Assembly: GCA_019695095.1 (NCBI GenBank)
Contig: JAIBAQ010000005.1
Location: 25,144 to 89,143, forward strand
Reading direction: 5' to 3'
DNA length: 64,000 nucleotides
From: Candidatus Hydrogenedentota bacterium
Lineage (GTDB): Bacteria; Hydrogenedentota; Hydrogenedentia; Hydrogenedentales; SLHB01
In this document: positions 1 to 64,000 of the stretch, one piece after another
How positions within the stretch are numbered: the first letter of the stretch is position 1
How the letters are laid out: the number at the start of each line of letters is the position of its first letter
The notes under the pieces: model-generated
The model's database searches: none
The model's input: the letters and a program-made list of their open reading frames with translations, nothing else
Told to the model about the DNA's origin: nothing
Position numbers and translations under genes: made by a program

Positions 1-326
1 TAATCATCGGCCAACAAAGCCACTTTTCGCGGCAGAGCCGCCTGGCTTATCGTCTGCTCCGGCTGTCCTGCGATAGGCAGGTCCAGTCCCTTTTTGATTG
101 TATGCACAGCCATCAAAAAACCTGTCCCCAAACGCGTGCAAAACGCTGTAAGGTCCCAACCCAGGTGTGAATTCTTGCGGCTAAAACGGAAGTAGTGTGC
201 CAGATTCTCTCGCACAAAACAACTCGCATGTCAAGGTAGCCGCGCGCCCTTCGCGCGTGGCGGAAATTGTCCCATTTTTCACGATATCGGCCCATTTTCT
301 CGTTTAACGCCGCAACCACGCCCTTC

Positions 327-3194
327 TCACTCACCCGCCGTAATCTCTGCGCTCTGCCCAAACGCCCCGAAACGTCGAGACTCCATACGCAAACGTGACG
401 TGCCCTTGGGGGTCTCGGGCAATGCGAATTCCACCGATTCAAATCGACCTACGCGCTCTGCCAACGAAAGACGCTCCGCCTTCGCTCCGCTAACGACCGC
501 GAGCGCACAGTCCTTGGCGTCCCAGGCCGCTTCTCCCGTATTGATGACCTCGACAATCAAGCGCCCATTCGCATAGTTCGTCGTAATTTCTGCGTTGAGA
601 CACTCGGCAGGCATGGGCAATTCATAGGGAATACCACCCAACCCCACGAAGGGGCAGTCCGTCGAAGAGGCGCGCGTTCCCGGCGTCGAGATACAGATTG
701 GTTTGTTGTTCTCGTACGCTTCGGCAGCGAACTTCGAATGCTCGGCAACGACGGCAGCGAGACCGGAGGCGTGGGCCGATACGCAAACATCCAATGTATC
801 TGCGCTGGACAATGCCAAGGGTTGAAGGTTCTTTACGTCGTCCGCGACGCGCTGCAAGACCAGCGCCGCGGGCCGCAGAGTCCCATCGGGAGCTATGATT
901 CCGAAATCGCTTCGCTCATCGACGCGGTACCCGCCCGGAAACCACCAGCCAGCCCAGCCATCGGCATTCGAACGTTTAATCATCTGCGCGAAGGAATCAT
1001 AGAGTTCGGCTTGCTTATTCAGGGCCTCCTCTCCCCCATTCCACACCGAGCGCCCAAACTCGGCCCAAAACACGGGTTTGCCATTGCCGGCCCATCGAGC
1101 GAAGTGTCCAACCAACGCGGCATCGGCGATGTTGTCGGGGCCGTAGCCGTAACCTTCAGGAGAGACAAAGTCGAGGTGGGCCGCTCCTGCGGTCAGCGTG
1201 AAGGGCATGACTTCCACCACGCCGCGCGTGCCGGTTCCGCCGTAGCCTGTCCGCGCGCCGCACAAGTGCGTGTCGTCGATCGTGCGGAGAAGTCGAATCA
1301 CTTCGCCGTAGCGCCGGCTTATGAGGTCGTCCGCGAACCGGCAATAGGCCGCAGCCATGGCCGTGTGCGGACCGTCCGCTTTCAACTGTGCGTCCGTGGG
1401 TCCGCTCACTTTCCCGTCCACGCGATTGGCCGGAAACTTCCACACGGATTCCGCGCGTTCGACACTGCCGTATTGTTCCTTCAGCCACGCCTCAAAGAGC
1501 GCGTCGTACTGTGCACGCTCCTTATACAACCCCAATCGCGGTTCCCATGCCAGGTCGTACGCAAAGACACCGGCGTTCCCGCGCAGGTCCGCCGCGCGCA
1601 GCAGTTCCAGGAAGGGCCGTTTCGACAAGTCGTCCGTGGCGCTTGGACTTGTTGGGTGGGCTCCATTGAGATAGATATTCACTTTGATGCCGTATTTCGC
1701 GCACCGCGCGATGAAGTCGCGGAGCTGAGCCGCTTCGGCAGGGCGGATATATTGAACGCTCACGCAGTTCACGCCCATCTGCTGCAATGTAAGCAGGTCG
1801 CGCTCGATGTACTCCGGTTCGTATGTCGCGAGCATGGACCAGCCGCTGAAATACTCCTTAACCTCCATCCCCGAAGTGTACAGGGGCCAGTAGTTGATAC
1901 CGTGCGCAAACCAGGGTTTTCCGTCGAGCACGAACCGTCCGTCTTTCACGGTCACGCACGGCCCATCCACAGACAGGTCCGCCAGCAGTGCCGGCGCGGA
2001 AGCGGTCTGCCGTCCTTGCACCAGCATGGCTGCAACTGCGCGCACAATGGAATCCAACTCCGGGTCGCTGGGACGCCATCCGAGCAACGTCCAGGTTGCG
2101 CCATTTTTGTGCCACGTGGTTGCAAGGGGCGTCGTGGACCAAGTACCACCGGCATCGAGGCCTTTCACGTGCGGTTGCCAAACGTAGTCGCGTTCGGGTG
2201 AGACGTGGCGTGGCCGGGCAATCGGAGAAACGGCCTCGGCCGGTGGCGTCAGGCGAATGTCCTCCCACCCCGGTGTAGCGGCCAACGTGGACACCGCCCC
2301 GCGAAACGTCTTGTAGGACGGCGACAACCCTTCCAGGAGCGGCGCGGATGCCAGAACGAAACCGGGTCCGGCTTTCGCGGTACCCAACCCGCGAAGGATG
2401 TAGGTATACGCGCCTTCGTGGACAATTTGGTGCGACGACGCGAAGCCAACGCTGATGTCGACGAGATTCTCCAAATGCGGCTGGTCGCCAGGACCGCCCC
2501 GCCCTTCGGGAGAGTTGTCTTTCCAGAAGGAGAACTGCGAGACGTGCAGTCCGACGTTGCGCTCTTCCGGCGTGAGCGGGGCAACCGCCATCCAGCGGGC
2601 GCCATCGCGTTCACGCAACTCGATCACGAGCGACGTTGCGCGTTCTCCACCCGCCACACACAGGATGATCACGTCGTGGTCCGCGGGCGCGGCGGTAACG
2701 GGAAGGCCCCGGGTCTCCCAACCGAACGGCGCCACGGCCCTGAGCTTGGCGGAATATCCGTCAGGCAATGGTGAAAATTCCGCCACGACTTGGGGCTGGC
2801 TCGTGCCTCGGCGCGGTTCGGCGGCATTCACCGCCGCCCAATCGACCAGCGCATGTTCAACAGGCAAGGCCGCCAGATAGTCCGTAGGCGCGACCATACG
2901 CCCCTCCGGATCGCGATAGACCAGTTCTTCGAAGGCGGGCCCGCCCACGGCCAACAGGTGTCCGCCGCGCTGCACAAAGCCCTCAAGTGGCGCAATGGAC
3001 GCCGCGGGAAAGACGCGCGCGTCCGGAAGGACCAGCAACGTGTTTGCGTTCAGGCCTTCGAGCTCCTCCGGATGAACGCGCCGCCACGATGCGTCCGCTT
3101 GTGTCCACGGATGCGCCTCGCCATCGTAGGCAAATACGGCCACATCCACGGGACTCGCCGAAAAGACAAGTCCCAGAATCATTGCTGCAAGCAT
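327..3194 (-). CDS. Secreted multi-domain glycoside hydrolase (TIM-barrel GH, GH5/GH2-like catalytic region)
   Basis: Long ORF 327..3482. Start refined to the internal Met MLAAMILGLVFSAS (signal-peptide-like) preceded by a GGGAAGGGGGAAA RBS-like motif. The central region GINYWPLY...GVNCVSVQYI...YGIKVNIYL...FWAEFG resembles clan GH-A TIM-barrel hydrolases. Confidence 0.55.
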   Translation of the reverse strand: MLAAMILGLVFSASPVDVAVFAYDGEAHPWTQADASWRRVHPEELEGLNANTLLVLPDARVFPAASIAPLEGFVQRGGHLLAVGGPAFEELVYRDPEGRMVAPTDYLAALPVEHALVDWAAVNAAEPRRGTSQPQVVAEFSPLPDGYSAKLRAVAPFGWETRGLPVTAAPADHDVIILCVAGGERATSLVIELRERDGARWMAVAPLTPEERNVGLHVSQFSFWKDNSPEGRGGPGDQPHLENLVDISVGFASSHQIVHEGAYTYILRGLGTAKAGPGFVLASAPLLEGLSPSYKTFRGAVSTLAATPGWEDIRLTPPAEAVSPIARPRHVSPERDYVWQPHVKGLDAGGTWSTTPLATTWHKNGATWTLLGWRPSDPELDSIVRAVAAMLVQGRQTASAPALLADLSVDGPCVTVKDGRFVLDGKPWFAHGINYWPLYTSGMEVKEYFSGWSMLATYEPEYIERDLLTLQQMGVNCVSVQYIRPAEAAQLRDFIARCAKYGIKVNIYLNGAHPTSPSATDDLSKRPFLELLRAADLRGNAGVFAYDLAWEPRLGLYKERAQYDALFEAWLKEQYGSVERAESVWKFPANRVDGKVSGPTDAQLKADGPHTAMAAAYCRFADDLISRRYGEVIRLLRTIDDTHLCGARTGYGGTGTRGVVEVMPFTLTAGAAHLDFVSPEGYGYGPDNIADAALVGHFARWAGNGKPVFWAEFGRSVWNGGEEALNKQAELYDSFAQMIKRSNADGWAGWWFPGGYRVDERSDFGIIAPDGTLRPAALVLQRVADDVKNLQPLALSSADTLDVCVSAHASGLAAVVAEHSKFAAEAYENNKPICISTPGTRASSTDCPFVGLGGIPYELPMPAECLNAEITTNYANGRLIVEVINTGEAAWDAKDCALAVVSGAKAERLSLAERVGRFESVEFALPETPKGTSRLRMESRRFGAFGQSAEITAGE

Positions 3195-3394
3195 GGTGTT
3201 TCCCCCTTCCCGTGCGGAATCCGCGCGCCTGCACCGGGTCCGAGATTGCGCGTTATCCTGGCGCGGCACGGATACGTCGCGATTATGGCGAATCCCTCGT
3301 GGCCGCGCCAATTTGTGCGCACGTGTTGATGGTCTTCGTCTTGAAAGCGGAGACAACGAATGTTCGTTGATTAAATGGCAGGGCCTTGTGTGTG

Positions 3395-3646
3395 ACCACA
3401 GAGTACCTGAACTGAGTCGGACAGCGCCTCGCTCGCCGAGCGCGGCGCTACTGAATCGCAGCCGAGGGCGGCTGCGCCACAAGGAGACCCGCCGTCAGCA
3501 AGCGCCGAGGGATGCCCGGCATGGGCCCAAACGCAACAGACCCTGCATAAGCCAACTTCCCGAAACGCGGTCCCGGTAGCGCCTCGCTCGCCGAGCGCGG
3601 CGCAGGGTATTCCGCAGCCTGCAAGTAGTGTAGATGCTGGCGGCCA
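3395..3646 (+). repeat. Repeat family R1, long copy A (~250 bp): two near-palindromic GCGCTCGCCGAGCGC-type modules around a conserved core
   Basis: Direct sequence match to 11719-11969 over ~250 bp and to 3950-4067 over ~115 bp. The core is ctactgaatcgcagccgagggcggctgcgccacaaggagacccgccgtcagcaagcgccgag. Confidence 0.85.
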
Positions 3647-3949
3647 GGGAGTCGGCCCTGACTCGGCATCGGACAGCACGTGCTCTCGTTCACTACTCAC
3701 ACCGTGTGTTTCTCCTGCGCGCCGCACGGCGTAAAACATAACAGCCTGGCGCGGCATCGCCGCAACCAAAAGAGACTCAACCACCGATATACACCGACGA
3801 TTTGACTCGATCCTCCAGAGCGCTGCAAGCGCGAAATACTCCAGCCTGGGGTGAGATGCGCGTCTTGGACGCGAATCGAAACCCCAGGTACCCGCCCTCA
3901 CCCAACGTGAGTCCTGTAAGGACGAAAGCAACTTATGCCGTCCACTTCT

Positions 3950-4067
3950 TAGGAGCCACGACAGAGACCTCGGTTATCCGCGCCGCGCTCGGCGAGCGCT
4001 GCGCTACTGAATCGCAGCCGAGGGCGGCTGCGCCACAAGGAGACCCGCCGTCAGCAAGCGCCGAGAG
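3950..4067 (+). repeat. Repeat family R1, short copy B (first module only)
   Basis: gccacgacagagacc...cgccgcgctcggcgagcgctgcgctactgaatcgcagccgagggcggctgcgccacaaggagacccgccgtcagcaagcgccgag is near-identical to the 5' halves of copies A and C. Confidence 0.85.
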
Positions 4068-4302
4068 ACGCCCACTCTTCCGACGCGTGTGCGCATGATG
4101 ACGCACTTTAGGAAAAGGCCCCCTCCGGGTATAATCGCGGAGGTGGGATGGCAGCCGCAGCCAAGTTTGGGGGAGTATGTCGAACCGTACCCACAATCGG
4201 TGGGTCTCGAAGTCTCAGCAGTTGCGTTGTCTCACTTCCTATGCTATCAGTAGCACGAAGACGACTTAACGACGGTCAAGCCGTCAAGCTGTAACGGGGT
4301 CC

Positions 4303-5550
4303 ATGAGTACAATCGAGCCAGAGCCAGAAAATCTCTCCGCCGAACCCGCGCCGGATGTATGTGCGCATTTTGGGGATTGCGGCGGGTGCCAATCGCAGAA
4401 CGTACCCTACGAAAAACAAGTCCAGGCGAAAAGCGAAGCGCTTAGCGCGTTGTTTCGCGCGCACTGGGAAACGACCATTCCCGTCGCGGAGTCGCCAACC
4501 ATCTGGCACTACCGGAACAAGGTCGATCCCAACTTCGGACGCATGCATTACCCGGAACCGCCGCCAAAGGGATTCGAACGCGAGTTGGTACTGGGGTTCA
4601 AGCGGCACGGGAAATGGTTCTGGACGCTCGACCTCGCGGAGTGCCGCATCGCCCCGGAAGGAATGGACACGCTCGTTGCAGCCGTGCGCGCGTGGGCAAA
4701 AGAACGGAAGCTGACCGCATTCAGTTCGAAGTCGAAGGACGGGTTTCTGCGGGCGTTGCTGGTGCGCGAAGGCAAACGCACCGGGGAACGCATGGTCGTG
4801 CTCGTCACGCACAAAGGCGACCTCGACAAGCAGTCGTTTGTGGATACGGTGCAGGCCGTGTTTCCGTGCCAGAGCATCCAGTGGGCCGTCTATCGCGGAG
4901 ACGCGGAAATCACCGCGGCAGACCAACTGGAGTTGCTGTATGGGAAGCCGTCCATCGAAGAGGTGTTGCACATCCCCGATTCGCGGTTCGAACGCAAACT
5001 GAAGTTCAAGTTGTCGCCGTTCAGCTTCTTCCAGACCAACAGCCTCGCCACCGAACTGCTCTACGGGCAGATTCGCGCGTGGGTGCGCGAGTCGCGCCCG
5101 AGCGTGCTCTACGATCTCTACGGCGGTTCCGGCGGCATCGCGTTTAGCTGCGCCGACTGCGTTGACCGCGTGGTATCGGTGGAAAGCGAAGAGTCTGCGT
5201 CCGTGGACGGCGTCTTCAACCGCGAAACCAACAACATCGACGACGTAATCTTCCTGACGCAGAAAGTCGAAGACTACCTTCGCGAGACCTTGTCCAAGCA
5301 AGGCAAACTGCAATCGAACAACCTTGTCGTGCTCGACCCGCCCCGCGCGGGACTCCACCCCAAGGCCCTGAAGCGGCTGATGATGCTCGAACCCAAAGAG
5401 ATCATCTACGTCTCCTGCAAACCCACCGTCTTCGCGGAAGAACTCCCCGCGTTCCTCACCAAATACGACATCCGCGACATGCGCGCCTTCGACCTCTTCC
5501 CCCACACCGAACACGTCGAACTGCTGACGAGGCTGATGCTGAAGGGATAG
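4303..5550 (+). CDS. Class I SAM-dependent RNA (uracil-5)-methyltransferase, RumA/RlmC-like with Fe-S motif and no obvious TRAM domain
   Basis: An N-terminal CAHFGDCGGCQ 4Fe-4S cysteine motif of the RumA/RlmD/RlmC family. The C-terminal methyltransferase core has DLYGGSGGIAF (SAM motif I-like) and VLDPPRAG (motif IV). Confidence 0.75.
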   Translation: MSTIEPEPENLSAEPAPDVCAHFGDCGGCQSQNVPYEKQVQAKSEALSALFRAHWETTIPVAESPTIWHYRNKVDPNFGRMHYPEPPPKGFERELVLGFKRHGKWFWTLDLAECRIAPEGMDTLVAAVRAWAKERKLTAFSSKSKDGFLRALLVREGKRTGERMVVLVTHKGDLDKQSFVDTVQAVFPCQSIQWAVYRGDAEITAADQLELLYGKPSIEEVLHIPDSRFERKLKFKLSPFSFFQTNSLATELLYGQIRAWVRESRPSVLYDLYGGSGGIAFSCADCVDRVVSVESEESASVDGVFNRETNNIDDVIFLTQKVEDYLRETLSKQGKLQSNNLVVLDPPRAGLHPKALKRLMMLEPKEIIYVSCKPTVFAEELPAFLTKYDIRDMRAFDLFPHTEHVELLTRLMLKG

Positions 5551-5816
5551 CTAGAGCGCGCGCAACGTGACTTTTCTATCGGCCCACACCCGCAAGAGCG
5601 CCGAATAGGAGCAGACAAGACACGACGGCCCCATGCCTTCCTGAGAAAGTCGCGCGTTCCTATTGCCTTCTCGCTGCACTGCCATGTAGAATGTACTATA
5701 TGAGGTTTAACCTTACCTAGCACGTTTGGTCAAACGCAGATTTTGCACATTCACCGTTCCGGCTCGGGGGAGACTGGAAAGGCCGCACAGTGCGGTCCGC
5801 GTAAAGTGGGGCAATC

Positions 5817-8045
5817 ATGTTGACAAGCAATCGTGTAAGGGGAATTGTTCTTCTCGCTCTCGTGATATGCGGTGCAATTGCCGTCTTCCTTACGGGGCAT
5901 AAGACCAGCGAACACATTTCACCAACGCCCAAAACTTCATCGAATAATGTCGCACGATCAGCCTCGCCGAGCTTAGGGGAAGACTCAGATGCTTCCGCGG
6001 TCATTTCAGGGGCAGTTCGAAATCGCCTGACGCAAGAGTCCTTACCTGGTGTGGAATTGCTGCTGCGCGGGAAGGCTGGCGAAGCCGAACGAAGCGAAAC
6101 AGGTGACGATGGGACATACGAGTTTCGTGACCTGCCGCCCGGCGAGTATGTGCTGGAATTCTACTCCCCATCAGGCTTGGTTGAACGAAACCCTGACCTG
6201 ACGAAACGTACTGTCGTGGTGACAGCAGGAGAGAAGGCCAAAGTGGACCTCCTGTTGGATGCCGGCGCAGTCTACGCTGGTCTTGTAATCGACGCCGCAA
6301 CTCAAGCAGTCGTGCAAGACGTGACCGTTATCGCCACGGCAGAGGAGCATTCTCGAGGATATGGCAAAACGAACAATGAGGGCCATTTCTGCCTCATGGC
6401 CCTGCAGGGGGAACTTGAGTACGATGTAGTCGTTAGTAGTGAAGATTATCTCCGGTACACCAAAAAGATCTCCCTTCCCGCTCAGGGTTTTCAGAGTGAC
6501 TCGATTTCGCTGGTACGCGGTTCGGTAATTCAAGGAAGACTTCTCCTTTCCAATAACCAACCCATTGATACAGCGTACGGGTTGGGGAGCATCCGTATCT
6601 CGCTGGAAAACGAGACGGGAACTGAAGTGGCAGGGCCCTCCTCCCAAGTACCTCCCAAAGACAGTCCGCCCGCCCCCGGCACCTTCCGGTTCTCGTTGCT
6701 TCCGACGGGCACGTATTACCTAAAAGCCCAGTGCTATCTCGTACCGGGCTCAGCCTTGAATGGTAAGACCTTCTACCGCGACGAAGCTGTGGTCATACGG
6801 CGTCCCGGCGAAACGGTAGAGGCAGACTTGGCACTGCCTTTTGAAGCGGGTGGGACGGGCAGTATCGAAGGAAGAGTCGTTACAGCAGAAGGGAAGCCGG
6901 TCGCGAATGCGTCGGTCGCGCTTAAGGAGTATCCTCTGGAGACTAGACAGCGGACGGATAGTGAAGGGCATTTTGCACTCCCCAATCTGCTTGAGGGGGC
7001 ACGGTTCGATATCATCGCCCGTTTCGCCTATCACGACTACAAAGAGGAAACCGCCGGGCCCACTCAAGCCGAGGTGACCGGAGTTCCTGTCGGCAAGCGA
7101 AACCTCCGTATTGTGTTGCCGCTTTCTGGAAGCCTGGCTGGGGTAGCCGTGGACAAGGATACCGGCGGCGTCCTTGCGCAGGCAACGGTAGAAGTCGCGC
7201 GAGAATGCATACGAGACGAAACTGGCCAGTTCATCATGCCGAACTCCATGAGAGAAATCGCCCAGACCGATCCGGACGGCTTCGCTGTCCAGTTCCTCAC
7301 ACCTGGAACAGTCACAATTTGCGTCAGTAGTCCGGGGTACTACGCGGTGCGGGTGCCGGATATCCGGATCGAAAGCGGCCAAACAGCCGATGTGGGGCGG
7401 GTTCTGCTTTCGAAGGGAATTCCTGTTCAATTCGAAGTGTATTACGCCAAAGGGTTCTCTGGAAAGCTCTACGGTATTAACGTTTTCACTGCTACGGGCG
7501 GGTGGGCCGAACCCAGTATTGAAGAAAGAGAAGGTCAGGAGAATCCGCGCGTTTACGACGTGTCGATTTCGCCGGGATCCTATCTGGTTACCCCTCTCGT
7601 CGAGTACGAGGGCAGTCCCTGGGAAAGGAGCTACCACAATATTGAAGTGGCGGCCGCTTCCCAGACGGGCAGTACTCAGGTTTTCAAGTTTACCATCGGT
7701 AGCGATACGGGCGAAGTATATGGGGTGATTGAGAACGCGCTCGACTATCGAGTGGAACAGATCTATCTGGCGCGGCAGCAGCAGTGGCCCTACGCGCCCA
7801 ACGAACCCAATGTCAATGCTCGTTTCTATGAAGACCCTACGGCAACATTTCTGATGAGAGAACAACGGCCTTCCGAAACCGGTACATTTCGCTTTGAACA
7901 CTTGCCGGCGGATACCTATGGAATCCATGTTGTATATCAAGACCCCCGGACAGGGGAAAAGCGCGTTGAATCCACGCCAGTCACAGTAGGAGACGGAGAG
8001 ACTTCGGAGGTCTCGCTGAGTCTGCGCGGCGGGGATACAAGCTAA
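5817..8045 (+). CDS. Membrane-anchored protein with multiple carboxypeptidase-regulatory-like (Cna-B / Ig-like) repeats
   Basis: N-terminal TM helix (IVLLALVICGAIAVFLTG), then repeated G.V....G.P..G..V.L...GE..RSETGDDGTYEFRDLPPGEYVL-type modules (DGTYEF, SEGHFALPNL, ETGTFRFEHLPADTY). Lower GC than its surroundings. Confidence 0.5.
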   Translation: MLTSNRVRGIVLLALVICGAIAVFLTGHKTSEHISPTPKTSSNNVARSASPSLGEDSDASAVISGAVRNRLTQESLPGVELLLRGKAGEAERSETGDDGTYEFRDLPPGEYVLEFYSPSGLVERNPDLTKRTVVVTAGEKAKVDLLLDAGAVYAGLVIDAATQAVVQDVTVIATAEEHSRGYGKTNNEGHFCLMALQGELEYDVVVSSEDYLRYTKKISLPAQGFQSDSISLVRGSVIQGRLLLSNNQPIDTAYGLGSIRISLENETGTEVAGPSSQVPPKDSPPAPGTFRFSLLPTGTYYLKAQCYLVPGSALNGKTFYRDEAVVIRRPGETVEADLALPFEAGGTGSIEGRVVTAEGKPVANASVALKEYPLETRQRTDSEGHFALPNLLEGARFDIIARFAYHDYKEETAGPTQAEVTGVPVGKRNLRIVLPLSGSLAGVAVDKDTGGVLAQATVEVARECIRDETGQFIMPNSMREIAQTDPDGFAVQFLTPGTVTICVSSPGYYAVRVPDIRIESGQTADVGRVLLSKGIPVQFEVYYAKGFSGKLYGINVFTATGGWAEPSIEEREGQENPRVYDVSISPGSYLVTPLVEYEGSPWERSYHNIEVAAASQTGSTQVFKFTIGSDTGEVYGVIENALDYRVEQIYLARQQQWPYAPNEPNVNARFYEDPTATFLMREQRPSETGTFRFEHLPADTYGIHVVYQDPRTGEKRVESTPVTVGDGETSEVSLSLRGGDTS

Positions 8046-8046
8046 C

Positions 8047-9426
8047 TTGTCTGATCTACGAAACAGGGAGACGGATATTGGACTGGTCAACGTGAAGAAG
8101 CGGCTACGACTCCGAAGCTGCCTGTGCGTCGGATTCTCGTGCGGGGTCGTTAGCCTGGCCGGTGTGTTCCTGTGCTTTCTTCTGGTTGTAAGAATTGCAG
8201 GTTTCGACGTTGACATGAAAACTCTTCCCTCGTTTATTCACGGTCTCTTCGTCAATTTCCGGAGTTGGACCGCCGAATTCGTCGAACCCACCGATTACCC
8301 TCAATTCTTCACTGTGGTGGCCTGGAATGACTCGATTGTTGGAGTCAACACGAAAAGTACAGAGACGCTGATACGCACAGGCGGGATGCGGGTGGACGGA
8401 GGCACAGTGCGGCGCTGCTTCGAAGACATCAAATCTGGTGTGTCCGAGGATCTAACTCCGTTGTTTTGCCCCATCAGCTTCGATTCGCCAACAGTGCCGA
8501 TCGAAGTGCCGTTCGTGGCCTTTGGCAGAGAGCGTCAGCCCGGTTATGGCGCGGGCCTACCGGGAAACCCCGTGGAGAATGAGACATCGGAAGACGTAGC
8601 GCCATTGAGACTTCTTGCGGGAGTCGACGGACCTACTCCCTACTATACCGTGACACCGCGTGTTTTGTTGGACACTCGGCCTTCCGTGGCTTGGATTGAG
8701 AAACACAACGAGAAAGTGAACTTACTGTGTCTTCTGTCGGATGAGCGAAGTTGCCGTGTCATTCCAACGGATTATAGACCGGATCAACTCGTGGCTGGGC
8801 CAACATGGTGCGACAAGCGTGAACTGTGTCTTCTTGTAAAGGAAGCGGAGAGCGATGCACTAGACCTGGTTCTGGTCTCAATGGCGGACACAAATACAGA
8901 TGTCCAGAGAAGGCGAATCATCGTCCACCTCCCCGCGAAGCCACGGAATATACTCGTGTTCCAAGTTGCACGCGTCGGATTGAGCCACGTCATCCGTATA
9001 GACTCAAGTCTGGATAATGATCTCTATGAATTTGCCGACTGCCTGTTGTACCTGAGACACACAGGTGAAGTGGAGCGTATCAATTGCCAGGATCGGATCC
9101 GCTATCTCTCCCCTTCCGGTACCCATGTATCCTGTGAAGAAGATTCGGAATATGCTCTCACGCATTGGATCTGCAAACTTGACATCGAAACCTTGAGTCT
9201 CACGCGCGTATTGGTAGTAATTGGAGATCCATCGCTTTCTGGATGGGACCAGACGGAGCGGTTTTACGTATCGGCCTTCCATGTATTTCCCCGCTGGACA
9301 AGGCTGTGCGTGCATATGTACGACTTGGAATCAAAGAGGAAGCTACGCCGACTTTCGATTGATAGATACCCGACGGACGACCCGGCGGTCATGGTGGGGT
9401 CTAACAGTGAATTGATAAGAGACTGA
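8047..9426 (+). CDS. Hypothetical membrane-anchored protein (no recognisable domain)
   Basis: Starts 2 nt after the upstream stop, so it is translationally coupled. N-terminal hydrophobic segment VGFSCGVVSLAGVFLCFLLVV. Lower-GC codon usage shared with its neighbours. Confidence 0.4.
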   Translation: MSDLRNRETDIGLVNVKKRLRLRSCLCVGFSCGVVSLAGVFLCFLLVVRIAGFDVDMKTLPSFIHGLFVNFRSWTAEFVEPTDYPQFFTVVAWNDSIVGVNTKSTETLIRTGGMRVDGGTVRRCFEDIKSGVSEDLTPLFCPISFDSPTVPIEVPFVAFGRERQPGYGAGLPGNPVENETSEDVAPLRLLAGVDGPTPYYTVTPRVLLDTRPSVAWIEKHNEKVNLLCLLSDERSCRVIPTDYRPDQLVAGPTWCDKRELCLLVKEAESDALDLVLVSMADTNTDVQRRRIIVHLPAKPRNILVFQVARVGLSHVIRIDSSLDNDLYEFADCLLYLRHTGEVERINCQDRIRYLSPSGTHVSCEEDSEYALTHWICKLDIETLSLTRVLVVIGDPSLSGWDQTERFYVSAFHVFPRWTRLCVHMYDLESKRKLRRLSIDRYPTDDPAVMVGSNSELIRD

Positions 9427-9500
9427 GGCGAAGTGTTGGATTAAGCGGACAAGATGCAAAGAGTGAAGACATCGCAAAGCACAGATGCGGTGATTCACGA

Positions 9501-10433
9501 TTGAATAGTCAACTGACAATTAGCGCTACCAAAACGAATCGGGCCTTGCGAATGGCAAAGAGACTAAGCGTGGCTACAGTCATAATCTGCATGGCTGTCG
9601 CGGTCGTATATTCCGCCTCCAGACTCATCTCTATCGTAAGACACGATATGTTCCCGAATGTCAGTTCACCGGCATCGGCGGCGAACGCGGCGATCCATGT
9701 GCCCGAATTCAACAAGAAAGTCGCCGTCGGGCCGTGTATCGCGTATGGCGACGCCGTGTTGCCGTATTTGGAAGCAGAGTCGTCAAACTACACGCAGCTC
9801 TATCACGGTTCACATAGAAACGTCGCGCTCATCCTGAGCGGAATCGATTCCCCCAAATCACTTGCAGTTCTACGCGAGTTGTATTCGCGAGACCAATTAT
9901 GGGCGAAAGAAGCGGGAATGCTGGGACTTGTTCTATGTGGACAATTTAATGAACCCGTACACGAGGGGGCGTTTATCGTACAAGACATAGACGAAGTCAA
10001 AGCCACCGCTCTAGCATTGCTCGACCGTAAAGAAGCTGTCCCGTTCCTTATAAGCTCGCTCCAGTCCAGCAAGCGAGACTTCTGGGCCCACACCAAGATT
10101 ATGGAGGCACTTGGCGCGTTGGGCGACCAGACGTCGATTGAACCGTTACGCAACTACTTGCATGACAAGACTGTTTTCGCGTTGGACGGGGCGTTTCGGG
10201 CACTGATTATGCTTGGCGACCGAGATGCCATACCGATTACCATCAAACGTATTGAACCGGATATGGATGACTCTCAAGCCCTTGTAATTCCCTCGTTGGA
10301 ACTGGTCACGCGGCAGAACTTTGGCCGGGACAGGGAAGACTGGCAACGCTGGTGGCAGGGTGCTCAAACCTCCTTTCGAATCCCTCCAGAAGCCATAGAA
10401 ACGTTTCGGAAAGATGCTCTTCGTGTACCGTAG
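9501..10433 (+). CDS. HEAT/PBS-lyase-like repeat protein with N-terminal TM anchor
   Basis: TM segment VATVIICMAVAVVYSA followed by HEAT-like repeats (LISSLQSSKRDFWAHTKIMEALGALGDQTSIEPLRNYLHDKTVFALDGAFRALIMLGDRDAIP). Confidence 0.5.
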   Translation: MNSQLTISATKTNRALRMAKRLSVATVIICMAVAVVYSASRLISIVRHDMFPNVSSPASAANAAIHVPEFNKKVAVGPCIAYGDAVLPYLEAESSNYTQLYHGSHRNVALILSGIDSPKSLAVLRELYSRDQLWAKEAGMLGLVLCGQFNEPVHEGAFIVQDIDEVKATALALLDRKEAVPFLISSLQSSKRDFWAHTKIMEALGALGDQTSIEPLRNYLHDKTVFALDGAFRALIMLGDRDAIPITIKRIEPDMDDSQALVIPSLELVTRQNFGRDREDWQRWWQGAQTSFRIPPEAIETFRKDALRVP

Positions 10434-10485
10434 GGTCTCGGCAATTCCAGGTTACATGCCTTACGAGATGTCAAGTTGTTGTTTG

Positions 10486-10519
10486 GCGCCTTGGCGTCTT
10501 TGCGTTTCCTCTTGATTTG
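10486..10519 (+). repeat. Short repeat R3 copy 1 (ggcgccttggcgtctttgcgtttcctcttgatttg)
   Basis: Near-identical 34-bp match to 10781-10814 (one mismatch, g vs a). Confidence 0.8.
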
Positions 10520-10769
10520 CGTTTCTTCTTGAATTGATCTCAACTCAAGATAAGTCGCCAGGATACACCGGCTGTCCGCGTATGACCACTCATTCATTGT
10601 CTTCGTGCTGTTGCGGTGATAATCGAAGAGTCGTTACCACCAAGGCACGATGACACAAAGAAGATAACCCAAAAAGACTCAAGGGTACACAAGTCCACTC
10701 ACGCCTTGCAGACCAAGTATCAATCCTCAGTATCCATGTTGGATATGGATAGCGGCGACGTGCCTTACT

Positions 10770-10845
10770 TTGCGTCTTTGCGCCTTGGCGTCTTTGCGTT
10801 TCCTCTTAATTTGATTTCAACGCAAAGGCGCGAAGACGCCAGGAT
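10770..10845 (+). repeat. Short repeat R3 copy 2 embedded in an imperfect hairpin (ccttggcgtctttgcgtt ... aacgcaaaggcgcgaagacgccagg)
   Basis: Contains the 34-bp R3 unit plus an internal tandem tttgcgtctttgcg duplication and a downstream inverted-repeat arm. Confidence 0.7.
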
Positions 10846-11381
10846 GCTGCGTCAGTCCGCTTGCTACCACTCGCTCATCGCCTCCTTGTCCGGCCTGTCC
10901 CTTTCATTCGCCACGTCAGTGCAACGACTCTGCGCATATATGTGAGGTGCGTCACAAACAGAGTGGGGTTCTTACAATGTCGTTGCAGATACTTTCGCCA
11001 CTCCGCGTATGCTCGCGGCCAGGCTTCGGAGAGTCGGAAGTTCACCGGATGACCGGAATGACTCCCATAAAACGGCCAGGGACTCCCGGTTCCGGGAAAG
11101 GGGGGTGTCCCGTACGAATATGGACAGCCGTTCGCGGGTTTTCAAGAAACGCCATCCGCTCTAACTCATTTTTTCACAGGCGCTTACCCGACATCGTGCG
11201 CCGGTGCGCGCTCGGGGGGCCCCCCTTGCCCCGTCAAAACACATCGCGGGGCACCCCCCTTCCGAGAGTCCGGAGGCGTCGATTCTTCCGCGGACTACCG
11301 TCTCGCGGAAGACTCCTGTTGTCAATCTTGGCCGCAAGAGTACATGCTTAACGTGTGCACACCAATCGGAGGCCACCCAGC

Positions 11382-11642
11382 ATGAAGGTCACCCTTTCAG
11401 ACCTGCGTCGTAATCCCGGGAAGATCGTCGAGGCGATCAAGCGCGGCGAGACGGTCACGCTGTCCAAGCGCGGGAAGGAGATTGCATACATCATTCCAAA
11501 GCACTCGGCAAAGGCACCGATGTCGGCGTCGATCTCGGTCTCGTCATGTTCCGCTATTGGAATGTGGAAAGACCGTGAAGACATGAAAGATCCCTCGACC
11601 AGGACTACAGGGGATACAGGTCCCTATTCCTCAAGATCGTAG
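11382..11642 (+). CDS. Type II antitoxin, Phd/YefM (prevent-host-death) family; orphan, with no adjacent toxin gene
   Basis: MKVTLSDLRRNPGKIVEAIKRGETVTLSKRGKEIAYIIP matches the Phd/YefM N-terminal fold signature. GGAGG-like RBS (caatcggaggccacccagc ATG). The C-terminal GMWKDRED motif is the kind seen in antitoxins of VapC/PIN partners. Confidence 0.65.
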   Translation: MKVTLSDLRRNPGKIVEAIKRGETVTLSKRGKEIAYIIPKHSAKAPMSASISVSSCSAIGMWKDREDMKDPSTRTTGDTGPYSSRS

Positions 11643-11718
11643 AAAAGTTACGTATTGGGGGAGTAAGTTGTTGAACGGCTGCGTGTTGGCCATGGTTTAC
11701 GGATTTGCTTGGATGTGC

Positions 11719-11969
11719 TGAGCCACGACAGAGACCACGATTAACCTGCGCCGCGCTCGGCGAGCGCTGCGCTACTGAATCGCAGCCGAGGGCGGCTGCG
11801 CCACAAGGAGACCCGCCGTCAGCAAGCGCCGAGGGACTCCCGGCGTCGGCCCAAACGCAAAAAACTCTGCATGAGCCGACTTCCCGAAACGCGGTCCCAG
11901 TAGCGCCTCGCTCGCCGAGCGCGGCGCAAGGTATGCCGCAGACTCCAAGTAGTGTAGCTGCTGGCGGCC
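11719..11969 (+). repeat. Repeat family R1, long copy C (~250 bp)
   Basis: Collinear with copy A (3395-3646) over its full length, in the same orientation. It lies immediately downstream of the orphan antitoxin. Confidence 0.85.
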
Positions 11970-12104
11970 GCGAGAACAGTGGCGCTTATTTGGTTCGTTT
12001 ATCGGAGTTCATCGGTGTTCATCCGTGGTTGAATCTCTTCTGGTTGCGGCTGTGCCGCGCCAGGCTAAGGGAATTTCTTCCCAACGTAGATCGGAGCGAA
12101 TCCA

Positions 12105-13073
12105 ATGTCGGCTTCATTCGTGGTCTTCATGGCGCTTGCGGCGGGTCCCGTTCTTGGTGTCGATTCATCCCGCTTTACGCTCGATGAGCGGCCCGCGTTT
12201 CTGCTGGGTATTAGCTATTACGGGGCCTTGGCCATCGAGGACAAGGCGATTGTGGCGGGCGATCTCGACGAGATGAAGGCGCTCGGCTTTAATTGGGTGC
12301 GGGTATGGGTGACGTGGAATGCATTCGAAAACAACGTGAGCGCCGTCGCGCCGGATGGCTCGGTACGGCGGCCGTATATGGACCGCTTGCTGCGACTCTG
12401 CAAGCTTGCGGGTACGCGCGGCATGGTGGTCGACGTGACGGTGACGCGGGGCAAGGCTCCGGATTTTCCGAGCACCATGGCGGAACATGAAGCCGTGATG
12501 CAGACCTTGGCCCGCGAACTAAAACCGTATCGCAATGTCTATTTCGACGTGGGGAACGAGCGCAACGTGGGCGATGAGCGCCATGTGCCGATGAGCGAAG
12601 TGGGCCGTCTCGTCGAGTCGATCAAGCGCATCGATCCGGACCGGCTGTGTACCGCGTCGCAGGGCGGCGACATCAGCGACGAGGAATTCGGCAACTACCT
12701 TGAAACGGGCAAGGTGGATTTCGTCGCGCCGCATCGTGGGCGCTACGCGGGCAGCGCCGCGGAAACCGGCGAGACGACGCGGCACTATCTGGACTTGATG
12801 AAGGGCGGACGCATCGTGCCGGTGTTGTATCAGGAGCCGTTCCGGCGCGGGTATGCGGATTGGGAACCGAAGGCGGACGACTTCAGAACGGACCTCGAAC
12901 AGTCGAAGGCATCGGGAGCCGCAGGCTGGTGCTTTCACAACGGGTCGGTACGCAGCGGGAAAGGCGACGAACGCCCGCGACGGTCTTTCGACTTGCGACC
13001 GGAGGAAGGCAGATTGTTCGACCAATTCGACGCGGAAGAACGCGCGTTCCTTGACTCGCTCAAGAAACGCTGA
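12105..13073 (+). CDS. Secreted GH5-like (clan GH-A) glycoside hydrolase
   Basis: Signal peptide MSASFVVFMALAAGPVLG. GFNWVRVWVTW and YFDVGNERN (catalytic-acid NE motif of GH5-type TIM barrels). Confidence 0.6.
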   Translation: MSASFVVFMALAAGPVLGVDSSRFTLDERPAFLLGISYYGALAIEDKAIVAGDLDEMKALGFNWVRVWVTWNAFENNVSAVAPDGSVRRPYMDRLLRLCKLAGTRGMVVDVTVTRGKAPDFPSTMAEHEAVMQTLARELKPYRNVYFDVGNERNVGDERHVPMSEVGRLVESIKRIDPDRLCTASQGGDISDEEFGNYLETGKVDFVAPHRGRYAGSAAETGETTRHYLDLMKGGRIVPVLYQEPFRRGYADWEPKADDFRTDLEQSKASGAAGWCFHNGSVRSGKGDERPRRSFDLRPEEGRLFDQFDAEERAFLDSLKKR

Positions 13074-13077
13074 GTCC

Positions 13078-13095
13078 CCGCGGCGTCGGCCGCGG
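13078..13095. terminator. Candidate bidirectional hairpin between convergent genes (ccgcggc gtcg gccgcgg)
   Basis: Perfect 7-bp GC stem with a 4-nt loop, lying between the stop codons at 13071-13073 (+ gene) and 13101-13103 (- gene). Confidence 0.4.
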
Positions 13096-13100
13096 AGTCT

Positions 13101-15476
13101 TCACTGCGCGAAGTCCGAGGAATCCACCAGTTTCCACGTGGCGCCGCTGTCCGGCGACATCATCAGGGCGCGCCTCGAACCCATGTGGTCGTTGCGGTAG
13201 AACCACAACGTGGACCAGTAATCGTAGGACAGGAAGAGGCGTCCTTTCCGGTCGATGGTCAGACGGTGGTAGTACACGCTGTACTCGGAGAACGGCGGCA
13301 CGACAAGCAGCCGCGGCGCGGACCACGCTTCTCCCTTTCGCTTGCTCATGTACGCGAGGCATGCATAGATGCCCGAGGGGAATCGCTGCGTATCGTCCTG
13401 CCAAAGACGAAACACCACGTGGAGCGTGTCGTCCTTGTCGCAGACCATGCCCACGTAGGTTTGGCGCAGGCCCGCTCCCAAGTCTTCCGCGGGCGTCCAA
13501 CCGTCTGCGGTGCTGTTGGGTTTCAGCGAGCGCGAGTACTTGAACGTGGCCCCGTGCGTGCCAATGAGCACGTGGAGATATCCTTCGCTGTCCATCGTGA
13601 TGCACGGCGTGTTGTGAACGTCGTTCGCGGGAGGCCCGTAGCCGATCAGCGCGGGCGCGCCCAGCGTTCCCGTCTCACGGTCGTAGGTGGCCGCATAGGT
13701 TGGGACGCCGGGCACCTGTTCCGCCGGGTCCGTGGCTTCGGCCCACACGACGTGAACCTTGGAACCGCGCGACACGATGGTTGAAGGCATGCCGGAGTGT
13801 CCCGAGTAGCCGATGCATTTCTTCGTGATCAAGACAGGCTCTTGCAGGGAGACCGTTCCGTCTGCTTCCTTCTTGGGAAGATAGAGAAGCATATCGTTCA
13901 ATCGACGCCAAATGAGATTAGGGTCTTTCTCCGTCAGATTGAATTGCACAAAAGGCGGTGGCCCATCGGGAAGGTTGTGTCCGGAGAACTGCTCGATGTC
14001 GCACGTCCCGGGCGCGGGGATCGCGGTGGCGGCGAAATGGTTCCCGCCATCGCCCGAATAAAGGAGCACCTTCCCATTTGCGTCGCCGATTGAGTAGATG
14101 CCGTTATCGCGATCGAACGCGACCTTGGTGGTCGCCGAACGTATTGGCGCGCTCCCCGGCGCGGTGTAAGAGGCAGTCGGCCATTTGCCATCGTTCAAGA
14201 CTGACAGGCCATCGCCGTTATTCACAACCGGCCGATTGTTCATATCGAAGTAGACCTGATTGGTCAACGGGCACGACGGGGCGTAGCCGAGTTGTTCGTT
14301 TTCGTGTTGGAAAGGCTTCAAATCGAGCGGCATCGAAAGCGGCGCCAAAGCGGGCGCGATGCCTCGGCGCAGTCGGAAGGTCGAGAAGGTTGCGAGTTCT
14401 GGCGCGTCATTCGGAATTGCGCGCACTTTGCACTCCCACTGATCGCCTTCAGCCGGCAATTGATATCTAAGCGTGACCTCCGTGGATTGATTGGGTCCGA
14501 GCGTTACCTCGGACTTGTCCAGTTCCGCGGACCACTTCTTGTCCTCAGGGAACTCGATATCCAAAGTAACGGCGGTGCTTCTGGAATCGTTGTTATGAAC
14601 CTGGAACGTGCTCGTGCCGTCTTCCTGAGTGCCCGCATAGATTGTGTTCGAGTACGGAGTCAGCATCCAACGCACGGCGGCGAACCCAAACCATGAGTCC
14701 TTCTGCGGCGACCACAGCGTCTCGTCGCGAAACGAATCCTTCTGCGACCAGCGTGTCACGCCATCAATTTGGACGCTCCCGGAATACTTGGGCAGATGCA
14801 ACCGCCACGGCTCCATCGCAGATACCGTATCGGCGCGAAACTTCGCGGAACCGGTACCGTCGGAGCCGATGGGCAACTCTCCCACTTTCTCATCGAGCGC
14901 GTTGAACAGTTCCAGGGGGCCGGACTCCGATGACGCTTCGGCGACGTCGATGGTGAACTCGCCCGCGCGCGGCACGAAACACACGTCGCCAGCGACATCC
15001 GGATTTCGAAGCACGATTGGCTCTTCGTGATCGGCGTCGCGGTGGCCGCGCGCAGTCTCAATCACGTAATGCGTGCAATTGGTGCGGAACCCCCACTCCA
15101 CGTTCTCGCCGTACCGGTCATTCGAGACCGTGACGAGTACGCCGTAGATGCCCACACCGCGAACGGTAGTCGCGACACGAGCGTGTTGGACGGGACCCGT
15201 CCCGCTGCCCTTGGCTTGGCCGTCGTCAGGAATAGTCTTTTCGTCAAGCACTTGCCTGTCGGGACCGAAGAGAATAAGTGTCATGAAAGTTGGTTTGTCG
15301 GAACGATTCAGGTCGGCCTTCTCGACTTCGACCCAGAGTTCACCCGTATCAGGCAACAGAAAGATTCCGCCAATTCCACCCCAGCGGTGGTCCGTGGTCC
15401 AGGCCGAGTTCTCCGCCGCAATTGCGGCAGCCGCGAAGAACAGGAAGACAACCCCGAGATGTGTGATGCGTGTCAT
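13101..15476 (-). CDS. Secreted BNR/Asp-box repeat protein (sialidase/glycosidase-like beta-propeller)
   Basis: Start refined to MTRITHLGVVFLFFAAAAIAAE (signal peptide) with a GGGGAGAG RBS. Asp-box motifs SPDSGATW and SGDGGNHF. Confidence 0.55.
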   Translation of the reverse strand: MTRITHLGVVFLFFAAAAIAAENSAWTTDHRWGGIGGIFLLPDTGELWVEVEKADLNRSDKPTFMTLILFGPDRQVLDEKTIPDDGQAKGSGTGPVQHARVATTVRGVGIYGVLVTVSNDRYGENVEWGFRTNCTHYVIETARGHRDADHEEPIVLRNPDVAGDVCFVPRAGEFTIDVAEASSESGPLELFNALDEKVGELPIGSDGTGSAKFRADTVSAMEPWRLHLPKYSGSVQIDGVTRWSQKDSFRDETLWSPQKDSWFGFAAVRWMLTPYSNTIYAGTQEDGTSTFQVHNNDSRSTAVTLDIEFPEDKKWSAELDKSEVTLGPNQSTEVTLRYQLPAEGDQWECKVRAIPNDAPELATFSTFRLRRGIAPALAPLSMPLDLKPFQHENEQLGYAPSCPLTNQVYFDMNNRPVVNNGDGLSVLNDGKWPTASYTAPGSAPIRSATTKVAFDRDNGIYSIGDANGKVLLYSGDGGNHFAATAIPAPGTCDIEQFSGHNLPDGPPPFVQFNLTEKDPNLIWRRLNDMLLYLPKKEADGTVSLQEPVLITKKCIGYSGHSGMPSTIVSRGSKVHVVWAEATDPAEQVPGVPTYAATYDRETGTLGAPALIGYGPPANDVHNTPCITMDSEGYLHVLIGTHGATFKYSRSLKPNSTADGWTPAEDLGAGLRQTYVGMVCDKDDTLHVVFRLWQDDTQRFPSGIYACLAYMSKRKGEAWSAPRLLVVPPFSEYSVYYHRLTIDRKGRLFLSYDYWSTLWFYRNDHMGSRRALMMSPDSGATWKLVDSSDFAQ

Positions 15477-15645
15477 GGCATTCTCTCCCCGCTTTTCCAA
15501 GTGTATCTGCGAGCATTAAGCCCTTTCCGGATACGGGAAGCAAATGCCTCAAATCAGCGGATGCATGACGCGATTTTCGTGAACCTGGGGTATACTCTCT
15601 CCGCACAAGCGCAGCAACCGGACTCATCGCGGAGTGAAACCTATT

Positions 15646-17025
15646 ATGAGCAACCAAGAAGAAAGACCAGGGTGCTTCCGTCGTCTCATCAAGTGGACCG
15701 TACGCCTGGCCGTGTTTTTGATCGTTTTGGGCGCAGTGGTTTTCGGATTCGTTTTCCGGGAACCGATCTACAATCGATTCTACTATTTCCCGAAGGTTGC
15801 GGCCGCGTGGGAAGCGATTCGCGCGCAGTATGAACCCGTCAAGTTGGACGATGGGTGGACCGAATTCCGCGGTGTCTGCCACAGCCACTCCGAGTTGTCT
15901 CACGATTCCCAAGTGACATTCCCGGACATCATCAAAGCGGCGCACACCGCCGATATCAGCTTTATTTGCATGTCGGATCATTGCGTCGAAGGCAAGGCCG
16001 ATTACAGCCTGGGATTGAAGGGCATTCACGACGGGGTTCTATTTGTTCGCGGGTTCGAGATGCCCTACGGCTTCATGCCGTGGGGATTGCCGGACGATAC
16101 CGTCCTGGACTGCGGAGCCAGCGAGGAATCGCTGGTGAAGACCATCGAGGAACGCGGCGGATTGCTCTTCATTGCGCATTCGGAGGAAGATCGGCACTGG
16201 GAGTTGCCGCAGATCGCGGGCATGGAAATCTACAACATCCACACCAATCTCAAGGAAAACAATGCCAGCGTTGCAGATTTGCTACCGGACGTCGCGTTTT
16301 CGCTGAGGAAGTATCCGGACCATGTCATGCGAACCATATTTCGCCGGCAGACGGACATTCTCAAGCACTGGGACGAGTTGAACCGCGATCGAAAGATGGT
16401 CGGGATCTGCGCGGGAGACGCGCACCAGAACAATGGCGTGTACGGCGTTTACACCAACGACGAGAACCTGCAGATCTTTGAGGGCAGCGGCGAAGAAATG
16501 GAAACCGTCAAGCTCAACGGCGCGACGCGGGGGCTGTTGCGCCTGTTCTGCGGCCCGCTTGAGCAGGGCAAGGAGGTCTTTCGCCTGCAGCTTGACCCGT
16601 ATGAGCGCAGTCTGCGTTTTGTAAATAACCACGTGCTGGCCACGGACTTGAGCGAAGCGGCCATATTGGACGCGCTGCGAAAGGGACGCGTCTTCGTTGG
16701 GTTCGACATGATTGCCGATGCGCGGGGCTTCACATACTATGCGGAGTCGGGTCCGGTGAAAGCTGTCATGGGCGAAGAAGTGCCTATGGCCGACGGGATC
16801 GTGCTGCACGCTGCCTCCCCGTATCCGGTCCGGTTCACGCTGGTTCACGACGGCAATCCAATCGAGACGCAAGAAGGACGGACTTTCCAGTATCCGGTGA
16901 AGGAGCCGGGGAAATATCGGATTGAGGCGGAATTTGAGATTGCCGGAGAGTGGACGCCTTGGGTGTATACCAACCCCATTGAGGTGAAGCCGTCGTCCGT
17001 GGCCGTTGCGTCTGCCACGCCGTAG
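15646..17025 (+). CDS. Membrane-anchored PHP-domain metallophosphoesterase-like protein
   Basis: N-terminal TM (LAVFLIVLGAVVFGFVF). CHSHSELSHD...ISFICMSDHC His/Asp motifs typical of the PHP domain. Confidence 0.5.
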   Translation: MSNQEERPGCFRRLIKWTVRLAVFLIVLGAVVFGFVFREPIYNRFYYFPKVAAAWEAIRAQYEPVKLDDGWTEFRGVCHSHSELSHDSQVTFPDIIKAAHTADISFICMSDHCVEGKADYSLGLKGIHDGVLFVRGFEMPYGFMPWGLPDDTVLDCGASEESLVKTIEERGGLLFIAHSEEDRHWELPQIAGMEIYNIHTNLKENNASVADLLPDVAFSLRKYPDHVMRTIFRRQTDILKHWDELNRDRKMVGICAGDAHQNNGVYGVYTNDENLQIFEGSGEEMETVKLNGATRGLLRLFCGPLEQGKEVFRLQLDPYERSLRFVNNHVLATDLSEAAILDALRKGRVFVGFDMIADARGFTYYAESGPVKAVMGEEVPMADGIVLHAASPYPVRFTLVHDGNPIETQEGRTFQYPVKEPGKYRIEAEFEIAGEWTPWVYTNPIEVKPSSVAVASATP

Positions 17026-17111
17026 CAAAGCAATTCAGAGAGCGCAGACTCGATAAACAGGACGCCCCGGCGACAAACCGGGGCGTCCTTTAGTTGCGTA
17101 CTATTTGGCGC

Positions 17112-18245
17112 TTACTTGCCCATATTCTTGAACAAGTACATACCTTCTTTTCCTGGGGCAAGGATATCTTTCCAGCCATTGCCGTCGATATCTTCCACCC
17201 AGCAGAAGATGCCGACGCCGCTGTGCTGATCGGCAGGGCCATAGTCGACGGTGTTGCGCGTGAACTTGCCGCCGTCGACGGTGAAGTAATAGACACCCAC
17301 CGGATCGAGAGAGCCGGGATCGTGCTCCTGATGAGCGCGGTAGCGCTTACCGGTTACGACATCGTCAACGCCGTCGTTGTTCACGTCCACGAGCATCATG
17401 TCGTGGTACTGCGAACGCTCAGTGTCGATATCGTGCTTCTCCCACGTACCATCGGCCTTTTGCTCGTACCAATGCAGACCGTAATCGTGCCCCTGACCTA
17501 CGATGATGTCATTCTTGCCGTCTTTGTTGACGTCATAAGTCAGGATCGGGCAACTGGCGCCGCCCAGATTGAACGTATCGCGGTGCTCGATCCATGTGCC
17601 CGTGTAGGTGTCAGCCGGGGCTTCGAGCCAGCCCCAGGGCAATACGATATCGACGTGCTTGTCGCCGTTGATATCGCCGAACCCCATGCCGTGTCCGGCG
17701 CTGTTCTCGTAGATCTTTGTCTCTTTGAATTGGCCGGTGCCTTTGCCTTGGGAGTCGCGCACCAGTTTGAAGATGGAGATGTACTTCGTGCCCGGCAGAT
17801 TGGGAATGACTTCGACGTCGCCATCTCCGTCGATGTCGTAGAACATGGGCCGCTCGATGTTGCCGCACTTGGCAATCTCATGGGTCGTCCATTCGACTGG
17901 CTGGCCTTTGGGATTCTCGCGCCAGGACAGCGTTTCACCGAACCAGCCGCCCGTCACGATATCGACGTATCCGTCCCCATTGACATCCATGGGGTAATCG
18001 CTGAAATCGTCGTAATAATCCAATTCCCGGCGAATGGTGCAGATCTTGTGAGACGCGGTGAAATCCGGTCCCTCGAACCAGTATTCGCCGGACACGATGT
18101 CCTTCTTACCGTCGTTGTTGATATCGGCGATGCAGCAGGCTTCGTAGGTGACGTCGCCAATACGTTGACGTTCAAACTTGAGCGGTGAATCGTCGGATGC
18201 AGCGGTGATCGCGCCGACCGACAGAACCAATGCAAGATGCAACAT
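17112..18245 (-). CDS. Secreted FG-GAP / VCBS repeat protein (integrin-alpha-like beta-propeller)
   Basis: Start refined to MLHLALVLSVGAITAASDD with a GGGAGAG RBS. Six-plus DxNxDGxxDIV Ca-binding repeats (DINNDGKKDIV, DVNGDGYVDIV, DIDGDGDVEVI, DINGDKHVDIV, DVNKDGKNDII, DVNNDGVDDVV, DIDGNGWKDIL). Confidence 0.65.
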   Translation of the reverse strand: MLHLALVLSVGAITAASDDSPLKFERQRIGDVTYEACCIADINNDGKKDIVSGEYWFEGPDFTASHKICTIRRELDYYDDFSDYPMDVNGDGYVDIVTGGWFGETLSWRENPKGQPVEWTTHEIAKCGNIERPMFYDIDGDGDVEVIPNLPGTKYISIFKLVRDSQGKGTGQFKETKIYENSAGHGMGFGDINGDKHVDIVLPWGWLEAPADTYTGTWIEHRDTFNLGGASCPILTYDVNKDGKNDIIVGQGHDYGLHWYEQKADGTWEKHDIDTERSQYHDMMLVDVNNDGVDDVVTGKRYRAHQEHDPGSLDPVGVYYFTVDGGKFTRNTVDYGPADQHSGVGIFCWVEDIDGNGWKDILAPGKEGMYLFKNMGK

Positions 18246-18368
18246 GGATTCTCTCCCCTTGTGCCGTTTCGTGGACTCGAGCCGTGATGATACCAGACTG
18301 ACACTCTGGAGGAAACGCGCCAATCCTGTTAGTATTAAGATTGGATGGTTGCAAGGAGAGGTTTCGGC

Positions 18369-19367
18369 ATGCGTGTATTGGTCATCGGCGGCACGGGGCT
18401 CATCAGCACGGCAATTGTGGATCGGCTTCTGGAGAAGGGGCACGACCCGGTACTGTTCAACCGGGGAGTCACGCCGGCGCGCTATAGCCGTTCGGTTGAG
18501 ACGATCGTCGGTGATCGTTCCGATCACGGGGCGTTTGCGGAATCCATGGCCAAGGATCGCTTCGATGCGATTATCGACATGATCACGTACGACGCGGATC
18601 GCGCCCGTAATGCGGTGGAGGTCTTTGGAGACAGAACGGACCACTACGTGTTTTGCAGCACGGTGTGCGTGTACGGAGGTCCTCTGACGCGAATTCCCGC
18701 CGATGAAGACGAGCCGCACCGTCCGGTGAGCGACTACGGTAGGGGCAAGCGGGACGCCGAGGCCGTATTCCGGGAAGCTCACCAGGCAGGGAAGTTCCCG
18801 GTAACGATGTTCCGGCCTTCTCACTGTTATGGACCCGGGGCGCCGCTATTGGATATCTGGGGATACAATCCAAGTCTTGTTACACGCATTCGCGAGGGAA
18901 GAGCCATCCTGGTACCCGGCGACGGTTACGGTTTGTGGCAGCCGGGGTACATCGGCGACATGGCCAAGGGCTTTGTGGGTGCGTTGGGACGTGCCGAGAC
19001 GTTTGGCAACGCCTACAATCTGGTGGGCGATGAAATTATGGATTGGCGCGTGTTTCACGAGCGAATGGCTCGCGCCATCGGATGCGAGGCCGTCATCGTT
19101 CCCATGACCACGCAGCAGATCTGCGCCGGCGCTCCCGCGGACGAAACGGTCATGTTGCGTGAGATCTTCCAGTATCACGCCGCCTATCGAAACGACCGAA
19201 CCAAGCGCGACATCCCCGATTTCCGGGACCTGCTGCCGTGGGAAGAGGGGGTTCGCCGTACGGTCGCGTGGATGGACAAGGCCAACGTTCATGCGCCCGC
19301 AGACAAGCAGCCGTGGATTGACGAACTGGCCGATGCGGCGAGGGACTTCGAGCAGTCGTTGTTCTGA
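18369..19367 (+). CDS. NAD-dependent epimerase/dehydratase (extended SDR)
   Basis: MRVLVIGGTGLISTAIVDRLLEKGHDPVLFNRG Rossmann GxxGxxG motif. AAGGAGAG RBS. Confidence 0.7.
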   Translation: MRVLVIGGTGLISTAIVDRLLEKGHDPVLFNRGVTPARYSRSVETIVGDRSDHGAFAESMAKDRFDAIIDMITYDADRARNAVEVFGDRTDHYVFCSTVCVYGGPLTRIPADEDEPHRPVSDYGRGKRDAEAVFREAHQAGKFPVTMFRPSHCYGPGAPLLDIWGYNPSLVTRIREGRAILVPGDGYGLWQPGYIGDMAKGFVGALGRAETFGNAYNLVGDEIMDWRVFHERMARAIGCEAVIVPMTTQQICAGAPADETVMLREIFQYHAAYRNDRTKRDIPDFRDLLPWEEGVRRTVAWMDKANVHAPADKQPWIDELADAARDFEQSLF

Positions 19368-19378
19368 TCACCGCCGGT

Positions 19379-19939
19379 TCAGACGAAGAACGGATTGAAC
19401 CTGCTTTCAATCGCGACGGTACTCGACGGACCGTGTCCGGTATGAATCATGGTATCGGGAGGCAAGGTGAAGATGTGCTTCCTGATAGCATCGAGTTGGC
19501 GCTTGGCGTTTTCGGACGAAGACGTCCCTCCCACGGATCCGGCAAACAGTGCGTCGCCGGTGAACGCATGACCTGGAAACACGAGGCTCAGGCCATCCGG
19601 CGTATGACCGGGGGTCTCACAGACGTTGCCCACCAGGTTCCCGACGCGCACGGTTGCGCCTTGCGACACTTTGGTAGCGTCGCACCCGCCAACAGCCGAT
19701 CTCCCGGCAAAGACGCGGGCGCCGTAACGAGCCACGACGGGAGCGAGACCGTCAACGTGATCGTAATGATCGTGGGTGATGAAGACTTGCGATAGATTCA
19801 GGGAATGGGCCGAGACGAACTCCGCTACAGCGGGGGAAAAATCTCCCGCGTCGACCAGCAACGCATCGCGAGTCTCTTCACACGCGACGATGAACGCATT
19901 CGCTTCGTTCACGTCGAGGAGGAATCGGCGCACAATCAT
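19379..19939 (-). CDS. MBL-fold metallo-hydrolase (glyoxalase II-like)
   Basis: THDHYDHVDG (HxHxDH zinc motif). Its start overlaps the upstream gene's stop (atga). Confidence 0.7.
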   Translation of the reverse strand: MIVRRFLLDVNEANAFIVACEETRDALLVDAGDFSPAVAEFVSAHSLNLSQVFITHDHYDHVDGLAPVVARYGARVFAGRSAVGGCDATKVSQGATVRVGNLVGNVCETPGHTPDGLSLVFPGHAFTGDALFAGSVGGTSSSENAKRQLDAIRKHIFTLPPDTMIHTGHGPSSTVAIESRFNPFFV

Positions 19940-20445
19940 CTCCGGACCCCCTCCAGATTGGCGTTTTCGAAATTGGCTTGACCTTCAGCACCTTCAAACG
20001 AGGCCCCCGCGAGATTGGCGCGGCGAAAGATGGCGCGACGGATATCGGCGCGCTTGAACGAAGCGCCCTGAAAGTCCGCGTTACCTGGCCGCGAATAATA
20101 GAGGAGCGCCCCGTCAAACCGCGCGTTATGGCCCTTCGTTCCGACCAAGTTCGCGCGCTGTATGTTGGCATTGGTGAGGTCGGCTTCGGAAATGTCCGCC
20201 GCACCTAAGACCGCAAATTCGAGGTCAGCCTCGGACAGGTCCGCTCCGCGCAGATCGGCGCCATCGAAGAACGTCTCCCTCAAGTTCGCGCCACGAAGAT
20301 TCGCACCGGCAAGATTGGCGCCGGAAAGCCGGGCTCCGGCAAGATTGGAGCCCCCGAGATCGCAACCGCTCAGATCCACACTGGAGAGCACTGCTCCGGC
20401 GTGTTTTCCGGCGCGGATTTCCACGGCTAACTGAACTTTATCCAT
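19936..20445 (-). CDS. Pentapeptide-repeat protein
   Basis: Tandem A(D/N)LxG pentapeptides (GANLAGANLRGANLRETFFDGADLRGADLSEADLEFA...). Confidence 0.75.
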   Translation of the reverse strand: MDKVQLAVEIRAGKHAGAVLSSVDLSGCDLGGSNLAGARLSGANLAGANLRGANLRETFFDGADLRGADLSEADLEFAVLGAADISEADLTNANIQRANLVGTKGHNARFDGALLYYSRPGNADFQGASFKRADIRRAIFRRANLAGASFEGAEGQANFENANLEGVRR

Positions 20446-20458
20446 GGTGCGGAGTCCC

Positions 20459-21091
20459 TCAGAATTCGTCCGTGTTGCCCAGCCTTTGCTCCATCCAGTC
20501 CGCGAGGTAAGCGACTTCTTTCACGGATGCCTTCATTTCATTGCACGAGACCTCTTCCACAAGAAAACAGTTCACGAGGACAAAACGCTCCTCGTCGTCG
20601 TGTCCCGTCAGGGCTATAGCTGCCTGGGCCATCTTGGCATTGGCGCGAAGCGCCCACGCGTAAGTCTTTTCGTCGGCTTTGCCGCACACGCTGTAGACTT
20701 GATACAGCCGGACTCCATCTTTCCGGTTAAGCGGTTTGACATGGACATGTTGGGAGCGTCCCGTTTTCAAGGTGACTTTGACGACGAATGCGTCGCCATC
20801 GGCGAGTACTTCGCGCTCCCCCTTCTTTTCGCAGGACCGGACCAATTCTTCCAGAGGAATTGGACCCAGGGCGTCTCTAGGGATGACGCCGTTGAGCACG
20901 GATGCGGCATGTCCGAGTGCGCTTTCGATGGATCGCCGGACATCGACATCCATTTCTTCGCGCAGTTCATGAAGGGGCGCCAAGGCTCTCATGGCTGCGC
21001 GCCCGAGAATTTCGGCAGCATCACGACGATCCACCCAGCTCGCCCGCTTGTCACGAATTCGCTCCGCCGCAGCATCGATGTCTTCAAACAT
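20459..21091 (-). CDS. Hypothetical protein (first gene of the pentapeptide/MBL operon)
   Basis: An ORF with coding-like composition, 14 bp upstream of the pentapeptide gene on the same strand. No confident domain call. Confidence 0.4.
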   Translation of the reverse strand: MFEDIDAAAERIRDKRASWVDRRDAAEILGRAAMRALAPLHELREEMDVDVRRSIESALGHAASVLNGVIPRDALGPIPLEELVRSCEKKGEREVLADGDAFVVKVTLKTGRSQHVHVKPLNRKDGVRLYQVYSVCGKADEKTYAWALRANAKMAQAAIALTGHDDEERFVLVNCFLVEEVSCNEMKASVKEVAYLADWMEQRLGNTDEF

Positions 21092-21216
21092 AGGAATTGC
21101 CCTTCCATACAGCGTTCACTTGCAGACAACAGGCCGGGCGCCCGGCCACCTAGAGTATAGCAAATGAAACGGAACGTGGTTCGCCCGGTATCGTGGTAGA
21201 ATCGATGTGGTGACGT

Positions 21217-22353
21217 ATGCGGCATAATCTGAACATAACCCGATTTCCAGCGCGGGCTTGGCGGCCAGCCATACTGTCAGTGGTGCTGTGCCTTTTTGTG
21301 CTGGCTTTGGCGGATGAGATGTATGACTACATGAGCGTCGCCGACGAGTTGAACCGCATCGGGCCTGACTATGCACGAACACGCGGCAAGCAGGCGCTCA
21401 TTGATGAGTACCGCAATCTCATCGAGGCCTACCCCGGTTATGCGAACAACATTCAGATGGAGGCGCAAATCGCGCTCATCCACGAGTGGGATCTGTCCGA
21501 AGCCGGGCAACCCCCAAATCCGGTTGCAGCCTACGAGACGCTCACGAATGTCATTAACACGTATCCAGCCGATCATCCGTACATGAAGACGGTGCGGCGG
21601 ATGGCCGCCAATCGGGCAATCCCTATTGACCCTAAGGTGGCGCAGGATATGTACGTGGGGTTGATGGAAGACTATCCGGAGGACAACGTGCTCGCGGCGG
21701 AATCCCTGTTTTCGCTGGGGCAAATAGCCGACAGACAAGGAAACCGGGCGGAAGCAGACAAGTACTACGAGCAGACCATGAACTTCACGCCTTCGGGCGG
21801 GGAGAATCCGGAAACGGAGTTGCAGGACATCGAGGCTTTCAAGCTGAATGCGGCGGCCGTCATGTTGGGGACCGCAATACAACGCTTTGATGACCCCAAT
21901 GAGCGTCTGCGCGCGCTCGAAGATTTCCTCCGGGAGCATGCTGGATTCGCGGAGCGGTTTGGCGATCTTGCCAAGCGCATCCGGGAGACGATCGAGGTTC
22001 AGATACAGCAGCAGGCCGAAGGAGCCGGTATCGCCGCCGTGCCCGCGTCGGCCACGAATTCGGGCGCAGATACAGAGCAAGCGGCCGTGCATCGGGCCAC
22101 GCATGGTGCGTCAGCCACCGGAAGCGGGCAAGGTGGACAGCAGGAAGCCGCAGATTCCTTTCATACTGCGTCGGCCGTTGGAGTGTCGCCAGGGCAGGCA
22201 TCCGCCGGGCAGGGTAGCGGCAGGCTCGGCGGGGCATTGATGAAGGCGGTGCAGTCAGTGGCTTCATCACCGGGAGCCCGTGTAGCGTTGCCGGCGATCC
22301 TGGCAGTTCTCGTCCTGGGTGTGGTCGTACTTATTAGACGCCGCTTCACGTAG
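21217..22353 (+). CDS. Hypothetical bitopic membrane protein with TPR-like helical region and Ala/Gly/Ser-rich tail
   Basis: N-terminal signal anchor (AILSVVLCLFVLALA), a C-terminal TM (ALPAILAVLVLGVVVLIRRR) and a low-complexity GSGQGGQQ stretch. Confidence 0.45.
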   Translation: MRHNLNITRFPARAWRPAILSVVLCLFVLALADEMYDYMSVADELNRIGPDYARTRGKQALIDEYRNLIEAYPGYANNIQMEAQIALIHEWDLSEAGQPPNPVAAYETLTNVINTYPADHPYMKTVRRMAANRAIPIDPKVAQDMYVGLMEDYPEDNVLAAESLFSLGQIADRQGNRAEADKYYEQTMNFTPSGGENPETELQDIEAFKLNAAAVMLGTAIQRFDDPNERLRALEDFLREHAGFAERFGDLAKRIRETIEVQIQQQAEGAGIAAVPASATNSGADTEQAAVHRATHGASATGSGQGGQQEAADSFHTASAVGVSPGQASAGQGSGRLGGALMKAVQSVASSPGARVALPAILAVLVLGVVVLIRRRFT

Positions 22354-22354
22354 G

Positions 22355-22382
22355 ACGCGGGCAGTTTCCGCGCGGCTTTTGT
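22355..22382 (+). terminator. Possible intrinsic terminator (cgcgg-gcagttt-ccgcg followed by cggcttttgt)
   Basis: A short GC stem plus a T-run directly after the stop codon at 22351-22353. Confidence 0.3.
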
Positions 22383-22494
22383 CCGCCGTATCGAATGAAG
22401 GCATACCCATCCTCCCGCCCCCTGAAATGTGCTACACTCTGCATCCGCATTTGTTGTCGTAAGAATGGAAAAGGCATAGGGGAAATCGGGCGCA

Positions 22495-23385
22495 ATGGCC
22501 AAGACAGCACGCATCATTGACGGGAACAAAGTAGCTGCCGAGATTCGGGCGGAAATCAAGGAGGAAGTGGCGCAACTCGCGAAGAAAGGAATTCGCCCGG
22601 GCCTGGCCGTCGTGCTTGTTGGAGACGACCCGGCGATGCAGTCGTATGTGCGCAACAAGCAGCGCGGATCCGAGGAAACCGGTATCGCCTTCTTCCCGCA
22701 TTTCCTGCCATCGGCCGTCACGGAACGCAAACTGCTGGGCTTGATCGAGAAACTGAACGTCGATCCGCGAGTAACCGGCATCATCGTGCAGAGCCCGCTA
22801 CCCAAGCACATTGACGAAGGCAAGGTCGTTAACGCGATTTCGCCGGACAAGGATGCGGACGGTTTTCATCCGGTTAATGTTGGGAAGATGCTCATTGGTG
22901 AGCCTGGGTATCTGCCATGCACGCCGCACGGTTGCCAAGTGCTGCTCGAACGGTATGGCTATGACCCGGCCGGAAAGCATGTCGTTATCGTCGGGCGCTC
23001 GAATATCGTAGGGAAACCGCTTGCGGCCATTTTGATGCAGAAGGCCAAATGGGCGAACGCCACGGTAACGGTGTGCCATTCGCGGACTCGGAATCTCACT
23101 TCGTACACAAGACAGGCGGACATCCTCGTGGCGGCATTGGGGAGCCCGGAGTTTGTCAAGGCGCGCATGGTCAAGCCGGGTGCAGTCGTGTTGGATGTCG
23201 GCATATCTCGCGTGGAAGACGCGACCAAGAAATCTGGCTATCGGCTCGCGGGGGACGTGCATTTCGCATCGGTGAGCAAGGTTGCCAAGGCCATCACGCC
23301 AGTCCCGGGCGGTGTGGGTCCGATGACCGTAGCCATGCTGCTTCGGAATACGGTGGACGCGGCTATACGGCTTAAGAAGAAATAG
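22495..23385 (+). CDS. folD: Bifunctional methylenetetrahydrofolate dehydrogenase / methenyl-THF cyclohydrolase
   Basis: Full-length collinear similarity to FolD (IIDGNKVAAEIRAEIKEEV..., NKQRGSEE, VIVGRSNIVGKP, PVPGGVGPMTVAML). Confidence 0.9.
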   Translation: MAKTARIIDGNKVAAEIRAEIKEEVAQLAKKGIRPGLAVVLVGDDPAMQSYVRNKQRGSEETGIAFFPHFLPSAVTERKLLGLIEKLNVDPRVTGIIVQSPLPKHIDEGKVVNAISPDKDADGFHPVNVGKMLIGEPGYLPCTPHGCQVLLERYGYDPAGKHVVIVGRSNIVGKPLAAILMQKAKWANATVTVCHSRTRNLTSYTRQADILVAALGSPEFVKARMVKPGAVVLDVGISRVEDATKKSGYRLAGDVHFASVSKVAKAITPVPGGVGPMTVAMLLRNTVDAAIRLKKK

Positions 23386-24736
23386 CCGTGACGCTTTGGG
23401 TCACGCGGCCCGTCACGTCGTAGACATCCGAATCGACTATTTCGACGGCCACAAACTGTCCGACGGCGAGCGGCGCTTCACTTTGCACGTAGACACAGCC
23501 GTCAACTTCGGGGGCTTCGGTTGCGGAGCGCCCGACGTAACAGCCTTCACCTTCGTCGTAGTCTTCGATGAGGATACGCGTGCGGGTTCCGACACGAGCG
23601 CGGTTATACGATTCGGTAATCTCGGCTTGAAGCTCCATCACGGCGCGCCATCGTTGTTCTTTGATGCGGTCTTCGATTTGGTCTTCGGCCTGCCCGGCCG
23701 GCGTATCGTCTTCCAACGAATACTGAAACGATCCCAGCCAGTTGAAGCGTAATGCAGCCAAGTCGTCGAGCATGTGCCGGTGGGCGATATCTGACTCTCC
23801 CGGGAAACCGACAATCATCGTAGTGCGCAATGCAAGCCCGGGAACAGCGTCGCGCAGGCGGCGCACAAGTTCCGCTGTGTTGGCCTCGCGGTATGGGCGC
23901 TTCATCCGTTTAAGTGTGCTTGGATCAAGATGCTGCAGCGGCATGTCCAGGTAGGGGACAATCTTCTTTTCGGAAGTCATCACGTCCAGGAACGCGTCGG
24001 TCACGCCGCCCGGGTAGACGTAGAGGCACCGCAGCCAGAAGTCGCCGTCGACGGCGCATAGGTCTCGGAGCAATTCGGGGAGGCGATAGTCCTTGCCGAG
24101 ATCGCGTCCATAGTCTGCCAAATCTTGCGCGACGAGATTGAACTCGCGCACGCCTTGGGAAACGAGCGAGCGAACCTCTTCCTGGAGAATCTGCGGCTGG
24201 ACGGACCGGTGCTTTCCCTTCATGAGCGGAATCGAACAGAAGGTGCATGCGTGGTTGCAGCCGTCGGAAATCTTGAGGAAGGTGTATGGCTTTGTATCGA
24301 GCCGACGACGCTGCATGAAGGGGTAGATGGCCACCGAGGGCACGTGTTCGACGCCAACTTTCGGCGACCCGGTTTCGAGAATCATATGTGTCAACCGCTG
24401 GAATTGGCCGACACCCACGATGCCATCAATCTCCGGGATTTCCTTCATCAGTTCGTCGGCATAGCGTTGTGCCAGGCATCCGGCTACGTACACTCGTTTG
24501 GGTCCGTCAGTTTCGGCTTTGCGTTCTGTCCATTCGACGATCGTATCGACGGACTGTTGCTTGGCATCGCCGATAAACCCGCACGTCGTGATGATCACGG
24601 CATCCAAGCCGGACGCGTTGTCGTCACCAACGGCGACCACATCGCATCCCGCAGACTCGAGTTGTCCCGCGAGATATTCGTTGTCGACGGTGTTTTTGTC
24701 GCAACCGAGGGTAATCAATCCAACGCGCATGCTCAT
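23372..24736 (-). CDS. rimO: Ribosomal protein S12 methylthiotransferase (radical SAM MTTase)
   Basis: VGLITLGCDKNTVDNEYLAGQL MTTase N domain, CNHACTFCSIP radical-SAM motif, PYLDMPLQHLDPSTLKRMKRP, and a C-terminal TRAM (ATEAPEVDGCVYVQ). Collinear with E. coli RimO. Confidence 0.85.
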   Translation of the reverse strand: MSMRVGLITLGCDKNTVDNEYLAGQLESAGCDVVAVGDDNASGLDAVIITTCGFIGDAKQQSVDTIVEWTERKAETDGPKRVYVAGCLAQRYADELMKEIPEIDGIVGVGQFQRLTHMILETGSPKVGVEHVPSVAIYPFMQRRRLDTKPYTFLKISDGCNHACTFCSIPLMKGKHRSVQPQILQEEVRSLVSQGVREFNLVAQDLADYGRDLGKDYRLPELLRDLCAVDGDFWLRCLYVYPGGVTDAFLDVMTSEKKIVPYLDMPLQHLDPSTLKRMKRPYREANTAELVRRLRDAVPGLALRTTMIVGFPGESDIAHRHMLDDLAALRFNWLGSFQYSLEDDTPAGQAEDQIEDRIKEQRWRAVMELQAEITESYNRARVGTRTRILIEDYDEGEGCYVGRSATEAPEVDGCVYVQSEAPLAVGQFVAVEIVDSDVYDVTGRVTQSVTAISS

Positions 24737-24769
24737 GAGGTCGGCACTATTTCCTTGCAGTAAGGGTCT

Positions 24770-25777
24770 CTATTTGCCCCAACGGACTTTGTGGGCGCGT
24801 TCCGCGAGCCAGCCGCATTGGAGCGCCAGGCGATCCATCCATGCGGCGGCTGAGAACCCCGCGACGATGTTTCCTTGGGCCTGAATCTGGTAGGAAACGG
24901 TCGCAATGTGTTTTACGCCCACGGCGTAGTACAGGGCAGCCTCTTCGTAAAAGGATAGTGTACGGAATCGTTGATATTGATCCAACAAGATGTCCGTGCG
25001 CTTGGCCAGACGGTCGGGCTTCATGGTTGTGCGGATGCATAGGTTGGAGATGGCATAAGACAAGTCCTCAAGGTAGCACCCGTCGCCGGCGAACTCCAGA
25101 TCGACCACGGCCACCAACCGGTCGTTCTTGTAGATGAGATTGCCGCTGTGCCAATCGCCGTGAATGAGGCCCGTTTCAAACCGGCTTCGCTTTTCAAGGC
25201 TGAGCGCTTCACCCGCATCGCGAAGGAAGAGGGCAATTCGATTGCATTGCTCATTCAAGAGATCTTGATTGCCGCCTTCCATCTTTGCCATGTCGTACAA
25301 CTTTGCGAACGCCGCGCGAGGCACTTCGCTGAAACGCCACATCTGCGCGTCGCGCTCGGGACGCGGGAAATCACGGCAGCATTCATGGAAACGCCCTAGG
25401 GCCTGGGCCGAAATCGCGAGCGTGTCGCTGGACACCTGCATCGGTTCGCCTTCGACGAATTGCTGCAGTTCCAGCGCCCATGTATTCAACTCAACGATAC
25501 GCACCCCTTTGTTCGTGGGCTGCACACGGGCGACGGGAATGCCGTTTTTCAGCAGATGCTCCGAGAGCCGGTGCTGGAAGCGCAACGCGTCGAGCACATA
25601 GGGATCCCGTTTATACGTCTTGGCCAGGAACTGCCCGACCGCGGTATTCACCAACAGCTTTTGGTGCCGGCGTTGGTGCGCGCCTTCCAGCGGTTGGGGC
25701 CGGTCAACGCGTCCCAAGTCGTAGTGATCGCGTATTACCTGCGCGATGATGTCCAGCGAGTCGAGCTTGGTAGTCAC
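24770..25777 (-). CDS. Phosphotransferase-family kinase (APH / homoserine-kinase-II-like)
   Basis: Brenner and catalytic motifs LIHGDWHSGNLIY and VVDLEFAGDG. Its start overlaps the upstream acylase stop by 4 bp (atga). Confidence 0.65.
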   Translation of the reverse strand: MTTKLDSLDIIAQVIRDHYDLGRVDRPQPLEGAHQRRHQKLLVNTAVGQFLAKTYKRDPYVLDALRFQHRLSEHLLKNGIPVARVQPTNKGVRIVELNTWALELQQFVEGEPMQVSSDTLAISAQALGRFHECCRDFPRPERDAQMWRFSEVPRAAFAKLYDMAKMEGGNQDLLNEQCNRIALFLRDAGEALSLEKRSRFETGLIHGDWHSGNLIYKNDRLVAVVDLEFAGDGCYLEDLSYAISNLCIRTTMKPDRLAKRTDILLDQYQRFRTLSFYEEAALYYAVGVKHIATVSYQIQAQGNIVAGFSAAAWMDRLALQCGWLAERAHKVRWGK

Positions 25778-28038
25778 GGAATCGTCAGGACCTTCTCCGA
25801 TACCTTGTTGGCCATCATTTCATCTTTCGTGAACCAAGTCGGCTTCATCTTGCGCTTCGAATACAGTTGTTCTCCCTGGTCCATGTAGTGTGGCGAATCT
25901 GGATTCGCGCTTTGGCCCCATGGGATCACCGTATACGACTCGATGCCGTCTTTGTGCATGAACATGAGCATGGTGGCGCAAGAACCGTCGTCGGCGATGA
26001 ATTTGCCGGGGTTGTCTTTATCCGCGGAACTGCGCACGTCGAACAGGGTCTCGGTCATATTGGAGCCGCTGGTCGATCCGCCGAAGTCGGCTCCGGGAGC
26101 GGGATAGAACTTGCCGCCTCGTCCAATGCGATAGACATCGCCCCAGGGGACGAGCACCGAGCCGTATGCGTTCTGCACCTCGTTGATGGATTCGGCCAGT
26201 ATCGCGAGCATCGTCTCCTGGTCGGTGCCCGACAAGGGTTTGCCGTCAGCGATCGCGGCGGTATCGATTTTGTTGTTGCACTTCATGCGCCAGGTCTTGT
26301 AGAGCACGGTTGCAGTTCGATCAGGTTCAAACTGGCCGTCCCAATCCAAGATAGCCTTGACAGCGTCTGCAAAGCTCTGGTCACTCATGCGCGTCCAGCC
26401 GGCTTTTTCGGAGGCGGTTTTCAAGGCAGCCTGCCACGGTTTGGCGAGAACGTCGTACACGTTTAGGGCATATTCCATGGCCTCGTCTTTTGTCACCGAG
26501 TCGTCGGAGTCCAGCAGAGCAGTGATTCGTTCGCTGCGCCGATTTTGCGTATCCCACGTGACGTTATAGATGTAATCCGGATACTTTTCCGGCGTCATCG
26601 TGCTGCCCTTCATCATATTTGCGGGGCTTATGTTGCAGTTCTGCATGTAGCCTTGCGTGGGATTCTTGATTTGCACCAGGTCTGCAATAGGATGAATCCC
26701 TTTCCACATGGAGGCTTCGGAGGCAGGCACCGGGGCGTTCCAATCGAAGCCGGAAGGCCGAATCGGCGTGCGGCCGTTGCGCACGTACTGAATGTTCCCT
26801 TCTCTGTCGGCAAACATCAGGTTCTGGTCCATGAGCTGTAGCATGCCAGCCGCTTCATAGAACTCGTCGCAATTCTTCGCGAGACACATCTTGTAGGATT
26901 GCTCGAAGACTCCTGTTTCCTTGAAGTACGGCGATGCCGCCACATAGGCAATCCCTGCCTCGGCGTCGAGATCCATAACGGGCCCCAATTCCGTATCCGT
27001 CGTGGGCTGTTGTATTGCCGCTTCACCCTTGACCTCGATGTTCAGCATACGAAGCTTTGCGGGGTGCCATTCCCCGTTGAGCTCGTATTTTGGGCTTGCC
27101 ATATTCGACAGGTCGACTTTGATCTCATAGACGTCGCCTGTATCTGGGCCGCCCGTTGTGGGAGCCCAACCGACGCTCTCGGTATGGCCAAATGCCATAA
27201 TCGGGGAACCGACGAGGAAGAACCCGTTCATGTGTAGCTTTGCGCCGTGTACGCGCGCCTCGTAGAAAACAGAAAGCCCTTCCCACGAGACGTGAGGATC
27301 GGTGAGGAGTATCGCGCTTCCATCTGCGCTTCGCGATGGCGAAACCGACCATTCGTTTGACGCGCCTGTTCTCTTCTTCTTGTGCTCGAGGTCGCCGAAC
27401 ACATTGCCAATTGGCCACCGCAGGATCATGGCGCGCCCGACGGCGGCACACTGCCATCCTTCCAGCTCAATTGCCCAATCGGGGGCAGGGGCGGGATTTT
27501 CCGCGATATACGCCTTGACTCCAGCCATGAAGCTTTCGCCCAGTGCGGTAAGCTCAGACGGGGCGTCATCCCAGTAGTTCTGGCATATTCCAGCATTATC
27601 GACAAGCTGCATCGCTTGGTCGCCCATTTTGGCGTCTTTACCGAAGTACTTCGCGGCACTGCCGCATGCGATGCGGATGTTTGCGTACATATCCGCGAGG
27701 CGATCCTCTGCTTGCGCATAACCGAGTCCGTAGGCGGCGGCTTCGTCGGAATCGGCATAGATATGGGGAACGCCCCAGGTGTCGCGGTAAATGGTGACGG
27801 TTTTCGCGGAGGGTTTCGGCGCTTCAGGTGCTGGAGCAGGAACGGGCTCAGCCGCTGGCGGTGCTACCGGCGCGCTGGGCTGGGAAGGGGGTGGTGTCTC
27901 TGAAGAAGGTTTTCCACAGCCTTGCCATCCCAGCACCACAAGAAATGCGCATAATCCGAGCGATACCTTGAGTCTCATGAGGAATCTCCAAAATTGCATG
28001 ATCTTACCGTGCGTCCTAAGCCATACCCCGAATGCCAA
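25774..28038 (-). CDS. Penicillin-acylase-family Ntn hydrolase (possible AHL/penicillin acylase), secreted or lipoprotein
   Basis: Signal peptide ending LGWQGCG. Beta-subunit N-terminus SNEWSVS...ILLTDPHVSW (the Ser-Asn nucleophile context of penicillin amidases). About 750 aa, typical of the family. Confidence 0.8.
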   Translation of the reverse strand: MAFGVWLRTHGKIMQFWRFLMRLKVSLGLCAFLVVLGWQGCGKPSSETPPPSQPSAPVAPPAAEPVPAPAPEAPKPSAKTVTIYRDTWGVPHIYADSDEAAAYGLGYAQAEDRLADMYANIRIACGSAAKYFGKDAKMGDQAMQLVDNAGICQNYWDDAPSELTALGESFMAGVKAYIAENPAPAPDWAIELEGWQCAAVGRAMILRWPIGNVFGDLEHKKKRTGASNEWSVSPSRSADGSAILLTDPHVSWEGLSVFYEARVHGAKLHMNGFFLVGSPIMAFGHTESVGWAPTTGGPDTGDVYEIKVDLSNMASPKYELNGEWHPAKLRMLNIEVKGEAAIQQPTTDTELGPVMDLDAEAGIAYVAASPYFKETGVFEQSYKMCLAKNCDEFYEAAGMLQLMDQNLMFADREGNIQYVRNGRTPIRPSGFDWNAPVPASEASMWKGIHPIADLVQIKNPTQGYMQNCNISPANMMKGSTMTPEKYPDYIYNVTWDTQNRRSERITALLDSDDSVTKDEAMEYALNVYDVLAKPWQAALKTASEKAGWTRMSDQSFADAVKAILDWDGQFEPDRTATVLYKTWRMKCNNKIDTAAIADGKPLSGTDQETMLAILAESINEVQNAYGSVLVPWGDVYRIGRGGKFYPAPGADFGGSTSGSNMTETLFDVRSSADKDNPGKFIADDGSCATMLMFMHKDGIESYTVIPWGQSANPDSPHYMDQGEQLYSKRKMKPTWFTKDEMMANKVSEKVLTIP

Positions 28039-28157
28039 CGGTGACGCGCATCACATGGCCATCGCGTCATCGCTGGCCACATAAACTCGCCGGGCACACG
28101 CAGGCCAGTGTGTCACAATGGTCAGGGCTCGTCAACCGCGTGTGGAACGACCACCTA

Positions 28158-28343
28158 CCCCGGATTTTTCACGAACATACTTGAACCTCTCTCGTAACCA
28201 ATGTGTTTGCGAGACTTGCGGCGAAATACAAATCGGTTCTCCAAAAACGGAGTGTGTTCGCGAGAAATCCTCAAGGCATAACCTCAACGTCTTGCACGTG
28301 AGCATTTTGCGTCGGCGCTCAATCGCGCCAGTGCAAATTGCGG
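28158..28343 (+). repeat. Repeat family R2 copy 1 (~186 bp) with internal 17-bp inverted repeats (ggatttttcacgaacat / gtgttcgcgagaaatcc)
   Basis: About 88% identical to 56184-56369. It sits immediately 3' of ppk, between it and the acylase start. Confidence 0.85.
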
Positions 28344-28344
28344 A

Positions 28345-30360
28345 CTATTGCTGCGCGGAGAGTTTTTTCAAGTACCGATAGGTCTCGATCTGCGACCCGT
28401 GTGTGCTGGACCCATCGCGCACGTATTGGTTCGACTGAAACTCGTCCAATACACGCGCCTTATACTTGTCCGCGACTTGGAGTCCCATGACATCCACAAC
28501 CTGTTGCTGCAATTCCGGATCGTATACCGGGAATGCCGCTTCGACTCGCCAGTCAAGGTTGCGTTCCATCAAGTCAGCAGAACTGAGGTATACAAGGCGG
28601 TCCTTGCCTTTGCCGAAGATGTAGCACCGCTGGTGTTCGAGGAATCGGTCCACAATGGAAATGGCCCGGATATTCTTATGGGGCAGGACGGCATAGGTCG
28701 TGCGAACAATGAGGTCCATCTTGACGCCGGCATCGGCCGCTTTGCCCATTTTCTTCAGGATCTTGCTGTCGGTGAGGTGATTGACCTTGAGAAAGACATA
28801 ACCGTCTTCGCCTTTGGCTTTCTCGCGGGCCAGTAATTTCAGGAACATCTTGCGCGAATTGAACGGCGAGATCATGAGATGCTTGAGCTTGGGCATGGGC
28901 ATGGTGCGCATCTTGGAAGCGCCATCGAAGACTTCGAAGACTTCGTCAACTTCGGCGGCAAGCCGCTTGTCAACCGTGAGCAGCAGGCTATCGACGTAGA
29001 GCTTCCCTGTCACCTCGTTGAAGTTGCCGGTGGAAAGCCCGGCGTAAAGGACGTTGTTGCGCTTGATGAGCAACAACTTGCTATGGACCTTCATGGGGGG
29101 CATGCCGAACGTGATTCGCGCGCCCACTTCGGTGAGTTGTTCGGCGATTCGAAGGTTGTTCTTTTCGTCGAACCGCGCTTGAAGCTCGATCGATACGAAT
29201 ACTTTCTTACCGTTTCGGGCCGCGTTTATGAGCGCATTGACGATGTGGGAGTTTCGAGCGGCGCGGTAAATGCACATTTTGATTTCGTCGACTTTGGGGT
29301 CGATGGCCGCCTCGCGCAATAGACGAATTAGATGGTCGAACGATTGATACGGGTACGTAACCAGCAGGTCACGGCTCTTGATGGTTTCAAGCATTGGCTG
29401 ACGTACGCGGTCCAGCACGGGATGCGGAACGGGCGTGAGCTTCTTAAACGACATCTCGGGACGGTGATTGGGGAACTGCATGAGGTCTCGCATATTGTGG
29501 TAACGTCCGCCGCCAATTAGGGCGTCGTCCACTGTAATGCGAAGTTCCTGGCGCAGCAGTTTCAGCAATCCCGGTGGGATTTCCTCGTCATAGACGAGCC
29601 GTGTCGGGCGGCCGCCTTTTCGTTGTTGAAGAACGCGCTCCATCTTGCGCGCATAGCCTTCGCTGAAGTCGTTGTCAATGTCTAGCTGCGCGTCTCGCGA
29701 GATTTTGAATTCAAACGCTTCGATTCGTTCGTATTCAAAGATATAGAAGACTTCATTCAATTGATGACGAATCACGTCATCGATATACATGATGTTGCCG
29801 TTGGGGAGTTCGACGAAACGCGGCAAGTCGGACGGAATCTCAAGGATGGCGTAGATAGGCTTCTTTGCCCACATTTTGACGGCAAAGTACAGCGCCCCGT
29901 CATTCAACTGGGGGAATGGCTGACCGTCGCGAATAATGATTGGCACAAGGCTGGGCAGTACGTGTTCCCGGAAAAATTCCTGAAGCCACTTGGCGATACC
30001 GTCTGTACTCTTTGCTATGTCTTTCTCGGTGAGGATTCGCACGCCTTCGGCCGCCAGGGCTTTCGTGATTTCGGCGTAGGCAGCGCGGGATCGTTCGTCA
30101 AGCTCGCGCGACTTGTCCGCGATGCTTTCAAGAAGGGCCATCATGGTCTTCTCGCCGAGTTCGATTCGGCGCTGAATACTTGCGACTCGCACCTTGAAGA
30201 ACTCGTCCATGTTGGAGGAGAAGATACCCAGGAACTTAAGCCGCTCCATGAGCGGGTTCCGAGCGTCTTCGGCCTCCTGCAATACGCGTTCGTTGAAGGA
30301 GAGCGTGGAGATCTCGCGAATCTGAAAGAGGTTCTTAATGAATTGCTCTTGCGCTTTCAT
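28345..30360 (-). CDS. ppk: Polyphosphate kinase 1
   Basis: Collinear with E. coli PPK1 (LSFNERVLQEA, MDEFFKVRV, GGRYHNMRDL, VSIELQARFDE, HSKLLLIKR, LSSADLMERN). Confidence 0.95.
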   Translation of the reverse strand: MKAQEQFIKNLFQIREISTLSFNERVLQEAEDARNPLMERLKFLGIFSSNMDEFFKVRVASIQRRIELGEKTMMALLESIADKSRELDERSRAAYAEITKALAAEGVRILTEKDIAKSTDGIAKWLQEFFREHVLPSLVPIIIRDGQPFPQLNDGALYFAVKMWAKKPIYAILEIPSDLPRFVELPNGNIMYIDDVIRHQLNEVFYIFEYERIEAFEFKISRDAQLDIDNDFSEGYARKMERVLQQRKGGRPTRLVYDEEIPPGLLKLLRQELRITVDDALIGGGRYHNMRDLMQFPNHRPEMSFKKLTPVPHPVLDRVRQPMLETIKSRDLLVTYPYQSFDHLIRLLREAAIDPKVDEIKMCIYRAARNSHIVNALINAARNGKKVFVSIELQARFDEKNNLRIAEQLTEVGARITFGMPPMKVHSKLLLIKRNNVLYAGLSTGNFNEVTGKLYVDSLLLTVDKRLAAEVDEVFEVFDGASKMRTMPMPKLKHLMISPFNSRKMFLKLLAREKAKGEDGYVFLKVNHLTDSKILKKMGKAADAGVKMDLIVRTTYAVLPHKNIRAISIVDRFLEHQRCYIFGKGKDRLVYLSSADLMERNLDWRVEAAFPVYDPELQQQVVDVMGLQVADKYKARVLDEFQSNQYVRDGSSTHGSQIETYRYLKKLSAQQ

Positions 30361-30646
30361 GGACGTGTTCCGGGATCTGGCTTACGCCAGCTCGGTTTCT
30401 CCCCAATAAAGGACCGTCGTCATCAAGGTTCGCCGTGCTTTCATGGAATGCATACTTGCTCTGCGTGCAGCAAGAAGTCACTATAACAAATAGGGAGGAT
30501 ACGGGTCATCTTGGCGGAAATGTGCCTGATTCGGGGCTGCGCGCAGGGCTGATCCGATTCTGAGCGCGTGGGTGCAAGCGCTGTTCTCGGCAAGTAATTG
30601 CCGGCCGGTTGACGTTCGAAGGCGCACGCCGTAAACTCCTCCGGTT

Positions 30647-31912
30647 ATGTTGAAAGCGCATCATCGTTGTTATCTGGCAGCCTTCCTGCTCGACTTTGCC
30701 GTATCGTCCGGATTTACGGCGTTTCCGTTCTTCATCTTTGACCACCTTGGGGGCGATGCCCGCATGTCAGGATGGATATCGGCGATTCAATCCGCGTGTT
30801 ACGGGGCCGTATGCATCCTCTCGTCGACTTTTGTCGGCCGTGCGCGAAACGGATTGATCTGGGCACAAATAGGAAGCTTGGGATATGCCCTCATTTTCCC
30901 GGCTGCGATACTTTTCCGGAATCCGATCATCATCGCGGCCATGACGATTGCAGGCGTCACGTGCATGGCCTTGTTCTGGCCGGCCCTTCAGTCCTGGATC
31001 GGTTCAGTGCCGGATCTTCGCTTACGCTCACGCCGCATTGCGCACTACAACATTTCGTGGAGCCTGGGTCTTGCCACTTCCCCGTTACTGGCCGGTCCTC
31101 TGTACGATATGCACTACTCCTTGCCGTTTGTGCTCGTGTTTGTGTCGGCACTGCTTTCGTTCGCTCTGGTGATGTCCTTGCCGCATGAGCTGTCTTACTT
31201 CGGCGCTGCCACGCCGGAGGACTTAAGCTCGCGCGCCGAGCACACCGCGATTAGCGAGGCCCACCTTCATTGCACGTGGCTGGCCAGCTTTGTAGGCTGG
31301 GCGATGGTGGGCGTGATGCGGTCGGTCTTTCCGAAGCGTGTTCACGAGCTGGCCGCTAACCACGATCTTGTTGTACTTTTCGGGAGCATGTCTTGGGAAC
31401 GCCTTAACCTGGGACCGGCCACTCAGACGTCGTGGTTGATCCTGATGCTGTACGCTTCGCGCGTCATAACGACGTTGGACATGGGACACCGGCATACGTG
31501 GCATCACAAGTTTCGAATACTCGTCGTCTGGCAGATTGCGGCCGCGTTGGCGTTTCTGGGACTGGGCATCTCCCACAGCCTGTTCGTGATGGCCATATGC
31601 TGCCTGATTATCGGAGCAAACGGGGCCGTTTCGTTCTTTGCCAGTCTGTATTACAGCGTTGCCAACCCCGCATTCAGGCACGGGCGAACCGCCATTCATG
31701 AGGGCATGGTTGGTGTGGGCGGATTCGTGGGTTCCGTGGCATTCGGTGAACTCGCGAGCAGGCTTGGCACGTCGTGGCCATTCGTGTATACGCCGGTATT
31801 TGTTGCGGTATGTCTGGCAGGGCAATGGCTTCTATTTCGTAGGGGCATGGAGAGACTTCACCGCTCACAGAGTGAGTTGGGAGACTCCGACTCGTCCCGA
31901 AACTGGACGTAA
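30647..31912 (+). CDS. MFS transporter
   Basis: About 12 predicted TM helices. MFS-like architecture of 421 aa. Confidence 0.65.
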   Translation: MLKAHHRCYLAAFLLDFAVSSGFTAFPFFIFDHLGGDARMSGWISAIQSACYGAVCILSSTFVGRARNGLIWAQIGSLGYALIFPAAILFRNPIIIAAMTIAGVTCMALFWPALQSWIGSVPDLRLRSRRIAHYNISWSLGLATSPLLAGPLYDMHYSLPFVLVFVSALLSFALVMSLPHELSYFGAATPEDLSSRAEHTAISEAHLHCTWLASFVGWAMVGVMRSVFPKRVHELAANHDLVVLFGSMSWERLNLGPATQTSWLILMLYASRVITTLDMGHRHTWHHKFRILVVWQIAAALAFLGLGISHSLFVMAICCLIIGANGAVSFFASLYYSVANPAFRHGRTAIHEGMVGVGGFVGSVAFGELASRLGTSWPFVYTPVFVAVCLAGQWLLFRRGMERLHRSQSELGDSDSSRNWT

Positions 31913-31999
31913 GGTACGTCCACTCTACAGATCGCGTTTGCTTGCCATCAGAGTGTAGAATCACTCCTGAGTTTGTAAGCCTATTGGGGAGAACATGCC

Positions 32000-33601
32000 A
32001 TGCGTTCCGTCATTTCCTTTTTCACCGCCGTGCTTCTGTTGTCCGTTTCCGCCGTTGCGCAAGGGGGCATGGTTTCCATCTCCAAAGAGAAGTTTCTGGA
32101 CAAGTGCAAGGGTGCATGGGCGGGCCAGATGATAGGCGTATGCTATGGCGCGCCGTACGAATTCGTGTCCAACGCCAAGCCCATTACCGACCCCATGAAG
32201 GAATGGAAGCCTGACCGCATCGAAGGCTCGATCGGGCAAGATGATCTGTATGTCGAGATGACGTTTCTCAAAGCACTCGAGGACTATGGTCTTGGGATTT
32301 CCTACGAGCAGGCGGGGAAAGCGTTTGGCGAATCCAAGTACGATTTGTGGCACGCGAACTACTTTGGACGCGAGAACATCCGCAGAGGCATCATGCCACC
32401 AATGTCGGGACATCCTTTGTACAATCGGCACGCGGACGATATCGATTTTCAGATTGAGGCTGACCTGTTTGGCATTCTTTGCCCGGGGTTGCCGCACGAG
32501 TCCAACCAGTTATGCGACATCTTCGGCCGGATCATGAACTACGGTGATGGGTTGTACGGAGGCATGTTCGTGGCGGGCATGTATACGGCAGCATATTTCG
32601 AAGACAACGACGTCAACAAAGTGATCCAGGCAGGATTGGCGTGCATTCCAAAAGACTCCGAATTTCACCGGTGCATCTCTGACGTTGTTGCCTGGCACAA
32701 AGAGAACCCCGGCGACTGGTTGGCCACATGGAAGAAGATTGAGGAGAAGTGGCAGGACGACGTGGATTGCAGTCCCGGAAATGTGTTCAACATCGATGCG
32801 AAATTGAACGCGGCCTACATCGTCATGGGATTGGTCTACGGAGAAGGCGACATGACGAAGACCGTCGAAGTCTCGACGCGTTGCGGTCAAGATGCCGACT
32901 GCAACCCATCCAATGCAGCGGGGGTACTGGGTTGCATGAAGGGATTCGCCGCGCTCGGCGATCACTTCACGGGTGGCATCCCTGCGATGGGCGACACGAA
33001 GTTTGCTTTTACGGACTACTCTTTTAATTCGCTCATCCCCGTGTCGCAGCGCATCACGGAGAACATAATCCAGAGCGTGGGCGGTCAGATTACGGACAAG
33101 ACTTATGAAATACCGCTGCAACAACCGTCTGAGCCAATCGTTGTGGAACAGTGGGTTCACCAGAAGGAGATGCTGTCGCAGGCTATATCTCAGACGGAGT
33201 TGAGTCTGTGGAATCCGGCGTGGCGTGTCGTAGCCTGCGGGACTGACATGGAGCCGGGTATACACGGCAGAGAATACGGCCGCACCAACGTACTTGTTCT
33301 GCATCCCGTTGACGAGAAGACACCGGCGGTGATGACAGCCAGCTACAAGGTTGCGTCAAGTGGCAGTCCGAAGCTTGTGGTGGACGCAGCCTCCGACAAA
33401 CGCGGCAACTTCGCGCTGCGCATCCTCGTCAACGGCCAGCCGATGATCGAAGAGCCGATCGACACCAAGGGTGAATGGAAGACGGTCACCGTGGATTTGA
33501 TGCCCTACACGGGCAAGACGATTGACGTGCGCGTGGAAGTGTGCGCGACGGGATGGTCGTTTGAGGCCGCATACATCGCGAAAGCGGCCTTTGAATCCTA
33601 G
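32000..33601 (+). CDS. Secreted ADP-ribosylglycohydrolase-family protein with C-terminal extension
   Basis: Signal peptide MRSVISFFTAVLLLSVSAVAQG. ARH-family motifs (KGAWAGQMIGVCYGAPYEF, DDIDFQIEADLFG, GQDADCNPSNAAGVLG). About 150 extra C-terminal residues. Confidence 0.7.
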   Translation: MRSVISFFTAVLLLSVSAVAQGGMVSISKEKFLDKCKGAWAGQMIGVCYGAPYEFVSNAKPITDPMKEWKPDRIEGSIGQDDLYVEMTFLKALEDYGLGISYEQAGKAFGESKYDLWHANYFGRENIRRGIMPPMSGHPLYNRHADDIDFQIEADLFGILCPGLPHESNQLCDIFGRIMNYGDGLYGGMFVAGMYTAAYFEDNDVNKVIQAGLACIPKDSEFHRCISDVVAWHKENPGDWLATWKKIEEKWQDDVDCSPGNVFNIDAKLNAAYIVMGLVYGEGDMTKTVEVSTRCGQDADCNPSNAAGVLGCMKGFAALGDHFTGGIPAMGDTKFAFTDYSFNSLIPVSQRITENIIQSVGGQITDKTYEIPLQQPSEPIVVEQWVHQKEMLSQAISQTELSLWNPAWRVVACGTDMEPGIHGREYGRTNVLVLHPVDEKTPAVMTASYKVASSGSPKLVVDAASDKRGNFALRILVNGQPMIEEPIDTKGEWKTVTVDLMPYTGKTIDVRVEVCATGWSFEAAYIAKAAFES

Positions 33602-33620
33602 CCAAGCCAGGACGTGTGAA

Positions 33621-34931
33621 TTAGGGGCGTGCGCTCTTGAAGTACGCTTCGGCGGACGCACCAAGCCATGCCACCTGTTCTATCGCGTCGGCTGAGCGTT
33701 CCGCACCATTCGTTTCGCGGACCTGTTGACCGAATCTCTGCGCGCATTCCCGAAATGAAGGTTCTTCGACGACTCGTTTGAGCGCCTGCGCCAAGGCGTA
33801 TCCGCTTATTTTGCGGGGCTTGGGTGCAGCCAGGCAAAAGCCATGACGCACCGCGTGGCGAACCACAAGCTCTTGCTCGAGATGGGCCGGCACGGCCACC
33901 ATGGGCACACCGGCGGCGAGACCTTGGTACATCGTGCCGTTGCCTCCGTGGTAGACCATTGCGGCGCAATGCCGGAGAATGTCTCCTCCGTGAGCGAACT
34001 CGGCAAAGCGAAAGTTTGCGGGGGCCTGTTGCATGGTGTCTTTGCTGACTTGACCACCCGTAGTGACCAGGAATCGATACGGAAGCTTGCCCAACGCTTC
34101 GTAGGTACGATTCAAGAACGTATCGAAAATGCCAGTCGACCCCATGGACACGTAGATATTGGGCGTACCGTCGTCTAGTTCATCCATCCATTCCGGGGGC
34201 GGCGCGGGATGATCGAATAGGATGGGGCCGACCGTATGGTAATGCGGGCAACGCGGCGACGGATCATACAGCGTGGGGAGATCGGGAGAGAGAATCGGAA
34301 TAGAGCATAGCAGTCGCATGGCATTGACCGGCTTGACGCCGTGGCGTTTGTACACCCTACGCCGCATGGGCTCCAGGTTCCAACGGTCCCACGAACGCAG
34401 GTGCATGCGGTAGTACGGATTCGAGTTGATGTGATCGAGGAAGTAGGCGCCCTGCACACAAGCAACGGGGATTCCGGTGATGTAGGCGGAGGTGCTGGCA
34501 GACACCGAACTGTCGCCGACGACAATGTCCGGTTTCTCCCGCCGGATGATCTCGACGTGGGACTCAATGATTTCGTGAAGCGGCGCCCAACGCGAAACAA
34601 AGGTCAGGTCGATCGATGTCTTGAACCAGCCGTGCTTGATAAACCTGTCCCACACGTACGGGTGATTGGGTTCCGGCGCGACGACGTGCCGAAAATCCGC
34701 CTGCCTCACCAGGCTCATCTTGGAACGTGGAGTAGACGCATCAACCCCCACGAAGAACACTTCGTGACCACGCGCCCTGAGGACTTTGGCAATTTCGATA
34801 GGGCGAACCGTGTGAGCCAGCACGTAGCTCAAGGGGATAAACATGACCTTGAGGCGGCGGCCCGGATTGGCACGGGCGGAAGTGGTATCGCTATCGACCG
34901 CTGATGATCTGGCAGCTAACGCAGATTTCAT
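33621..34931 (-). CDS. Glycosyltransferase family 1, MGT/UDP-glycosyltransferase type (GT-B); alternative start at 34844 (MFIPLS)
   Basis: MFIPLSYVLAHTVRPIEIAKVLRARGHEVFFVG N-terminal acceptor domain. A C-terminal UDP-sugar binding region (HGGNGTMYQGLAAGVPMVAVPAHLEQ). Convergent with the ARH gene, with 20 bp between stops. Confidence 0.7.
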   Translation of the reverse strand: MKSALAARSSAVDSDTTSARANPGRRLKVMFIPLSYVLAHTVRPIEIAKVLRARGHEVFFVGVDASTPRSKMSLVRQADFRHVVAPEPNHPYVWDRFIKHGWFKTSIDLTFVSRWAPLHEIIESHVEIIRREKPDIVVGDSSVSASTSAYITGIPVACVQGAYFLDHINSNPYYRMHLRSWDRWNLEPMRRRVYKRHGVKPVNAMRLLCSIPILSPDLPTLYDPSPRCPHYHTVGPILFDHPAPPPEWMDELDDGTPNIYVSMGSTGIFDTFLNRTYEALGKLPYRFLVTTGGQVSKDTMQQAPANFRFAEFAHGGDILRHCAAMVYHGGNGTMYQGLAAGVPMVAVPAHLEQELVVRHAVRHGFCLAAPKPRKISGYALAQALKRVVEEPSFRECAQRFGQQVRETNGAERSADAIEQVAWLGASAEAYFKSARP

Positions 34932-35000
34932 GAAACGTCCGTACTGATATGCCTTGATGCCGATTCGGCAGGCTGTAAATGGATCCGATTATTCCGCGGT

Positions 35001-38000
35001 TCAGGCGTGAATGTTGGCCTCTCGCTCGCGCACGGCCCTTCGAGGTTGAGCCGGCGAAAGAGCGTCCAGCGCTGCCCGGACCTGGATTGCAAGTTCTTTG
35101 GCGTTGGGATCTATAAGCATCGTGATATGGTTGCCCGGTGCTGAGGCCACATCGACGGGTTGCGTAGAATATCGCTTCCAGCCGAGCGTCGGATCTCCGA
35201 AAAGACGACGCAACAGACCTGAACGGCGCGCCAGCGAGAAGGAATCCGCCCAAACATAAGGCAAGCCGCCCAAAACGGCGCGCCAATTCTGGCGTAAGGC
35301 CCGCCAGAACATGACTATTGTGTGCTGCTTGGCTCCGCGCGGAATCGAAGTGAAGAGCTCGCGCGTGTGTACGAATACCACTTTGCCGTCGAACACCGGC
35401 GGGGCATATTTGACGGCGGCGTTGCTCGTCATCTTGACGTTTTCCACCAGACCGTGAATGGCTCCGGGGCCCGAATTCGGAGGCACAAACCCAACCTTCT
35501 TCAACGAATCCAACACGGCCTCGTATTGTTCGTCAACAGGCAGGCGCTTGAGCGTCGAGTACGAAATGTCAAAACGTGTCTGGAAGAAGAATTCAACCAG
35601 CATGAGAACGCACGCCAGCCAGAATGCATCGTCGGCAGTAGCCTGACATGCTGAATAGACCTGCGCTGCCTTCTGGGCGGGCAGCGGGGCAATGCTGTCC
35701 AACAGCACAACTGCGCCGACTTCGCAGCCTTCAGCCTTAAGCAGACGCGCAAGTTCGAGCGCGACGACACCACCGGAAGAGTGGCCGCCCAAGTAGTAGG
35801 GACCTTCGGGCTGCACTGCCCTAACCGCGCTCACGTAGTGCCGCGCCGTCTCCTCGATGGAATCGAACACAACGCGCGCGCCGTTGACACTGGGCGCTTG
35901 TATGCCATAGAAGGGGCGGTCTTCGCCCATGTGCTTGGCCAAGGCCATGTAGCAGAACACGGTGCCCGGAGCAGGATGCACGCAGAAGAACGGTGGTTTC
36001 GAACCGCGCGGTTGAATCGGCACAATTACGGGAACCGGTTCGTCGGTGGCCTGATTGCGCAGCACGGCCGCCATCTGCTCGATTGTTGGCGATTCGAAGA
36101 GAGCCGTCGGAGGGACAAGACGGTCGAACTTCTGAAGGATCTGATCCATCAGATACACGGCGGACAGTGAATGACCGCCCAGATCGAAGAAGTTGTCCGT
36201 GACTCCAATAGGCCGGACATCGAATACCTGCTCCCAAATGTGCACGAGTTCCAGTTCGACCGCATCGCGCGGGAGCACAACCGGGCCACGCATATTTCGG
36301 TCTTCGCGTTCCGGCTGCGGCAGGGCTTTTAAGTCCACCTTGCCATTGGGGGTCATCGGGAGTTCGTCAAGCACGACGAACGCGGATGGAATCATGTACT
36401 CAGGCAGCAGTTTCTTAAGCTGCGATTTCAGTTCGCCATTGAACGACTTGTTGCGTTCGCGCGGAACGATGTACGCGACCAGTTGACGGTCTTGCGGAAC
36501 GTCTTCGCGCGCCATGACCACCGTTTCGGCGACATCCGGATGATCCTGCAAGACCGATTCGATCTCGCCGAGTTCGATGCGGTACCCGCGAATCTTCACT
36601 TGATGATCGGTTCGCCCGATAAACTCTAGGTTACCGTCCATGCGGTACCGTACGATGTCGCCTGTTCTGTAGAGGCGCTCGCCGGGGATCTGCGCGAACG
36701 GGTTGGGCACAAACCGATCTTCGGTGAGTTCAGGGCGGTTCAGATAGCCGCGGGCCAATCCCACGCCGCCGATATAGAGTTCACCGGCGACGCCAAATGG
36801 GGCGGGCCGCATGCGGTCGTCCAATACAAATACCTGCATATTGGCAATTGGCTTGCCAATGGCGGGCGCTTCCGTGCCGTCGCCGTCGTACTGTGCCGCG
36901 GTCACGTAAACGGATGTCTCCGTCGGACCGTATGCGTTGATGAAGCGGCGGCTGGCAGCCCATTGCGCGGCCAGTGCAGGCGGACAGGCTTCTCCGCCGA
37001 CGATAACCGTCTTCAAATCGGGCAAATCTTCCGGCGACAAGGTCTTCAGATACGACGGAGTCAGCAAGACCACGTTCACATTGTGTTGCTGAAGCAGGCC
37101 GCGCAATTCGCGAGACGAGGTGACCGTCTCTTTGCTGGCGAGGCACAAAGTGCTTCCGGCGCAGAGTGTGGGGAAAATCTCCATCGCCGACGCGTCGAAA
37201 CTCATCGAAGCGAACTGCAGCACGCGGTCGCCGACGCTGAGTTTCGCGAGGTCGCGTGCATTCAGAGCCATGTTTGTTAGGCCGCGATGTTCGATCATCA
37301 CGCCCTTGGGGAGGCCCGTGGAACCCGAGGTATAGATAACGTATGCAAGATTCGTTGAAGACGCGCCGGGCTCCGGATTTCGACCATCGCATTGCGCAAT
37401 TGCAGCCCAATCCGAATCGATGCACACCACGCGGGCTCCGCTCTTGGGCAGGGCCGACAGAATTCCGCTCTGGGTGACAAGTACCGGAGTCTTTGTGTCG
37501 TCGAGGAAGAACTTCAAGCGTTCGTGGGGATAGCTGGGGTCCATGGGCACGTAGGCGCCGCCCGCCTTCATGATGCCCAGTATTCCCACAATCATCTCGG
37601 TCGAACGCTCCACACACAATCCAACGACCGTTTCAGAAGTGACTCCAAGAGTTCGGAGATAATGAGCGAGGCGATTGGCGCGCTCGTTCAACTCCGCGTA
37701 CGTCGTCCGTTCTTCGCCATACAGTAGGGCGATGGCATCGGGATGCTTGGCTGCCGTTTCTTCGAACAGACCGACCACGGTACGGTCCAAGGGCAGGCCG
37801 ACGGCCGTATCATTGAACTCCACAACGAGACGACGAAGTTCGTCTTCTCCCACCAGCGAGACTTGGGAGACCGCCAATTCCGGATTCGCGATCATCGCAT
37901 CCAGGACATTGTCGATGTGACGAATGGCGAGAGTCTGTAGGGCGTCATCAAAATAGGCCCGATTGAAATCGAAGCCAATTCCGAAACTCTCGTTCACGGG

Positions 38001-39338
38001 ATTCTCAAAGACGCTCAGCGTCAGAGGTTCCGTTCCATAGCCGGACTGAATCCAGCGCACTTCCGATGCCGTTCCGGCGAATTCGGGCATGTTGAAGGCC
38101 AGGAAGTTCAGCAGAACATCCTGCGCGTGCATGTGCATGAGGTTATGGAAGTAGTACCGGCTATTCTTCAGCGAGGCGGCCGCTTGCTCGCCGACTTTGG
38201 CAACCAGCGACTGAAGGGTGTCGTCGTCGTCAATATCCACCGTAAGGGGCAAAACCCCGATAAAGATGCCTGGTGTCATCTTCTGAGCACCGCTGCGGCG
38301 GTTGTGGAACGGCATGCCGATCGATATCCGTCTGCTTCCGCTGAGGCGATGCAGGTAGGCAACAAGCGCCGCCGCAAACACGTTGAACACCGCCGCGTGC
38401 TGTGTCTTGGCAGCGACGGGGTCCTGTTCGGCGAGGGCTTTGATGCGCAAGGTTCGTTCGATGCCGAGATTGTGCCGCACCTTGCTGACGGTGCCCAGTT
38501 GCCGGACGATCGTTTTGCCGTAGAGGTTGATTGGCTCCACCTTACGCGCGAGTTGTTCGCGCCAGTAGGCGCGTTCGGAAGCGTCGGAGGCGTCTCCCCT
38601 GTGCGAGCGCTCGTATTCCAGATAGTCTTTGAACGGGGGCAGGCACGGCACGCTGTCGAGGGTCCCAGCCATCGCCGCTTCGTACAGATGAGACATGTAT
38701 CCCGTCAGGATGACAAAGGAAAACGCATCGCTGATGATGTGGTGCTGATTCAAGTACCAGCCGTAGAGTTCATCGCCCAGTTTTAGGAGAACAGAGTCGA
38801 ACAAGCGCTTGCCCATGTCGTGAACGACTTGGCAGCGCTCCGTACACCACTCCTGAGTGGCAATCCGATAGTCGGAAGCGCCGGTAAGGTCGACGCACTC
38901 CAGATCGAAGACCATGCTATCGAGCACGCGTTGCTGTGGGGCGCCGTCTACGACTTCGATGATGGTTCTTAGGGCATCGGTATTGTCGACCGCCTTCTGA
39001 AAGGCTCGCGCAAACAGGGCTGGGTCGAGGGCCTGCGGGATGTAAAGGACCATCGCGTTGTTGTAGAGGGGAATAGTGGGTTGCAGCTTCTGTCCCAGGT
39101 AGAAGACGAGCTGCGCACGGGTCAGATTCGAGCGCTCGTAAATATCCAAGCTACCTTCTCCCAGAATCCCCCTAAATGTAGGCGCATATACCGTGTCTTT
39201 GTGACGCGGCAACCAAGTTTCCCAGTATTTTTCCGCCGCGAGCGCGTCGATACGCCCGTGCATTGTCTGTTGCCCCCCCGTCACGCAAAGAGACTCCAAC
39301 ACGGTTCTGGTTCCGGAAGAGCCAAAGCCGCGTGCCAA
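35001..39338 (-). CDS. Single-module non-ribosomal peptide synthetase: C - A - T(PCP) - TE
   Basis: C domain with HHIISDAFS (an HHxxxD variant). A-domain core motifs [17 protein letters not shown] (A3), FDASAME (A4), NAYGPTE (A5), YRTGDIVRY (A8) and [20 protein letters not shown] (A9). PCP [20 protein letters not shown]. Confidence 0.9.
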   Translation of the reverse strand: [1445 protein letters not shown]

Positions 39339-39453
39339 ATTCCGTAGAAGTTATTTTGCCCTGAATGCAACATCGAAATGTTTGCCGTTCCAACCGTACA
39401 TAATGTCAAGTTAGATTCTCCAGAGCAAGCCGGGAGATTTTTCTCGCGCCCGA

Positions 39454-40602
39454 TCATCCTGGCAGTCCAGTTTGACGCTCTGAAAGAACTGTCTCATAGA
39501 TATCAAGAACTTGCCTTGCCTGCACGTCGAGGGAGTAGCGGTCAATAGCGCATTTCCTCGCCGCCCGTCCCATTTCTCGTTCCTTGGCCCGGTCGTCACA
39601 CAGGCTCGACAGACAAGCATACAGGGAATCCGGGCCTCCGTCATAGACAAAACCGTTGACGCCGTCATCCACGATTTCCCGCAGCATCCCCCGGTTGGCG
39701 ACGATGGCAGGTTTTCCCATGGCCATTGCCTCGCGCACCGCGCGGCAGGTCCCGTCGCTTCCGGGTACCAGGAAGACCTTAACACTAAACGCTTTGAGCA
39801 TGCCCACATAGTTTTCGCCGGACACATATCCAGGGAAATGGACGCGATCCGTCAGATTCAATTCACGGACCGGTTGCTTTCCAACCGTTTCCTGATTCGT
39901 GCCTCGCCCGACGACGATAGCGTGGGCATTCTTCCCTGCATCGACAAGCATACGAATTGCACGAAAAAAGTCTTCATACCGCCGATGAGTCTGCATCCGG
40001 GCGACAATTCCTATTACGAACGCATCCGGCGGAATACCCAGCCATCGGCGTCCGTCGGGGACTTCACGAGCCGGATCGAAACGCTCCACATCAACCGCAC
40101 CTGGAACTACTTGCATAGACCGTTCGGGATACCCGAAGGTTTCAAGGTCATGTGCCAGCGCAACTTGCGAAGGCTCCAGGATTCTGGCCGCGGAAAAGAC
40201 GAGGCGTCGCTGGCGCTTGGGAGACCGAAAACCCTCGCCCTCGTAACTGGAGCGGATAATCGGTATGCCAAGTGACTGAGCGGGCCATCGGGCAATCCGG
40301 TGGTCGTTGTCGAGATGGCAGTGAAGAAGGTCGTAGCGGTTTGCCTGCAGATACCTTCCGAGAGCCATGCTATCGAGTAGGTTCCTGAGGGGGTGCCTGT
40401 GTTTCCCCATGCGGAACCGGAGTATAGGCTCAATTCCGCGGTCGCGAGCCGTTTCCACCATGGTATGGGGCACGCCTTCCGGCAGAGGGGGACAGGCGAA
40501 ATCGGCGTCCACGCCGAGCTTACGCAAGGACAGGCATAGGTTCAGTGCGGGTTCGGCCGGTCCAGTCCATTTCGCGTTGCTGAAAAGGTGAAGTACCCTC
40601 AT
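39454..40602 (-). CDS. Glycosyltransferase, GT4 family (GT-B, Pfam Glycos_transf_1)
   Basis: MRVLHLFSNAKWTGPAEP N-terminal GT4 motif. A C-terminal EX7E-like region (GTCRAVREAMAMGKPAIVAN). Confidence 0.75.
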   Translation of the reverse strand: MRVLHLFSNAKWTGPAEPALNLCLSLRKLGVDADFACPPLPEGVPHTMVETARDRGIEPILRFRMGKHRHPLRNLLDSMALGRYLQANRYDLLHCHLDNDHRIARWPAQSLGIPIIRSSYEGEGFRSPKRQRRLVFSAARILEPSQVALAHDLETFGYPERSMQVVPGAVDVERFDPAREVPDGRRWLGIPPDAFVIGIVARMQTHRRYEDFFRAIRMLVDAGKNAHAIVVGRGTNQETVGKQPVRELNLTDRVHFPGYVSGENYVGMLKAFSVKVFLVPGSDGTCRAVREAMAMGKPAIVANRGMLREIVDDGVNGFVYDGGPDSLYACLSSLCDDRAKEREMGRAARKCAIDRYSLDVQARQVLDIYETVLSERQTGLPG

Positions 40603-40635
40603 ACACGTAGCACTGTATACAGGCGACTCAAGAAG

Positions 40636-43600
40636 CTACACGCCATTCATTTTGACGCTGACCAATTGGGACACGCCCCGCTCTTGCATCGTAACGCCGT
40701 AGAGCGCATTGGCCTTGGCCATTGTCTGCTTGTTGTGCGTAATCACGATGAACTGGCTCTGGTCCGTGAATTCATCGATGATACCCAGGAACCGTCCGAT
40801 GTTGGCGTCGTCCAGCGGGGCATCGACCTCGTCGAGCACGCAGAACGGGCTGGGCTTTGCTTTAAAAATACTGAACAGCAATGCCACGGCCGTCATCGCG
40901 CTCTCACCGCCCGACAACAGCGAGATGGAAGTCGGCTTTTTGCCGGGAGGCCGGGCTTCGATTTCGATGCCTGACTCAAGCGGATCGTCTTCGTTCAGAA
41001 GATAGACGCGCGCCTGCCCGCCATTGAACAACCGGCGGAAGAACGCGCTGAAGTTCTCCGCGATTCGGTTGAATGTATCGAGGAACATTTCGCGAATTCG
41101 TTTGTCGCTCCGCTCGATGACGCCGAGCAATGCATCCTTGGCCTGATGGAGGTCTTGGGATTGGGCCAAGAGGAATGCGTGGCGCTGTTCCAGGGCTTCG
41201 TATTCTTCGATGGCCATGAGATTCACTTCGCCCATGCGCTGGAGTTTGCCGCGAATCTCGTTCACGAGGTTTGTTCGCGTATCGGCGTCGTACTCGTCGG
41301 TTCCGACCTGTTCCTCGGTCAGCGACGCCAGGGCAACGTTGTATTCGGAAATGATGCGTTCCTGGAAGAAACCGACACGGTCCTCGTTCTGGCGCAGCGC
41401 CAATTCGGTACGGTGGACTTCCGACTGCGAGGCGCGCGCTTCTTCGCGCAAATGCTTCAGTTCCTTCTCGATGGTCTCGCTTTCGTCGAGGAGGGTTTGC
41501 AGTTGGTTCTGGGCGTCTACGGCCTTCTTGCTCGCTTCTTCGCGCGTCTCCGACAACGCAACGGAGCGTTCGACGTGCAAGGCGATGTTTTGCTCGATGT
41601 CGGTTCGCTCTTGGTTCAACTGCTCGATGATGCCGTCGCGGCGTTCTGCTTCGGACATAGCATCTGCGCGTTCCCGCAGCAGCCGCTGCTTTTCGCGCTC
41701 AATCTCTTCGAGACGTTGAGCCAGTCCTGCCTGCTTCAAGCGGATGTCCGACAATTCACTCGTGAGCACGCTGAGCCGCTGCCGCGCGTGGGAGGCAGCG
41801 TCCTGCGCTTCGGCGAGTTCCTGCTGCAGCAATTCATCGTCGTTAATCGATGCGTCCGCTCGCGCAAGCGCTTCCTGGCGTTCCGAATCAAGTTGATCGC
41901 GCCGCGCGCGGAGTTCGTCGCGCTCACGGTCAAGCGCCTGGCCGCTTTGCACCATGCTGTCCAACTCGGCGGCCTGCCGCGCATGGTCAACAGAAATCAC
42001 GTTCAGTTCCTGCCTGCACGTCTTCAAGCGGCCGTCAATTGCCGAGATTTCCTCCGCATAGCGGGCGATGTTTTCGGTCGTTGTCTTGCGGCGCTCCGCC
42101 AGTTCAACGATCTTCTTTTCCGCATACGCAACGCGCTTCTCGAGCTCGCCGATTTCCGCGCTGCGGCCCAACAACCCGCGGCTCTCGTGCTTGGTACGTC
42201 CGCCCGTGACAGCACCCGCCGACGACACAACTTCGCCGTCCAACGTCACCAATCGAGGATGGTTTGCACAGGAACGCGTGATACGGATGGCGTCATCGAG
42301 GGTATTCACGATAATGGTGTTGTGCAGCAGGTATTCAACAACGTGCTGCAAGCGCGCCTCGTAGCGCACGAAATCGATGGCCTGACCCACGACACCGGGC
42401 TTGCCGTCGTCATAAGGTGCATTGGAATCGCCTCGATCGGCGCGGCCATGCCCACGCACCGTGTCCAAAGGCAGGAACGTGACGCGTCCCGCGCCGGTGC
42501 GTTTGAGGAACTCGATGGCGCTTTTTGCCGCTTCGGCATTTTCGACGACAACATTGTTAATGTTGCCGCCGAGCGCAGCTTCGATGGCCTGCTCATACTC
42601 CTTATCGGACGATAGGAGGTCACCCACGGGACCGATAATGTCCCGAACGTCCATCATGTTCTTGGAGGCGGCCTTCATCACGGCGCGCACGCCGATGGCG
42701 AAGCCTTCGTAGTTGTCGCGCAGTTCGCGCAACGAATTCAGGCGGGCTTCAAGGCTGCTCTTTTCTTCGCGACTGGTGCGCCACTGTTCGTCTACGTCAC
42801 GCAGCACATCGGTGTCGCGCTGTCTGGCAGTGACCGTCTGTTCACGGTCATGCTCCAACGCCGCCAACGCCTGTTGTTTTTCGGATTCCGCGCGACGGGC
42901 CGTTTCCAATGAGGCAAGCAGTTCCTCGTGACGCGAAGCCACCGTGCGTTGACGTTCGTAGATTGACGAAAGCTGTCGATCGACGCCTTCGATAGTCTCG
43001 TGCAGCTTTTCGAGCGCCGTTTGTGCGCGGGCGCGATCCGTCACGCGCTCGGTATGCCGCGCGCGCATCGCCTCCAGGCGCGCCTCCAAATCGGCAACTT
43101 CAGCGGCGGTCTGCGCGTGGGCTTCAATCTTTTGGGCGATTTCGCTATTCGATCCTTCTATTGCCGAGCCGACTTCGCCCGCCTGGCTGCCGGTATTGGC
43201 GACTTGCTCGTCGAGCGCAGCAGCCCGTTGAATGAGGGCTTCCTTTTCTTGCGCCGCCGCTTCGATCTTCTCGCCGCAGTACTCGATCTGTTGGCGCTGA
43301 AGCGCAATCTGGCGCTCGATCTTCTCCATCTCGGATTCAATCTCGTAGACGCCCTGCTGGCGGGCGAGCCGTACGCGTTCGACTTCCAGACGGTTCAGGT
43401 TGACTTCTTCGTGGCGCGCCTCAAGACCCGAGATACGAGTTGAGACTTTCTCGTAGCGGTCTGTTGAATCGGCAAACTGGTGCTTGAGAATTTCGATCTC
43501 GGAGGTAAGGCGGACGAACTCGAGCCACGCCGCTCGAATTTCGATCTCGCGGAGTTGATCGCTCAGTTCGCGGTACCGAATCGCCGCGTTGACTTGACGT

Positions 43601-44217
43601 TTCAGCGAACGCATCTGACGTTCCACTTCGGCGATGATATCGCCCAAGCGGAGCAAGTTTTGTTCGGCGGACTCCAAGCGGCGAACGGCCAGGCGCTTGC
43701 GGTTCTTGTATTTGATGATCCCCGCGGCTTCCTCGAAGATGAACCGTCTGTCTTCCGGCTTTGAGCTCAGGATCATGTCCATCTTGCCCTGGCCGATCAT
43801 CGAGTAGGCCTGCGTGCCGATACCGGTATCCATGAAGAGTTCATGGATGTCTTTCAGGCGGCACGCGGCCTTATTGATGAAGTATTCGCTTTCGCCGGAG
43901 CGATAGATGCGCCGGGTAATCTGGACTTCGGAGAAGTCCACTGGAAGGCTCGAATCCGAGTTGTCGAAAGTGACCGAGACTTCGGCCATGCCCAAAGGAT
44001 GCCGGTTCTCGCTTCCATTGAAAACGATGTCCTGCATGTTGGAACCGCGCAGTTCTTTTGCGCGCTGTTCCCCCAGCACCCATCGTAGGGAATCGAGAAT
44101 GTTGCTTTTGCCGCACCCGTTCGGTCCGACCACGGCGGTAACGCCGGGATCGAGTTTCAAGATGGTCCGATCCGCAAAAGACTTAAAGCCAATCAGCTCG
44201 AGCTGCTTAAAGTACAT
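40636..44217 (-). CDS. smc: Chromosome segregation protein SMC
   Basis: N-terminal Walker A FKSFADRTILKLDPGVTAVVGPNGCGKSNILD. Long coiled coils, a hinge, and C-terminal signature LSGGE plus Walker B (FCVLDEVDAPLD). 1193 aa. Confidence 0.9.
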   Translation of the reverse strand: MYFKQLELIGFKSFADRTILKLDPGVTAVVGPNGCGKSNILDSLRWVLGEQRAKELRGSNMQDIVFNGSENRHPLGMAEVSVTFDNSDSSLPVDFSEVQITRRIYRSGESEYFINKAACRLKDIHELFMDTGIGTQAYSMIGQGKMDMILSSKPEDRRFIFEEAAGIIKYKNRKRLAVRRLESAEQNLLRLGDIIAEVERQMRSLKRQVNAAIRYRELSDQLREIEIRAAWLEFVRLTSEIEILKHQFADSTDRYEKVSTRISGLEARHEEVNLNRLEVERVRLARQQGVYEIESEMEKIERQIALQRQQIEYCGEKIEAAAQEKEALIQRAAALDEQVANTGSQAGEVGSAIEGSNSEIAQKIEAHAQTAAEVADLEARLEAMRARHTERVTDRARAQTALEKLHETIEGVDRQLSSIYERQRTVASRHEELLASLETARRAESEKQQALAALEHDREQTVTARQRDTDVLRDVDEQWRTSREEKSSLEARLNSLRELRDNYEGFAIGVRAVMKAASKNMMDVRDIIGPVGDLLSSDKEYEQAIEAALGGNINNVVVENAEAAKSAIEFLKRTGAGRVTFLPLDTVRGHGRADRGDSNAPYDDGKPGVVGQAIDFVRYEARLQHVVEYLLHNTIIVNTLDDAIRITRSCANHPRLVTLDGEVVSSAGAVTGGRTKHESRGLLGRSAEIGELEKRVAYAEKKIVELAERRKTTTENIARYAEEISAIDGRLKTCRQELNVISVDHARQAAELDSMVQSGQALDRERDELRARRDQLDSERQEALARADASINDDELLQQELAEAQDAASHARQRLSVLTSELSDIRLKQAGLAQRLEEIEREKQRLLRERADAMSEAERRDGIIEQLNQERTDIEQNIALHVERSVALSETREEASKKAVDAQNQLQTLLDESETIEKELKHLREEARASQSEVHRTELALRQNEDRVGFFQERIISEYNVALASLTEEQVGTDEYDADTRTNLVNEIRGKLQRMGEVNLMAIEEYEALEQRHAFLLAQSQDLHQAKDALLGVIERSDKRIREMFLDTFNRIAENFSAFFRRLFNGGQARVYLLNEDDPLESGIEIEARPPGKKPTSISLLSGGESAMTAVALLFSIFKAKPSPFCVLDEVDAPLDDANIGRFLGIIDEFTDQSQFIVITHNKQTMAKANALYGVTMQERGVSQLVSVKMNGV

Positions 44218-44232
44218 GAAATTCCTGAATAC

Positions 44233-45015
44233 CTAGGCGACGTAACGCGCCACACGTTGAATGGAAACCGCACGCCCTGTCGAATCGTCCGCTTCGATCA
44301 CGACACCGTTCAGCCCTGGGCGTTCATTCGATATGGTATGTTCCACCGGCATGCCGGTCAGAAACTTGTGAATAATCTTATCTCGTTCCACCCCAATCAC
44401 CGAATCCATTGGCCCGGTCATGCCGACGTCGGTGATATAGGCCGTTCCTTGGGGGAGTATCCGTTCGTCGGCAGTCTGCACGTGCGTGTGCGTACCCACC
44501 ACGGCCGTGCAAAGGCCGTCGAAATACCACCCCAAGGCGATCTTCTCCGCCGTCGCCTCAGCATGAACATCGACCAGAACAACCTGGACTTCCCGGCGTA
44601 ACGATTCCAGTTCGCTCCGCCCGACCGTGAAAGGACACCGCACCGGGTCCATGAACACACGGCCCAAAAGACTCACAATTCCAATAGACCGGCCGTCGTT
44701 CAGCCGCACGACCGTGCTACCCTTGCCGGGCACGCCTTCCGGATAGTTGGCCGGGCGCACCACCGTGCCAAAAGAATCCAGCGATGGAGCCAGTTCCTTC
44801 TTGCGCCACGTGTGGTTGCCCATCGTGATCGCATGAATGCCGCACCCAAGCAGTTCCCTCAGAATGGCCGGGGTCGCCCCCAGCCCGCCCGCGGAATTTT
44901 CACCATTGGCGGCAACGAAGTCAATCCGATGTTCGGCGCACAATTCCGGCAGCCATTTCTTGACGCACGTGCGCCCCGGTCCGCCGACAATGTCACCGAT
45001 GAAAAGTATACGCAT
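44233..45015 (-). CDS. ymdB: YmdB-like metallophosphoesterase (TIGR00282; 2',3'-cNMP phosphodiesterase)
   Basis: MRILFIGDIVGGPGR, GENSAGG, GNHTW, HAEATAEK and GTHTHVQTADERILPQGTAYITDVGMTGP are collinear with B. subtilis YmdB. Conserved synteny downstream of rny. Confidence 0.85.
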   Translation of the reverse strand: MRILFIGDIVGGPGRTCVKKWLPELCAEHRIDFVAANGENSAGGLGATPAILRELLGCGIHAITMGNHTWRKKELAPSLDSFGTVVRPANYPEGVPGKGSTVVRLNDGRSIGIVSLLGRVFMDPVRCPFTVGRSELESLRREVQVVLVDVHAEATAEKIALGWYFDGLCTAVVGTHTHVQTADERILPQGTAYITDVGMTGPMDSVIGVERDKIIHKFLTGMPVEHTISNERPGLNGVVIEADDSTGRAVSIQRVARYVA

Positions 45016-45026
45016 TCACCGACGGC

Positions 45027-46592
45027 CTACTTCGCCACTTCGGTGGCGCGGGTCTCGCGAATCACGGTCACTTTGATCTGACCCGGGTACGTCATTTCGC
45101 TTTCGACCTTCCGGGCCACGTCTCGCGCTAACTGCATCGCTTCGGCGTCGTTCATGCGCTCCGGACACACGGCGATGCGGATTTCGCGTCCTGCCTGAAG
45201 GGCATAGGACTTGTCAACGCCGGGGAATCCGTCGGCAATTTTTTCAAGTTGCTCCAGGCGCTTGATATACGTCTCGACGGTCTCGCGCCGGGCGCCGGGC
45301 CTTGCCGCGGACAATGCGTCGGCGGCCTGAACGATTACGGCCATCACCGAGGCTTGCTCCATTTCGTTGTGGTGCGCGCCAACGGCATTGGCAATCAATT
45401 CGTTTTCGCCGTACTTCTTGCAGAAGTCGTGCCCGATGAGGGCGTGCGACCCTTCGATTTCGTGGCTGACGGCCTTGCCCATATCGTGGATCAACGCGGC
45501 GCGCTTGGTCTCTGGGATGTTCAAACCCAGCTCCGCGGCCATGATTCCGGCAAGGTGGCAGACTTCAAGCGAATGCTTGAGCACGTTCTGACCGTAGGAC
45601 GTACGATAGCTCAAACGGCCAAGCAGGCGGACGATTTCCGGGTGCAGGCTGTGTACGTCGGCTTCCAGGCAGGCGCGTTCGCCGACTTCCTTGATGGTCC
45701 GGTTCATTTCCTCCTTGACCTTCTCGACGACTTCTTCGATTCGGGCAGGGTGGATGCGACCGTCTTGAATGAGACGTTCCAAAGCAATGCGCGCGGTTTC
45801 ACGGCGAACGGGATCGAAGCCGGACAGAATCACCGCTTCGGGAGTGTCGTCAATAATGATATTGATGCCCGTGGCGCTTTCGAGGGCGCGGATATTGCGA
45901 CCTTCGCGGCCGATAATTCGGCCTTTCATCTCGTCATTGGGCAGCGCAACCACGCTGACGGTGGTTTCGGCGACGTGGTCGGCGGCACACCGTTGAATGG
46001 CTTGACCGATGATCCACTTGGCTTTTTTGTCGGAATTCTCGATAAGCTCTTCTTCGATGCGCTTAAGGCGAAGTGCGGCGTCACGCCGGACTTCAGTTTC
46101 CAACTGATTGAAAAGTTCCTTTTTCGCCTCTTCAGCACTCATGCCGGAAATTATCTCCAGTTTTTGAGTCTGTTCGGCGACGAGAGTCTCCAAGCGTTCG
46201 TGACTTTTCGCCAAGGCGTTTTCGCGATTGGTCAGGTCACGTTCTTTTCCGCTCAGTTCATTGGCTTTGCGCTCGATGGCTTCAACGCGCTTGTCAACCT
46301 GCTCTTCCTTACCAAGAATGCGTTTCTCAAGTGCAACCAACTCTTTACGAAATTCGCGGGCCTCCCGCTCCGCTTCTTCACGTTGCGCAATTCGCTGCTC
46401 TTTGATGGTGGTGTTGGCGTCTTTAATGATCGAAGCGGCTTCGCGTTCCGCGTCCGAAATGGTTTGGGCGGCCTGACGGCGCGCTGCCCCCATGAGGTTG
46501 CGTCCCAAAATCCTGGCGCCCACGACGGCGAGCACCAGTCCAACGAAAATGCCAGCTCCGATCCACGCGTAAAACAGTGGATCATCGTACAT
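45027..46592 (-). CDS. rny: Ribonuclease Y
   Basis: Start refined to [23 protein letters not shown] (N-terminal TM) with a GGAGG RBS. Coiled coil, a KH domain ([23 protein letters not shown]) and an HD domain ([17 protein letters not shown]...LIHDMGKA). Confidence 0.85.
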
Positions 46593-46987
46593 GCGATTGG
46601 ACCTCCATCCTGGAAAGGATGTTTCTACCCGGTTTGGCGCCCCAGGAAGGATGGAGAACAAGAGAAGATATCGGAGCCGTTTTTGAACCTACTGTTAGAT
46701 ATGTACTTAGCGCAAACCATCCATGGCCCGCAAACACAACCCAACCATAGAAAATCCGCCGTAGCAGAGATTTAGGCTTATCCGACTATGTCCCATGCCT
46801 TGCCTCAGGACGTCCGAAGTAACAAGTACAGAATACAGATCTGAAATAACAGAGGGCAGTATAAGGAATATGTTAACGTGAAGTCAATCCAATAGATCCT
46901 CCTTTTAGCGCAATTCACCGATTGAGGGAGGATACCCTGGGGAGGTATAAACAAGTAGGGACTCGCAAAAACCAACCAAAATATGGT

Positions 46988-47470
46988 ATGCTGGATTCCG
47001 AAATGAACGCACAATACGTAAATCCCTTTGTTGAAGCTGTTTTTGAATTGTTCTCAACGATGCTGCAGTCCAAAGCAGCGCGCACGGGCTTAGGTGTAAG
47101 CGGTGGAGAGCAACACCCTGACGAAGTCATGGCGCTGATTGGCTTTAGCGGGGTCGTTCGGGGCACTGTTGCATTGGCCATGCCACATAACACGTGTCAG
47201 GGCATGGTGCGGCGTTTGCTTGGAGAGGGCGTGGAGGCGGATCCGGAGACCGTTTCGGATACGATTGCCGAAATGGTGAATATTGTTGCGGGTGCGGCCA
47301 AGTCGAAACTTTCTCTGCAAGTCAAAGAGACGCTAGAGCTTAGCCTTCCTGTGGTAGTCCACGGTGACGAGTTTGAAGTCTTCTCCCCTTCGCATGCCAT
47401 TTGGCTTGAGATTCCCTTTTCGAGCGATCTCGGACCTCTTTGTATGCGCCTATCCTTTCAGAATAGTTAA
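46988..47470 (+). CDS. CheX/CheC-like chemotaxis phosphatase-family protein (orphan)
   Basis: Architecture and motifs match CheX (NPFVEAVFELFSTML, VMALIGFSGVVRGTVAL, DTIAEMVNIVAGAAKSKL, LELSLPVVVHG). No other che genes are in the window. Confidence 0.6.
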   Translation: MLDSEMNAQYVNPFVEAVFELFSTMLQSKAARTGLGVSGGEQHPDEVMALIGFSGVVRGTVALAMPHNTCQGMVRRLLGEGVEADPETVSDTIAEMVNIVAGAAKSKLSLQVKETLELSLPVVVHGDEFEVFSPSHAIWLEIPFSSDLGPLCMRLSFQNS

Positions 47471-47667
47471 TCCTTTCCTTGGAAGACCCAATCGCTACCA
47501 AGTGTTTTCTTCCTGAACCATGGAGTGCCGGTTCGCGAAACGGATGAAACTTTCAGGCGCTTTTGGGGATTAGAATTTGGGCGCTTTCTGTAGATGGCGC
47601 TAAACGCCGCTGCAAGGCCATACCAAAACCGCAATCATTGCGTGTCGGGAGGTGTACGGTGAGGGGA

Positions 47668-48972
47668 ATGGAAGGTTGTAGGACGGGATGTGCTGACTAT
47701 CGCGCTTTCAATCGACGGGATTTCCTGAAGGTTGGAGTCATCTCGGGACTGGGTCTGACGCTTGGCGACTATTTCCGGTTTTCGGAGGCCCGCGCCCAAA
47801 CAAGTCCCAAGGCCGAATCCGTCATTTTCATTTTCCTCGCCGGCGGCATGAGTCATCTGGACACGTTCGATCCGAAGCCCTACGCGCCGATCGAATACCG
47901 GGGTGAAGCCGGGACTGTCAATACCAATACGGGCGAAGTCTTTGGAGGCGTTTTCCCGGGCTTGGCGTCTGTAGCGGACAAGTTGGCCGTGATTCGATCT
48001 ATGACGCACGGGGAGGCTGCCCACGAACGCGGCACGCACAACATGCTCACGGGATACAGGCCGAGTCCGGCGATTGTCTATCCGAGCATGGGAAGCGTGG
48101 TGGCACACGAGTTCGGTCCGCGCAACGATCTGCCGGGATACATTGCCATACCTGGCGCAAGCGATCCGTTCATGGGCTCAGGGTATCTCAGTTCCGCGTT
48201 TGGACCTTTCAGCGTGGGGGGAGAACCCGCGACGGATGGTTTCCAAGTTCGTGATTTGAGTCTTGCGAGCGATGTGACGCCAGAACGCATGGAGAGCCGC
48301 AAGACCTTGCTGGCTGCCGTGGACAGTCATTTCGCGTCGTTGGAGAAGACCGACGCGCTGAATGCGATGGACAGCTACTATCAGCGCGCGTACGCGCTGA
48401 TAAGCTCTCAATCGGCGCGTGAGGCATTCAATATTTCGGCAGAACCGGCGGAGTTACGCGATGCGTACGGACGCACGGCGATGGGGCAACGGCTGTTGCT
48501 TTCCAGAAGGCTTGTCGAGGCAGGCGCGCGTTTCGTGAGTGTCATTGATGGCGGGTGGGACATGCACACGAACATCAAGGCGAGCATGAACAACCAGGCA
48601 CCAGGGCTCGACAAGGGCTTGACGGCGCTAATCAATGACTTGGCAAATCGCGGTCTTCTCGAGAAGACGATGGTCGTTTTGACAACGGAATTTGGCCGTA
48701 CCGTTCGGATCAACAAGGACGGCGGCCGGGACCACTGGCCGAAGGCGTTCAGCATGATGCTGGCCGGAGGCGGAATAAAGGGCGGGATTATTCACGGCGC
48801 GACGGACGCGTATGGCGCTGAACCCGCAGATTCGCCAGTGGGGCCGGGAGACATCGCGGCGACGGTGTTCACGCAGTTGGGTATCGACCCGGCGCGTAAG
48901 CTCATGAGCGCCGGTGACCGGCCGGTTGACATCGTACGGGATGGAAGCGTCATCTCCGCAGTGACGGCGTAA
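47668..48972 (+). CDS. DUF1501 domain protein (sulfatase-like, Tat signal)
   Basis: Twin-arginine motif NRRDFLKVGVISGLGL. DUF1501-typical FIFLAGGMSHLDTFDPKP and DHWP motifs. Confidence 0.8.
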   Translation: MEGCRTGCADYRAFNRRDFLKVGVISGLGLTLGDYFRFSEARAQTSPKAESVIFIFLAGGMSHLDTFDPKPYAPIEYRGEAGTVNTNTGEVFGGVFPGLASVADKLAVIRSMTHGEAAHERGTHNMLTGYRPSPAIVYPSMGSVVAHEFGPRNDLPGYIAIPGASDPFMGSGYLSSAFGPFSVGGEPATDGFQVRDLSLASDVTPERMESRKTLLAAVDSHFASLEKTDALNAMDSYYQRAYALISSQSAREAFNISAEPAELRDAYGRTAMGQRLLLSRRLVEAGARFVSVIDGGWDMHTNIKASMNNQAPGLDKGLTALINDLANRGLLEKTMVVLTTEFGRTVRINKDGGRDHWPKAFSMMLAGGGIKGGIIHGATDAYGAEPADSPVGPGDIAATVFTQLGIDPARKLMSAGDRPVDIVRDGSVISAVTA

Positions 48973-49015
48973 TCAGTAATTTTGCGCGGGCCATGGGGGC
49001 CTGTGATGTTGCGGC

Positions 49016-51391
49016 ATGGATGTGAAGGCGTACATGTTCAGGAATGCTGCTGTTCTTTGCTGTCTGTTGGGTGCGTTATCGGTGGATGCGTGGGCCGTAT
49101 CCCCTTCGATTGGCGACATTCTGCCTCGGGGCGCGGCGCGAGGCTCGACGGCAGAAGTTGATGTTGTCGGCAACAATCTGTCCGACGCGGTCGATCTCAT
49201 GTTCCACGACGCAGGCATCACGCTTGTCGAATTGACGCCAGTCGATAACGGCAAAGCGCACTGCAAACTGCAGATTGCGCCGGATTGCCGGATTGGCACG
49301 CATGCCATCCGTATTCGAACCAAGTCAGGCGTCTCAAATCTACGACTCTTCAGCGTAGGGTCGCTGAATGAGATTCAAGACACCGAACCGAATAACGATC
49401 CGGCAACGGTTGCCTCTGTCCCGCTTGGGACGACCATCAATGGGTCGATAGACAACGAAGACGTCGACTACTTCGCCGTGGATCTTCAGGCCGGGCAGCG
49501 TCTGACGGCTGAGGTGGAAGCCATCCGCTTGGGCGGTCCGCTGTTCGACGCGAAACTGCGGTTGTTCGGACCGGCGGGTCATGAACTTGTTTCGGAAGAT
49601 GACACGGCGCTGTTGGCACAAGACGCCGCCTTTGTGTATCACGCGGCTGAAGCGGGACGATACGTGCTCGCTGTCAGCGAAGCCGCATATGGCGGCGGCG
49701 GCGGATTCTACTATCGGCTTCACGTTGGTCAGTTTCCGAGGCCTTTTGCAGTGACGCCCATGGGAGGACAGCCGGGAGCGCAGGCGAATGTTCGTTGGCT
49801 TGGCGATGCGGACGTGCCCGCACAGACGATCACCCTGGCGTCCGACGTTCGGGGGTTGAGCCCCATCGACCCCAGCACCGACCTGGGAGTTGCCCCATCG
49901 CCGATCCCGTTCCGAATTTCCGATCTGCCCGATACGCTTGAAGCGGAACCCAACAACGAACCTGGACAAGCCACCGCGGGTGTCGCGCCGGGCGCGTTTG
50001 ACGGAGTTATCGAGGCTGCCGGAGACAGTGATTTTTACTGTTTCGACGGCACCAAAGGCCAGGTCTATGACGTTCGCGTGTACGCCCGCGAAATGGGTTC
50101 ACCTCTGGACAGCATTTTGACGGTCTACAATCCGTCGGGAGGCGCGCTCGCGGACAACGACGACGCCGTGGGAGTCGACAGCGCGTTTCGAATCACGCTC
50201 GCAGAAGATGGCCGCCACGTTATTCGCGTGACCGATCACCTTGGCGCGGGTGGCGCAGCATTTGCGTATCGCGTAGAAGTGGCTCCCGTAAAGCCCGTGT
50301 TGAAGCTGGGCTTTCTGGAGAATGATGCCGCTTGCATAGTCGCCCCCCAGGGCAACCGGGCCTTTCTGCTGTTGTCTGCGGCGCGCGCCGATTTCGATGG
50401 GCCTCTGAAACTCACCTTTGATGGTCTCCCACAAGGCATGACGGCAGATTTTGATCCCTTTGCTGCGGGGCAAGGCGTCATCCCTGTCGTGTTCTCCGCG
50501 GCACCTGACAGTCCGGTGGGCGGAGGACTCGCGTCTGTCACAGGCAAGCTTGACCAGGAAGGTGCGGACGTTCAGGGCGGCATCGATTACAACGTGGTGC
50601 TCCTGGAAATCGCCAACAAAGTCCCCTTCTTCGTGCGCAACGTGAATCGGTTGGCGACTGCGGTGGGCGAGGCGGCGCCGTTCTCAATCGAGTTGGTTGC
50701 CCCCAAAGCCCCGGTTGTTCAGAACGGCTCGATGACGCTGAAGGTTGCTGTCACGCGGAAAGAGGGTTTCACGGCCCCGATTTCGCTTCGCATACCGTGG
50801 CTACCTTCGGGTGTGGGAGCGGGCACGGCCGATGTACCGGAGAATGGCACGGAGGCGGGCATCATCATTAACGCGAGCAACGGCGCTGCATTGGGCAAGT
50901 ACCGGCTCGCGGTGGTGGGTTCCAGCAGCGGATACACGGTGAGTACGTCATTGACGCCCGTCGAGATCGCGAAACCGTGGGTCACGTTCGAAGTGGCCAA
51001 AGTGGAGACTGAACAAGGCAAGCCCACCCAACTCGTGGTCACGGTCAATCAAGGTCAGGAATACGCGGGGAGCTATAAGGCGGAATTGCTGGGACTGCCC
51101 AAGGGCGTCACGTCGCAACCGCAGGACATCTCGCATGACACAACGCAGTTGACTTTTCCGATTGAGGTGGCGGCAGATGCGCCTGCCGGAAAATTCGAAG
51201 GTTTGTTCGTTCGGTCGGTTTTGTCGTTTGAAGGTGAAGACGTATTGAATCAGTCCGGAGGCGGTGCGCTGACCATCTTTGAGCCGCTGCCACCCACACT
51301 GCAAGCCCCAGAGCCGGCGCCGGCACCGACCCCGGAGCAGCCGAAGCCCGAGGAGCCGCAGAGGAAGACGCGTTTCCCGAAGACCGCATAG
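49016..51391 (+). CDS. Secreted protein with bacterial pre-peptidase C-terminal (PPC)-like domains and Pro-rich C-terminal tail
   Basis: Signal peptide. Two PPC-like segments (DVDYFAVDLQAGQRLTAEVEA; GDSDFYCFDGTKGQVYDVRVYA). C-terminal PEPAPAPTPEQPKPEEP. Confidence 0.5.
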   Translation: MDVKAYMFRNAAVLCCLLGALSVDAWAVSPSIGDILPRGAARGSTAEVDVVGNNLSDAVDLMFHDAGITLVELTPVDNGKAHCKLQIAPDCRIGTHAIRIRTKSGVSNLRLFSVGSLNEIQDTEPNNDPATVASVPLGTTINGSIDNEDVDYFAVDLQAGQRLTAEVEAIRLGGPLFDAKLRLFGPAGHELVSEDDTALLAQDAAFVYHAAEAGRYVLAVSEAAYGGGGGFYYRLHVGQFPRPFAVTPMGGQPGAQANVRWLGDADVPAQTITLASDVRGLSPIDPSTDLGVAPSPIPFRISDLPDTLEAEPNNEPGQATAGVAPGAFDGVIEAAGDSDFYCFDGTKGQVYDVRVYAREMGSPLDSILTVYNPSGGALADNDDAVGVDSAFRITLAEDGRHVIRVTDHLGAGGAAFAYRVEVAPVKPVLKLGFLENDAACIVAPQGNRAFLLLSAARADFDGPLKLTFDGLPQGMTADFDPFAAGQGVIPVVFSAAPDSPVGGGLASVTGKLDQEGADVQGGIDYNVVLLEIANKVPFFVRNVNRLATAVGEAAPFSIELVAPKAPVVQNGSMTLKVAVTRKEGFTAPISLRIPWLPSGVGAGTADVPENGTEAGIIINASNGAALGKYRLAVVGSSSGYTVSTSLTPVEIAKPWVTFEVAKVETEQGKPTQLVVTVNQGQEYAGSYKAELLGLPKGVTSQPQDISHDTTQLTFPIEVAADAPAGKFEGLFVRSVLSFEGEDVLNQSGGGALTIFEPLPPTLQAPEPAPAPTPEQPKPEEPQRKTRFPKTA

Positions 51392-51403
51392 GTAGAGGAT
51401 GGA

Positions 51404-53842
51404 TTGGACATCATGCAGGAGCGGCAACTGAGATTACGAGTGTGTGCTTGGGTCGGGGTGGCGCTTTGCGCGTCGGCGGCGTGGGGAGACACGCTGTCTG
51501 TGTATCCTTCCTCCGTGCAATTGGACAACCAGAATGACCACCAGCGCGTCATTCTGGTGGGCACACGCGACGATGGCGTGACGCTGAATCGCACGTCGGA
51601 GGCCGCCGTCACGTTCGCGCCCGAGGGCATTGCCAAGTGGGAAGGCGGCAAGCTTCAACCCGTGGCTGACGGAGAGACCGTTGCCACGTTTGCATTCGGG
51701 GACCAGTCATTAACCGTACCCGTCAAGGTTTTGAATGCGTCGGTCAATCCATCCCCGAGCTTCCGAAACGACATTGTGCCGGTGCTGATGAGGGCTGGGT
51801 GTAACTCAGGGAAATGCCACGGAAGCTTTCAAGGAAAGAACGGCTTTCGGGTGTCGCTCTTCGGTTTCGATCCGACCATGGACTACATCAATTTGACGCG
51901 TGACAATCGTGCGCGACGCCTTAACACGGGCAGCCCCGAAGAGAGCCTCATGTTGACCAAGGCCACGGGGCAGGTGGACCACACGGGCGGTACTCGCTTC
52001 ACGCATGAAAGCCCCCTTTACAAGGTCATTGAGCGATGGATTTCCGAAGGGGCTCATGACGACGCGGCTCCCCCTCCCGCACTGGTTGACATTGAGATTC
52101 TGCCCAAGAATGCGGTGTTGGAGGGCAAAGGGGTCCAGTATCCGTTCTTGGTCAGAGGCATCTATGCAGACGGTTCCGACCGAGACGTCACTGACTTGAC
52201 GCTACTGAGCACGAGCGACGATTTGACGGCGACCATCGACGACTCGGGTGTGATCACTTCGGGCGATCGCGGTGAAGCGAGCATCATGGCGCGCTACGGT
52301 ACGTTCGCGGTGGTCTCGCAGGTGATGGTGCTTCCGGAAGGTCTGGCATTGCAGTGGCCTGATGTGGCCGAGCGCAATTACGTCGACAAGCTCATTTTCG
52401 ACAAACTGAAGAAGCTTCGCATCCCTCCGGCGGAATTGTGCTCCGATGAGACCTTTGTTCGGCGTGTCTATCTCGACATTCTGGGTGTCGTGCCGACGGT
52501 CGATGAGACGAAGGCATTCTTGGCGGACACCGCGCCCGATAAGCGAGAGAAGCTCATAGACACCTTGTTGCAGCGGCCCGAATTCCCTGAATTGTGGGCG
52601 ATGAAATGGGCCGATTTGTTGCGAGTCCAGACGATCGCAAACACGGTCGACCGGAAAGCGTTGCAGCGTTACAACGATTGGCTGCGGCAATCGATCACGG
52701 CGAACAAACCGCTGGATCAACTTGTGCGGGAACTCCTTACCGCGCAGGGCGGCAACTTCACGGCGCCGGCGACGAATTTCTATGTGGCTGAACCATCGCC
52801 GACGCAGATGGCAGAAAACGTAGCTCAGGTGTTCTTGGGCATTCAGATCAAGTGCGCTCAATGCCACAACCATCCCTTCGAGCGATGGACCATGGACGAT
52901 TACTACGCGTTCTCGGCTTTCTTCGCACAAGTTGGTTCAAAAGGGTCGAGCGATCCCCGCGAGCGCATCACCTATGACCGGCGTTCGGGTGATGTGAACA
53001 ATCTAAAAGATGGCAGGGTGATGGCTCCGAAATATCTGGGAGGCGCCGAACCCGACTGCTCAAATCGTGACCGCCGCGCCGCATTGGCGGAGTGGATTAC
53101 CTCGCCTGATAACCCGTGGTTCGCGAAGAACATTGCCAATCGGGTGTGGGATCAGTTCTTTGGGCGAGGAATCACGAATCCGCCTGATGACGTTCGTGTA
53201 ACGAATCCTCCAAGCCATCCGGAACTGGAGACCGAATTGGCGAAACATTTGGTCGAGTACAATTACGACCTGCGGAAGCTGGTGCGCGATATTTGCACAT
53301 CGTACACCTATCAAATGAGCACCCAACCGCGCGATCCTTCGATTAAGGATGAGCGCAACTTTTCGCATGCGCTGGTTCGCCGGTTACCCGCGGAACAATT
53401 GCTCGATGCCGTGTGCAACGTGACGGAGAGCAAGGTGAAATTTCCGAACTTGCCATTGGGTGCGCGCGCGGCGGAAGTTGCGGACGGACCAAGCGGAAAC
53501 TACTTCTTAACATTGTTTGGTCGTCCTGCTCGCAATACGGTCAGCGCGTGCGAACGCCGCAGCGAAGCCACGTTGGCGCAGGTGCTTCATCTGGTGAACG
53601 GCGACACAGTGACTTCGGCTCTGAAGGCCCCAGGTGGACGAGTGGAGCGTTTGTCAGCGGCGGACAAACCGCCCGCGGATATCGTTCAGGAGTTGTGGCT
53701 GGCCGCGTATTCGCGCACTCCGACGGCGGACGAGCAGGAGAAGTTCAGCGCCTACATAACCGCCGCCACGGACAAGCGGGCCGCTGTAGAGGATTTGTTC
53801 TGGAGTGTGCTGAATTCGAAGGAATTTGTTTTCAATCATTGA
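51404..53842 (+). CDS. PSCyt2 / DUF1549 / DUF1553 protein (Planctomycete cytochrome-C-like; usual partner of DUF1501)
   Basis: Signal peptide. Big_2-like N-terminal region. CNSGKCHGSFQGKNGFRVSLFGFDP (PSCyt2), CAQCHNHPFERWTMDDYYAFSAFF (DUF1549) and a C-terminal DUF1553-like region ending EFVFNH. Confidence 0.8.
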   Translation: MDIMQERQLRLRVCAWVGVALCASAAWGDTLSVYPSSVQLDNQNDHQRVILVGTRDDGVTLNRTSEAAVTFAPEGIAKWEGGKLQPVADGETVATFAFGDQSLTVPVKVLNASVNPSPSFRNDIVPVLMRAGCNSGKCHGSFQGKNGFRVSLFGFDPTMDYINLTRDNRARRLNTGSPEESLMLTKATGQVDHTGGTRFTHESPLYKVIERWISEGAHDDAAPPPALVDIEILPKNAVLEGKGVQYPFLVRGIYADGSDRDVTDLTLLSTSDDLTATIDDSGVITSGDRGEASIMARYGTFAVVSQVMVLPEGLALQWPDVAERNYVDKLIFDKLKKLRIPPAELCSDETFVRRVYLDILGVVPTVDETKAFLADTAPDKREKLIDTLLQRPEFPELWAMKWADLLRVQTIANTVDRKALQRYNDWLRQSITANKPLDQLVRELLTAQGGNFTAPATNFYVAEPSPTQMAENVAQVFLGIQIKCAQCHNHPFERWTMDDYYAFSAFFAQVGSKGSSDPRERITYDRRSGDVNNLKDGRVMAPKYLGGAEPDCSNRDRRAALAEWITSPDNPWFAKNIANRVWDQFFGRGITNPPDDVRVTNPPSHPELETELAKHLVEYNYDLRKLVRDICTSYTYQMSTQPRDPSIKDERNFSHALVRRLPAEQLLDAVCNVTESKVKFPNLPLGARAAEVADGPSGNYFLTLFGRPARNTVSACERRSEATLAQVLHLVNGDTVTSALKAPGGRVERLSAADKPPADIVQELWLAAYSRTPTADEQEKFSAYITAATDKRAAVEDLFWSVLNSKEFVFNH

Positions 53843-53936
53843 TGAGGGCGATTGAGCGTATATCTCGGAGCATATGGCTCGGGGATGGGCTTCGAAGTGA
53901 TGTCGATCAGGAGGAAGGACAGTACCATGATGAACT

Positions 53937-54433
53937 GGATGAAGCGGGGTGTAGTCCTTGCGGCATTGGCTGTGGCGGTTTCGGTGGGTGGAGCGCTGGT
54001 CGCATACGCCCAGGAAGCCCAGCCGGCCCCGGCCCCTGCTCCTGCTCCCGCGCCTGAGCAACCTGCTGCTCCTCCCGCGGAGCAACCCGCGCCGCCAGCC
54101 GAGCAACCGGCGCCTGGCGCAGACATTGACAAGGTCCTTGAGGAGTTGGCTAGCCTCGGGCCAGATGCCATTGCGGGACGAGTAACGGCGATGGTGAAAG
54201 ACGTTGAGAGCCTGAACGGGGAAGCCGCAAAGCTGCGCGAACAGGCAACGGATCTGGAAAACAAAGCGAACAGTCTTAAGGCGCGCATAGCCGTCATGGA
54301 GAAGTTCACGGCTGCAGTCATGGCGTCTCAGCAACCTGCCGCCGCGCCCGCGGAAGCCGCGCCGGCTGCGGCTCCGGCCGAACCTGCGCCCGCGCCTGAA
54401 CAACCCGCTCCCGCAGAGCAGCCGAAACAATAG
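53937..54433 (+). CDS. Secreted Ala/Pro-rich coiled-coil protein
   Basis: AGGAGG RBS. Signal peptide MMNWMKRGVVLAALAVAVSVGGALVAYA, (PAPA/EQPA)n repeats flanking a heptad coiled coil. Paralogous to the N-terminus of the downstream gene. Confidence 0.45.
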
Positions 54434-54445
54434 GAGGCGTACACG

Positions 54446-56164
54446 GTGGTCGCTCCGAAGTACAGATTGAAACGGCATGGCCGGCGCCTGTGTGTTGCCC
54501 TTGCCCTTCTGTTGAGTTGTGCATTTGCGCATGCCGATGGACCTGCGCCTGAGGCCATAGACGCGGCCATCGACAAGCTGGTGACCTTGGATCCGGCAAC
54601 TTTGGCCGCAAAGCTCAAGGAATACGCAAGCCAGGCGGAAGCGTGGCAAGCAGAAGCCAATACGCTGAAGCAGAAGGCAGATGAAATCGAGAATCATTCA
54701 AAAGAGCTTGCCACGCGCGTTGAGGCGCTCAAGGAACGCGCGAAGGCATTAGGCATGGCGTTGGGTGAACCGGCAACGACCATGGTGGCGGAAGCAGCTC
54801 CGGCGGCCGCTCCGAGCATGGAGATGCAAGCTCAGGCTGAAGCTGCAGCGCCGAAGGTAAATTTTCAAGAGCACATCTTGCCGATACTCAAGCAGCGTTG
54901 CGTGAAGTGCCACAATCAAGATAGTGCCAAGGGCGGTCTTGTTGTGGATACGTATGCATCGCTCATGGAAGGCGGCAGTTCGGGCGCGGTGATTGCAGCG
55001 GGACAACCCGATTCCAGCCGCTTATTTAAACTGGTGAGCCGTGCCGAAGAGCCTTATATGCCCCCTTCGGGAGATCCGCTGACAGCCGAACAGTTGGCGC
55101 TGATTAAGGATTGGATACAGTCTGGCGCGCCGCAGGATGCCAACTCAAAGGTTGCCGCAGCCGAGGCAATGGGCGCGGAGAAGAAAGACGTCTATGTGGC
55201 TGCGGCGATCGTCGACGGTCCACCACCCATGCCTGAAGTCGCGCTTCAAGCGCCCGCAGCGGAGTTGGCGAAGCGCGTTGTAGCGCGCGCCGTGGCAACG
55301 AGTCCGCGCGCGCCGTTGGCGGCTGTCGCGGGGTATAAGCAGGTCCTGCTCTACAATCTTGCGGACTACAAGTTGCTTGGCGCTCTTCCCTTTCCCGAAG
55401 GCGAGATTTACACCATTGCCTTCAGCGTTAATGGAGAACTTCTGCTCGCTGGTGGTGGCGTCGAAGGCGATTCGGGCCGAGTGGTTGTATGGAATGTGCG
55501 CAAAGCCGAACGCGCCGGCGTGTACGGGGAAGAGTACGACACGATTCTCGCGGCCGACGTCAGTCCTGACCACAAGCTGCTTGCATTGGGAGGTCCCAGC
55601 AAGAAAGTTAAGGTCTATTCTCTAGCCGACGGCGCACTCGCTTACAAGCTGGAGGACCATACCGATTGGATCACGTCGATCAAGTTCAGCCCCGACGGCG
55701 AATTGCTGGCCACCGCGGATCGCGCGGGCGGGCTTCTGCTATGGCAAGCGGCAAATGGGCGAGCCGTGGAAGCGTTGCGAGGACACACCGGCGCAATTAA
55801 CGACCTGGGATACAGCGCCGATTCTGCGTTGCTCGCGTCGGCGGGAGCCGACGGCACGGTACGTCTGTGGGACACCTGGAAGTATGCGCAGACCGCATCG
55901 ATCAGCGCGCATCCCGGCGGTGCACTGAGTGTCGCATTCAGCGCCGCAAACGAACTCGTGACGACCGGCATCGATGGTCTTACGAAACGGTGGGACACCG
56001 GCGGAAAGAACCTCGCCACGTATGAAAAACTGGCGGACTGGGGCTATCAGGCGCGCTTTGGCAATGCCGGCGCGCTGGTGCTCGCAGGAACATGGACCGG
56101 CGAAGTGTCCGTGTGGGATCTAGCCGGGGCTCGCGTGGCTACAATGAGCACCAACGCGTCGTAA
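54446..56164 (+). CDS. Secreted PSCyt1 (Planctomycete cytochrome C) domain plus WD40-repeat protein with N-terminal coiled coil
   Basis: GTG start after a TAGGAGG RBS. Signal peptide. ILPILKQRCVKCHNQDSAKGGLVVDTY (PSCyt1). About 6 WD40 repeats (GHTGAINDLGYSADSALLASAGADGTVRLWD). Confidence 0.7.
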   Translation: MVAPKYRLKRHGRRLCVALALLLSCAFAHADGPAPEAIDAAIDKLVTLDPATLAAKLKEYASQAEAWQAEANTLKQKADEIENHSKELATRVEALKERAKALGMALGEPATTMVAEAAPAAAPSMEMQAQAEAAAPKVNFQEHILPILKQRCVKCHNQDSAKGGLVVDTYASLMEGGSSGAVIAAGQPDSSRLFKLVSRAEEPYMPPSGDPLTAEQLALIKDWIQSGAPQDANSKVAAAEAMGAEKKDVYVAAAIVDGPPPMPEVALQAPAAELAKRVVARAVATSPRAPLAAVAGYKQVLLYNLADYKLLGALPFPEGEIYTIAFSVNGELLLAGGGVEGDSGRVVVWNVRKAERAGVYGEEYDTILAADVSPDHKLLALGGPSKKVKVYSLADGALAYKLEDHTDWITSIKFSPDGELLATADRAGGLLLWQAANGRAVEALRGHTGAINDLGYSADSALLASAGADGTVRLWDTWKYAQTASISAHPGGALSVAFSAANELVTTGIDGLTKRWDTGGKNLATYEKLADWGYQARFGNAGALVLAGTWTGEVSVWDLAGARVATMSTNAS

Positions 56165-56183
56165 GGCACCATCTCGCCGTTAG

Positions 56184-56369
56184 CCCGGATTTCTCACGAA
56201 CACACTTGACCTTTTCTCGTAGCCAGTACGTTTGCGGGACTTACGACGAAAAACAAAGCGGTTCTCCGAAAGAAGAGTGTGTTCGCGAGAAATCCTCATG
56301 GCATAACCTCAACGTCTTGCACGTGAGCAATTTGCGTCGGCGCTCAATCGCGCCGCTGCGAAATGCGGG
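56184..56369 (+). repeat. Repeat family R2 copy 2 (~186 bp)
   Basis: About 88% identical to 28158-28343, including the 17-bp inverted repeats (ggatttctcacgaacac / gtgttcgcgagaaatcc). It fills the gap between convergent gene ends. Confidence 0.85.
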
Positions 56370-56765
56370 TTAGTGGGAACACGTGCAGGTATGGTCTCCC
56401 CCATGAATGTGGCCCGAGAAATAGGCGGCCGCGGCATCTTCGGGAGATGCTTCGGGATTCACCATGAGTGGAGTAATCCCATGCTCCTTCAATTCGCTTG
56501 CCGCGCGTGAACCCATACCGCCGGCTATAACTGCTTCGCAATCGTGCAGCAAGGCCATGAGATCCGCGTGGCCATGATGCTCACCGTGAGCGTGGCCCTC
56601 GCCGTGTCCGCAGCCCACGTGGGATGAACATGCATGGGTGTTGGCGCGTGCTTCCCTTCGGACGATTTCGTTTGCCTCCAAATCGTAAATCAAAAAGCAT
56701 AGGCTCCGTCCGAAGTGCGTCGAAATGCACTCGCCGTCCGACGAGGCAATAGCAATACGTTTCAT
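56370..56765 (-). CDS. NifX/NafY/NifB-C-terminal-like cofactor-binding domain protein (dinitrogenase FeMo-cofactor biosynthesis domain family) with His-rich insert
   Basis: MKRIAIASSDGECISTHFGRSLCFLIYDL and CEAVIAGGMGSRAASELKEHGITP match the PF02579-type fold. The insert is CSSHVGCGHGEGHAHGEHHGHAD. Start position approximate (the Met at about 56763-56765). Confidence 0.7.
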   Translation of the reverse strand: MKRIAIASSDGECISTHFGRSLCFLIYDLEANEIVRREARANTHACSSHVGCGHGEGHAHGEHHGHADLMALLHDCEAVIAGGMGSRAASELKEHGITPLMVNPEASPEDAAAAYFSGHIHGGDHTCTCSH

Positions 56766-56828
56766 TGCGGGAATCCCCCTTGGTTGTTCCTGTGACGGCA
56801 TACTGCCGACTGTATCCGTGCTTCTCTT

Positions 56829-57242
56829 CTACGTCTCACTGCGTCGCGTCCGTTGATGCCGTTGTCCACGTCCCCGGTGCTCGTGGCAACGGCGAACGCT
56901 CACTTGAGCGCATGCAGGACACGCACTTGGCTTCGATTCGCCAAGCGTGTCGCTCATGGTCACTTCACCACCCTCAATAACAAGTAAACGGCCAGCTACC
57001 AGTGCTTCCGCGACCTTCCTGCGCGCTGCTTCCACGATGCGGCCAAACGTGGCGCGCGATACGCCCATGCGTTCGGCGGCGTCTCCGTGATACAAGCCTT
57101 CCAAGTCCGCAAGCCGCAGCGCTTCAAGTTCATCAAGGCCCAGCGCAATTCGTTCAAGTCCCGCGGCAGGAATGCCCAAGGGCTTGAACGCCTTACACCC
57201 TGGCTTGAGACCGATTCTCCGGCAGCAGACAGGTCGCGACAT
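56829..57242 (-). CDS. DUF134 (UPF0251) predicted DNA-binding protein with Cys/His/Arg-rich C-terminal tail
   Basis: MSRPVCCRRIGLKPGCKAFKPLGIPAAGLERIALGLDELEALRLADLEGLYHGDAAERMGVSRATFGRIVEAARRKVAEALVAGRLLVIEGG is collinear with archaeal and clostridial DUF134 proteins (CRR...FKP...ELEA.RL.D.EGL.QEEAA.RMGVSRPTFGRIL.EAR.KVA.ALV.G..I.IEGG). Start refined from the ORF 56829..57299. Confidence 0.8.
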   Translation of the reverse strand: MSRPVCCRRIGLKPGCKAFKPLGIPAAGLERIALGLDELEALRLADLEGLYHGDAAERMGVSRATFGRIVEAARRKVAEALVAGRLLVIEGGEVTMSDTLGESKPSACPACAQVSVRRCHEHRGRGQRHQRTRRSET

Positions 57243-57270
57243 TGAGGAAGTGCTCCATGGCCACGGTTTC

Positions 57271-57292
57271 ATTATAAGCATATGCTCATAAT
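57271..57292. promoter_or_regulatory. 22-bp imperfect AT-rich palindrome (ATTATAAGCATATGCTCATAAT), candidate DtxR-family operator in a divergent promoter region
   Basis: One mismatch to perfect dyad symmetry. It lies 29 bp upstream of the DUF134 start and about 160 bp upstream of the DtxR-like gene. Confidence 0.35.
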
Positions 57293-57449
57293 TAATCAAG
57301 TCCGGTGCATGTGATCCGGGGATGATACTCGCCTCAATTCATGCAATGATTGTCTAGTGCATGTCCTTGTGTGCGCGTGATACACTCTCTTCCGGACGCT
57401 GCAGAGTGCGCAGCCTGGGCGTACGACGGGGTCCGCAGGAGAAGAACTC

Positions 57450-57920
57450 GTGCCCGATCATTCCTCGACGTCCAGACCCGCCGCGCGGGCGACTAGTCCG
57501 TCCATGGAGCAGTACATCGAGACCATCGCTTACTTGTTGACTCAAGGAAGTGTGTGCAGCGTGAGCGATATCGCGGCGCACGCCTGCGTGAGCCGTCCAG
57601 CGGCTTCGCGAGCCGTGCGCGACCTTGCGGCCAAGTCATTGGTCCAGCACAAGTCGTACGGTTATGTCGAGTTGACGGAACAAGGGCGCGCCCTGGCTCG
57701 GCGTCTTGAAGCACGGCATGCGATGCTGTTCGATTTCCTTCAGCGCGTCCTTGGATTGAGCGAAGACGATGCCAATCGAGAGGCATGCAGGCTGGAGCAT
57801 CATCTTGACGACGAGCTCGTGAAGCGCATGGGTGAATTGACGTCGTTCCTTGAAGCGGACGAGACGCGCAGCCGGCAATGGCAGCAGCGGCTCGAGCAGC
57901 TCACAAAACCGAGCATGTAG
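57450..57920 (+). CDS. DtxR/MntR-family metal-dependent transcriptional regulator
   Basis: MEQYIETIAYLLTQGSVCSVSDIAAHACVSRPAASRAVRDLAAKSLV...YGYVELTEQGRALARRLEARHAMLFDFLQRVLGLSEDDANREACRLEHHL matches the DtxR HTH plus dimerisation and metal-site consensus. GTG start after an AGGAGAAG RBS. Confidence 0.7.
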   Translation: MPDHSSTSRPAARATSPSMEQYIETIAYLLTQGSVCSVSDIAAHACVSRPAASRAVRDLAAKSLVQHKSYGYVELTEQGRALARRLEARHAMLFDFLQRVLGLSEDDANREACRLEHHLDDELVKRMGELTSFLEADETRSRQWQQRLEQLTKPSM

Positions 57921-57967
57921 CGGCGGCGTTTGCCGCATTTGGGGTAGACAATTCCGGGGAAGTCATC

Positions 57968-59257
57968 GTGAGAACCATTTTGGTTGCAGGCGTCCTTGTG
58001 TCTGTTGGGATCGCAGCCGGATACATCGGTGTTCTTCTCTATGCGCCCAAGGAGGTCGCGTCGGCAGTCGAGGCTGCCAAAGCAGCCGGGTACCCGGTGA
58101 CCGTCGAAGAGCTGGACGCGTGGTATCAACTTTCAGCGGATAGAATCAATGCGTCCGACCTCTATATGAAAGCCTTCGAATTGGACGCGAAATCCGGCTC
58201 CGCCTTGTCCGAGAAATCGTTGCCGTTCGTGGGCGAGGGGGCTCTCCCCGATTTCAGTGTGCCTTTGCCTGAGGCGCAGCGGACATCCGCAACCAATTAT
58301 CTTGCGTCGAAAGCGGAAGTGCTGAAGGCTTTGCACGAGGCAAGCGCGACATCGGCATGCCGGTATGATTTTCGAATTGGTGAAGCAGGGCCGGACGATC
58401 TTCCGCATCTGAATGGGTTGCGCCACGCCGTGCAATTGCTTGCCCTGGAGTCATGTGTAGCCGCGGAAGACAAGCAGGGCAATGCAGCAGTTGGCGCGCT
58501 TATGGCGGGCTATGCCGCCGCAAGCAGTCTGAGGGATGAACCCATGCTTGCGTCGCAATTGGCGCGCGTTGCCAGTGTGTCGGCAATGACCGAAGCTCTT
58601 GAGCGGGTGCTCAATCACGCAGAGCTGGATAACATGCAGCTCAGTCAGGTTCTGAGTTCCGTATCGTTTTCTGAAGCGCCTCACGCATTCGAGCGCGCAT
58701 TTGCCGGAGAACGCTGCTTCGGTCTGGCCGCGTTTCCCGATGAACCTGCGGGCGTAACGGAAGACGGCGATACGACGATCATGGGCCAATGTTACGCGTT
58801 GATGGGCGTTCGCAGGTTGGACACGTGGGCGTTCGCAGTATTCATGGAGGAACTAATCGCGGCATCGGAAGAACCATTGCATCAGCGGCGAACGGCCTAC
58901 AAGGAATGGTCAACTCGCGTCGACAAACTGCCGGCGATTTTCGTAATCACGAAGCACAAGCTGGACGAATTGGAAAAGGCGACCACCGCAGATTTGAAGG
59001 GATCGGCCTTGTTGCGCGTGGCAACTGCCGCGATTGCCGTTGAGCAGTATCAGAACGACGCTGGCCGGCTGCCGGAGTCGCTGGATGCACTCGTGCCGCG
59101 TTATCTTGAAGTGGTGCCGGGGGACCCTTTCGCTCCGGCGCCGATTCGATACGAAAGCTCGGGGATTCGTTCGGAAGTCTCGAGTGTGGGTCTCGATAGC
59201 GCGCCGGATAGCGGCCTTACGACAGACGACGACATCATCGTAACGGTAGTGCACTGA
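57968..59257 (+). CDS. Hypothetical membrane-anchored (periplasmic) protein
   Basis: Start refined to a GTG after GGGGAAG that avoids overlap with the regulator gene. N-terminal TM ILVAGVLVSVGIAAGYIGVLLYA. No domain recognised. Confidence 0.4.
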   Translation: MRTILVAGVLVSVGIAAGYIGVLLYAPKEVASAVEAAKAAGYPVTVEELDAWYQLSADRINASDLYMKAFELDAKSGSALSEKSLPFVGEGALPDFSVPLPEAQRTSATNYLASKAEVLKALHEASATSACRYDFRIGEAGPDDLPHLNGLRHAVQLLALESCVAAEDKQGNAAVGALMAGYAAASSLRDEPMLASQLARVASVSAMTEALERVLNHAELDNMQLSQVLSSVSFSEAPHAFERAFAGERCFGLAAFPDEPAGVTEDGDTTIMGQCYALMGVRRLDTWAFAVFMEELIAASEEPLHQRRTAYKEWSTRVDKLPAIFVITKHKLDELEKATTADLKGSALLRVATAAIAVEQYQNDAGRLPESLDALVPRYLEVVPGDPFAPAPIRYESSGIRSEVSSVGLDSAPDSGLTTDDDIIVTVVH

Positions 59258-59385
59258 CAGGATGCACGGGGGCAGAGGGCTGTCCGCTGCAAACGACTAC
59301 TTGGCAACGGTTGTGCATGGTCCGTATAATGCCGGAATCTTTGGGCAACCAATCGAATAATGTAACGGCAAGGAGGGGATTCCAT

Positions 59386-60552
59386 ATGGCCAAGAAAACG
59401 CTGAATGTCGCGATGATCGGCGCGCAATTCATGGGGAAGACGCACAGCAACGCATGGCGTAAAGTGGGGATGTTCTTCGATCTTCCGGTCACGCCTGTGA
59501 TGAAAGTCCTTTGCGGAAAGTTTCCGGAGGAAGTGAAAGTCGCCGAGAAATGGGGCTGGCAAGAGACAAGCCTTGATTGGGAGGCGGTGGTGAATCGCCC
59601 GGATATCGACATCATCGACATCTGCACGCCGAATTTCCTGCATCCGACCATTGCGATCGCGGCGGCGAAAGCGGGCAAGCAGATCGTGTGCGAAAAGCCG
59701 CTTGCCAATTCGCTGAAAGAGGCCAACGACATGTTGAAGGCCGTGCAGAAAGCCGGCGTGAATCACATGTGCGGATTCTCTTACCGCTTTGCGCCGGCCG
59801 TGACGACCATCAAGAACATGATCGCGCGCGGCGAACTTGGCCGCATCTTCCACTTCCGCGCCGCCTACCAGCAGGACTGGATCGTCGACCCCAATTTCCC
59901 GCGTGTGTGGCGCCTCGTGAAGAAGCACACGGGGTCGGGTGCTTTGGGCGATATCGGCGCGCACATTGTCGATCTTTGCCACTATTTGGTCGGGCAAGTC
60001 GACGAAGTATCGGGCGCCATGCAGACCTTCATCAAGAAGCGCCCGCTTACGGAAAGCGACACGGGAATCTCAGGCAAGTCCGGCGAGAAGAAACTGGGGA
60101 AGATGGGCGAAGTGGACGTAGACGATGCAGCGATCTTCCTTGGACGCATCAAGGATGCCGACACGCTTGCGACGTTTGAAGCGACGCGTTTTGCGCCCGG
60201 ACGCAGGAATTACAACACGATCGAGATCTATGGAAGCGAAGGGGCCGTGTGCTGGAATCAGGAGGACATGGACTACTTCGAGTACTTCAACCGAAACGAT
60301 CCGCCGCACTTGCAGGGTTTCCGGCGCGTCCACGCGTCCGATCCGGTACACCCCTACATGAAGGCGTGGTGGCCGTCGGGGCACATTATCGGTTATGAAC
60401 ACTTGTTCGTCCACGAGGTTTATGACTTCCTCACGCAACTCGGCAAGAAGAAGGTCACGTATTCGACGTTCGAAGACGGTGTCAACTGCCAGCGTGTTCT
60501 TGAAGCCGTCGAGAAGTCCGCGAACAGCAAGAAGTGGGTGAAGGTGAAGTAA
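59386..60552 (+). CDS. Gfo/Idh/MocA-family NAD(P)-dependent oxidoreductase
   Basis: AAGGAGGGG RBS. LNVAMIGAQFMGKTHSNAW Rossmann N-terminus. Consensus EKP motif (QIVCEKPLAN). Confidence 0.8.
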   Translation: MAKKTLNVAMIGAQFMGKTHSNAWRKVGMFFDLPVTPVMKVLCGKFPEEVKVAEKWGWQETSLDWEAVVNRPDIDIIDICTPNFLHPTIAIAAAKAGKQIVCEKPLANSLKEANDMLKAVQKAGVNHMCGFSYRFAPAVTTIKNMIARGELGRIFHFRAAYQQDWIVDPNFPRVWRLVKKHTGSGALGDIGAHIVDLCHYLVGQVDEVSGAMQTFIKKRPLTESDTGISGKSGEKKLGKMGEVDVDDAAIFLGRIKDADTLATFEATRFAPGRRNYNTIEIYGSEGAVCWNQEDMDYFEYFNRNDPPHLQGFRRVHASDPVHPYMKAWWPSGHIIGYEHLFVHEVYDFLTQLGKKKVTYSTFEDGVNCQRVLEAVEKSANSKKWVKVK

Positions 60553-60654
60553 GAACGCATCCGCGAGGACACGGGAAAGCAGGATGCGTCCGCGCAGCAA
60601 TGCTTCCCGTGCCCCTCGTGGTGAAGACGTATTAAACAAAGGGAGGAGAACATA

Positions 60655-61620
60655 ATGAAACTGGGTCTACTGACCGTCATGTTCGGCGACAAGCCGCTCA
60701 AGGACGTCCTGCAGGTTATTCGTCCGTTTGGACTTCAGTGCGTGGAGTTGGGAACAGGGAATTATCCCGGCGACAAGCATGCTCCCTTGGCCGCGTTGCT
60801 TGCTTCGAAGCCGAAGCGCGATGAACTGTTAGCCATGCTCAAGGGAGAGGGTCTTGAGATTTCCGCGCTGAGTTGCCACGGCAATTGCCTGCACCCCGAC
60901 GCTGCGTTCGCGAAGAAGAACATCCAAGTGCAAACCGATACGATTAAGCTCGCCGAGATGCTTGGTGTGGGCGTCGTCATCGATTTCTCGGGGTGCCCCG
61001 GGTCTGACGAGAAGTCCACGAAGCCGAACTGGGTCACGTGTCCGTGGCCGCCGGATTTCCTGGATGTGCTCAACTGGCAGTGGGAGAAGAAGGTCATTCC
61101 GTATTGGACGAAGCAGGCCAAGTTTGCCGCGGACCACGGCGTGAAGGTCGCCTTCGAGGCGCATCCTGGATTCGTTGTGTACAACCCCGAGACGTTGCTG
61201 AAGCTGCGCAAGGCGTGCGGCAACAACCTGGGCGCGAACTTCGATCCCAGCCACTTCTTCTGGCAAGGCATCGATCCGGTAGACGCCGTGCGCGCGCTTG
61301 GCGGCAAGGCGATCTTCCACGTTCACGCGAAGGACTCGAAAGTCTACGAGCAGAATGCCAAGGTCAACGGCGTGCTCGACACCAAACACTATGGCGACGA
61401 GTTCAACCGCGCGTGGATCTTCCGCACGGTCGGCTATGGCCATTCGCTGGAATGGTGGAAGGACTTCGTATCGACGCTGCGTATGGTCGGATACGATGGC
61501 ACGTTATCCATTGAGCATGAGGATTCGCTGATGTCCAGCATGGAAGGCCTCAAGAAGGCGGTGGAAACGCTCAAGCAGTGCCTTATCTTCGAGAAGAAGA
61601 CGGCGATGACGTGGGCATAG
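60655..61620 (+). CDS. Sugar phosphate isomerase/epimerase (xylose-isomerase-like TIM barrel)
   Basis: GGGAGGAG RBS. Conserved EAHPG and FHVHAKD metal-site motifs of AP-endonuclease-2/XylA-like TIM barrels. Confidence 0.8.
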   Translation: MKLGLLTVMFGDKPLKDVLQVIRPFGLQCVELGTGNYPGDKHAPLAALLASKPKRDELLAMLKGEGLEISALSCHGNCLHPDAAFAKKNIQVQTDTIKLAEMLGVGVVIDFSGCPGSDEKSTKPNWVTCPWPPDFLDVLNWQWEKKVIPYWTKQAKFAADHGVKVAFEAHPGFVVYNPETLLKLRKACGNNLGANFDPSHFFWQGIDPVDAVRALGGKAIFHVHAKDSKVYEQNAKVNGVLDTKHYGDEFNRAWIFRTVGYGHSLEWWKDFVSTLRMVGYDGTLSIEHEDSLMSSMEGLKKAVETLKQCLIFEKKTAMTWA

Positions 61621-61703
61621 AGTGACCGATCACTTCAAGAGAAGCGATTCAACGGGGGGCGCGATGACCTGCGCCCCCCGTTTCCTTTAGTGGGAGACTT
61701 ACG

Positions 61704-63260
61704 ATGAGAGTATGGGGTTGGCTGGCGATAGTGATGACAAGTTGTGTCTTTGCATCAATGCCCGCTATCGCGCAAGAGAGCGCAAATCGCGGCAGCGTGA
61801 TGCGAAAGTCCATCGAGCCCAAAGACGTCACCCCCGAACTCGATGTCCCCAGTCCCAAGCAAGAGAAGATCAAACCGCCGAAAAAGCAGGAGCAGCGTGG
61901 TCCGTTGACCGCATGGCCCGCGGGATTAAACGACTACTTTGGCGTCGAGTTCGAGATCCCGACGACGGAGCAGGTGCTCTCGAGTATCGCAGCGCACTTG
62001 AATCGGCGCACGCTCGCCGGTGTGAAGCCGGAGGAGGAGTACCGAACATTTGCGAAAGTCGAGGAGAACGTGCAGCGAATGCTGCCTAAGAACGACCTTG
62101 AGCTGACGCAAGTGTCCGGTTTCTACCGCAACTTGACGGAATGGGTACGCCTGGAAGTGGAGTATACGCAGAAGCCTTCGCGCGGCGTGTTGAAAGACTT
62201 GCGCGAGGTGGTGGACAGCCAGGCCAAACTCGATCCGGACTTCGATCCAGAACGTCGAGACAAGATCATAGGCACGATTGAGTCACAAGGGCTCTTTGTG
62301 CCGGCAGGCATCCTGTTCGGAGTTTCCGTGCTGCCTTGGAGACCCATGCCTGCGGGACTTAATCTGTTCGAGGTCACCGCAACGCCGGCCTTCAGTGACA
62401 AGGAGAACCGTGCGGAGGCGATTTTCGATTTTCTTCAGTGTCCCGGACCCGTCTATCGTATTGATTTCGACACGCTCTCCACCACGGCTTTGCGCGTGGA
62501 CATGTCCGAGAAGGAAGGACAGTTCGATTTGGTTGAGGAGTGGAAATCGAACTCGCAGCAGGGCGTGCGCGGACCGGCGATTTTGCGCAAACCGTTCCGC
62601 TCTCGTTTTATGCGCGTCACGGCGGAGTCGCCCAATGAAGCCGCCGTGCTGCGCAACGTCCGCGTGTTCGCGACAAAAGAGCCTGCCGCGGCTGTCTGCA
62701 AGTACACCAAGGTTGCCCCGAAGCTGGACGGGGATTTCAAAGAGTCGATGTGGCCGGCACAGCCGCAGATCGACGGCTTCGTCAATCCGGAGACGCTTTC
62801 TTTTGCCGAGGCTCAGACTACGGTACGCGTCTGCAACACTGCGGATACGTTGTACATTGGGGTCTATGCGCGCGAACCGCGCGTCGCGACCATGGTTGCG
62901 GTGATGACCGACGATGAAGCGCCGGTGTGGGATGAGGAGTCTGTCGAGTTGGCCATACGTCCATCGGGCAAGCCCGAGTACAAGTTCTTCGTGAATCCTA
63001 AGGGAGCCCGGTTCGATAGTCGCGACAATGACGCGAACTGGAACGGGGAATGGCAAGTGGTGACGAAGCTCTATCAGACCGGTTGGGTGGCGGAGATTGC
63101 CATTCCCTTCTCTACGCTCGGCGTGAAGTCGTCGGGGGCGACCGACTGGACGCTTGATTGCGTGCGCAATCGCAGGAACGTGGTCAATGAACGGTCCGTG
63201 TGGGCGTTTACTTCTCCCGAGAAGAGGTCGGAGCACGGCAGTCTCATCTTCTCGCGGTAG
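61704..63260 (+). CDS. Secreted protein with C-terminal CBM9-like carbohydrate-binding domain
   Basis: Signal peptide MRVWGWLAIVMTSCVFASMPAIAQE. C-terminal DGDFKESMWP...VWDEESVELAI...WVAEIAIPFSTLG resembles CBM9 / DOMON-like sugar-binding modules. Confidence 0.5.
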   Translation: MRVWGWLAIVMTSCVFASMPAIAQESANRGSVMRKSIEPKDVTPELDVPSPKQEKIKPPKKQEQRGPLTAWPAGLNDYFGVEFEIPTTEQVLSSIAAHLNRRTLAGVKPEEEYRTFAKVEENVQRMLPKNDLELTQVSGFYRNLTEWVRLEVEYTQKPSRGVLKDLREVVDSQAKLDPDFDPERRDKIIGTIESQGLFVPAGILFGVSVLPWRPMPAGLNLFEVTATPAFSDKENRAEAIFDFLQCPGPVYRIDFDTLSTTALRVDMSEKEGQFDLVEEWKSNSQQGVRGPAILRKPFRSRFMRVTAESPNEAAVLRNVRVFATKEPAAAVCKYTKVAPKLDGDFKESMWPAQPQIDGFVNPETLSFAEAQTTVRVCNTADTLYIGVYAREPRVATMVAVMTDDEAPVWDEESVELAIRPSGKPEYKFFVNPKGARFDSRDNDANWNGEWQVVTKLYQTGWVAEIAIPFSTLGVKSSGATDWTLDCVRNRRNVVNERSVWAFTSPEKRSEHGSLIFSR

Positions 63261-63284
63261 ACGGCCTGCGAGCCGGCGTGTTCG

Positions 63285-63998
63285 TCAGGGAGCGGGTTTA
63301 TCTGCTGGCGTAGTGACAGCCAGCATTCCCGCATACGGCACAAAGCCAGGCATCTCCAGTTTGCCGGGCACGCAGAAGCTCGATATGACGCCATCCAAGT
63401 ACAGCGCGTTCTTACAATTCAGAGCGTCGCGGAAAAGACTGCCGAATTCGTGAAACGTCACTTCGTCGCGGCTGAGTACGAAGCAGATTTCCGTGGGGGA
63501 TACAACCCCGACTCCGCTGCGGATATTGCGATGTTTTGAATCGGCTTTGAAGGCGGGATGCAGCTCTCCATCAATGACAAGCATCGGACCGGATTGCGTA
63601 GCCAACAGCACCGTGCTTGTTTCTGCATCGAAGCGTTCTGACACAACCACGCGCGCGCCCTCTTCCGTCAGATAGAAGACACCGTTGGGTTTTAGGTGGA
63701 AGTTGCCGAATCCGTCGCGCAGGTTGAGTTTACCGAGCATGCGGCCTTCCTCGATGTGCAGCCCGCACGGGGCATAGTCGGGACGAAACATGCCTGCGTT
63801 GGTTCCGAACAACATGATCTCGCCTCGGTCTTCGAGCCATTTCTTAAGATTATCGAGACTGCCGAAGTGCTGCCCATCGGGATTGTTCCAGTACAACCGA
63901 AGCTTGGTTCGCTGGGTATCGACACGGACGACCGAATAGGTATGCCCCGCGTGCGTTACTTCCTGCAGCGTCACCGATTCACGTTCTGCTTCTGCCAA
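63285..63998 (-). CDS. Phosphodiester-glycosidase-family (DUF2233/NAGPA-like) protein, probably 5'-truncated by the window edge
   Basis: GTNAGMF...SGPMLVIDGE...RSGVGV motifs are typical of DUF2233. The first in-window codon is TTG and no signal peptide is visible, so the true start probably lies beyond position 64000. Confidence 0.5.
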   Translation of the reverse strand: MAEAERESVTLQEVTHAGHTYSVVRVDTQRTKLRLYWNNPDGQHFGSLDNLKKWLEDRGEIMLFGTNAGMFRPDYAPCGLHIEEGRMLGKLNLRDGFGNFHLKPNGVFYLTEEGARVVVSERFDAETSTVLLATQSGPMLVIDGELHPAFKADSKHRNIRSGVGVVSPTEICFVLSRDEVTFHEFGSLFRDALNCKNALYLDGVISSFCVPGKLEMPGFVPYAGMLAVTTPADKPAP

Positions 63999-64000
63999 TG

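Follow-up and report, generated by a model that had tools for sequence, protein, structure and literature searches.

A one-module NRPS and a GT1 glycosyltransferase as a candidate accessory module downstream of the rny-ymdB-smc-GT4 block in Hydrogenedentota

A single-module nonribosomal peptide synthetase (NRPS) lies between two glycosyltransferase genes in a 64 kb stretch of Hydrogenedentota DNA (hereafter the window), raising the question of which of these neighbors act together and what they would make. The initial annotation read three consecutive minus-strand genes, GT4, NRPS and GT1, as one cassette for a glycosylated N-acyl amino acid, with two tailoring glycosyltransferases and a nearby MFS transporter as a possible exporter. 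ORF calling on the window recovered all three genes as annotated (33621-34931, 35001-39338 and 39454-40602, all on the minus strand), and Pfam supports their GT4, NRPS and GT1-family identities. In a subset of Hydrogenedentota, an NRPS + GT1 module sits 3' of a conserved rny-ymdB-smc-GT4 block, and we put at about 0.5 the probability that the locus is a two-gene accessory module formed by the NRPS and GT1. The locus as a whole is an ordinary orphan natural-product locus, with the following features.

40636-46661, minus strand: upstream conserved block, comprising smc (40636-44217), ymdB (44233-45015) and rny (45027-46661), from Pfam
39454-40602, minus strand: GT4 glycosyltransferase, last gene of the rny-ymdB-smc-GT4 block, from Pfam
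35001-39263, minus strand: NRPS of 1420 aa, a single Cs-A-T-TE module, from Pfam and a 100% identical deposited protein
37827-39128, minus strand: condensation (C) domain of predicted starter type (Cs), from Pfam, with the catalytic motif HHIISDAFS at 38727-38744
36339-37766, minus strand: adenylation (A) domain, with specificity code D235 A236 M239 L278 I299 G301 A322 V330 Y331 K517 (DAMLIGAVYK)
36063-36248, minus strand: carrier (T/PCP) domain (PF00550, 50.6 bits), with the phosphopantetheine serine in GGHSLS at 36162-36179
35094-35993, minus strand: thioesterase (TE) domain (PF00975), with Ser in GHSSGG at 35769-35786, Asp in VVLLDS at 35694-35711 and His in GNHITM at 35118-35135
33621-34931, minus strand: GT1-family GT-B NDP-sugar glycosyltransferase (Pfam EryCIII-like_C and UDPGT), 69 bp 3' of the NRPS
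32000-33601, plus strand: ADP-ribosylglycohydrolase-family protein of 533 aa (PF03747, 101.8 bits), convergent with GT1
30647-31912, plus strand: MFS transporter (MFS_1, PF07690), 87 bp upstream of the ADP-ribosylglycohydrolase gene and co-directional with it

Domains and predicted substrates of the NRPS

The NRPS gene itself stands, with a different start. It had been translated from a TTG at 39338 to give 1445 aa; this is probably not the true start, the identical deposited protein (P0001, from a Hydrogenedentes MAG) beginning at the ATG at 39263 and running to 1420 aa. Numbered from the TTG, Pfam places Condensation at residues 71-504 (E 3e-58), AMP-binding at 525-866 (4e-91), AMP-binding_C at 925-1000, PP-binding at 1031-1092 and Thioesterase from 1116 (7e-24), which is the intact four-domain C-A-T-TE module that had been described. 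All catalytic motifs are intact in the window and conserved in the orthologs, which occur at 50-53% identity in 10 other loci, and the carrier motif GGHSLS is conserved in every ortholog. The NF007605 EntF model scores 531 bits on this protein, against a cut-off of 2400. Besides the NRPS itself, no second NRPS, PKS, A domain, carrier protein or acyl ligase was found in the 64 kb window, and no partner NRPS, carrier protein or acyl ligase was found in the called genes or searches of the flanks of related loci; the upstream multi-module partner that the initial annotation had named as evidence against a self-contained module was seen in neither.

The C domain begins about 45 aa from the N-terminus of the NRPS, with no carrier domain upstream in cis, and sequence comparisons support its assignment to the starter (lipoinitiation) type, in agreement with the earlier prediction. 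In a PDB sequence search, which is a ranking and not a phylogeny, its best match of solved structure is RzmA-Cs (7c1h, 7c1k and 7c1p, E ~3e-33), ahead of Txo2, bacitracin, CDA-C1 and EntF, with elongation C domains at E 4e-26 or weaker. RzmA-Cs uses acyl-CoA donors to N-acylate the first loaded amino acid (PMC7804268). Relatives of the domain were collected by an exhaustive representative search and ranked per domain, whole-protein ranking being confounded by multi-module NRPSs. A sharp score gap separates the clade of the window domain (170-460 bits) from ordinary C domains (115 bits or less), and a carrier domain hardly ever precedes its close relatives: of 78, 18 are N-terminal, 58 stand behind another C domain and two come after a T domain. 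The initiation modules of the clade have Cs-A-T-E or Cs-A-T-C architectures. The tandem arrangement of the 58 is that of the icosalide synthetase, where the second domain of the C-Cs pair is a starter C that N-acylates a loaded Ser with a beta-hydroxy fatty acid by in-line lipoinitiation (PMC10510592), whereas the window domain is N-terminal in a one-module NRPS. We also considered the clade as DCL domains that follow E domains and rejected this, the upstream domains carrying HHxxxDGWS and none of them the E-domain GHGRE motif.

The HHIISDAFS motif that had been picked out by eye is present, and its HHIISDA corresponds to HHxxxDG. Every ortholog keeps the two His and the Asp, while the motif Gly (Gly145 in RzmA) is Ala in the window and Met in P0012 and P0015; the G-to-A change is also seen in other members of the clade. 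At the RzmA gate position (Arg148, R148), the window has Phe and the orthologs F, Q, V or I. Under the rule derived from RzmA, a bulky gate residue favors short acyl chains (PMC7804268), and since Phe is bulky, the "lipo" part of the product is uncertain.

The A domain aligns gap-free to residues 228-331 of GrsA PheA (1AMU), and the specificity code that the initial annotation had left unread could be extracted as DAMLIGAVYK; the FDASAME motif lies at 37179-37199, and the D235, A236 and M239 read from it agree with that code. The A4-A5 region matches Phe-activating TycA and GrsA best, and the substrate would be one large hydrophobic amino acid. Sister-clade loci have the codes DASTIAAVCK or DPxxEGAVCK, and by the Stachelhaus table, together with W239S logic, we take DASTxAAVCK to be Tyr-like. 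A full-text literature search returned no paper with any of DAMLIGAVYK, DASTIAAVCK or DPCLEGAVCK. Because the sister clades keep the module, change the A-domain code and add a gene for a 318-aa alpha/beta-hydrolase, the head group probably varies between lineages. The hydrolase is absent from the window by tblastn; it has only marginal alpha/beta-hydrolase matches in Pfam and NCBIfam, and a profile comparison finds it not significantly similar to either the NRPS TE or the esterases adjoining a GT1 paralog. The terminal TE, recognized earlier by its GHSSGG, also keeps its Asp and His.

Gene neighborhood of the NRPS

A GT1 ortholog lies directly 3' of the NRPS in all 11 related loci with enough downstream DNA, as two tandem copies in L002 and L024, and GT1 diverges at the rate of the NRPS (both 50-53% identity across sister-clade loci). 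A neighbor-joining tree of the GT1 proteins is star-like and carries no signal on strict orthology between window-clade and sister-clade GT1. The protein scores 58.2 bits with EryCIII-like_C (cut-off 31.7) and 45.0 bits with UDPGT (cut-off 19.5), and its nearest solved relatives are CalG1, SnogD, OleD and YjiC. Its earlier description as MGT-type was overstated: TIGR01426 MGT gives 96.8 bits against a cut-off of 260, over the C-terminal half only. By these profiles, it is a natural-product-type GT1 outside the MGT subfamily, and it is the only supported tailoring enzyme of the locus, with a putative catalytic role. GT1 may have a different substrate, since homologs of similar identity also occur where there is no NRPS, and at locus L028 GT4, the hydrolase and GT1 are found together in its absence. 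Elsewhere, GT1 relatives are found after an HR-PKS and a PLP enzyme in Halomonas and, in another Hydrogenedentes MAG, between an esterase and a PlsC-type acyltransferase, both of which are lipid or amino-lipid settings.

It is unlikely that GT4, the NRPS and GT1 belong to one pathway whose product, an N-acyl amino acid with two sugars, leaves the cell through the MFS transporter. In favor of it, all three run in one direction with short gaps between them, and each NRPS locus found has a GT4 ortholog immediately upstream; synteny across related loci is inherited for the region as a whole, so that adjacency on its own counts for little as a sign of a functional link. No terminator-like site was found in the intergenic gaps, in a promoter and terminator scan of 33000-41200 whose counts were at or below chance when compared with shuffled sequence and which is uninformative on operon structure; an Rfam scan found no RNA family in the window. 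Against a single pathway, GT4 follows smc in most loci without an NRPS. The order smc-ymdB-rny is the same in all related loci, and GT4 orthologs (40-68% identity), on Hydrogenedentota-type contigs, come directly after smc in 35 of the 44 metagenome loci having upstream DNA. When at least 1.5 kb of downstream DNA is available (38 GT4 metagenome loci), at least one of the hydrolase, NRPS and GT1 is present in four and the NRPS in two, and at GT4 identities of at least 59% the cassette is missing from 15 of 19 loci. GT4 identity is 66-72% across sister-clade NRPS loci and 82-87% in the window's own clade; its conservation is similar to that of SMC and above that of the NRPS and GT1, thus tracking the housekeeping neighbors and not the NRPS/GT1 pair.

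Pfam assigns GT4 to Glycos_transf_1 (87.1 bits) and Glyco_transf_4 (48.0 bits), both above cut-offs, and it falls far below the cut-offs of all the MshA, BshA and EPS equivalogs. On the counts above, a tailoring role for GT4 in the cluster is not supported, and the proposed three-gene cassette shrinks to the NRPS-GT1 pair; the initial annotation had itself named glycosyltransferase synteny independent of the NRPS as grounds for doubt, and GT4 displays it. GT4 probably does not serve the NRPS pathway specifically: its function would be independent of the NRPS, and its contribution optional at most.

The exporter role proposed for the MFS protein fares no better. Its gene is on the opposite strand from the NRPS, co-directional with the ADP-ribosylglycohydrolase gene, and in the comparisons run L004, the closest relative of the window, was the one other locus to have it, the sister-clade loci all lacking it. 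The ADP-ribosylglycohydrolase gene is present in 8 of 11 NRPS loci and in none of 38 GT4-only loci; the protein has no PDB sequence match.

Proposed route and alternatives

The product is most likely an amphiphile, a small N-acyl amino acid carrying a sugar, judging from the predicted activities of the NRPS and GT1. The product class first proposed is therefore plausible, with one supported tailoring glycosyltransferase in place of two, and we give the model in which the NRPS and GT1 make it the same rough probability of 0.5. Here, the A domain would adenylate one large hydrophobic amino acid, as suggested by DAMLIGAVYK, and load it onto the T domain, both domains being present. The N-terminal starter C domain would acylate the alpha-amine of the loaded amino acid from an acyl-CoA or a free-standing acyl carrier protein, a step in which the domain type is observed and the donor and chain length are inferred. 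The TE would free the N-acyl-aminoacyl unit, most simply by hydrolysis, and GT1 would attach the sugar moiety of an NDP-sugar, for instance at the 3-hydroxyl of the acyl chain or at the carboxylate. The order of these steps is presumptive.

The TE may not simply hydrolyse, as its lid-side region is unusually long: it is aligned over ~313 aa, compared with ~260 aa in its nearest relatives (~50 aa longer), with an Asp-to-His spacing of 192 aa. It could instead off-load the (acyl-)aminoacyl group by trans-esterification or aminolysis onto a sugar-bearing acceptor, a glycolipid or sugar conjugate, built by GT4 and/or GT1. By analogy, the Pks13 TE transfers mycolate to trehalose, and it is among the PDB matches of this TE (E ~8e-11). 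GT4 is universal in the lineage, with the NRPS, GT1 and hydrolase as add-ons at the same site, which would suit decoration of the GT4 product, as would the NRPS-free L028, and the nearest solved relatives of GT4, MshA and BshA, make small sugar conjugates. The matches of both the TE and GT4 are of a weak, generic kind and point to no acceptor, though, and the best TE matches, 7crn/7dxo and the AB3403 TE (4zxh) at E ~1e-23 (8e-24 for AB3403), are ordinary NRPS thioesterases. We consider this route distinctly unlikely, and equally doubtful the related proposal that the NRPS and GT1, with the alpha/beta-hydrolase of the sister clade, are a lineage-specific add-on decorating the product of a conserved Hydrogenedentota GT4.

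The termination modules EntF, AB3403 and ObiF1 share the C-A-T-TE architecture and receive the donor from an A domain and a carrier protein that are both free-standing (PMC10510592). The window NRPS might work in the same way, with a carrier protein or NRPS encoded at another genomic locus handing an aryl, acyl or peptidyl group to its C domain; a related Cs-A-T-TE NRPS at L087 has a stand-alone PCP and acyl-CoA dehydrogenases as neighbors, and as the MAG is incomplete, partners could lie at a distance. Yet neither the window nor the called genes and searches of related loci yielded such a partner, no EntF-type free-standing A domain, aryl carrier protein or DHB genes lie near the NRPS, and the C domains of EntF (2e-18) and AB3403 (1e-5) are far weaker matches than RzmA-Cs, making a split pathway very unlikely.

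Least probable of all is SwrW-like iterative synthesis, in which a 3-hydroxyacyl thioester would be the donor, the TE would dimerise and cyclise the acyl-aminoacyl unit to give a cyclic lipodepsipeptide of the serratamolide type and GT1 would be accessory or unrelated: the single-module architecture is identical (PMC7767323) and beta-hydroxy fatty acids are among the possible substrates of a starter C, as icosalide shows (PMC10510592), but SwrW loads Ser while the window code is hydrophobic, and the presence of a linked GT1 at 11 of 11 loci points to a product that bears sugar.

Comparison with known systems and significance

SwrW, the serrawettin W1 (serratamolide) synthetase of Serratia, resembles the window NRPS as one polypeptide with one C-A-T-TE module for a small amino-lipid; its substrates are Ser and 3-hydroxydecanoate, and its TE carries out both dimerisation and cyclisation (PMC7767323). 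Compared by architecture and description, not by sequence, the window NRPS differs in its hydrophobic code, in the GT1 that is always attached and in its longer TE region. The Ser code DVWHLSLIDK differs from DAMLIGAVYK. The starter C domains of RzmA/HolA (rhizomide and holrhizin lipoinitiation) share the N-terminal position; RzmA is a seven-module NRPS, as opposed to one module here, and overall similarity is distant.

GT1-decorated N-acyl amino-acid or peptide cores occur in mycobacterial glycopeptidolipids, hassallidins and myxotyrosides, with cores that are multi-residue peptides or whose biosynthetic genes are not known. Myxotyrosides are rhamnosylated N-acyl tyrosine derivatives and would, by analogy, resemble the expected product of the Tyr-code sister clade. 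Literature searches gave nothing relevant on a described Hydrogenedentes NRPS or on a pathway with a single-module NRPS and a glycosyltransferase. We know of no characterized pathway in which a one-module Cs-A-T-TE NRPS works together with a GT1, nor of a characterized NRPS pathway for glycosylated N-acyl amino acid amphiphiles, and Hydrogenedentota is, to our knowledge, a candidate phylum without known chemistry.

For genome mining, the locus illustrates that a flanking glycosyltransferase may be a gene of a housekeeping block, adjacency alone being insufficient for cluster membership. Were the NRPS and GT1 to decorate the GT4 product, Hydrogenedentota would have a vertically inherited family of (lipo-)aminoacylated glycoconjugates, possibly envelope lipids, whose amino-acid head group was swapped at least three times (hydrophobic, Tyr-like and Pro236/Glu299 types); the system would then be one of structural or physiological lipids, as opposed to a sporadic cluster for an antibiotic. 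If the favored model of an NRPS + GT1 module is right, one NRPS module and one GT1 would constitute a minimal pathway for making glycosylated N-acyl amino acids, and a single conserved scaffold with three A-domain codes would offer a small natural head-group series, useful for biosurfactant engineering.

A single-module NRPS with an adjacent GT1

The initial annotation proposed a GT4-NRPS-GT1 locus making a small glycosylated N-acyl amino acid. All three minus-strand ORFs are present, and Pfam assigns the gene upstream of the synthetase (NRPS) to GT4 and the downstream one to GT1/UDPGT-type GT-B enzymes.

Genes at and around the locus (window coordinates, Pfam)
upstream of GT4, minus strand: smc, ymdB and rny
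39454-40602, minus: GT4
35001-39338, minus: NRPS
33621-34931, minus: GT1
32000-33601, plus: ADP-ribosylglycohydrolase gene, convergent with GT1, downstream side
downstream side, co-directional with the preceding gene: MFS gene
downstream side: ppk1
25774-28038, minus: penicillin-amidase (Ntn-hydrolase) family gene, ~5.6 kb beyond GT1

The penicillin-amidase family includes PvdQ-type acylases, which strip N-acyl chains off NRPS products; the contigs of related loci stop short of this gene. Pfam resolves the NRPS, in order, into Condensation, AMP-binding, AMP-binding_C, PP-binding and Thioesterase domains (E values 1e-13 to 1e-91), bearing out the proposed C-A-T-TE module; the motifs HHIISDAFS, FDASAME and GHSSGG are all found, along with the carrier serine and the thioesterase (TE) Asp and His. 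The protein is 100% identical to a Candidatus Hydrogenedentes MAG protein of 1420 aa; as this deposited protein begins at an ATG at 39263, the TTG at 39338 is unlikely to be the true start. GC content (0.57-0.58) matches the surroundings, and an Rfam scan of the window found no RNA families.

Domain identities and the predicted product

The condensation (C) domain had been proposed to be of the starter type (Cs), and its relatives support that assignment: it is a predicted starter domain whose closest solved structure is that of RzmA-Cs (E ~3e-33), a domain that performs lipoinitiation for rhizomide and uses acyl-CoA as donor (PMC7804268). Other solved C domains match more weakly, including the elongation domains of Txo2 and bacitracin (4e-26 or weaker), CDA-C1 (6e-22) and EntF (2e-18). 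Among the 120 best whole-protein matches, a sharp score gap separates ~24 C domains of 33-40% identity (257-352 bits) from the rest at ~24% (at most 116 bits). A HMMER search run exhaustively over 1.84 billion representatives and re-scored per domain gave a high-scoring clade of 78 C domains, only two of which are preceded, within 220 residues, by a carrier-domain motif. Eighteen are N-terminal, a type of member that leads initiation modules such as Cs-A-T-E or Cs-A-T-C-A-T-TE; 58 directly follow an ordinary C domain that has HHxxxDGWS and lacks the E-domain GHGRE motif. This tandem C-Cs order, common among these relatives (proteins P0248-P0393), is known from icosalide, where the second of two tandem C domains is a starter domain N-acylating the loaded serine (review, PMC10510592), and in-line lipoinitiation may be widespread. 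In the window NRPS, the glycine of the C-domain motif is replaced by Ala and the acyl-chain-length gate of RzmA (R148, four residues past the motif Asp) is Phe, so a long-chain acyl group is not assured.

The adenylation (A) domain aligns without gaps to GrsA PheA (1AMU, residues 228-331), which fixes the Stachelhaus code, read only in part in the initial annotation, as DAMLIGAVYK. Its A4-A5 segment is closest to the Phe-activating TycA and GrsA, and we read the likely substrate as a large hydrophobic or aromatic residue. Orthologs split into three code classes.

A-domain codes of the NRPS orthologs (L-numbers, related loci on other contigs)
window, L004: DAMLIGAVYK
L008: DAMLVGAVYK
L001, L011, L013, L014: DASTIAAVCK
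L002: DASTVAAVCK
L003, L016, L026: DPLLEGAVCK
L007: DPCLEGAVCK
L024: DPMMEGAVCK

DASTxAAVCK is presumably the classical Tyr code, its main change from the Phe code being W239S.

In the best-supported reading, the A domain would load a hydrophobic amino acid, the starter domain would N-acylate it from a trans donor, the TE would release the product, and GT1 would glycosylate it. What the analysis shows is the identity of the domains and the linkage of NRPS and GT1; the amino acid, the donor and the length of its chain, the mode of release, and the sugar and where it is attached are inferred. The TE has a complete Ser-Asp-His triad and an aligned region of ~313 residues, versus ~260 in its nearest relatives. 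The solved structures it matches best come from ordinary NRPS thioesterases, among them the TE of AB3403, itself a C-A-T-TE protein; the Pks13 TE is a weaker match. In a rival reading, the TE would instead transfer the acyl-aminoacyl unit to a sugar acceptor. Another is dimerisation of the product as in SwrW, the characterised unimodular Cs-A-T-TE example (PMC7767323). This architecture is recurrent and not new: P0056 is a solitary case beside RidA and TPR genes, and P0327 (L087 10001-21610; C domain 41% identical) lies in a cluster with ATP-grasp, Orn/DAP decarboxylase, free PCP, carbamoyltransferase, two acyl-CoA dehydrogenases and MbtH, in which no glycosyltransferase was found.

A split pathway with a partner elsewhere is a further rival. 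Pfam annotation of nearly all ORFs of 90 aa or longer across the 64 kb window found no other NRPS and no PKS, PPTase, fatty-acyl-AMP ligase or further carrier protein; tblastn of the window with the four NRPS domains matched the NRPS only.

GT4 and the variable slot behind it

The original three-gene pathway of GT4, NRPS and GT1 is one more rival. GT4 mostly follows smc without an NRPS, a context that by the initial annotation's own reasoning argues against membership. Scanning metagenome contigs with a GT4 alignment yielded 62 loci. Of the 44 whose upstream DNA reaches 1.5 kb or more, 35 have smc there; among the 38 with at least 1.5 kb downstream, only four have a hydrolase, NRPS or GT1 gene after GT4, and only two an NRPS. 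Even where GT4 shares 59% identity or more with the window copy, the cassette is missing in 15/19 loci, and the genes 3' of GT4 in NRPS-free loci differ, often lying on the opposite strand. In sister-clade loci, GT4 shares 66-72% identity with the window copy, on a par with SMC and YmdB; for NRPS and GT1 the figure is 50-53%. GT4 is therefore the terminal gene of a conserved block, with a function presumably its own, and is not cluster-specific. It is conserved at housekeeping level, 33 bp 3' of smc and apparently co-transcribed with it. The rny-ymdB-smc-GT4 block (window 39454-46661; L025-L086) is conserved in Hydrogenedentota-type contigs. GT4 scores under every NCBIfam equivalog cut-off, its nearest solved relatives being MshA and BshA (~1e-11).

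NRPS orthologs (50-53% identical; 84-86% inside the window's own clade) turned up only in Hydrogenedentota-labelled contigs and two MAGs with doubtful labels. Both MAGs have a C domain related to that of the Hydrogenedentota NRPS: L014 (CAZWDH010000099.1, 'uncultured Nitrospiraceae'), with the entire GT4-hydrolase-NRPS-GT1 locus, and L018 (CAZDPQ010000089.1, 'uncultured Oscillospiraceae'), with a 77-residue match only, which points to mis-binning or mislabelling. Gene order is rny-ymdB-smc-GT4-[318-aa gene]-NRPS-GT1 throughout, with a second GT1 in some, and GT1 lies directly 3' of the NRPS in 11/11 loci with enough downstream DNA.

The 318-aa gene
L001: 8897-9853
L002: 8888-9838
L003: 8970-9926
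L007: 9009-9965
L024: 3449-4414

Its product (316-321 aa in sister clades) has a GxSxG elbow (G[SA]SGGGSAAFYFG) and is a probable divergent alpha/beta-hydrolase with no clear Pfam or NCBIfam family. The gene is absent from the window (gap 39264-39453) and its three closest relatives, L004, L008 and L017, a clade in which it was either lost or never present, whose A-domain code differs and whose NRPS is extended by 38 aa at the N-terminus. At L028 (112-3733), GT4, a hydrolase-like gene and a GT1 (50% identity) occur with no NRPS in between, and L038 (2080-4150) has GT4 and a hydrolase-like gene only; these hydrolase-like genes show 39-45% identity. The slot after GT4 is variable and modular.

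The ADP-ribosylglycohydrolase gene, convergent to GT1 in 8 of 11 NRPS loci (window, L002, L003, L004, L007, L008, L013, L014) and present in 0/38 GT4-only loci, could be part of this variable segment. It encodes 533 aa, ~200 of them additional residues at the C-terminus, and by sequence the PDB holds no relative.

The GT1 family

The GT1 family is broader than the NRPS family. The window enzyme scores under the MGT subfamily cut-off, so its 'MGT-type' label falls away, and its solved relatives are the natural-product enzymes CalG1, SnogD, OleD and YjiC. In Halomonas organivorans (L019 1075-11266, JBHLVM010000004.1), a homolog with 54% identity comes after genes for a highly reducing PKS of 2517 aa (KS-AT-DH-ER-KR-ACP) and a PLP enzyme of class I/II (PF00155). 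A sulfatase-family gene lies upstream, and the set looks like a pathway, not yet characterised, to a glycosylated amino-lipid. A Hydrogenedentes paralog (L022 9282-15242) shares 4 bp with the esterase gene upstream of it; next come a fusion of PlsC-acyltransferase and alpha-beta-hydrolase and a porin of the alginate-export type, so that this may be a glycolipid operon. Other homologs adjoin a GT2 gene or stand alone. With such PKS, esterase/PlsC, GT2 or solitary contexts, the family is not confined to NRPS loci, and its acceptors are probably lipid-like. Two tandem GT1 genes lie 3' of the NRPS at L002 (14220-16753) and L024 (8594-11245); in a neighbour-joining tree the second copies form a group of their own, apart from the first, so two sugars may be added in some lineages.

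The initial interpretation is partly supported: the starter C domain and the lack of a partner NRPS withstand the refutation tests it set for itself, and the GT4 part does not. To judge from sequence, the candidate phylum has here an orphan locus of NRPS and GT1.

Follow-up and report, generated by a model that had tools for sequence, protein, structure and literature searches.

A near-invariant palindrome on the promoters of DUF134 genes: probable operator of an autoregulated DUF134–NifX-like operon adjoining a separate DtxR/MntR-like gene

The closest described counterpart of the genes discussed here is the orp cluster of D. vulgaris Hildenborough (DVU2103-DVU2109; PMC6345978, PMC8359166, PMC3897727). 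This anaerobe-specific cluster encodes Orp8, a small Nitro_FeMo-Co protein, Orp9, in which Mrp/NBP35 and Nitro_FeMo-Co are combined (‘Di-Nase’), and the MinD-like [4Fe-4S] ATPases Orp3 and Orp4; the same gene families lie, in other phyla, under the palindrome that is the subject of this analysis. DVU2107, which opens the orp7-8-9 operon, reportedly encodes a DUF134 protein, as Fievet et al. are said to have noted in 2011. The orp operons are sigma-54 dependent, with the Fe-S enhancer-binding protein OrpR and IHF as the activators (PMC8359166, PMC3897727). A second group of relatives consists of the FeMo-co and NifB-co carriers NifX, NafY and the C-terminal domain of NifB, which have the PF02579 domain and the fold in common with the NifX-like protein described below. 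For the regulatory arrangement, the nearest precedents are HrcA with its CIRCE element and NrdR with its boxes, in each of which members of a single factor family act, in many phyla, on an inverted repeat that hardly varies, and autoregulation is usually part of the scheme.

The locus lies in a 64,000-nt stretch of DNA (the window) from a MAG of Candidatus Hydrogenedentes. The three genes and the palindrome that the first-pass annotation had described are all present where it placed them (Table 1). The best explanation of the layout, and one that we consider likely to be correct, is that of two independent units set back to back, namely, an operon of the DUF134 and NifX-like genes and a DtxR/MntR-like gene. 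The locus differs from the orp cluster in its sigma-70-type promoter with an overlapping palindrome, and in that the DUF134–NifX-like pair stands alone, Mrp and MinD genes being absent from its surroundings, so that it does not qualify as an ORP system. The genes that flank the pair encode a PSCyt1-WD40 protein, the DtxR-like protein and a GFO/IDH/MocA oxidoreductase.

Table 1. Features of the locus (positions in the window).
Feature	Position	Strand	Details
C-terminal GGDHTCTCSH of the NifX-like protein	56373-56402	(-)	
NifX-like ORF	56370-56801	(-)	probable true start MKRIA at 56765, hence gene 56370..56765, 131 aa
His/Cys-rich loop of the NifX-like protein	56568..56636	(-)	residues 44-66, HACSSHVGCGHGEGHAHGEHHGH
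DUF134/UPF0251 gene	56829-57242	(-)	137 aa from MSRPV; same as NCBI Hydrogenedentes protein P0001, 100% identity
Zinc-ribbon remnant of DUF134	56877..56948	(-)	residues ~99-122, SACPACAQVSVRRCHEH; alignments with 11 and 119 homologues
Helix-turn-helix of DUF134 (predicted)	56994..57089	(-)	residues 52-83; recognition motif S62-R63-A64-T65-F66-G67-R68
Sigma-70 promoter of the DUF134–NifX-like operon	57271..57299	(-)	-35 TTGATT 57299-57294; 17-nt spacer; -10 TATAAT 57276-57271
22-bp palindrome	57271-57292		ATTATAAGCATATGCTCATAAT; 10/11 positions pair
20-bp operator core (candidate)	57272..57291	(-)	TTATGAGCATATGCTTATAA on the DUF134 strand; inside the 22-bp palindrome 57271-57292
DtxR promoter and leader	57378..57442	(+)	extended -10 TGaTACACT 57378-57386; conserved leader; RBS AGGAGA 57437-57442; GTG at 57450
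DtxR/MntR-family gene	57450-57920	(+)	156 aa; PF02742 and PF01325; two-domain MntR-like architecture

The 208-nt intergenic region, previously read as one shared promoter, contains two separate promoters in back-to-back orientation. The promoter of the DUF134 operon, which matches the consensus at 10 of 12 positions and is the sole promoter-like site found in 56200-58000, has its spacer and -10 hexamer filled by the palindrome, and the same arrangement of promoter and palindrome is found in the orthologous loci L001, L002 and L003. Thus, the palindrome is a genuine conserved operator-like element, as had been proposed. The consensus on DUF134 promoters was defined in this analysis as the 20-bp palindrome TTATGAGCATATGCTCATAA, from which the site in the window deviates at one position, ending 29 nt before the DUF134 ATG. 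Within the window the element is unique: no further copies were detected with up to 3 mismatches allowed, dinucleotide shuffles yielded zero matches even at 3 mismatches, and a relaxed core pattern matched 8 times, not significantly more than the 3.7 matches expected. The same intergenic region also holds a 13-nt direct repeat (57300-57312 and 57352-57364).

Exact matches to TTATRAGYATATRCTYATAA number at least 120 in species-representative genomes of ~20 phyla, compared with a chance expectation of ~17 under the assumption of uniform base composition. Of the 120 exact matches listed, 87 have the start of a DUF134 ORF at a distance of no more than ~60 nt, with the ORF oriented away from the site. 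The other ~27% of the exact copies listed adjoin no DUF134 gene and, among the matches listed, mostly precede genes for Nitro_FeMo-Co/NifX-like proteins, Mrp/NBP35, CbiA with Fer4 (MinD-ferredoxin), DUF5320, OsmC and zinc-ribbon proteins. There are no archaeal loci among the genome-scan matches listed, although DUF134 occurs in archaea too. An independent test was provided by 80 DUF134 loci picked by protein similarity alone: a site with at most 3 mismatches is present in 71 of these, its end usually lying 18–33 nt ahead of the start codon. None of 319 background windows, each of 210 nt and taken from these loci, contained a match with fewer than 6 mismatches. The matrix derived from 146 sites is almost invariant, with 19 of the 20 positions exceeding 1.3 bits and the 8 central bases, GCATATGC, being the most invariant part of the element. 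It is asymmetric at one position, where a C-to-T change on the gene side, by which TATAAT arises, was observed 67 times as against 4 for the mirror change. The pan-phylum logic is similar to that of HrcA/CIRCE and NrdR, but the protein family and the targets differ. The operator sequence was not found in the searchable literature.

The DUF134 protein belongs to a large family (3313 homologues at E ≤ 0.001) and matches PF02001 with 86.8 bits (cut-off 27; 1.6e-24), with additional weak Pfam matches to sigma-70 region 4 (Sigma70_r4_2). In the AlphaFold2 (AF2) model, residues 1–98 are confident and form three helices, and the tail is disordered. The predicted helix-turn-helix (helices 52–59 and 63–83) superposes on region 4 of ECF sigma factors within 0.5–1 Å over 43–52 residues, and the model also superposes on the DeoR DNA-binding domain; the fold search gave no matches outside the helix-turn-helix. 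The sequence search found no solved DUF134 structure, only weak zinc-ribbon matches such as HypA and rubrerythrin. The window protein carries both family motifs, the N-terminal M-x-R-P-x-x-C-R-R and the S-R-x-T-F-G-R helix. R3, P4, R8, S62, R63 and T65 do not vary among the DUF134 homologues, and C7, R9, F66, G67 and R68 hardly do so; within a set of 146 homologues, S62, R63, T65, F66 and R68 of the recognition helix are invariant or nearly so. Compared with ECF sigma factors, DUF134 lacks region 2 and has instead an N-terminal strand element with the conserved Cys-Arg-Arg; because of these two traits, along with the usual zinc ribbon and the two-fold symmetric target, the protein appears to be no sigma factor but a dimeric regulator of the classical kind. 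In the searchable literature, no function or DNA target was found for DUF134/UPF0251. The name UPF0251 does occur there, as an incidental entry in a mutation table.

The Cys/His/Arg-rich tail of the DUF134 protein had been taken for an extra appendage but is a remnant of a zinc ribbon that is usual in the homologues. Most of these end in an accessory four-Cys ribbon, FxCxxCxHxW...CPxC (PF27353), which the window protein does not have in full: an in-frame deletion of ~15 residues removes the first CxxC knuckle, and the CPAC and a later C-H-x-H remain. With half of the family ribbon missing, regulation of this protein could differ from that of typical family members.

Could the palindrome be recognized by some other widely conserved regulator that is encoded elsewhere, with DUF134 being the commonest target gene? 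The association of site and gene is correlative, and the copies located away from DUF134 would fit such a regulator. However, DUF134 is the sole predicted DNA-binding protein that is consistently encoded at the site, and the genes behind the sites without DUF134 share operons with DUF134 elsewhere. Furthermore, a variant of the operator that differs at positions 6 and 15 goes together with the identity of residue 64 in the recognition helix of DUF134, and this residue is the protein column most strongly associated with the variant (Fisher 8e-8, uncorrected for phylogeny); Gln occupies residue 64 at 24 of the 26 variant sites but at 43 of the 120 consensus sites, likewise uncorrected for phylogeny. 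A distinct regulator is, for these reasons, an unlikely explanation, and DUF134 itself is the preferred candidate for the binder.

Another reading dispenses with a dedicated binding protein altogether and takes the palindrome for an RNA element (a hairpin in the 5' leader) or for an unusually conserved core promoter. A 9-bp hairpin can indeed be drawn, and the 3' arm of the palindrome doubles as the -10, but the folding energy of the RNA does not stand out from that of shuffled sequences (z = -0.65), there is no Rfam match, and what is conserved is the sequence, not the pairing. In the commonest architecture, a TTGnnn -35-like hexamer ends 0–4 nt upstream of the palindrome (96 of 146 loci), which places the palindrome between -35 and -10, that is, upstream of the transcription start, so that it would not be transcribed. 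A promoter, in turn, needs two hexamers, and yet the centre of the element is its most invariant part. Neither is the palindrome itself the promoter in Bacteroidota and Ignavibacteriota, where it lies downstream of a TAnnTTTG box, or in Dehalococcoidia, where it lies downstream of a separate -10. We accordingly regard this reading as very improbable and retain that of a protein-bound operator.

The first-pass annotation had assigned the palindrome to the divergent DtxR/MntR-like regulator, which would put the DUF134–NifX-like pair under Fe/Mn control. The DtxR-like protein is a credible member of its family. Its scores are 27.8 bits for PF01325 (cut-off 26) and 67.2 bits for PF02742 (cut-off 27), and among solved structures it comes closest to B. 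subtilis MntR (1.5e-17), with which it has in common the length of 156 aa, both family domains and the ligands E11, H77, E102 and H103. It falls below the MntR equivalog cut-offs (82.8 vs 153 and 79.6 vs 138), with D8 replaced by Gln and E99 by Cys, the latter position corresponding to Cys102 of DtxR. Because 4 of the 6 MntR ligand positions and the DtxR-like Cys are kept, this protein probably works as a metal sensor. The site itself is AT-rich, 20–22 bp long, two-fold symmetric and situated between the two genes; it has an AGC-N4-GCT core in common with the E. coli MntR box, and the adjacency of DtxR and DUF134 is retained in one other genome, that of L001.

The comparative evidence, nevertheless, points the other way. 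The same site is found upstream of DUF134 in ~20 phyla, and no DtxR homologue is encoded at any of the 200 loci with the palindrome or DUF134 (the exact palindrome matches listed together with the 80 protein-selected DUF134 loci); at L003, from Hydrogenedentales, the palindrome is present and the adjacent DtxR gene is missing. Conversely, the palindrome is absent upstream of DtxR orthologues with 82% and 71% identity, where the best matches have 9 and 10 mismatches; these orthologues also have no DUF134 gene beside them and retain a conserved promoter of their own. The DtxR orthologues of L208 and L209 are without the palindrome, L208 also being without a DUF134 neighbour, and DtxR homologues at 54–65% identity reside in unrelated gene contexts. 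Thus, the only palindrome of the region does not travel with the DtxR orthologues, and no palindromic operator is conserved with this regulator. The sequences ahead of DtxR in the window and in L001, L208 and L209 were searched for a conserved palindrome; none made a convincing operator, and what is conserved there is the extended -10 and leader, a block kept in L001 and L208 and partly in L209. The centre of the palindrome lies ~110 nt before the point at which DtxR transcription is likely to start, yet directly on the DUF134 promoter, with the -10 of which the site overlaps, and its extra copies listed precede no recognizable metal transporter. Finally, operators of the DtxR family are variable, as the DtxR, IdeR, MntR and SloR boxes illustrate, whereas the invariance of the site over ~20 phyla fits the invariant recognition helix of DUF134. 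On these comparative grounds (L003, the 200 loci and the DtxR orthologues), the DtxR operator was rejected, being a highly improbable reading, and the functional coupling of the pair to the DtxR regulator is likewise unsupported. The DtxR-like gene is best explained as a neighbour specific to its lineage, for which no connection with the palindrome can be demonstrated, and probably forms a separate transcription unit with the downstream gene of 430–459 aa.

The product of the second gene of the operon, 131 aa from MKRIA and identical to the NCBI protein P0121, is a clear member of the Nitro_FeMo-Co family (66.9 bits against PF02579, cut-off 26.3; 2e-18) that remains below the equivalog cut-offs for NifX, NifB and MrpORP (29.9 bits for the NifX equivalog TIGR02663, cut-off 112). 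Among solved structures, the NafY core (1p90) and NifX (9ian) are nearest to it in sequence; the fold matches PH0822, NafY, NifX, TM1816 and ORP weakly, and the protein is remote from ORP (2wfb; Foldseek E 0.5, 17% identity). The word-indexed search yielded four homologues, all from Hydrogenedentes, and because there were only four, the AF2 model is mediocre (pLDDT 67), with the loop region at low confidence and uninformative. The His/Cys-rich loop and the C-terminal HTCTCSH are missing from the aligned NifX (9ian). In the four Hydrogenedentes orthologues, at 76–82% identity, the ligand-type residues of the loop are invariant. This loop is not a peculiarity of the locus, as first thought, but a trait of a subfamily: loops with at least 5 His at the same position are present in 38 of the 151 NifX-like ORFs from loci selected by DUF134 or the palindrome, in many phyla.

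Unlike the genes for NifX, NafY and NifB, the NifX-like gene is co-transcribed with a gene for a DNA-binding domain, and the two are fused in four lineages (Dehalococcoidaceae, Ignavibacteriota, Caldisericia and Spirochaetaceae). The pair has no nif genes beside it in the window, L001 or L003. A conventional role would have been implied by placement in nif or hydrogenase-maturation clusters; the pair is found outside both, and the module is widespread. A NifX-like gene is directly downstream of DUF134 at 78 of 154 loci, and Mrp/NBP35 and MinD-Fer4 genes occur at 27 and 35, respectively, of the 200 loci. Of the metal-handling module that had been suggested, the part that stands is a plausible role of the DUF134–NifX-like pair in handling a metal or metal-cluster cofactor; the tie to the DtxR regulator does not. 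The NifX-like protein is probably a cofactor- or metal-binding partner and the sensor. Such a sensor role cannot be universal because the gene that directly follows DUF134 is NifX-like in only about half of the cases, and the conserved cysteines of DUF134 (C7 and the ribbon) could serve as the sensor in place of this partner.

Taken together, these observations argue for an autoregulated DUF134 repressor that acts on the palindrome, with the NifX-like partner as the probable sensor and DtxR as a separate unit, a model that we think is probably right as a whole. In this scheme, the sigma-70 promoter would drive a bicistronic operon, DUF134 followed by the NifX-like gene. A DUF134 dimer would most likely bind the palindrome, with half-sites TTATGAGCAT centred 10 bp apart, through the SRxTFGR motif of the sigma-region-4-like helix-turn-helix and, once bound, would occlude RNA polymerase and repress its own operon, the NifX-like gene included. 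The NifX/NafY-fold partner, through its conserved His/Cys ligands, would bind a metal or metal-sulfur cofactor and modulate DUF134. The outcome would be feedback control of a cofactor-carrier system whose gene content is related to the orange-protein (ORP) set of anaerobes. With regard to the half-site, a resemblance of TATGA to GTATGA, the half-site of E. coli NikR, was also considered; this comparison was dropped as the spacing differs and neither a Ni transporter nor a NikR gene is associated.

The finding carries a warning for genome annotation: an intergenic palindrome need not belong to the nearest regulator. For DUF134/UPF0251, a family with more than 3,000 matches, it provides a defined 20-bp candidate operator and, as the way in which the protein is likely to act, autorepression at the core promoter. 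The candidate regulon comprises NifX-like carriers, Mrp/NBP35, MinD-ferredoxin ATPases, DUF5320 and OsmC-like proteins, and coincides in part with the ORP system of sulfate reducers. More tentatively, and at somewhat less than even odds, DUF134 and the NifX/NafY-fold protein may constitute an undescribed pan-bacterial, anaerobe-associated two-part switch, in which a cofactor-carrier fold, with a metal or metal-sulfur cluster bound, senses for a sigma-region-4-like repressor that, through one almost invariant 20-bp operator in ~20 phyla, controls an ORP-type cluster-carrier gene set. The analysis also suggests, for a protein of the NifX/NafY fold, a regulatory role beyond nitrogenase assembly.

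The first-pass annotation is borne out in its description of the locus: the family matches confirm a DUF134 and NifX-like pair with a divergent DtxR-like gene, and the palindrome between the DUF134 and DtxR-like genes pairs at 10 of 11 positions and occurs once in the 64-kb window. Shuffled sequences give no palindrome matches with up to three mismatches tolerated. The NifX-like protein scores far under the NifX, NifB and MrpORP equivalog cut-offs.

Features of the DUF134 locus and its flanks, in order of position
Feature	Position	Strand	Basis or remark
193-aa ORF, Ala/Pro-rich, coiled-coil-like	53852-54433	+	precedes PSCyt1-WD40 gene
PSCyt1 (Planctomycete cytochrome c) + WD40 beta-propeller protein	54446-56164	+	convergent to NifX-like gene
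Nitro_FeMo-Co (NifX/NafY-fold) protein, 131 aa	56370-56765	-	PF02579, 66.9 bits
DUF134/UPF0251 protein, 137 aa, start MSRPV	56829-57242	-	PF02001, 86.8 bits
Palindrome ATTATAAGCATATGCTCATAAT	57271-57292		pairing at 10/11 positions
-10 hexamer TATAAT, consensus	57276-57271	-	17-nt spacer from -35
-35 hexamer TTGATT	57299-57294	-	promoter scan
13-nt direct repeat, first copy GTCCGGTGCATGT	57300-57312		intergenic
13-nt direct repeat, second copy GTCTAGTGCATGT	57352-57364		intergenic, spaced 52 nt from the first
Extended -10 TGnTACACT of DtxR gene	57378-57386	+	conserved block
Conserved leader, ~50 nt, GTGCGCAnCCTGGGCG..., after extended -10	within 57378-57449	+	conserved in orthologues
AGGAGA, upstream of the GTG start	57437-57442	+	conserved block
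DtxR/MntR-family protein, 156 aa	57450-57920	+	family match
430-459-aa ORF, N-terminal hydrophobic segment	57878-59257	+	directly after and overlapping DtxR gene
GFO/IDH/MocA oxidoreductase	59311-60552	+	best NCBIfam levoglucosan dehydrogenase, 379 bits (cut-off 650)

Read on the DUF134 strand, the region (cTTGATTaATTATGAGCATATGCTTATAATg) contains the sole promoter-like site that a scan of 56200-58000 detects, namely, the -35/-10 pair of that strand. Given the positions of the two hexamers, the 20-bp core of the palindrome (57272-57291) occupies the spacer and the -10 element of the DUF134 promoter; the core ends 29 nt before the DUF134 ATG. A longer DUF134 ORF starting from the TTG at 57299 is not credible because this start would fall within the -35 hexamer.

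The palindrome holds up as a conserved operator-like element in three orthologous DUF134 loci. In L001 and L002, where the DUF134 protein is 65% identical to that of the window by BLASTP (70% in the alignment), the region reads TTGACAacATTATGAGTATATGCTTATAAT, and in L003, from a Hydrogenedentales MAG, TTGACAaATTATGAGCATATGCTCATAAT precedes the DUF134 and NifX-like pair. The L001 locus is syntenic with the window, the divergent DtxR gene included; L003 lacks this gene and carries in its place a 955-aa protein of unknown function. The PSCyt1-WD40 neighbour is kept in L001 and L003, and an AP_endonuc_2 (sugar-phosphate isomerase-type) gene comes after the homologous GFO/IDH/MocA gene of L001.

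DUF134 operons of about 20 phyla carry the conserved palindrome on their core promoter. Scanning GTDB representatives, one genome per species, for TTATRAGYATATRCTYATAA yields at least 120 loci, compared with a chance expectation of about 17 estimated on uniform base composition. By record titles, the matches listed cover about 20 phylum-level groups (Chloroflexota (Dehalococcoidia), Ignavibacteriota, Bacteroidota, Chlorobi, Desulfobacterota, Thermodesulfobacteriota, Planctomycetota, Nitrospirota, Omnitrophota, Caldisericota, Bacillota, Spirochaetota, Acidobacteriota, Verrucomicrobiota, Myxococcota, Actinomycetota, Zixibacteria, Sumerlaeota, Fibrobacterota, Glassbacteria, WOR-3 and Hydrogenedentes) and include no archaeal loci. 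In 87 of the 120 matches listed (90 of 123 loci with L001-L003 added), a six-frame search finds a DUF134 ORF that begins within about 60 nt of the palindrome and points away from it. The reverse, palindrome-independent test employed 80 DUF134 loci from JGI metagenomes that were chosen by protein similarity only. Within 200 nt upstream of the gene, 71 of these carry a site with at most three mismatches from TTATGAGCATATGCTCATAA and 74 a site with at most five, usually ending 18-33 nt before the start codon; none of 319 background windows (210 nt each, same loci) has a best match with fewer than six mismatches. The matrix of 146 sites exceeds 1.3 bits at 19 of 20 positions, and the central GCATATGC is essentially invariant.

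The single weak position of the site is position 16 (C or T): the gene-proximal T, which completes a TATAAT -10, is present in 67 loci, compared with four that have the mirror change on the distal side. As in the window, a TTGnnn -35-like hexamer ends 0-4 nt 5' of the palindrome in 96 of 146 loci. In Ignavibacteriota and Bacteroidota, the palindrome abuts a TAnnTTTG motif, the Bacteroidetes -7 promoter element, and Dehalococcoidia and Clostridia loci have a separate -10 just upstream. All the architectures found have the site overlapping either the core promoter or the start of transcription, which is the position of a repressor.

The alternative, proposed in the first-pass annotation, is that the palindrome is the operator of the DtxR-like regulator. 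The comparisons do not support this: none of the 200 fetched loci (those of the scan and the 80 selected by protein) contains a DtxR homologue, L003 has the site without the DtxR gene, and two loci of DtxR orthologues, L208 (82% identity) and L209 (71% identity), lack the site, with best matches at 9 and 10 mismatches. The divergent neighbour in L208 is a 357-aa protein, not DUF134, and DtxR homologues at 54-65% identity occur in unrelated contexts (Alginate_exp porin and RND pump; DsbD_N; ABC transporter). The DtxR gene lies outside the DUF134 module, and the palindrome is, with good probability, the operator of the DUF134 family and not that of DtxR. The earlier interpretation is supported in that the operator is real and the module probably handles a metal cofactor, and is not supported in the link to DtxR.

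The DtxR-like protein has B. subtilis MntR as its best solved relative (1.5e-17) but falls under the MntR equivalog cut-offs. Its residues at the six MntR metal-ligand positions are Q, E, H, C, E and H (D8->Q, E99->C); the Cys at the E99 position is the counterpart of Cys102 in DtxR and IdeR, which sense Fe. A block upstream of the gene is common to the window, L001, L208 and, less completely, L209, and, judged by the conserved -10 within it, DtxR transcription probably starts about 110 nt downstream of the palindrome centre. Orthologues with as little as 71-82% protein identity still share the leader, a degree of conservation beyond the needs of a promoter, so that it could contain an operator for the regulator itself or a leader element; no DtxR operator is assignable. 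L001 also has the second copy of the direct repeat (CTAGTGCATG), and L208 has part of it, about 25 nt 5' of the DtxR -10. The ORF that follows the DtxR gene has no Pfam or NCBIfam match, is kept in syntenic L001 (430 aa) and is probably co-transcribed with the DtxR gene.

The DUF134 protein has a helix-turn-helix resembling sigma region 4. In the AF2 model, residues 1-98 are confident and form three helices (36-47, 52-59, 63-83) with short strands on the flanks. Foldseek matches only the helix-turn-helix, which superposes at 0.5-1 A on ECF sigma region 4 and the DeoR DNA-binding domain, and returns no full-length structural relative; no solved structure related by sequence was found. The recognition helix begins with the motif S62-R63-x-T65-F66-G67-R68, which is invariant or almost invariant across 146 homologues and in this parallels the operator. 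Its one variable position, residue 64, is the column most associated with the operator variant G6/C15: Gln64 accompanies 24 of 26 variant sites compared with 43 of 120 consensus sites (Fisher test, 8e-8, uncorrected for phylogeny), which is suggestive. The half-site centres are 10 bp apart, as would be expected for a dimer on one DNA face, and symmetric double changes in some operators (TTATGGGCATATGCCCATAA-type; metagenome loci L127, L153 and L155) would fit co-evolution with a dimeric protein.

Most DUF134 homologues also have a C-terminal four-Cys zinc ribbon (F-x-C-x-x-C-x-H-x-W ... C-P-x-C; Pfam PF27353). In the alignment, the Cys/His/Arg tail of the window protein, initially considered extra, is a shortened remnant of this ribbon (S-A-C-P-A-C-A-Q-V-S-V-R-R-C-H-E-H) that misses about 15 residues, the first CxxC among them. 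The ribbon is accessory, given that many DUF134 proteins (ORFs of about 100 aa) lack it. In a Chlorobium MAG (L009, 4149-4168), the palindrome is followed by the gene for a stand-alone zinc-ribbon protein of 86 aa (MEQRTFYCADCSHTWSVPFGTGRPQSCPECG...), homologous to the DUF134 ribbon, as if this module could be expressed separately under the same operator.

The commonest operon partner of DUF134 is a NifX-like gene, located directly 3' in 78 of the 154 loci whose sequence extends far enough; NifX-like ORFs are present in 132 of 203 loci, L001-L003 included. Four loci (Dehalococcoidaceae, Ignavibacteriota, Caldisericia, Spirochaetaceae) encode PF02001 followed by PF02579 in a single polypeptide, and gene fusion is a classical sign of physical or functional partnership. 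The window NifX-like protein has four detectable close homologues only, all on Hydrogenedentes-type contigs (76-82% identity), which share the loop N-T-H-A-C-S-x-H-V-G-C-G-H-x-E-x-H-A-H-G-x-H-x-x-H and a C-terminal G-G-D/E-H-T-C-x-C-S-H. This His-rich loop is less unusual than first described: loops with at least five His at the equivalent position occur in 38 of 151 NifX-like ORFs of the fetched loci, in many phyla, usually accompanied by a C-terminal Cys/His motif. The predicted structure is of mediocre quality (pLDDT 67), with a disordered loop, and matches PH0822, NafY, NifX and TM1816 best and the D. gigas orange protein weakly.

Among the 33 listed palindromes without an adjacent DUF134 gene, ten precede Nitro_FeMo-Co genes, and others precede a Mrp/NBP35 ATPase gene whose operon has a DUF134-NifX fusion as its last gene, a CbiA/MinD ATPase that carries ferredoxin motifs, DUF5320, a stand-alone zinc ribbon, an ARMT1-like protein and a RACo-like protein. 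A small number of all-A/T variants (TTATAAGTATATACTTATAA in L074 and L104, for example) seem to match by chance. In the Chlorobi loci L012, L058 and L090, an OsmC-like (peroxiredoxin-fold) gene follows the palindrome and DUF134 is 0.5-1.6 kb away, a hint that the regulon has a redox or thiol component. DUF5320 proteins (MPRGDRTGPxGxGPMTGRGxGxC...), a further family with no known function that is linked to the DUF134 regulon, are found under or beside the palindrome and DUF134 in 13 of the 200 fetched loci (L047 and L087 included); Mrp/NBP35 occurs in 27 and MinD-Fer4 in 35. DVU2107, the first gene of orp7-8-9, presumably encodes a DUF134 protein, which provides a lead. The gene set of the palindrome consists of the same families as the D. 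vulgaris orange-protein cluster, with Orp8 (Nitro_FeMo-Co), Orp9 (Mrp/NBP35 + Di-Nase) and Orp3/4 (MinD-like, [4Fe-4S]) (PMC6345978), but that cluster depends on sigma-54 and has the Fe-S protein OrpR, together with IHF, as its activator (PMC8359166, PMC3897727).

In the mechanism that we infer, a DUF134 dimer would bind the palindrome and repress its own operon via promoter occlusion. The NifX-like protein would use its His/Cys residues to bind a metal or metal-sulfur species, possibly at the position of the cofactor in NifX and NafY, and would then alter DUF134 binding, resulting in feedback control of carrier synthesis; this sensor role is put forward tentatively. DUF134 has a conserved Cys7, and this residue and the ribbon may have a sensing function too. 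A helix-turn-helix repressor acting on its own promoter is of a textbook kind, and a near-invariant cross-phylum site is comparable to CIRCE/HrcA or NrdR boxes. The literature searched contains no description of DUF134 function, binding site or operator sequence. Apparently new are the family assignment, a site that is nearly invariant from phylum to phylum, and the NifX-fold partner as the candidate sensor.
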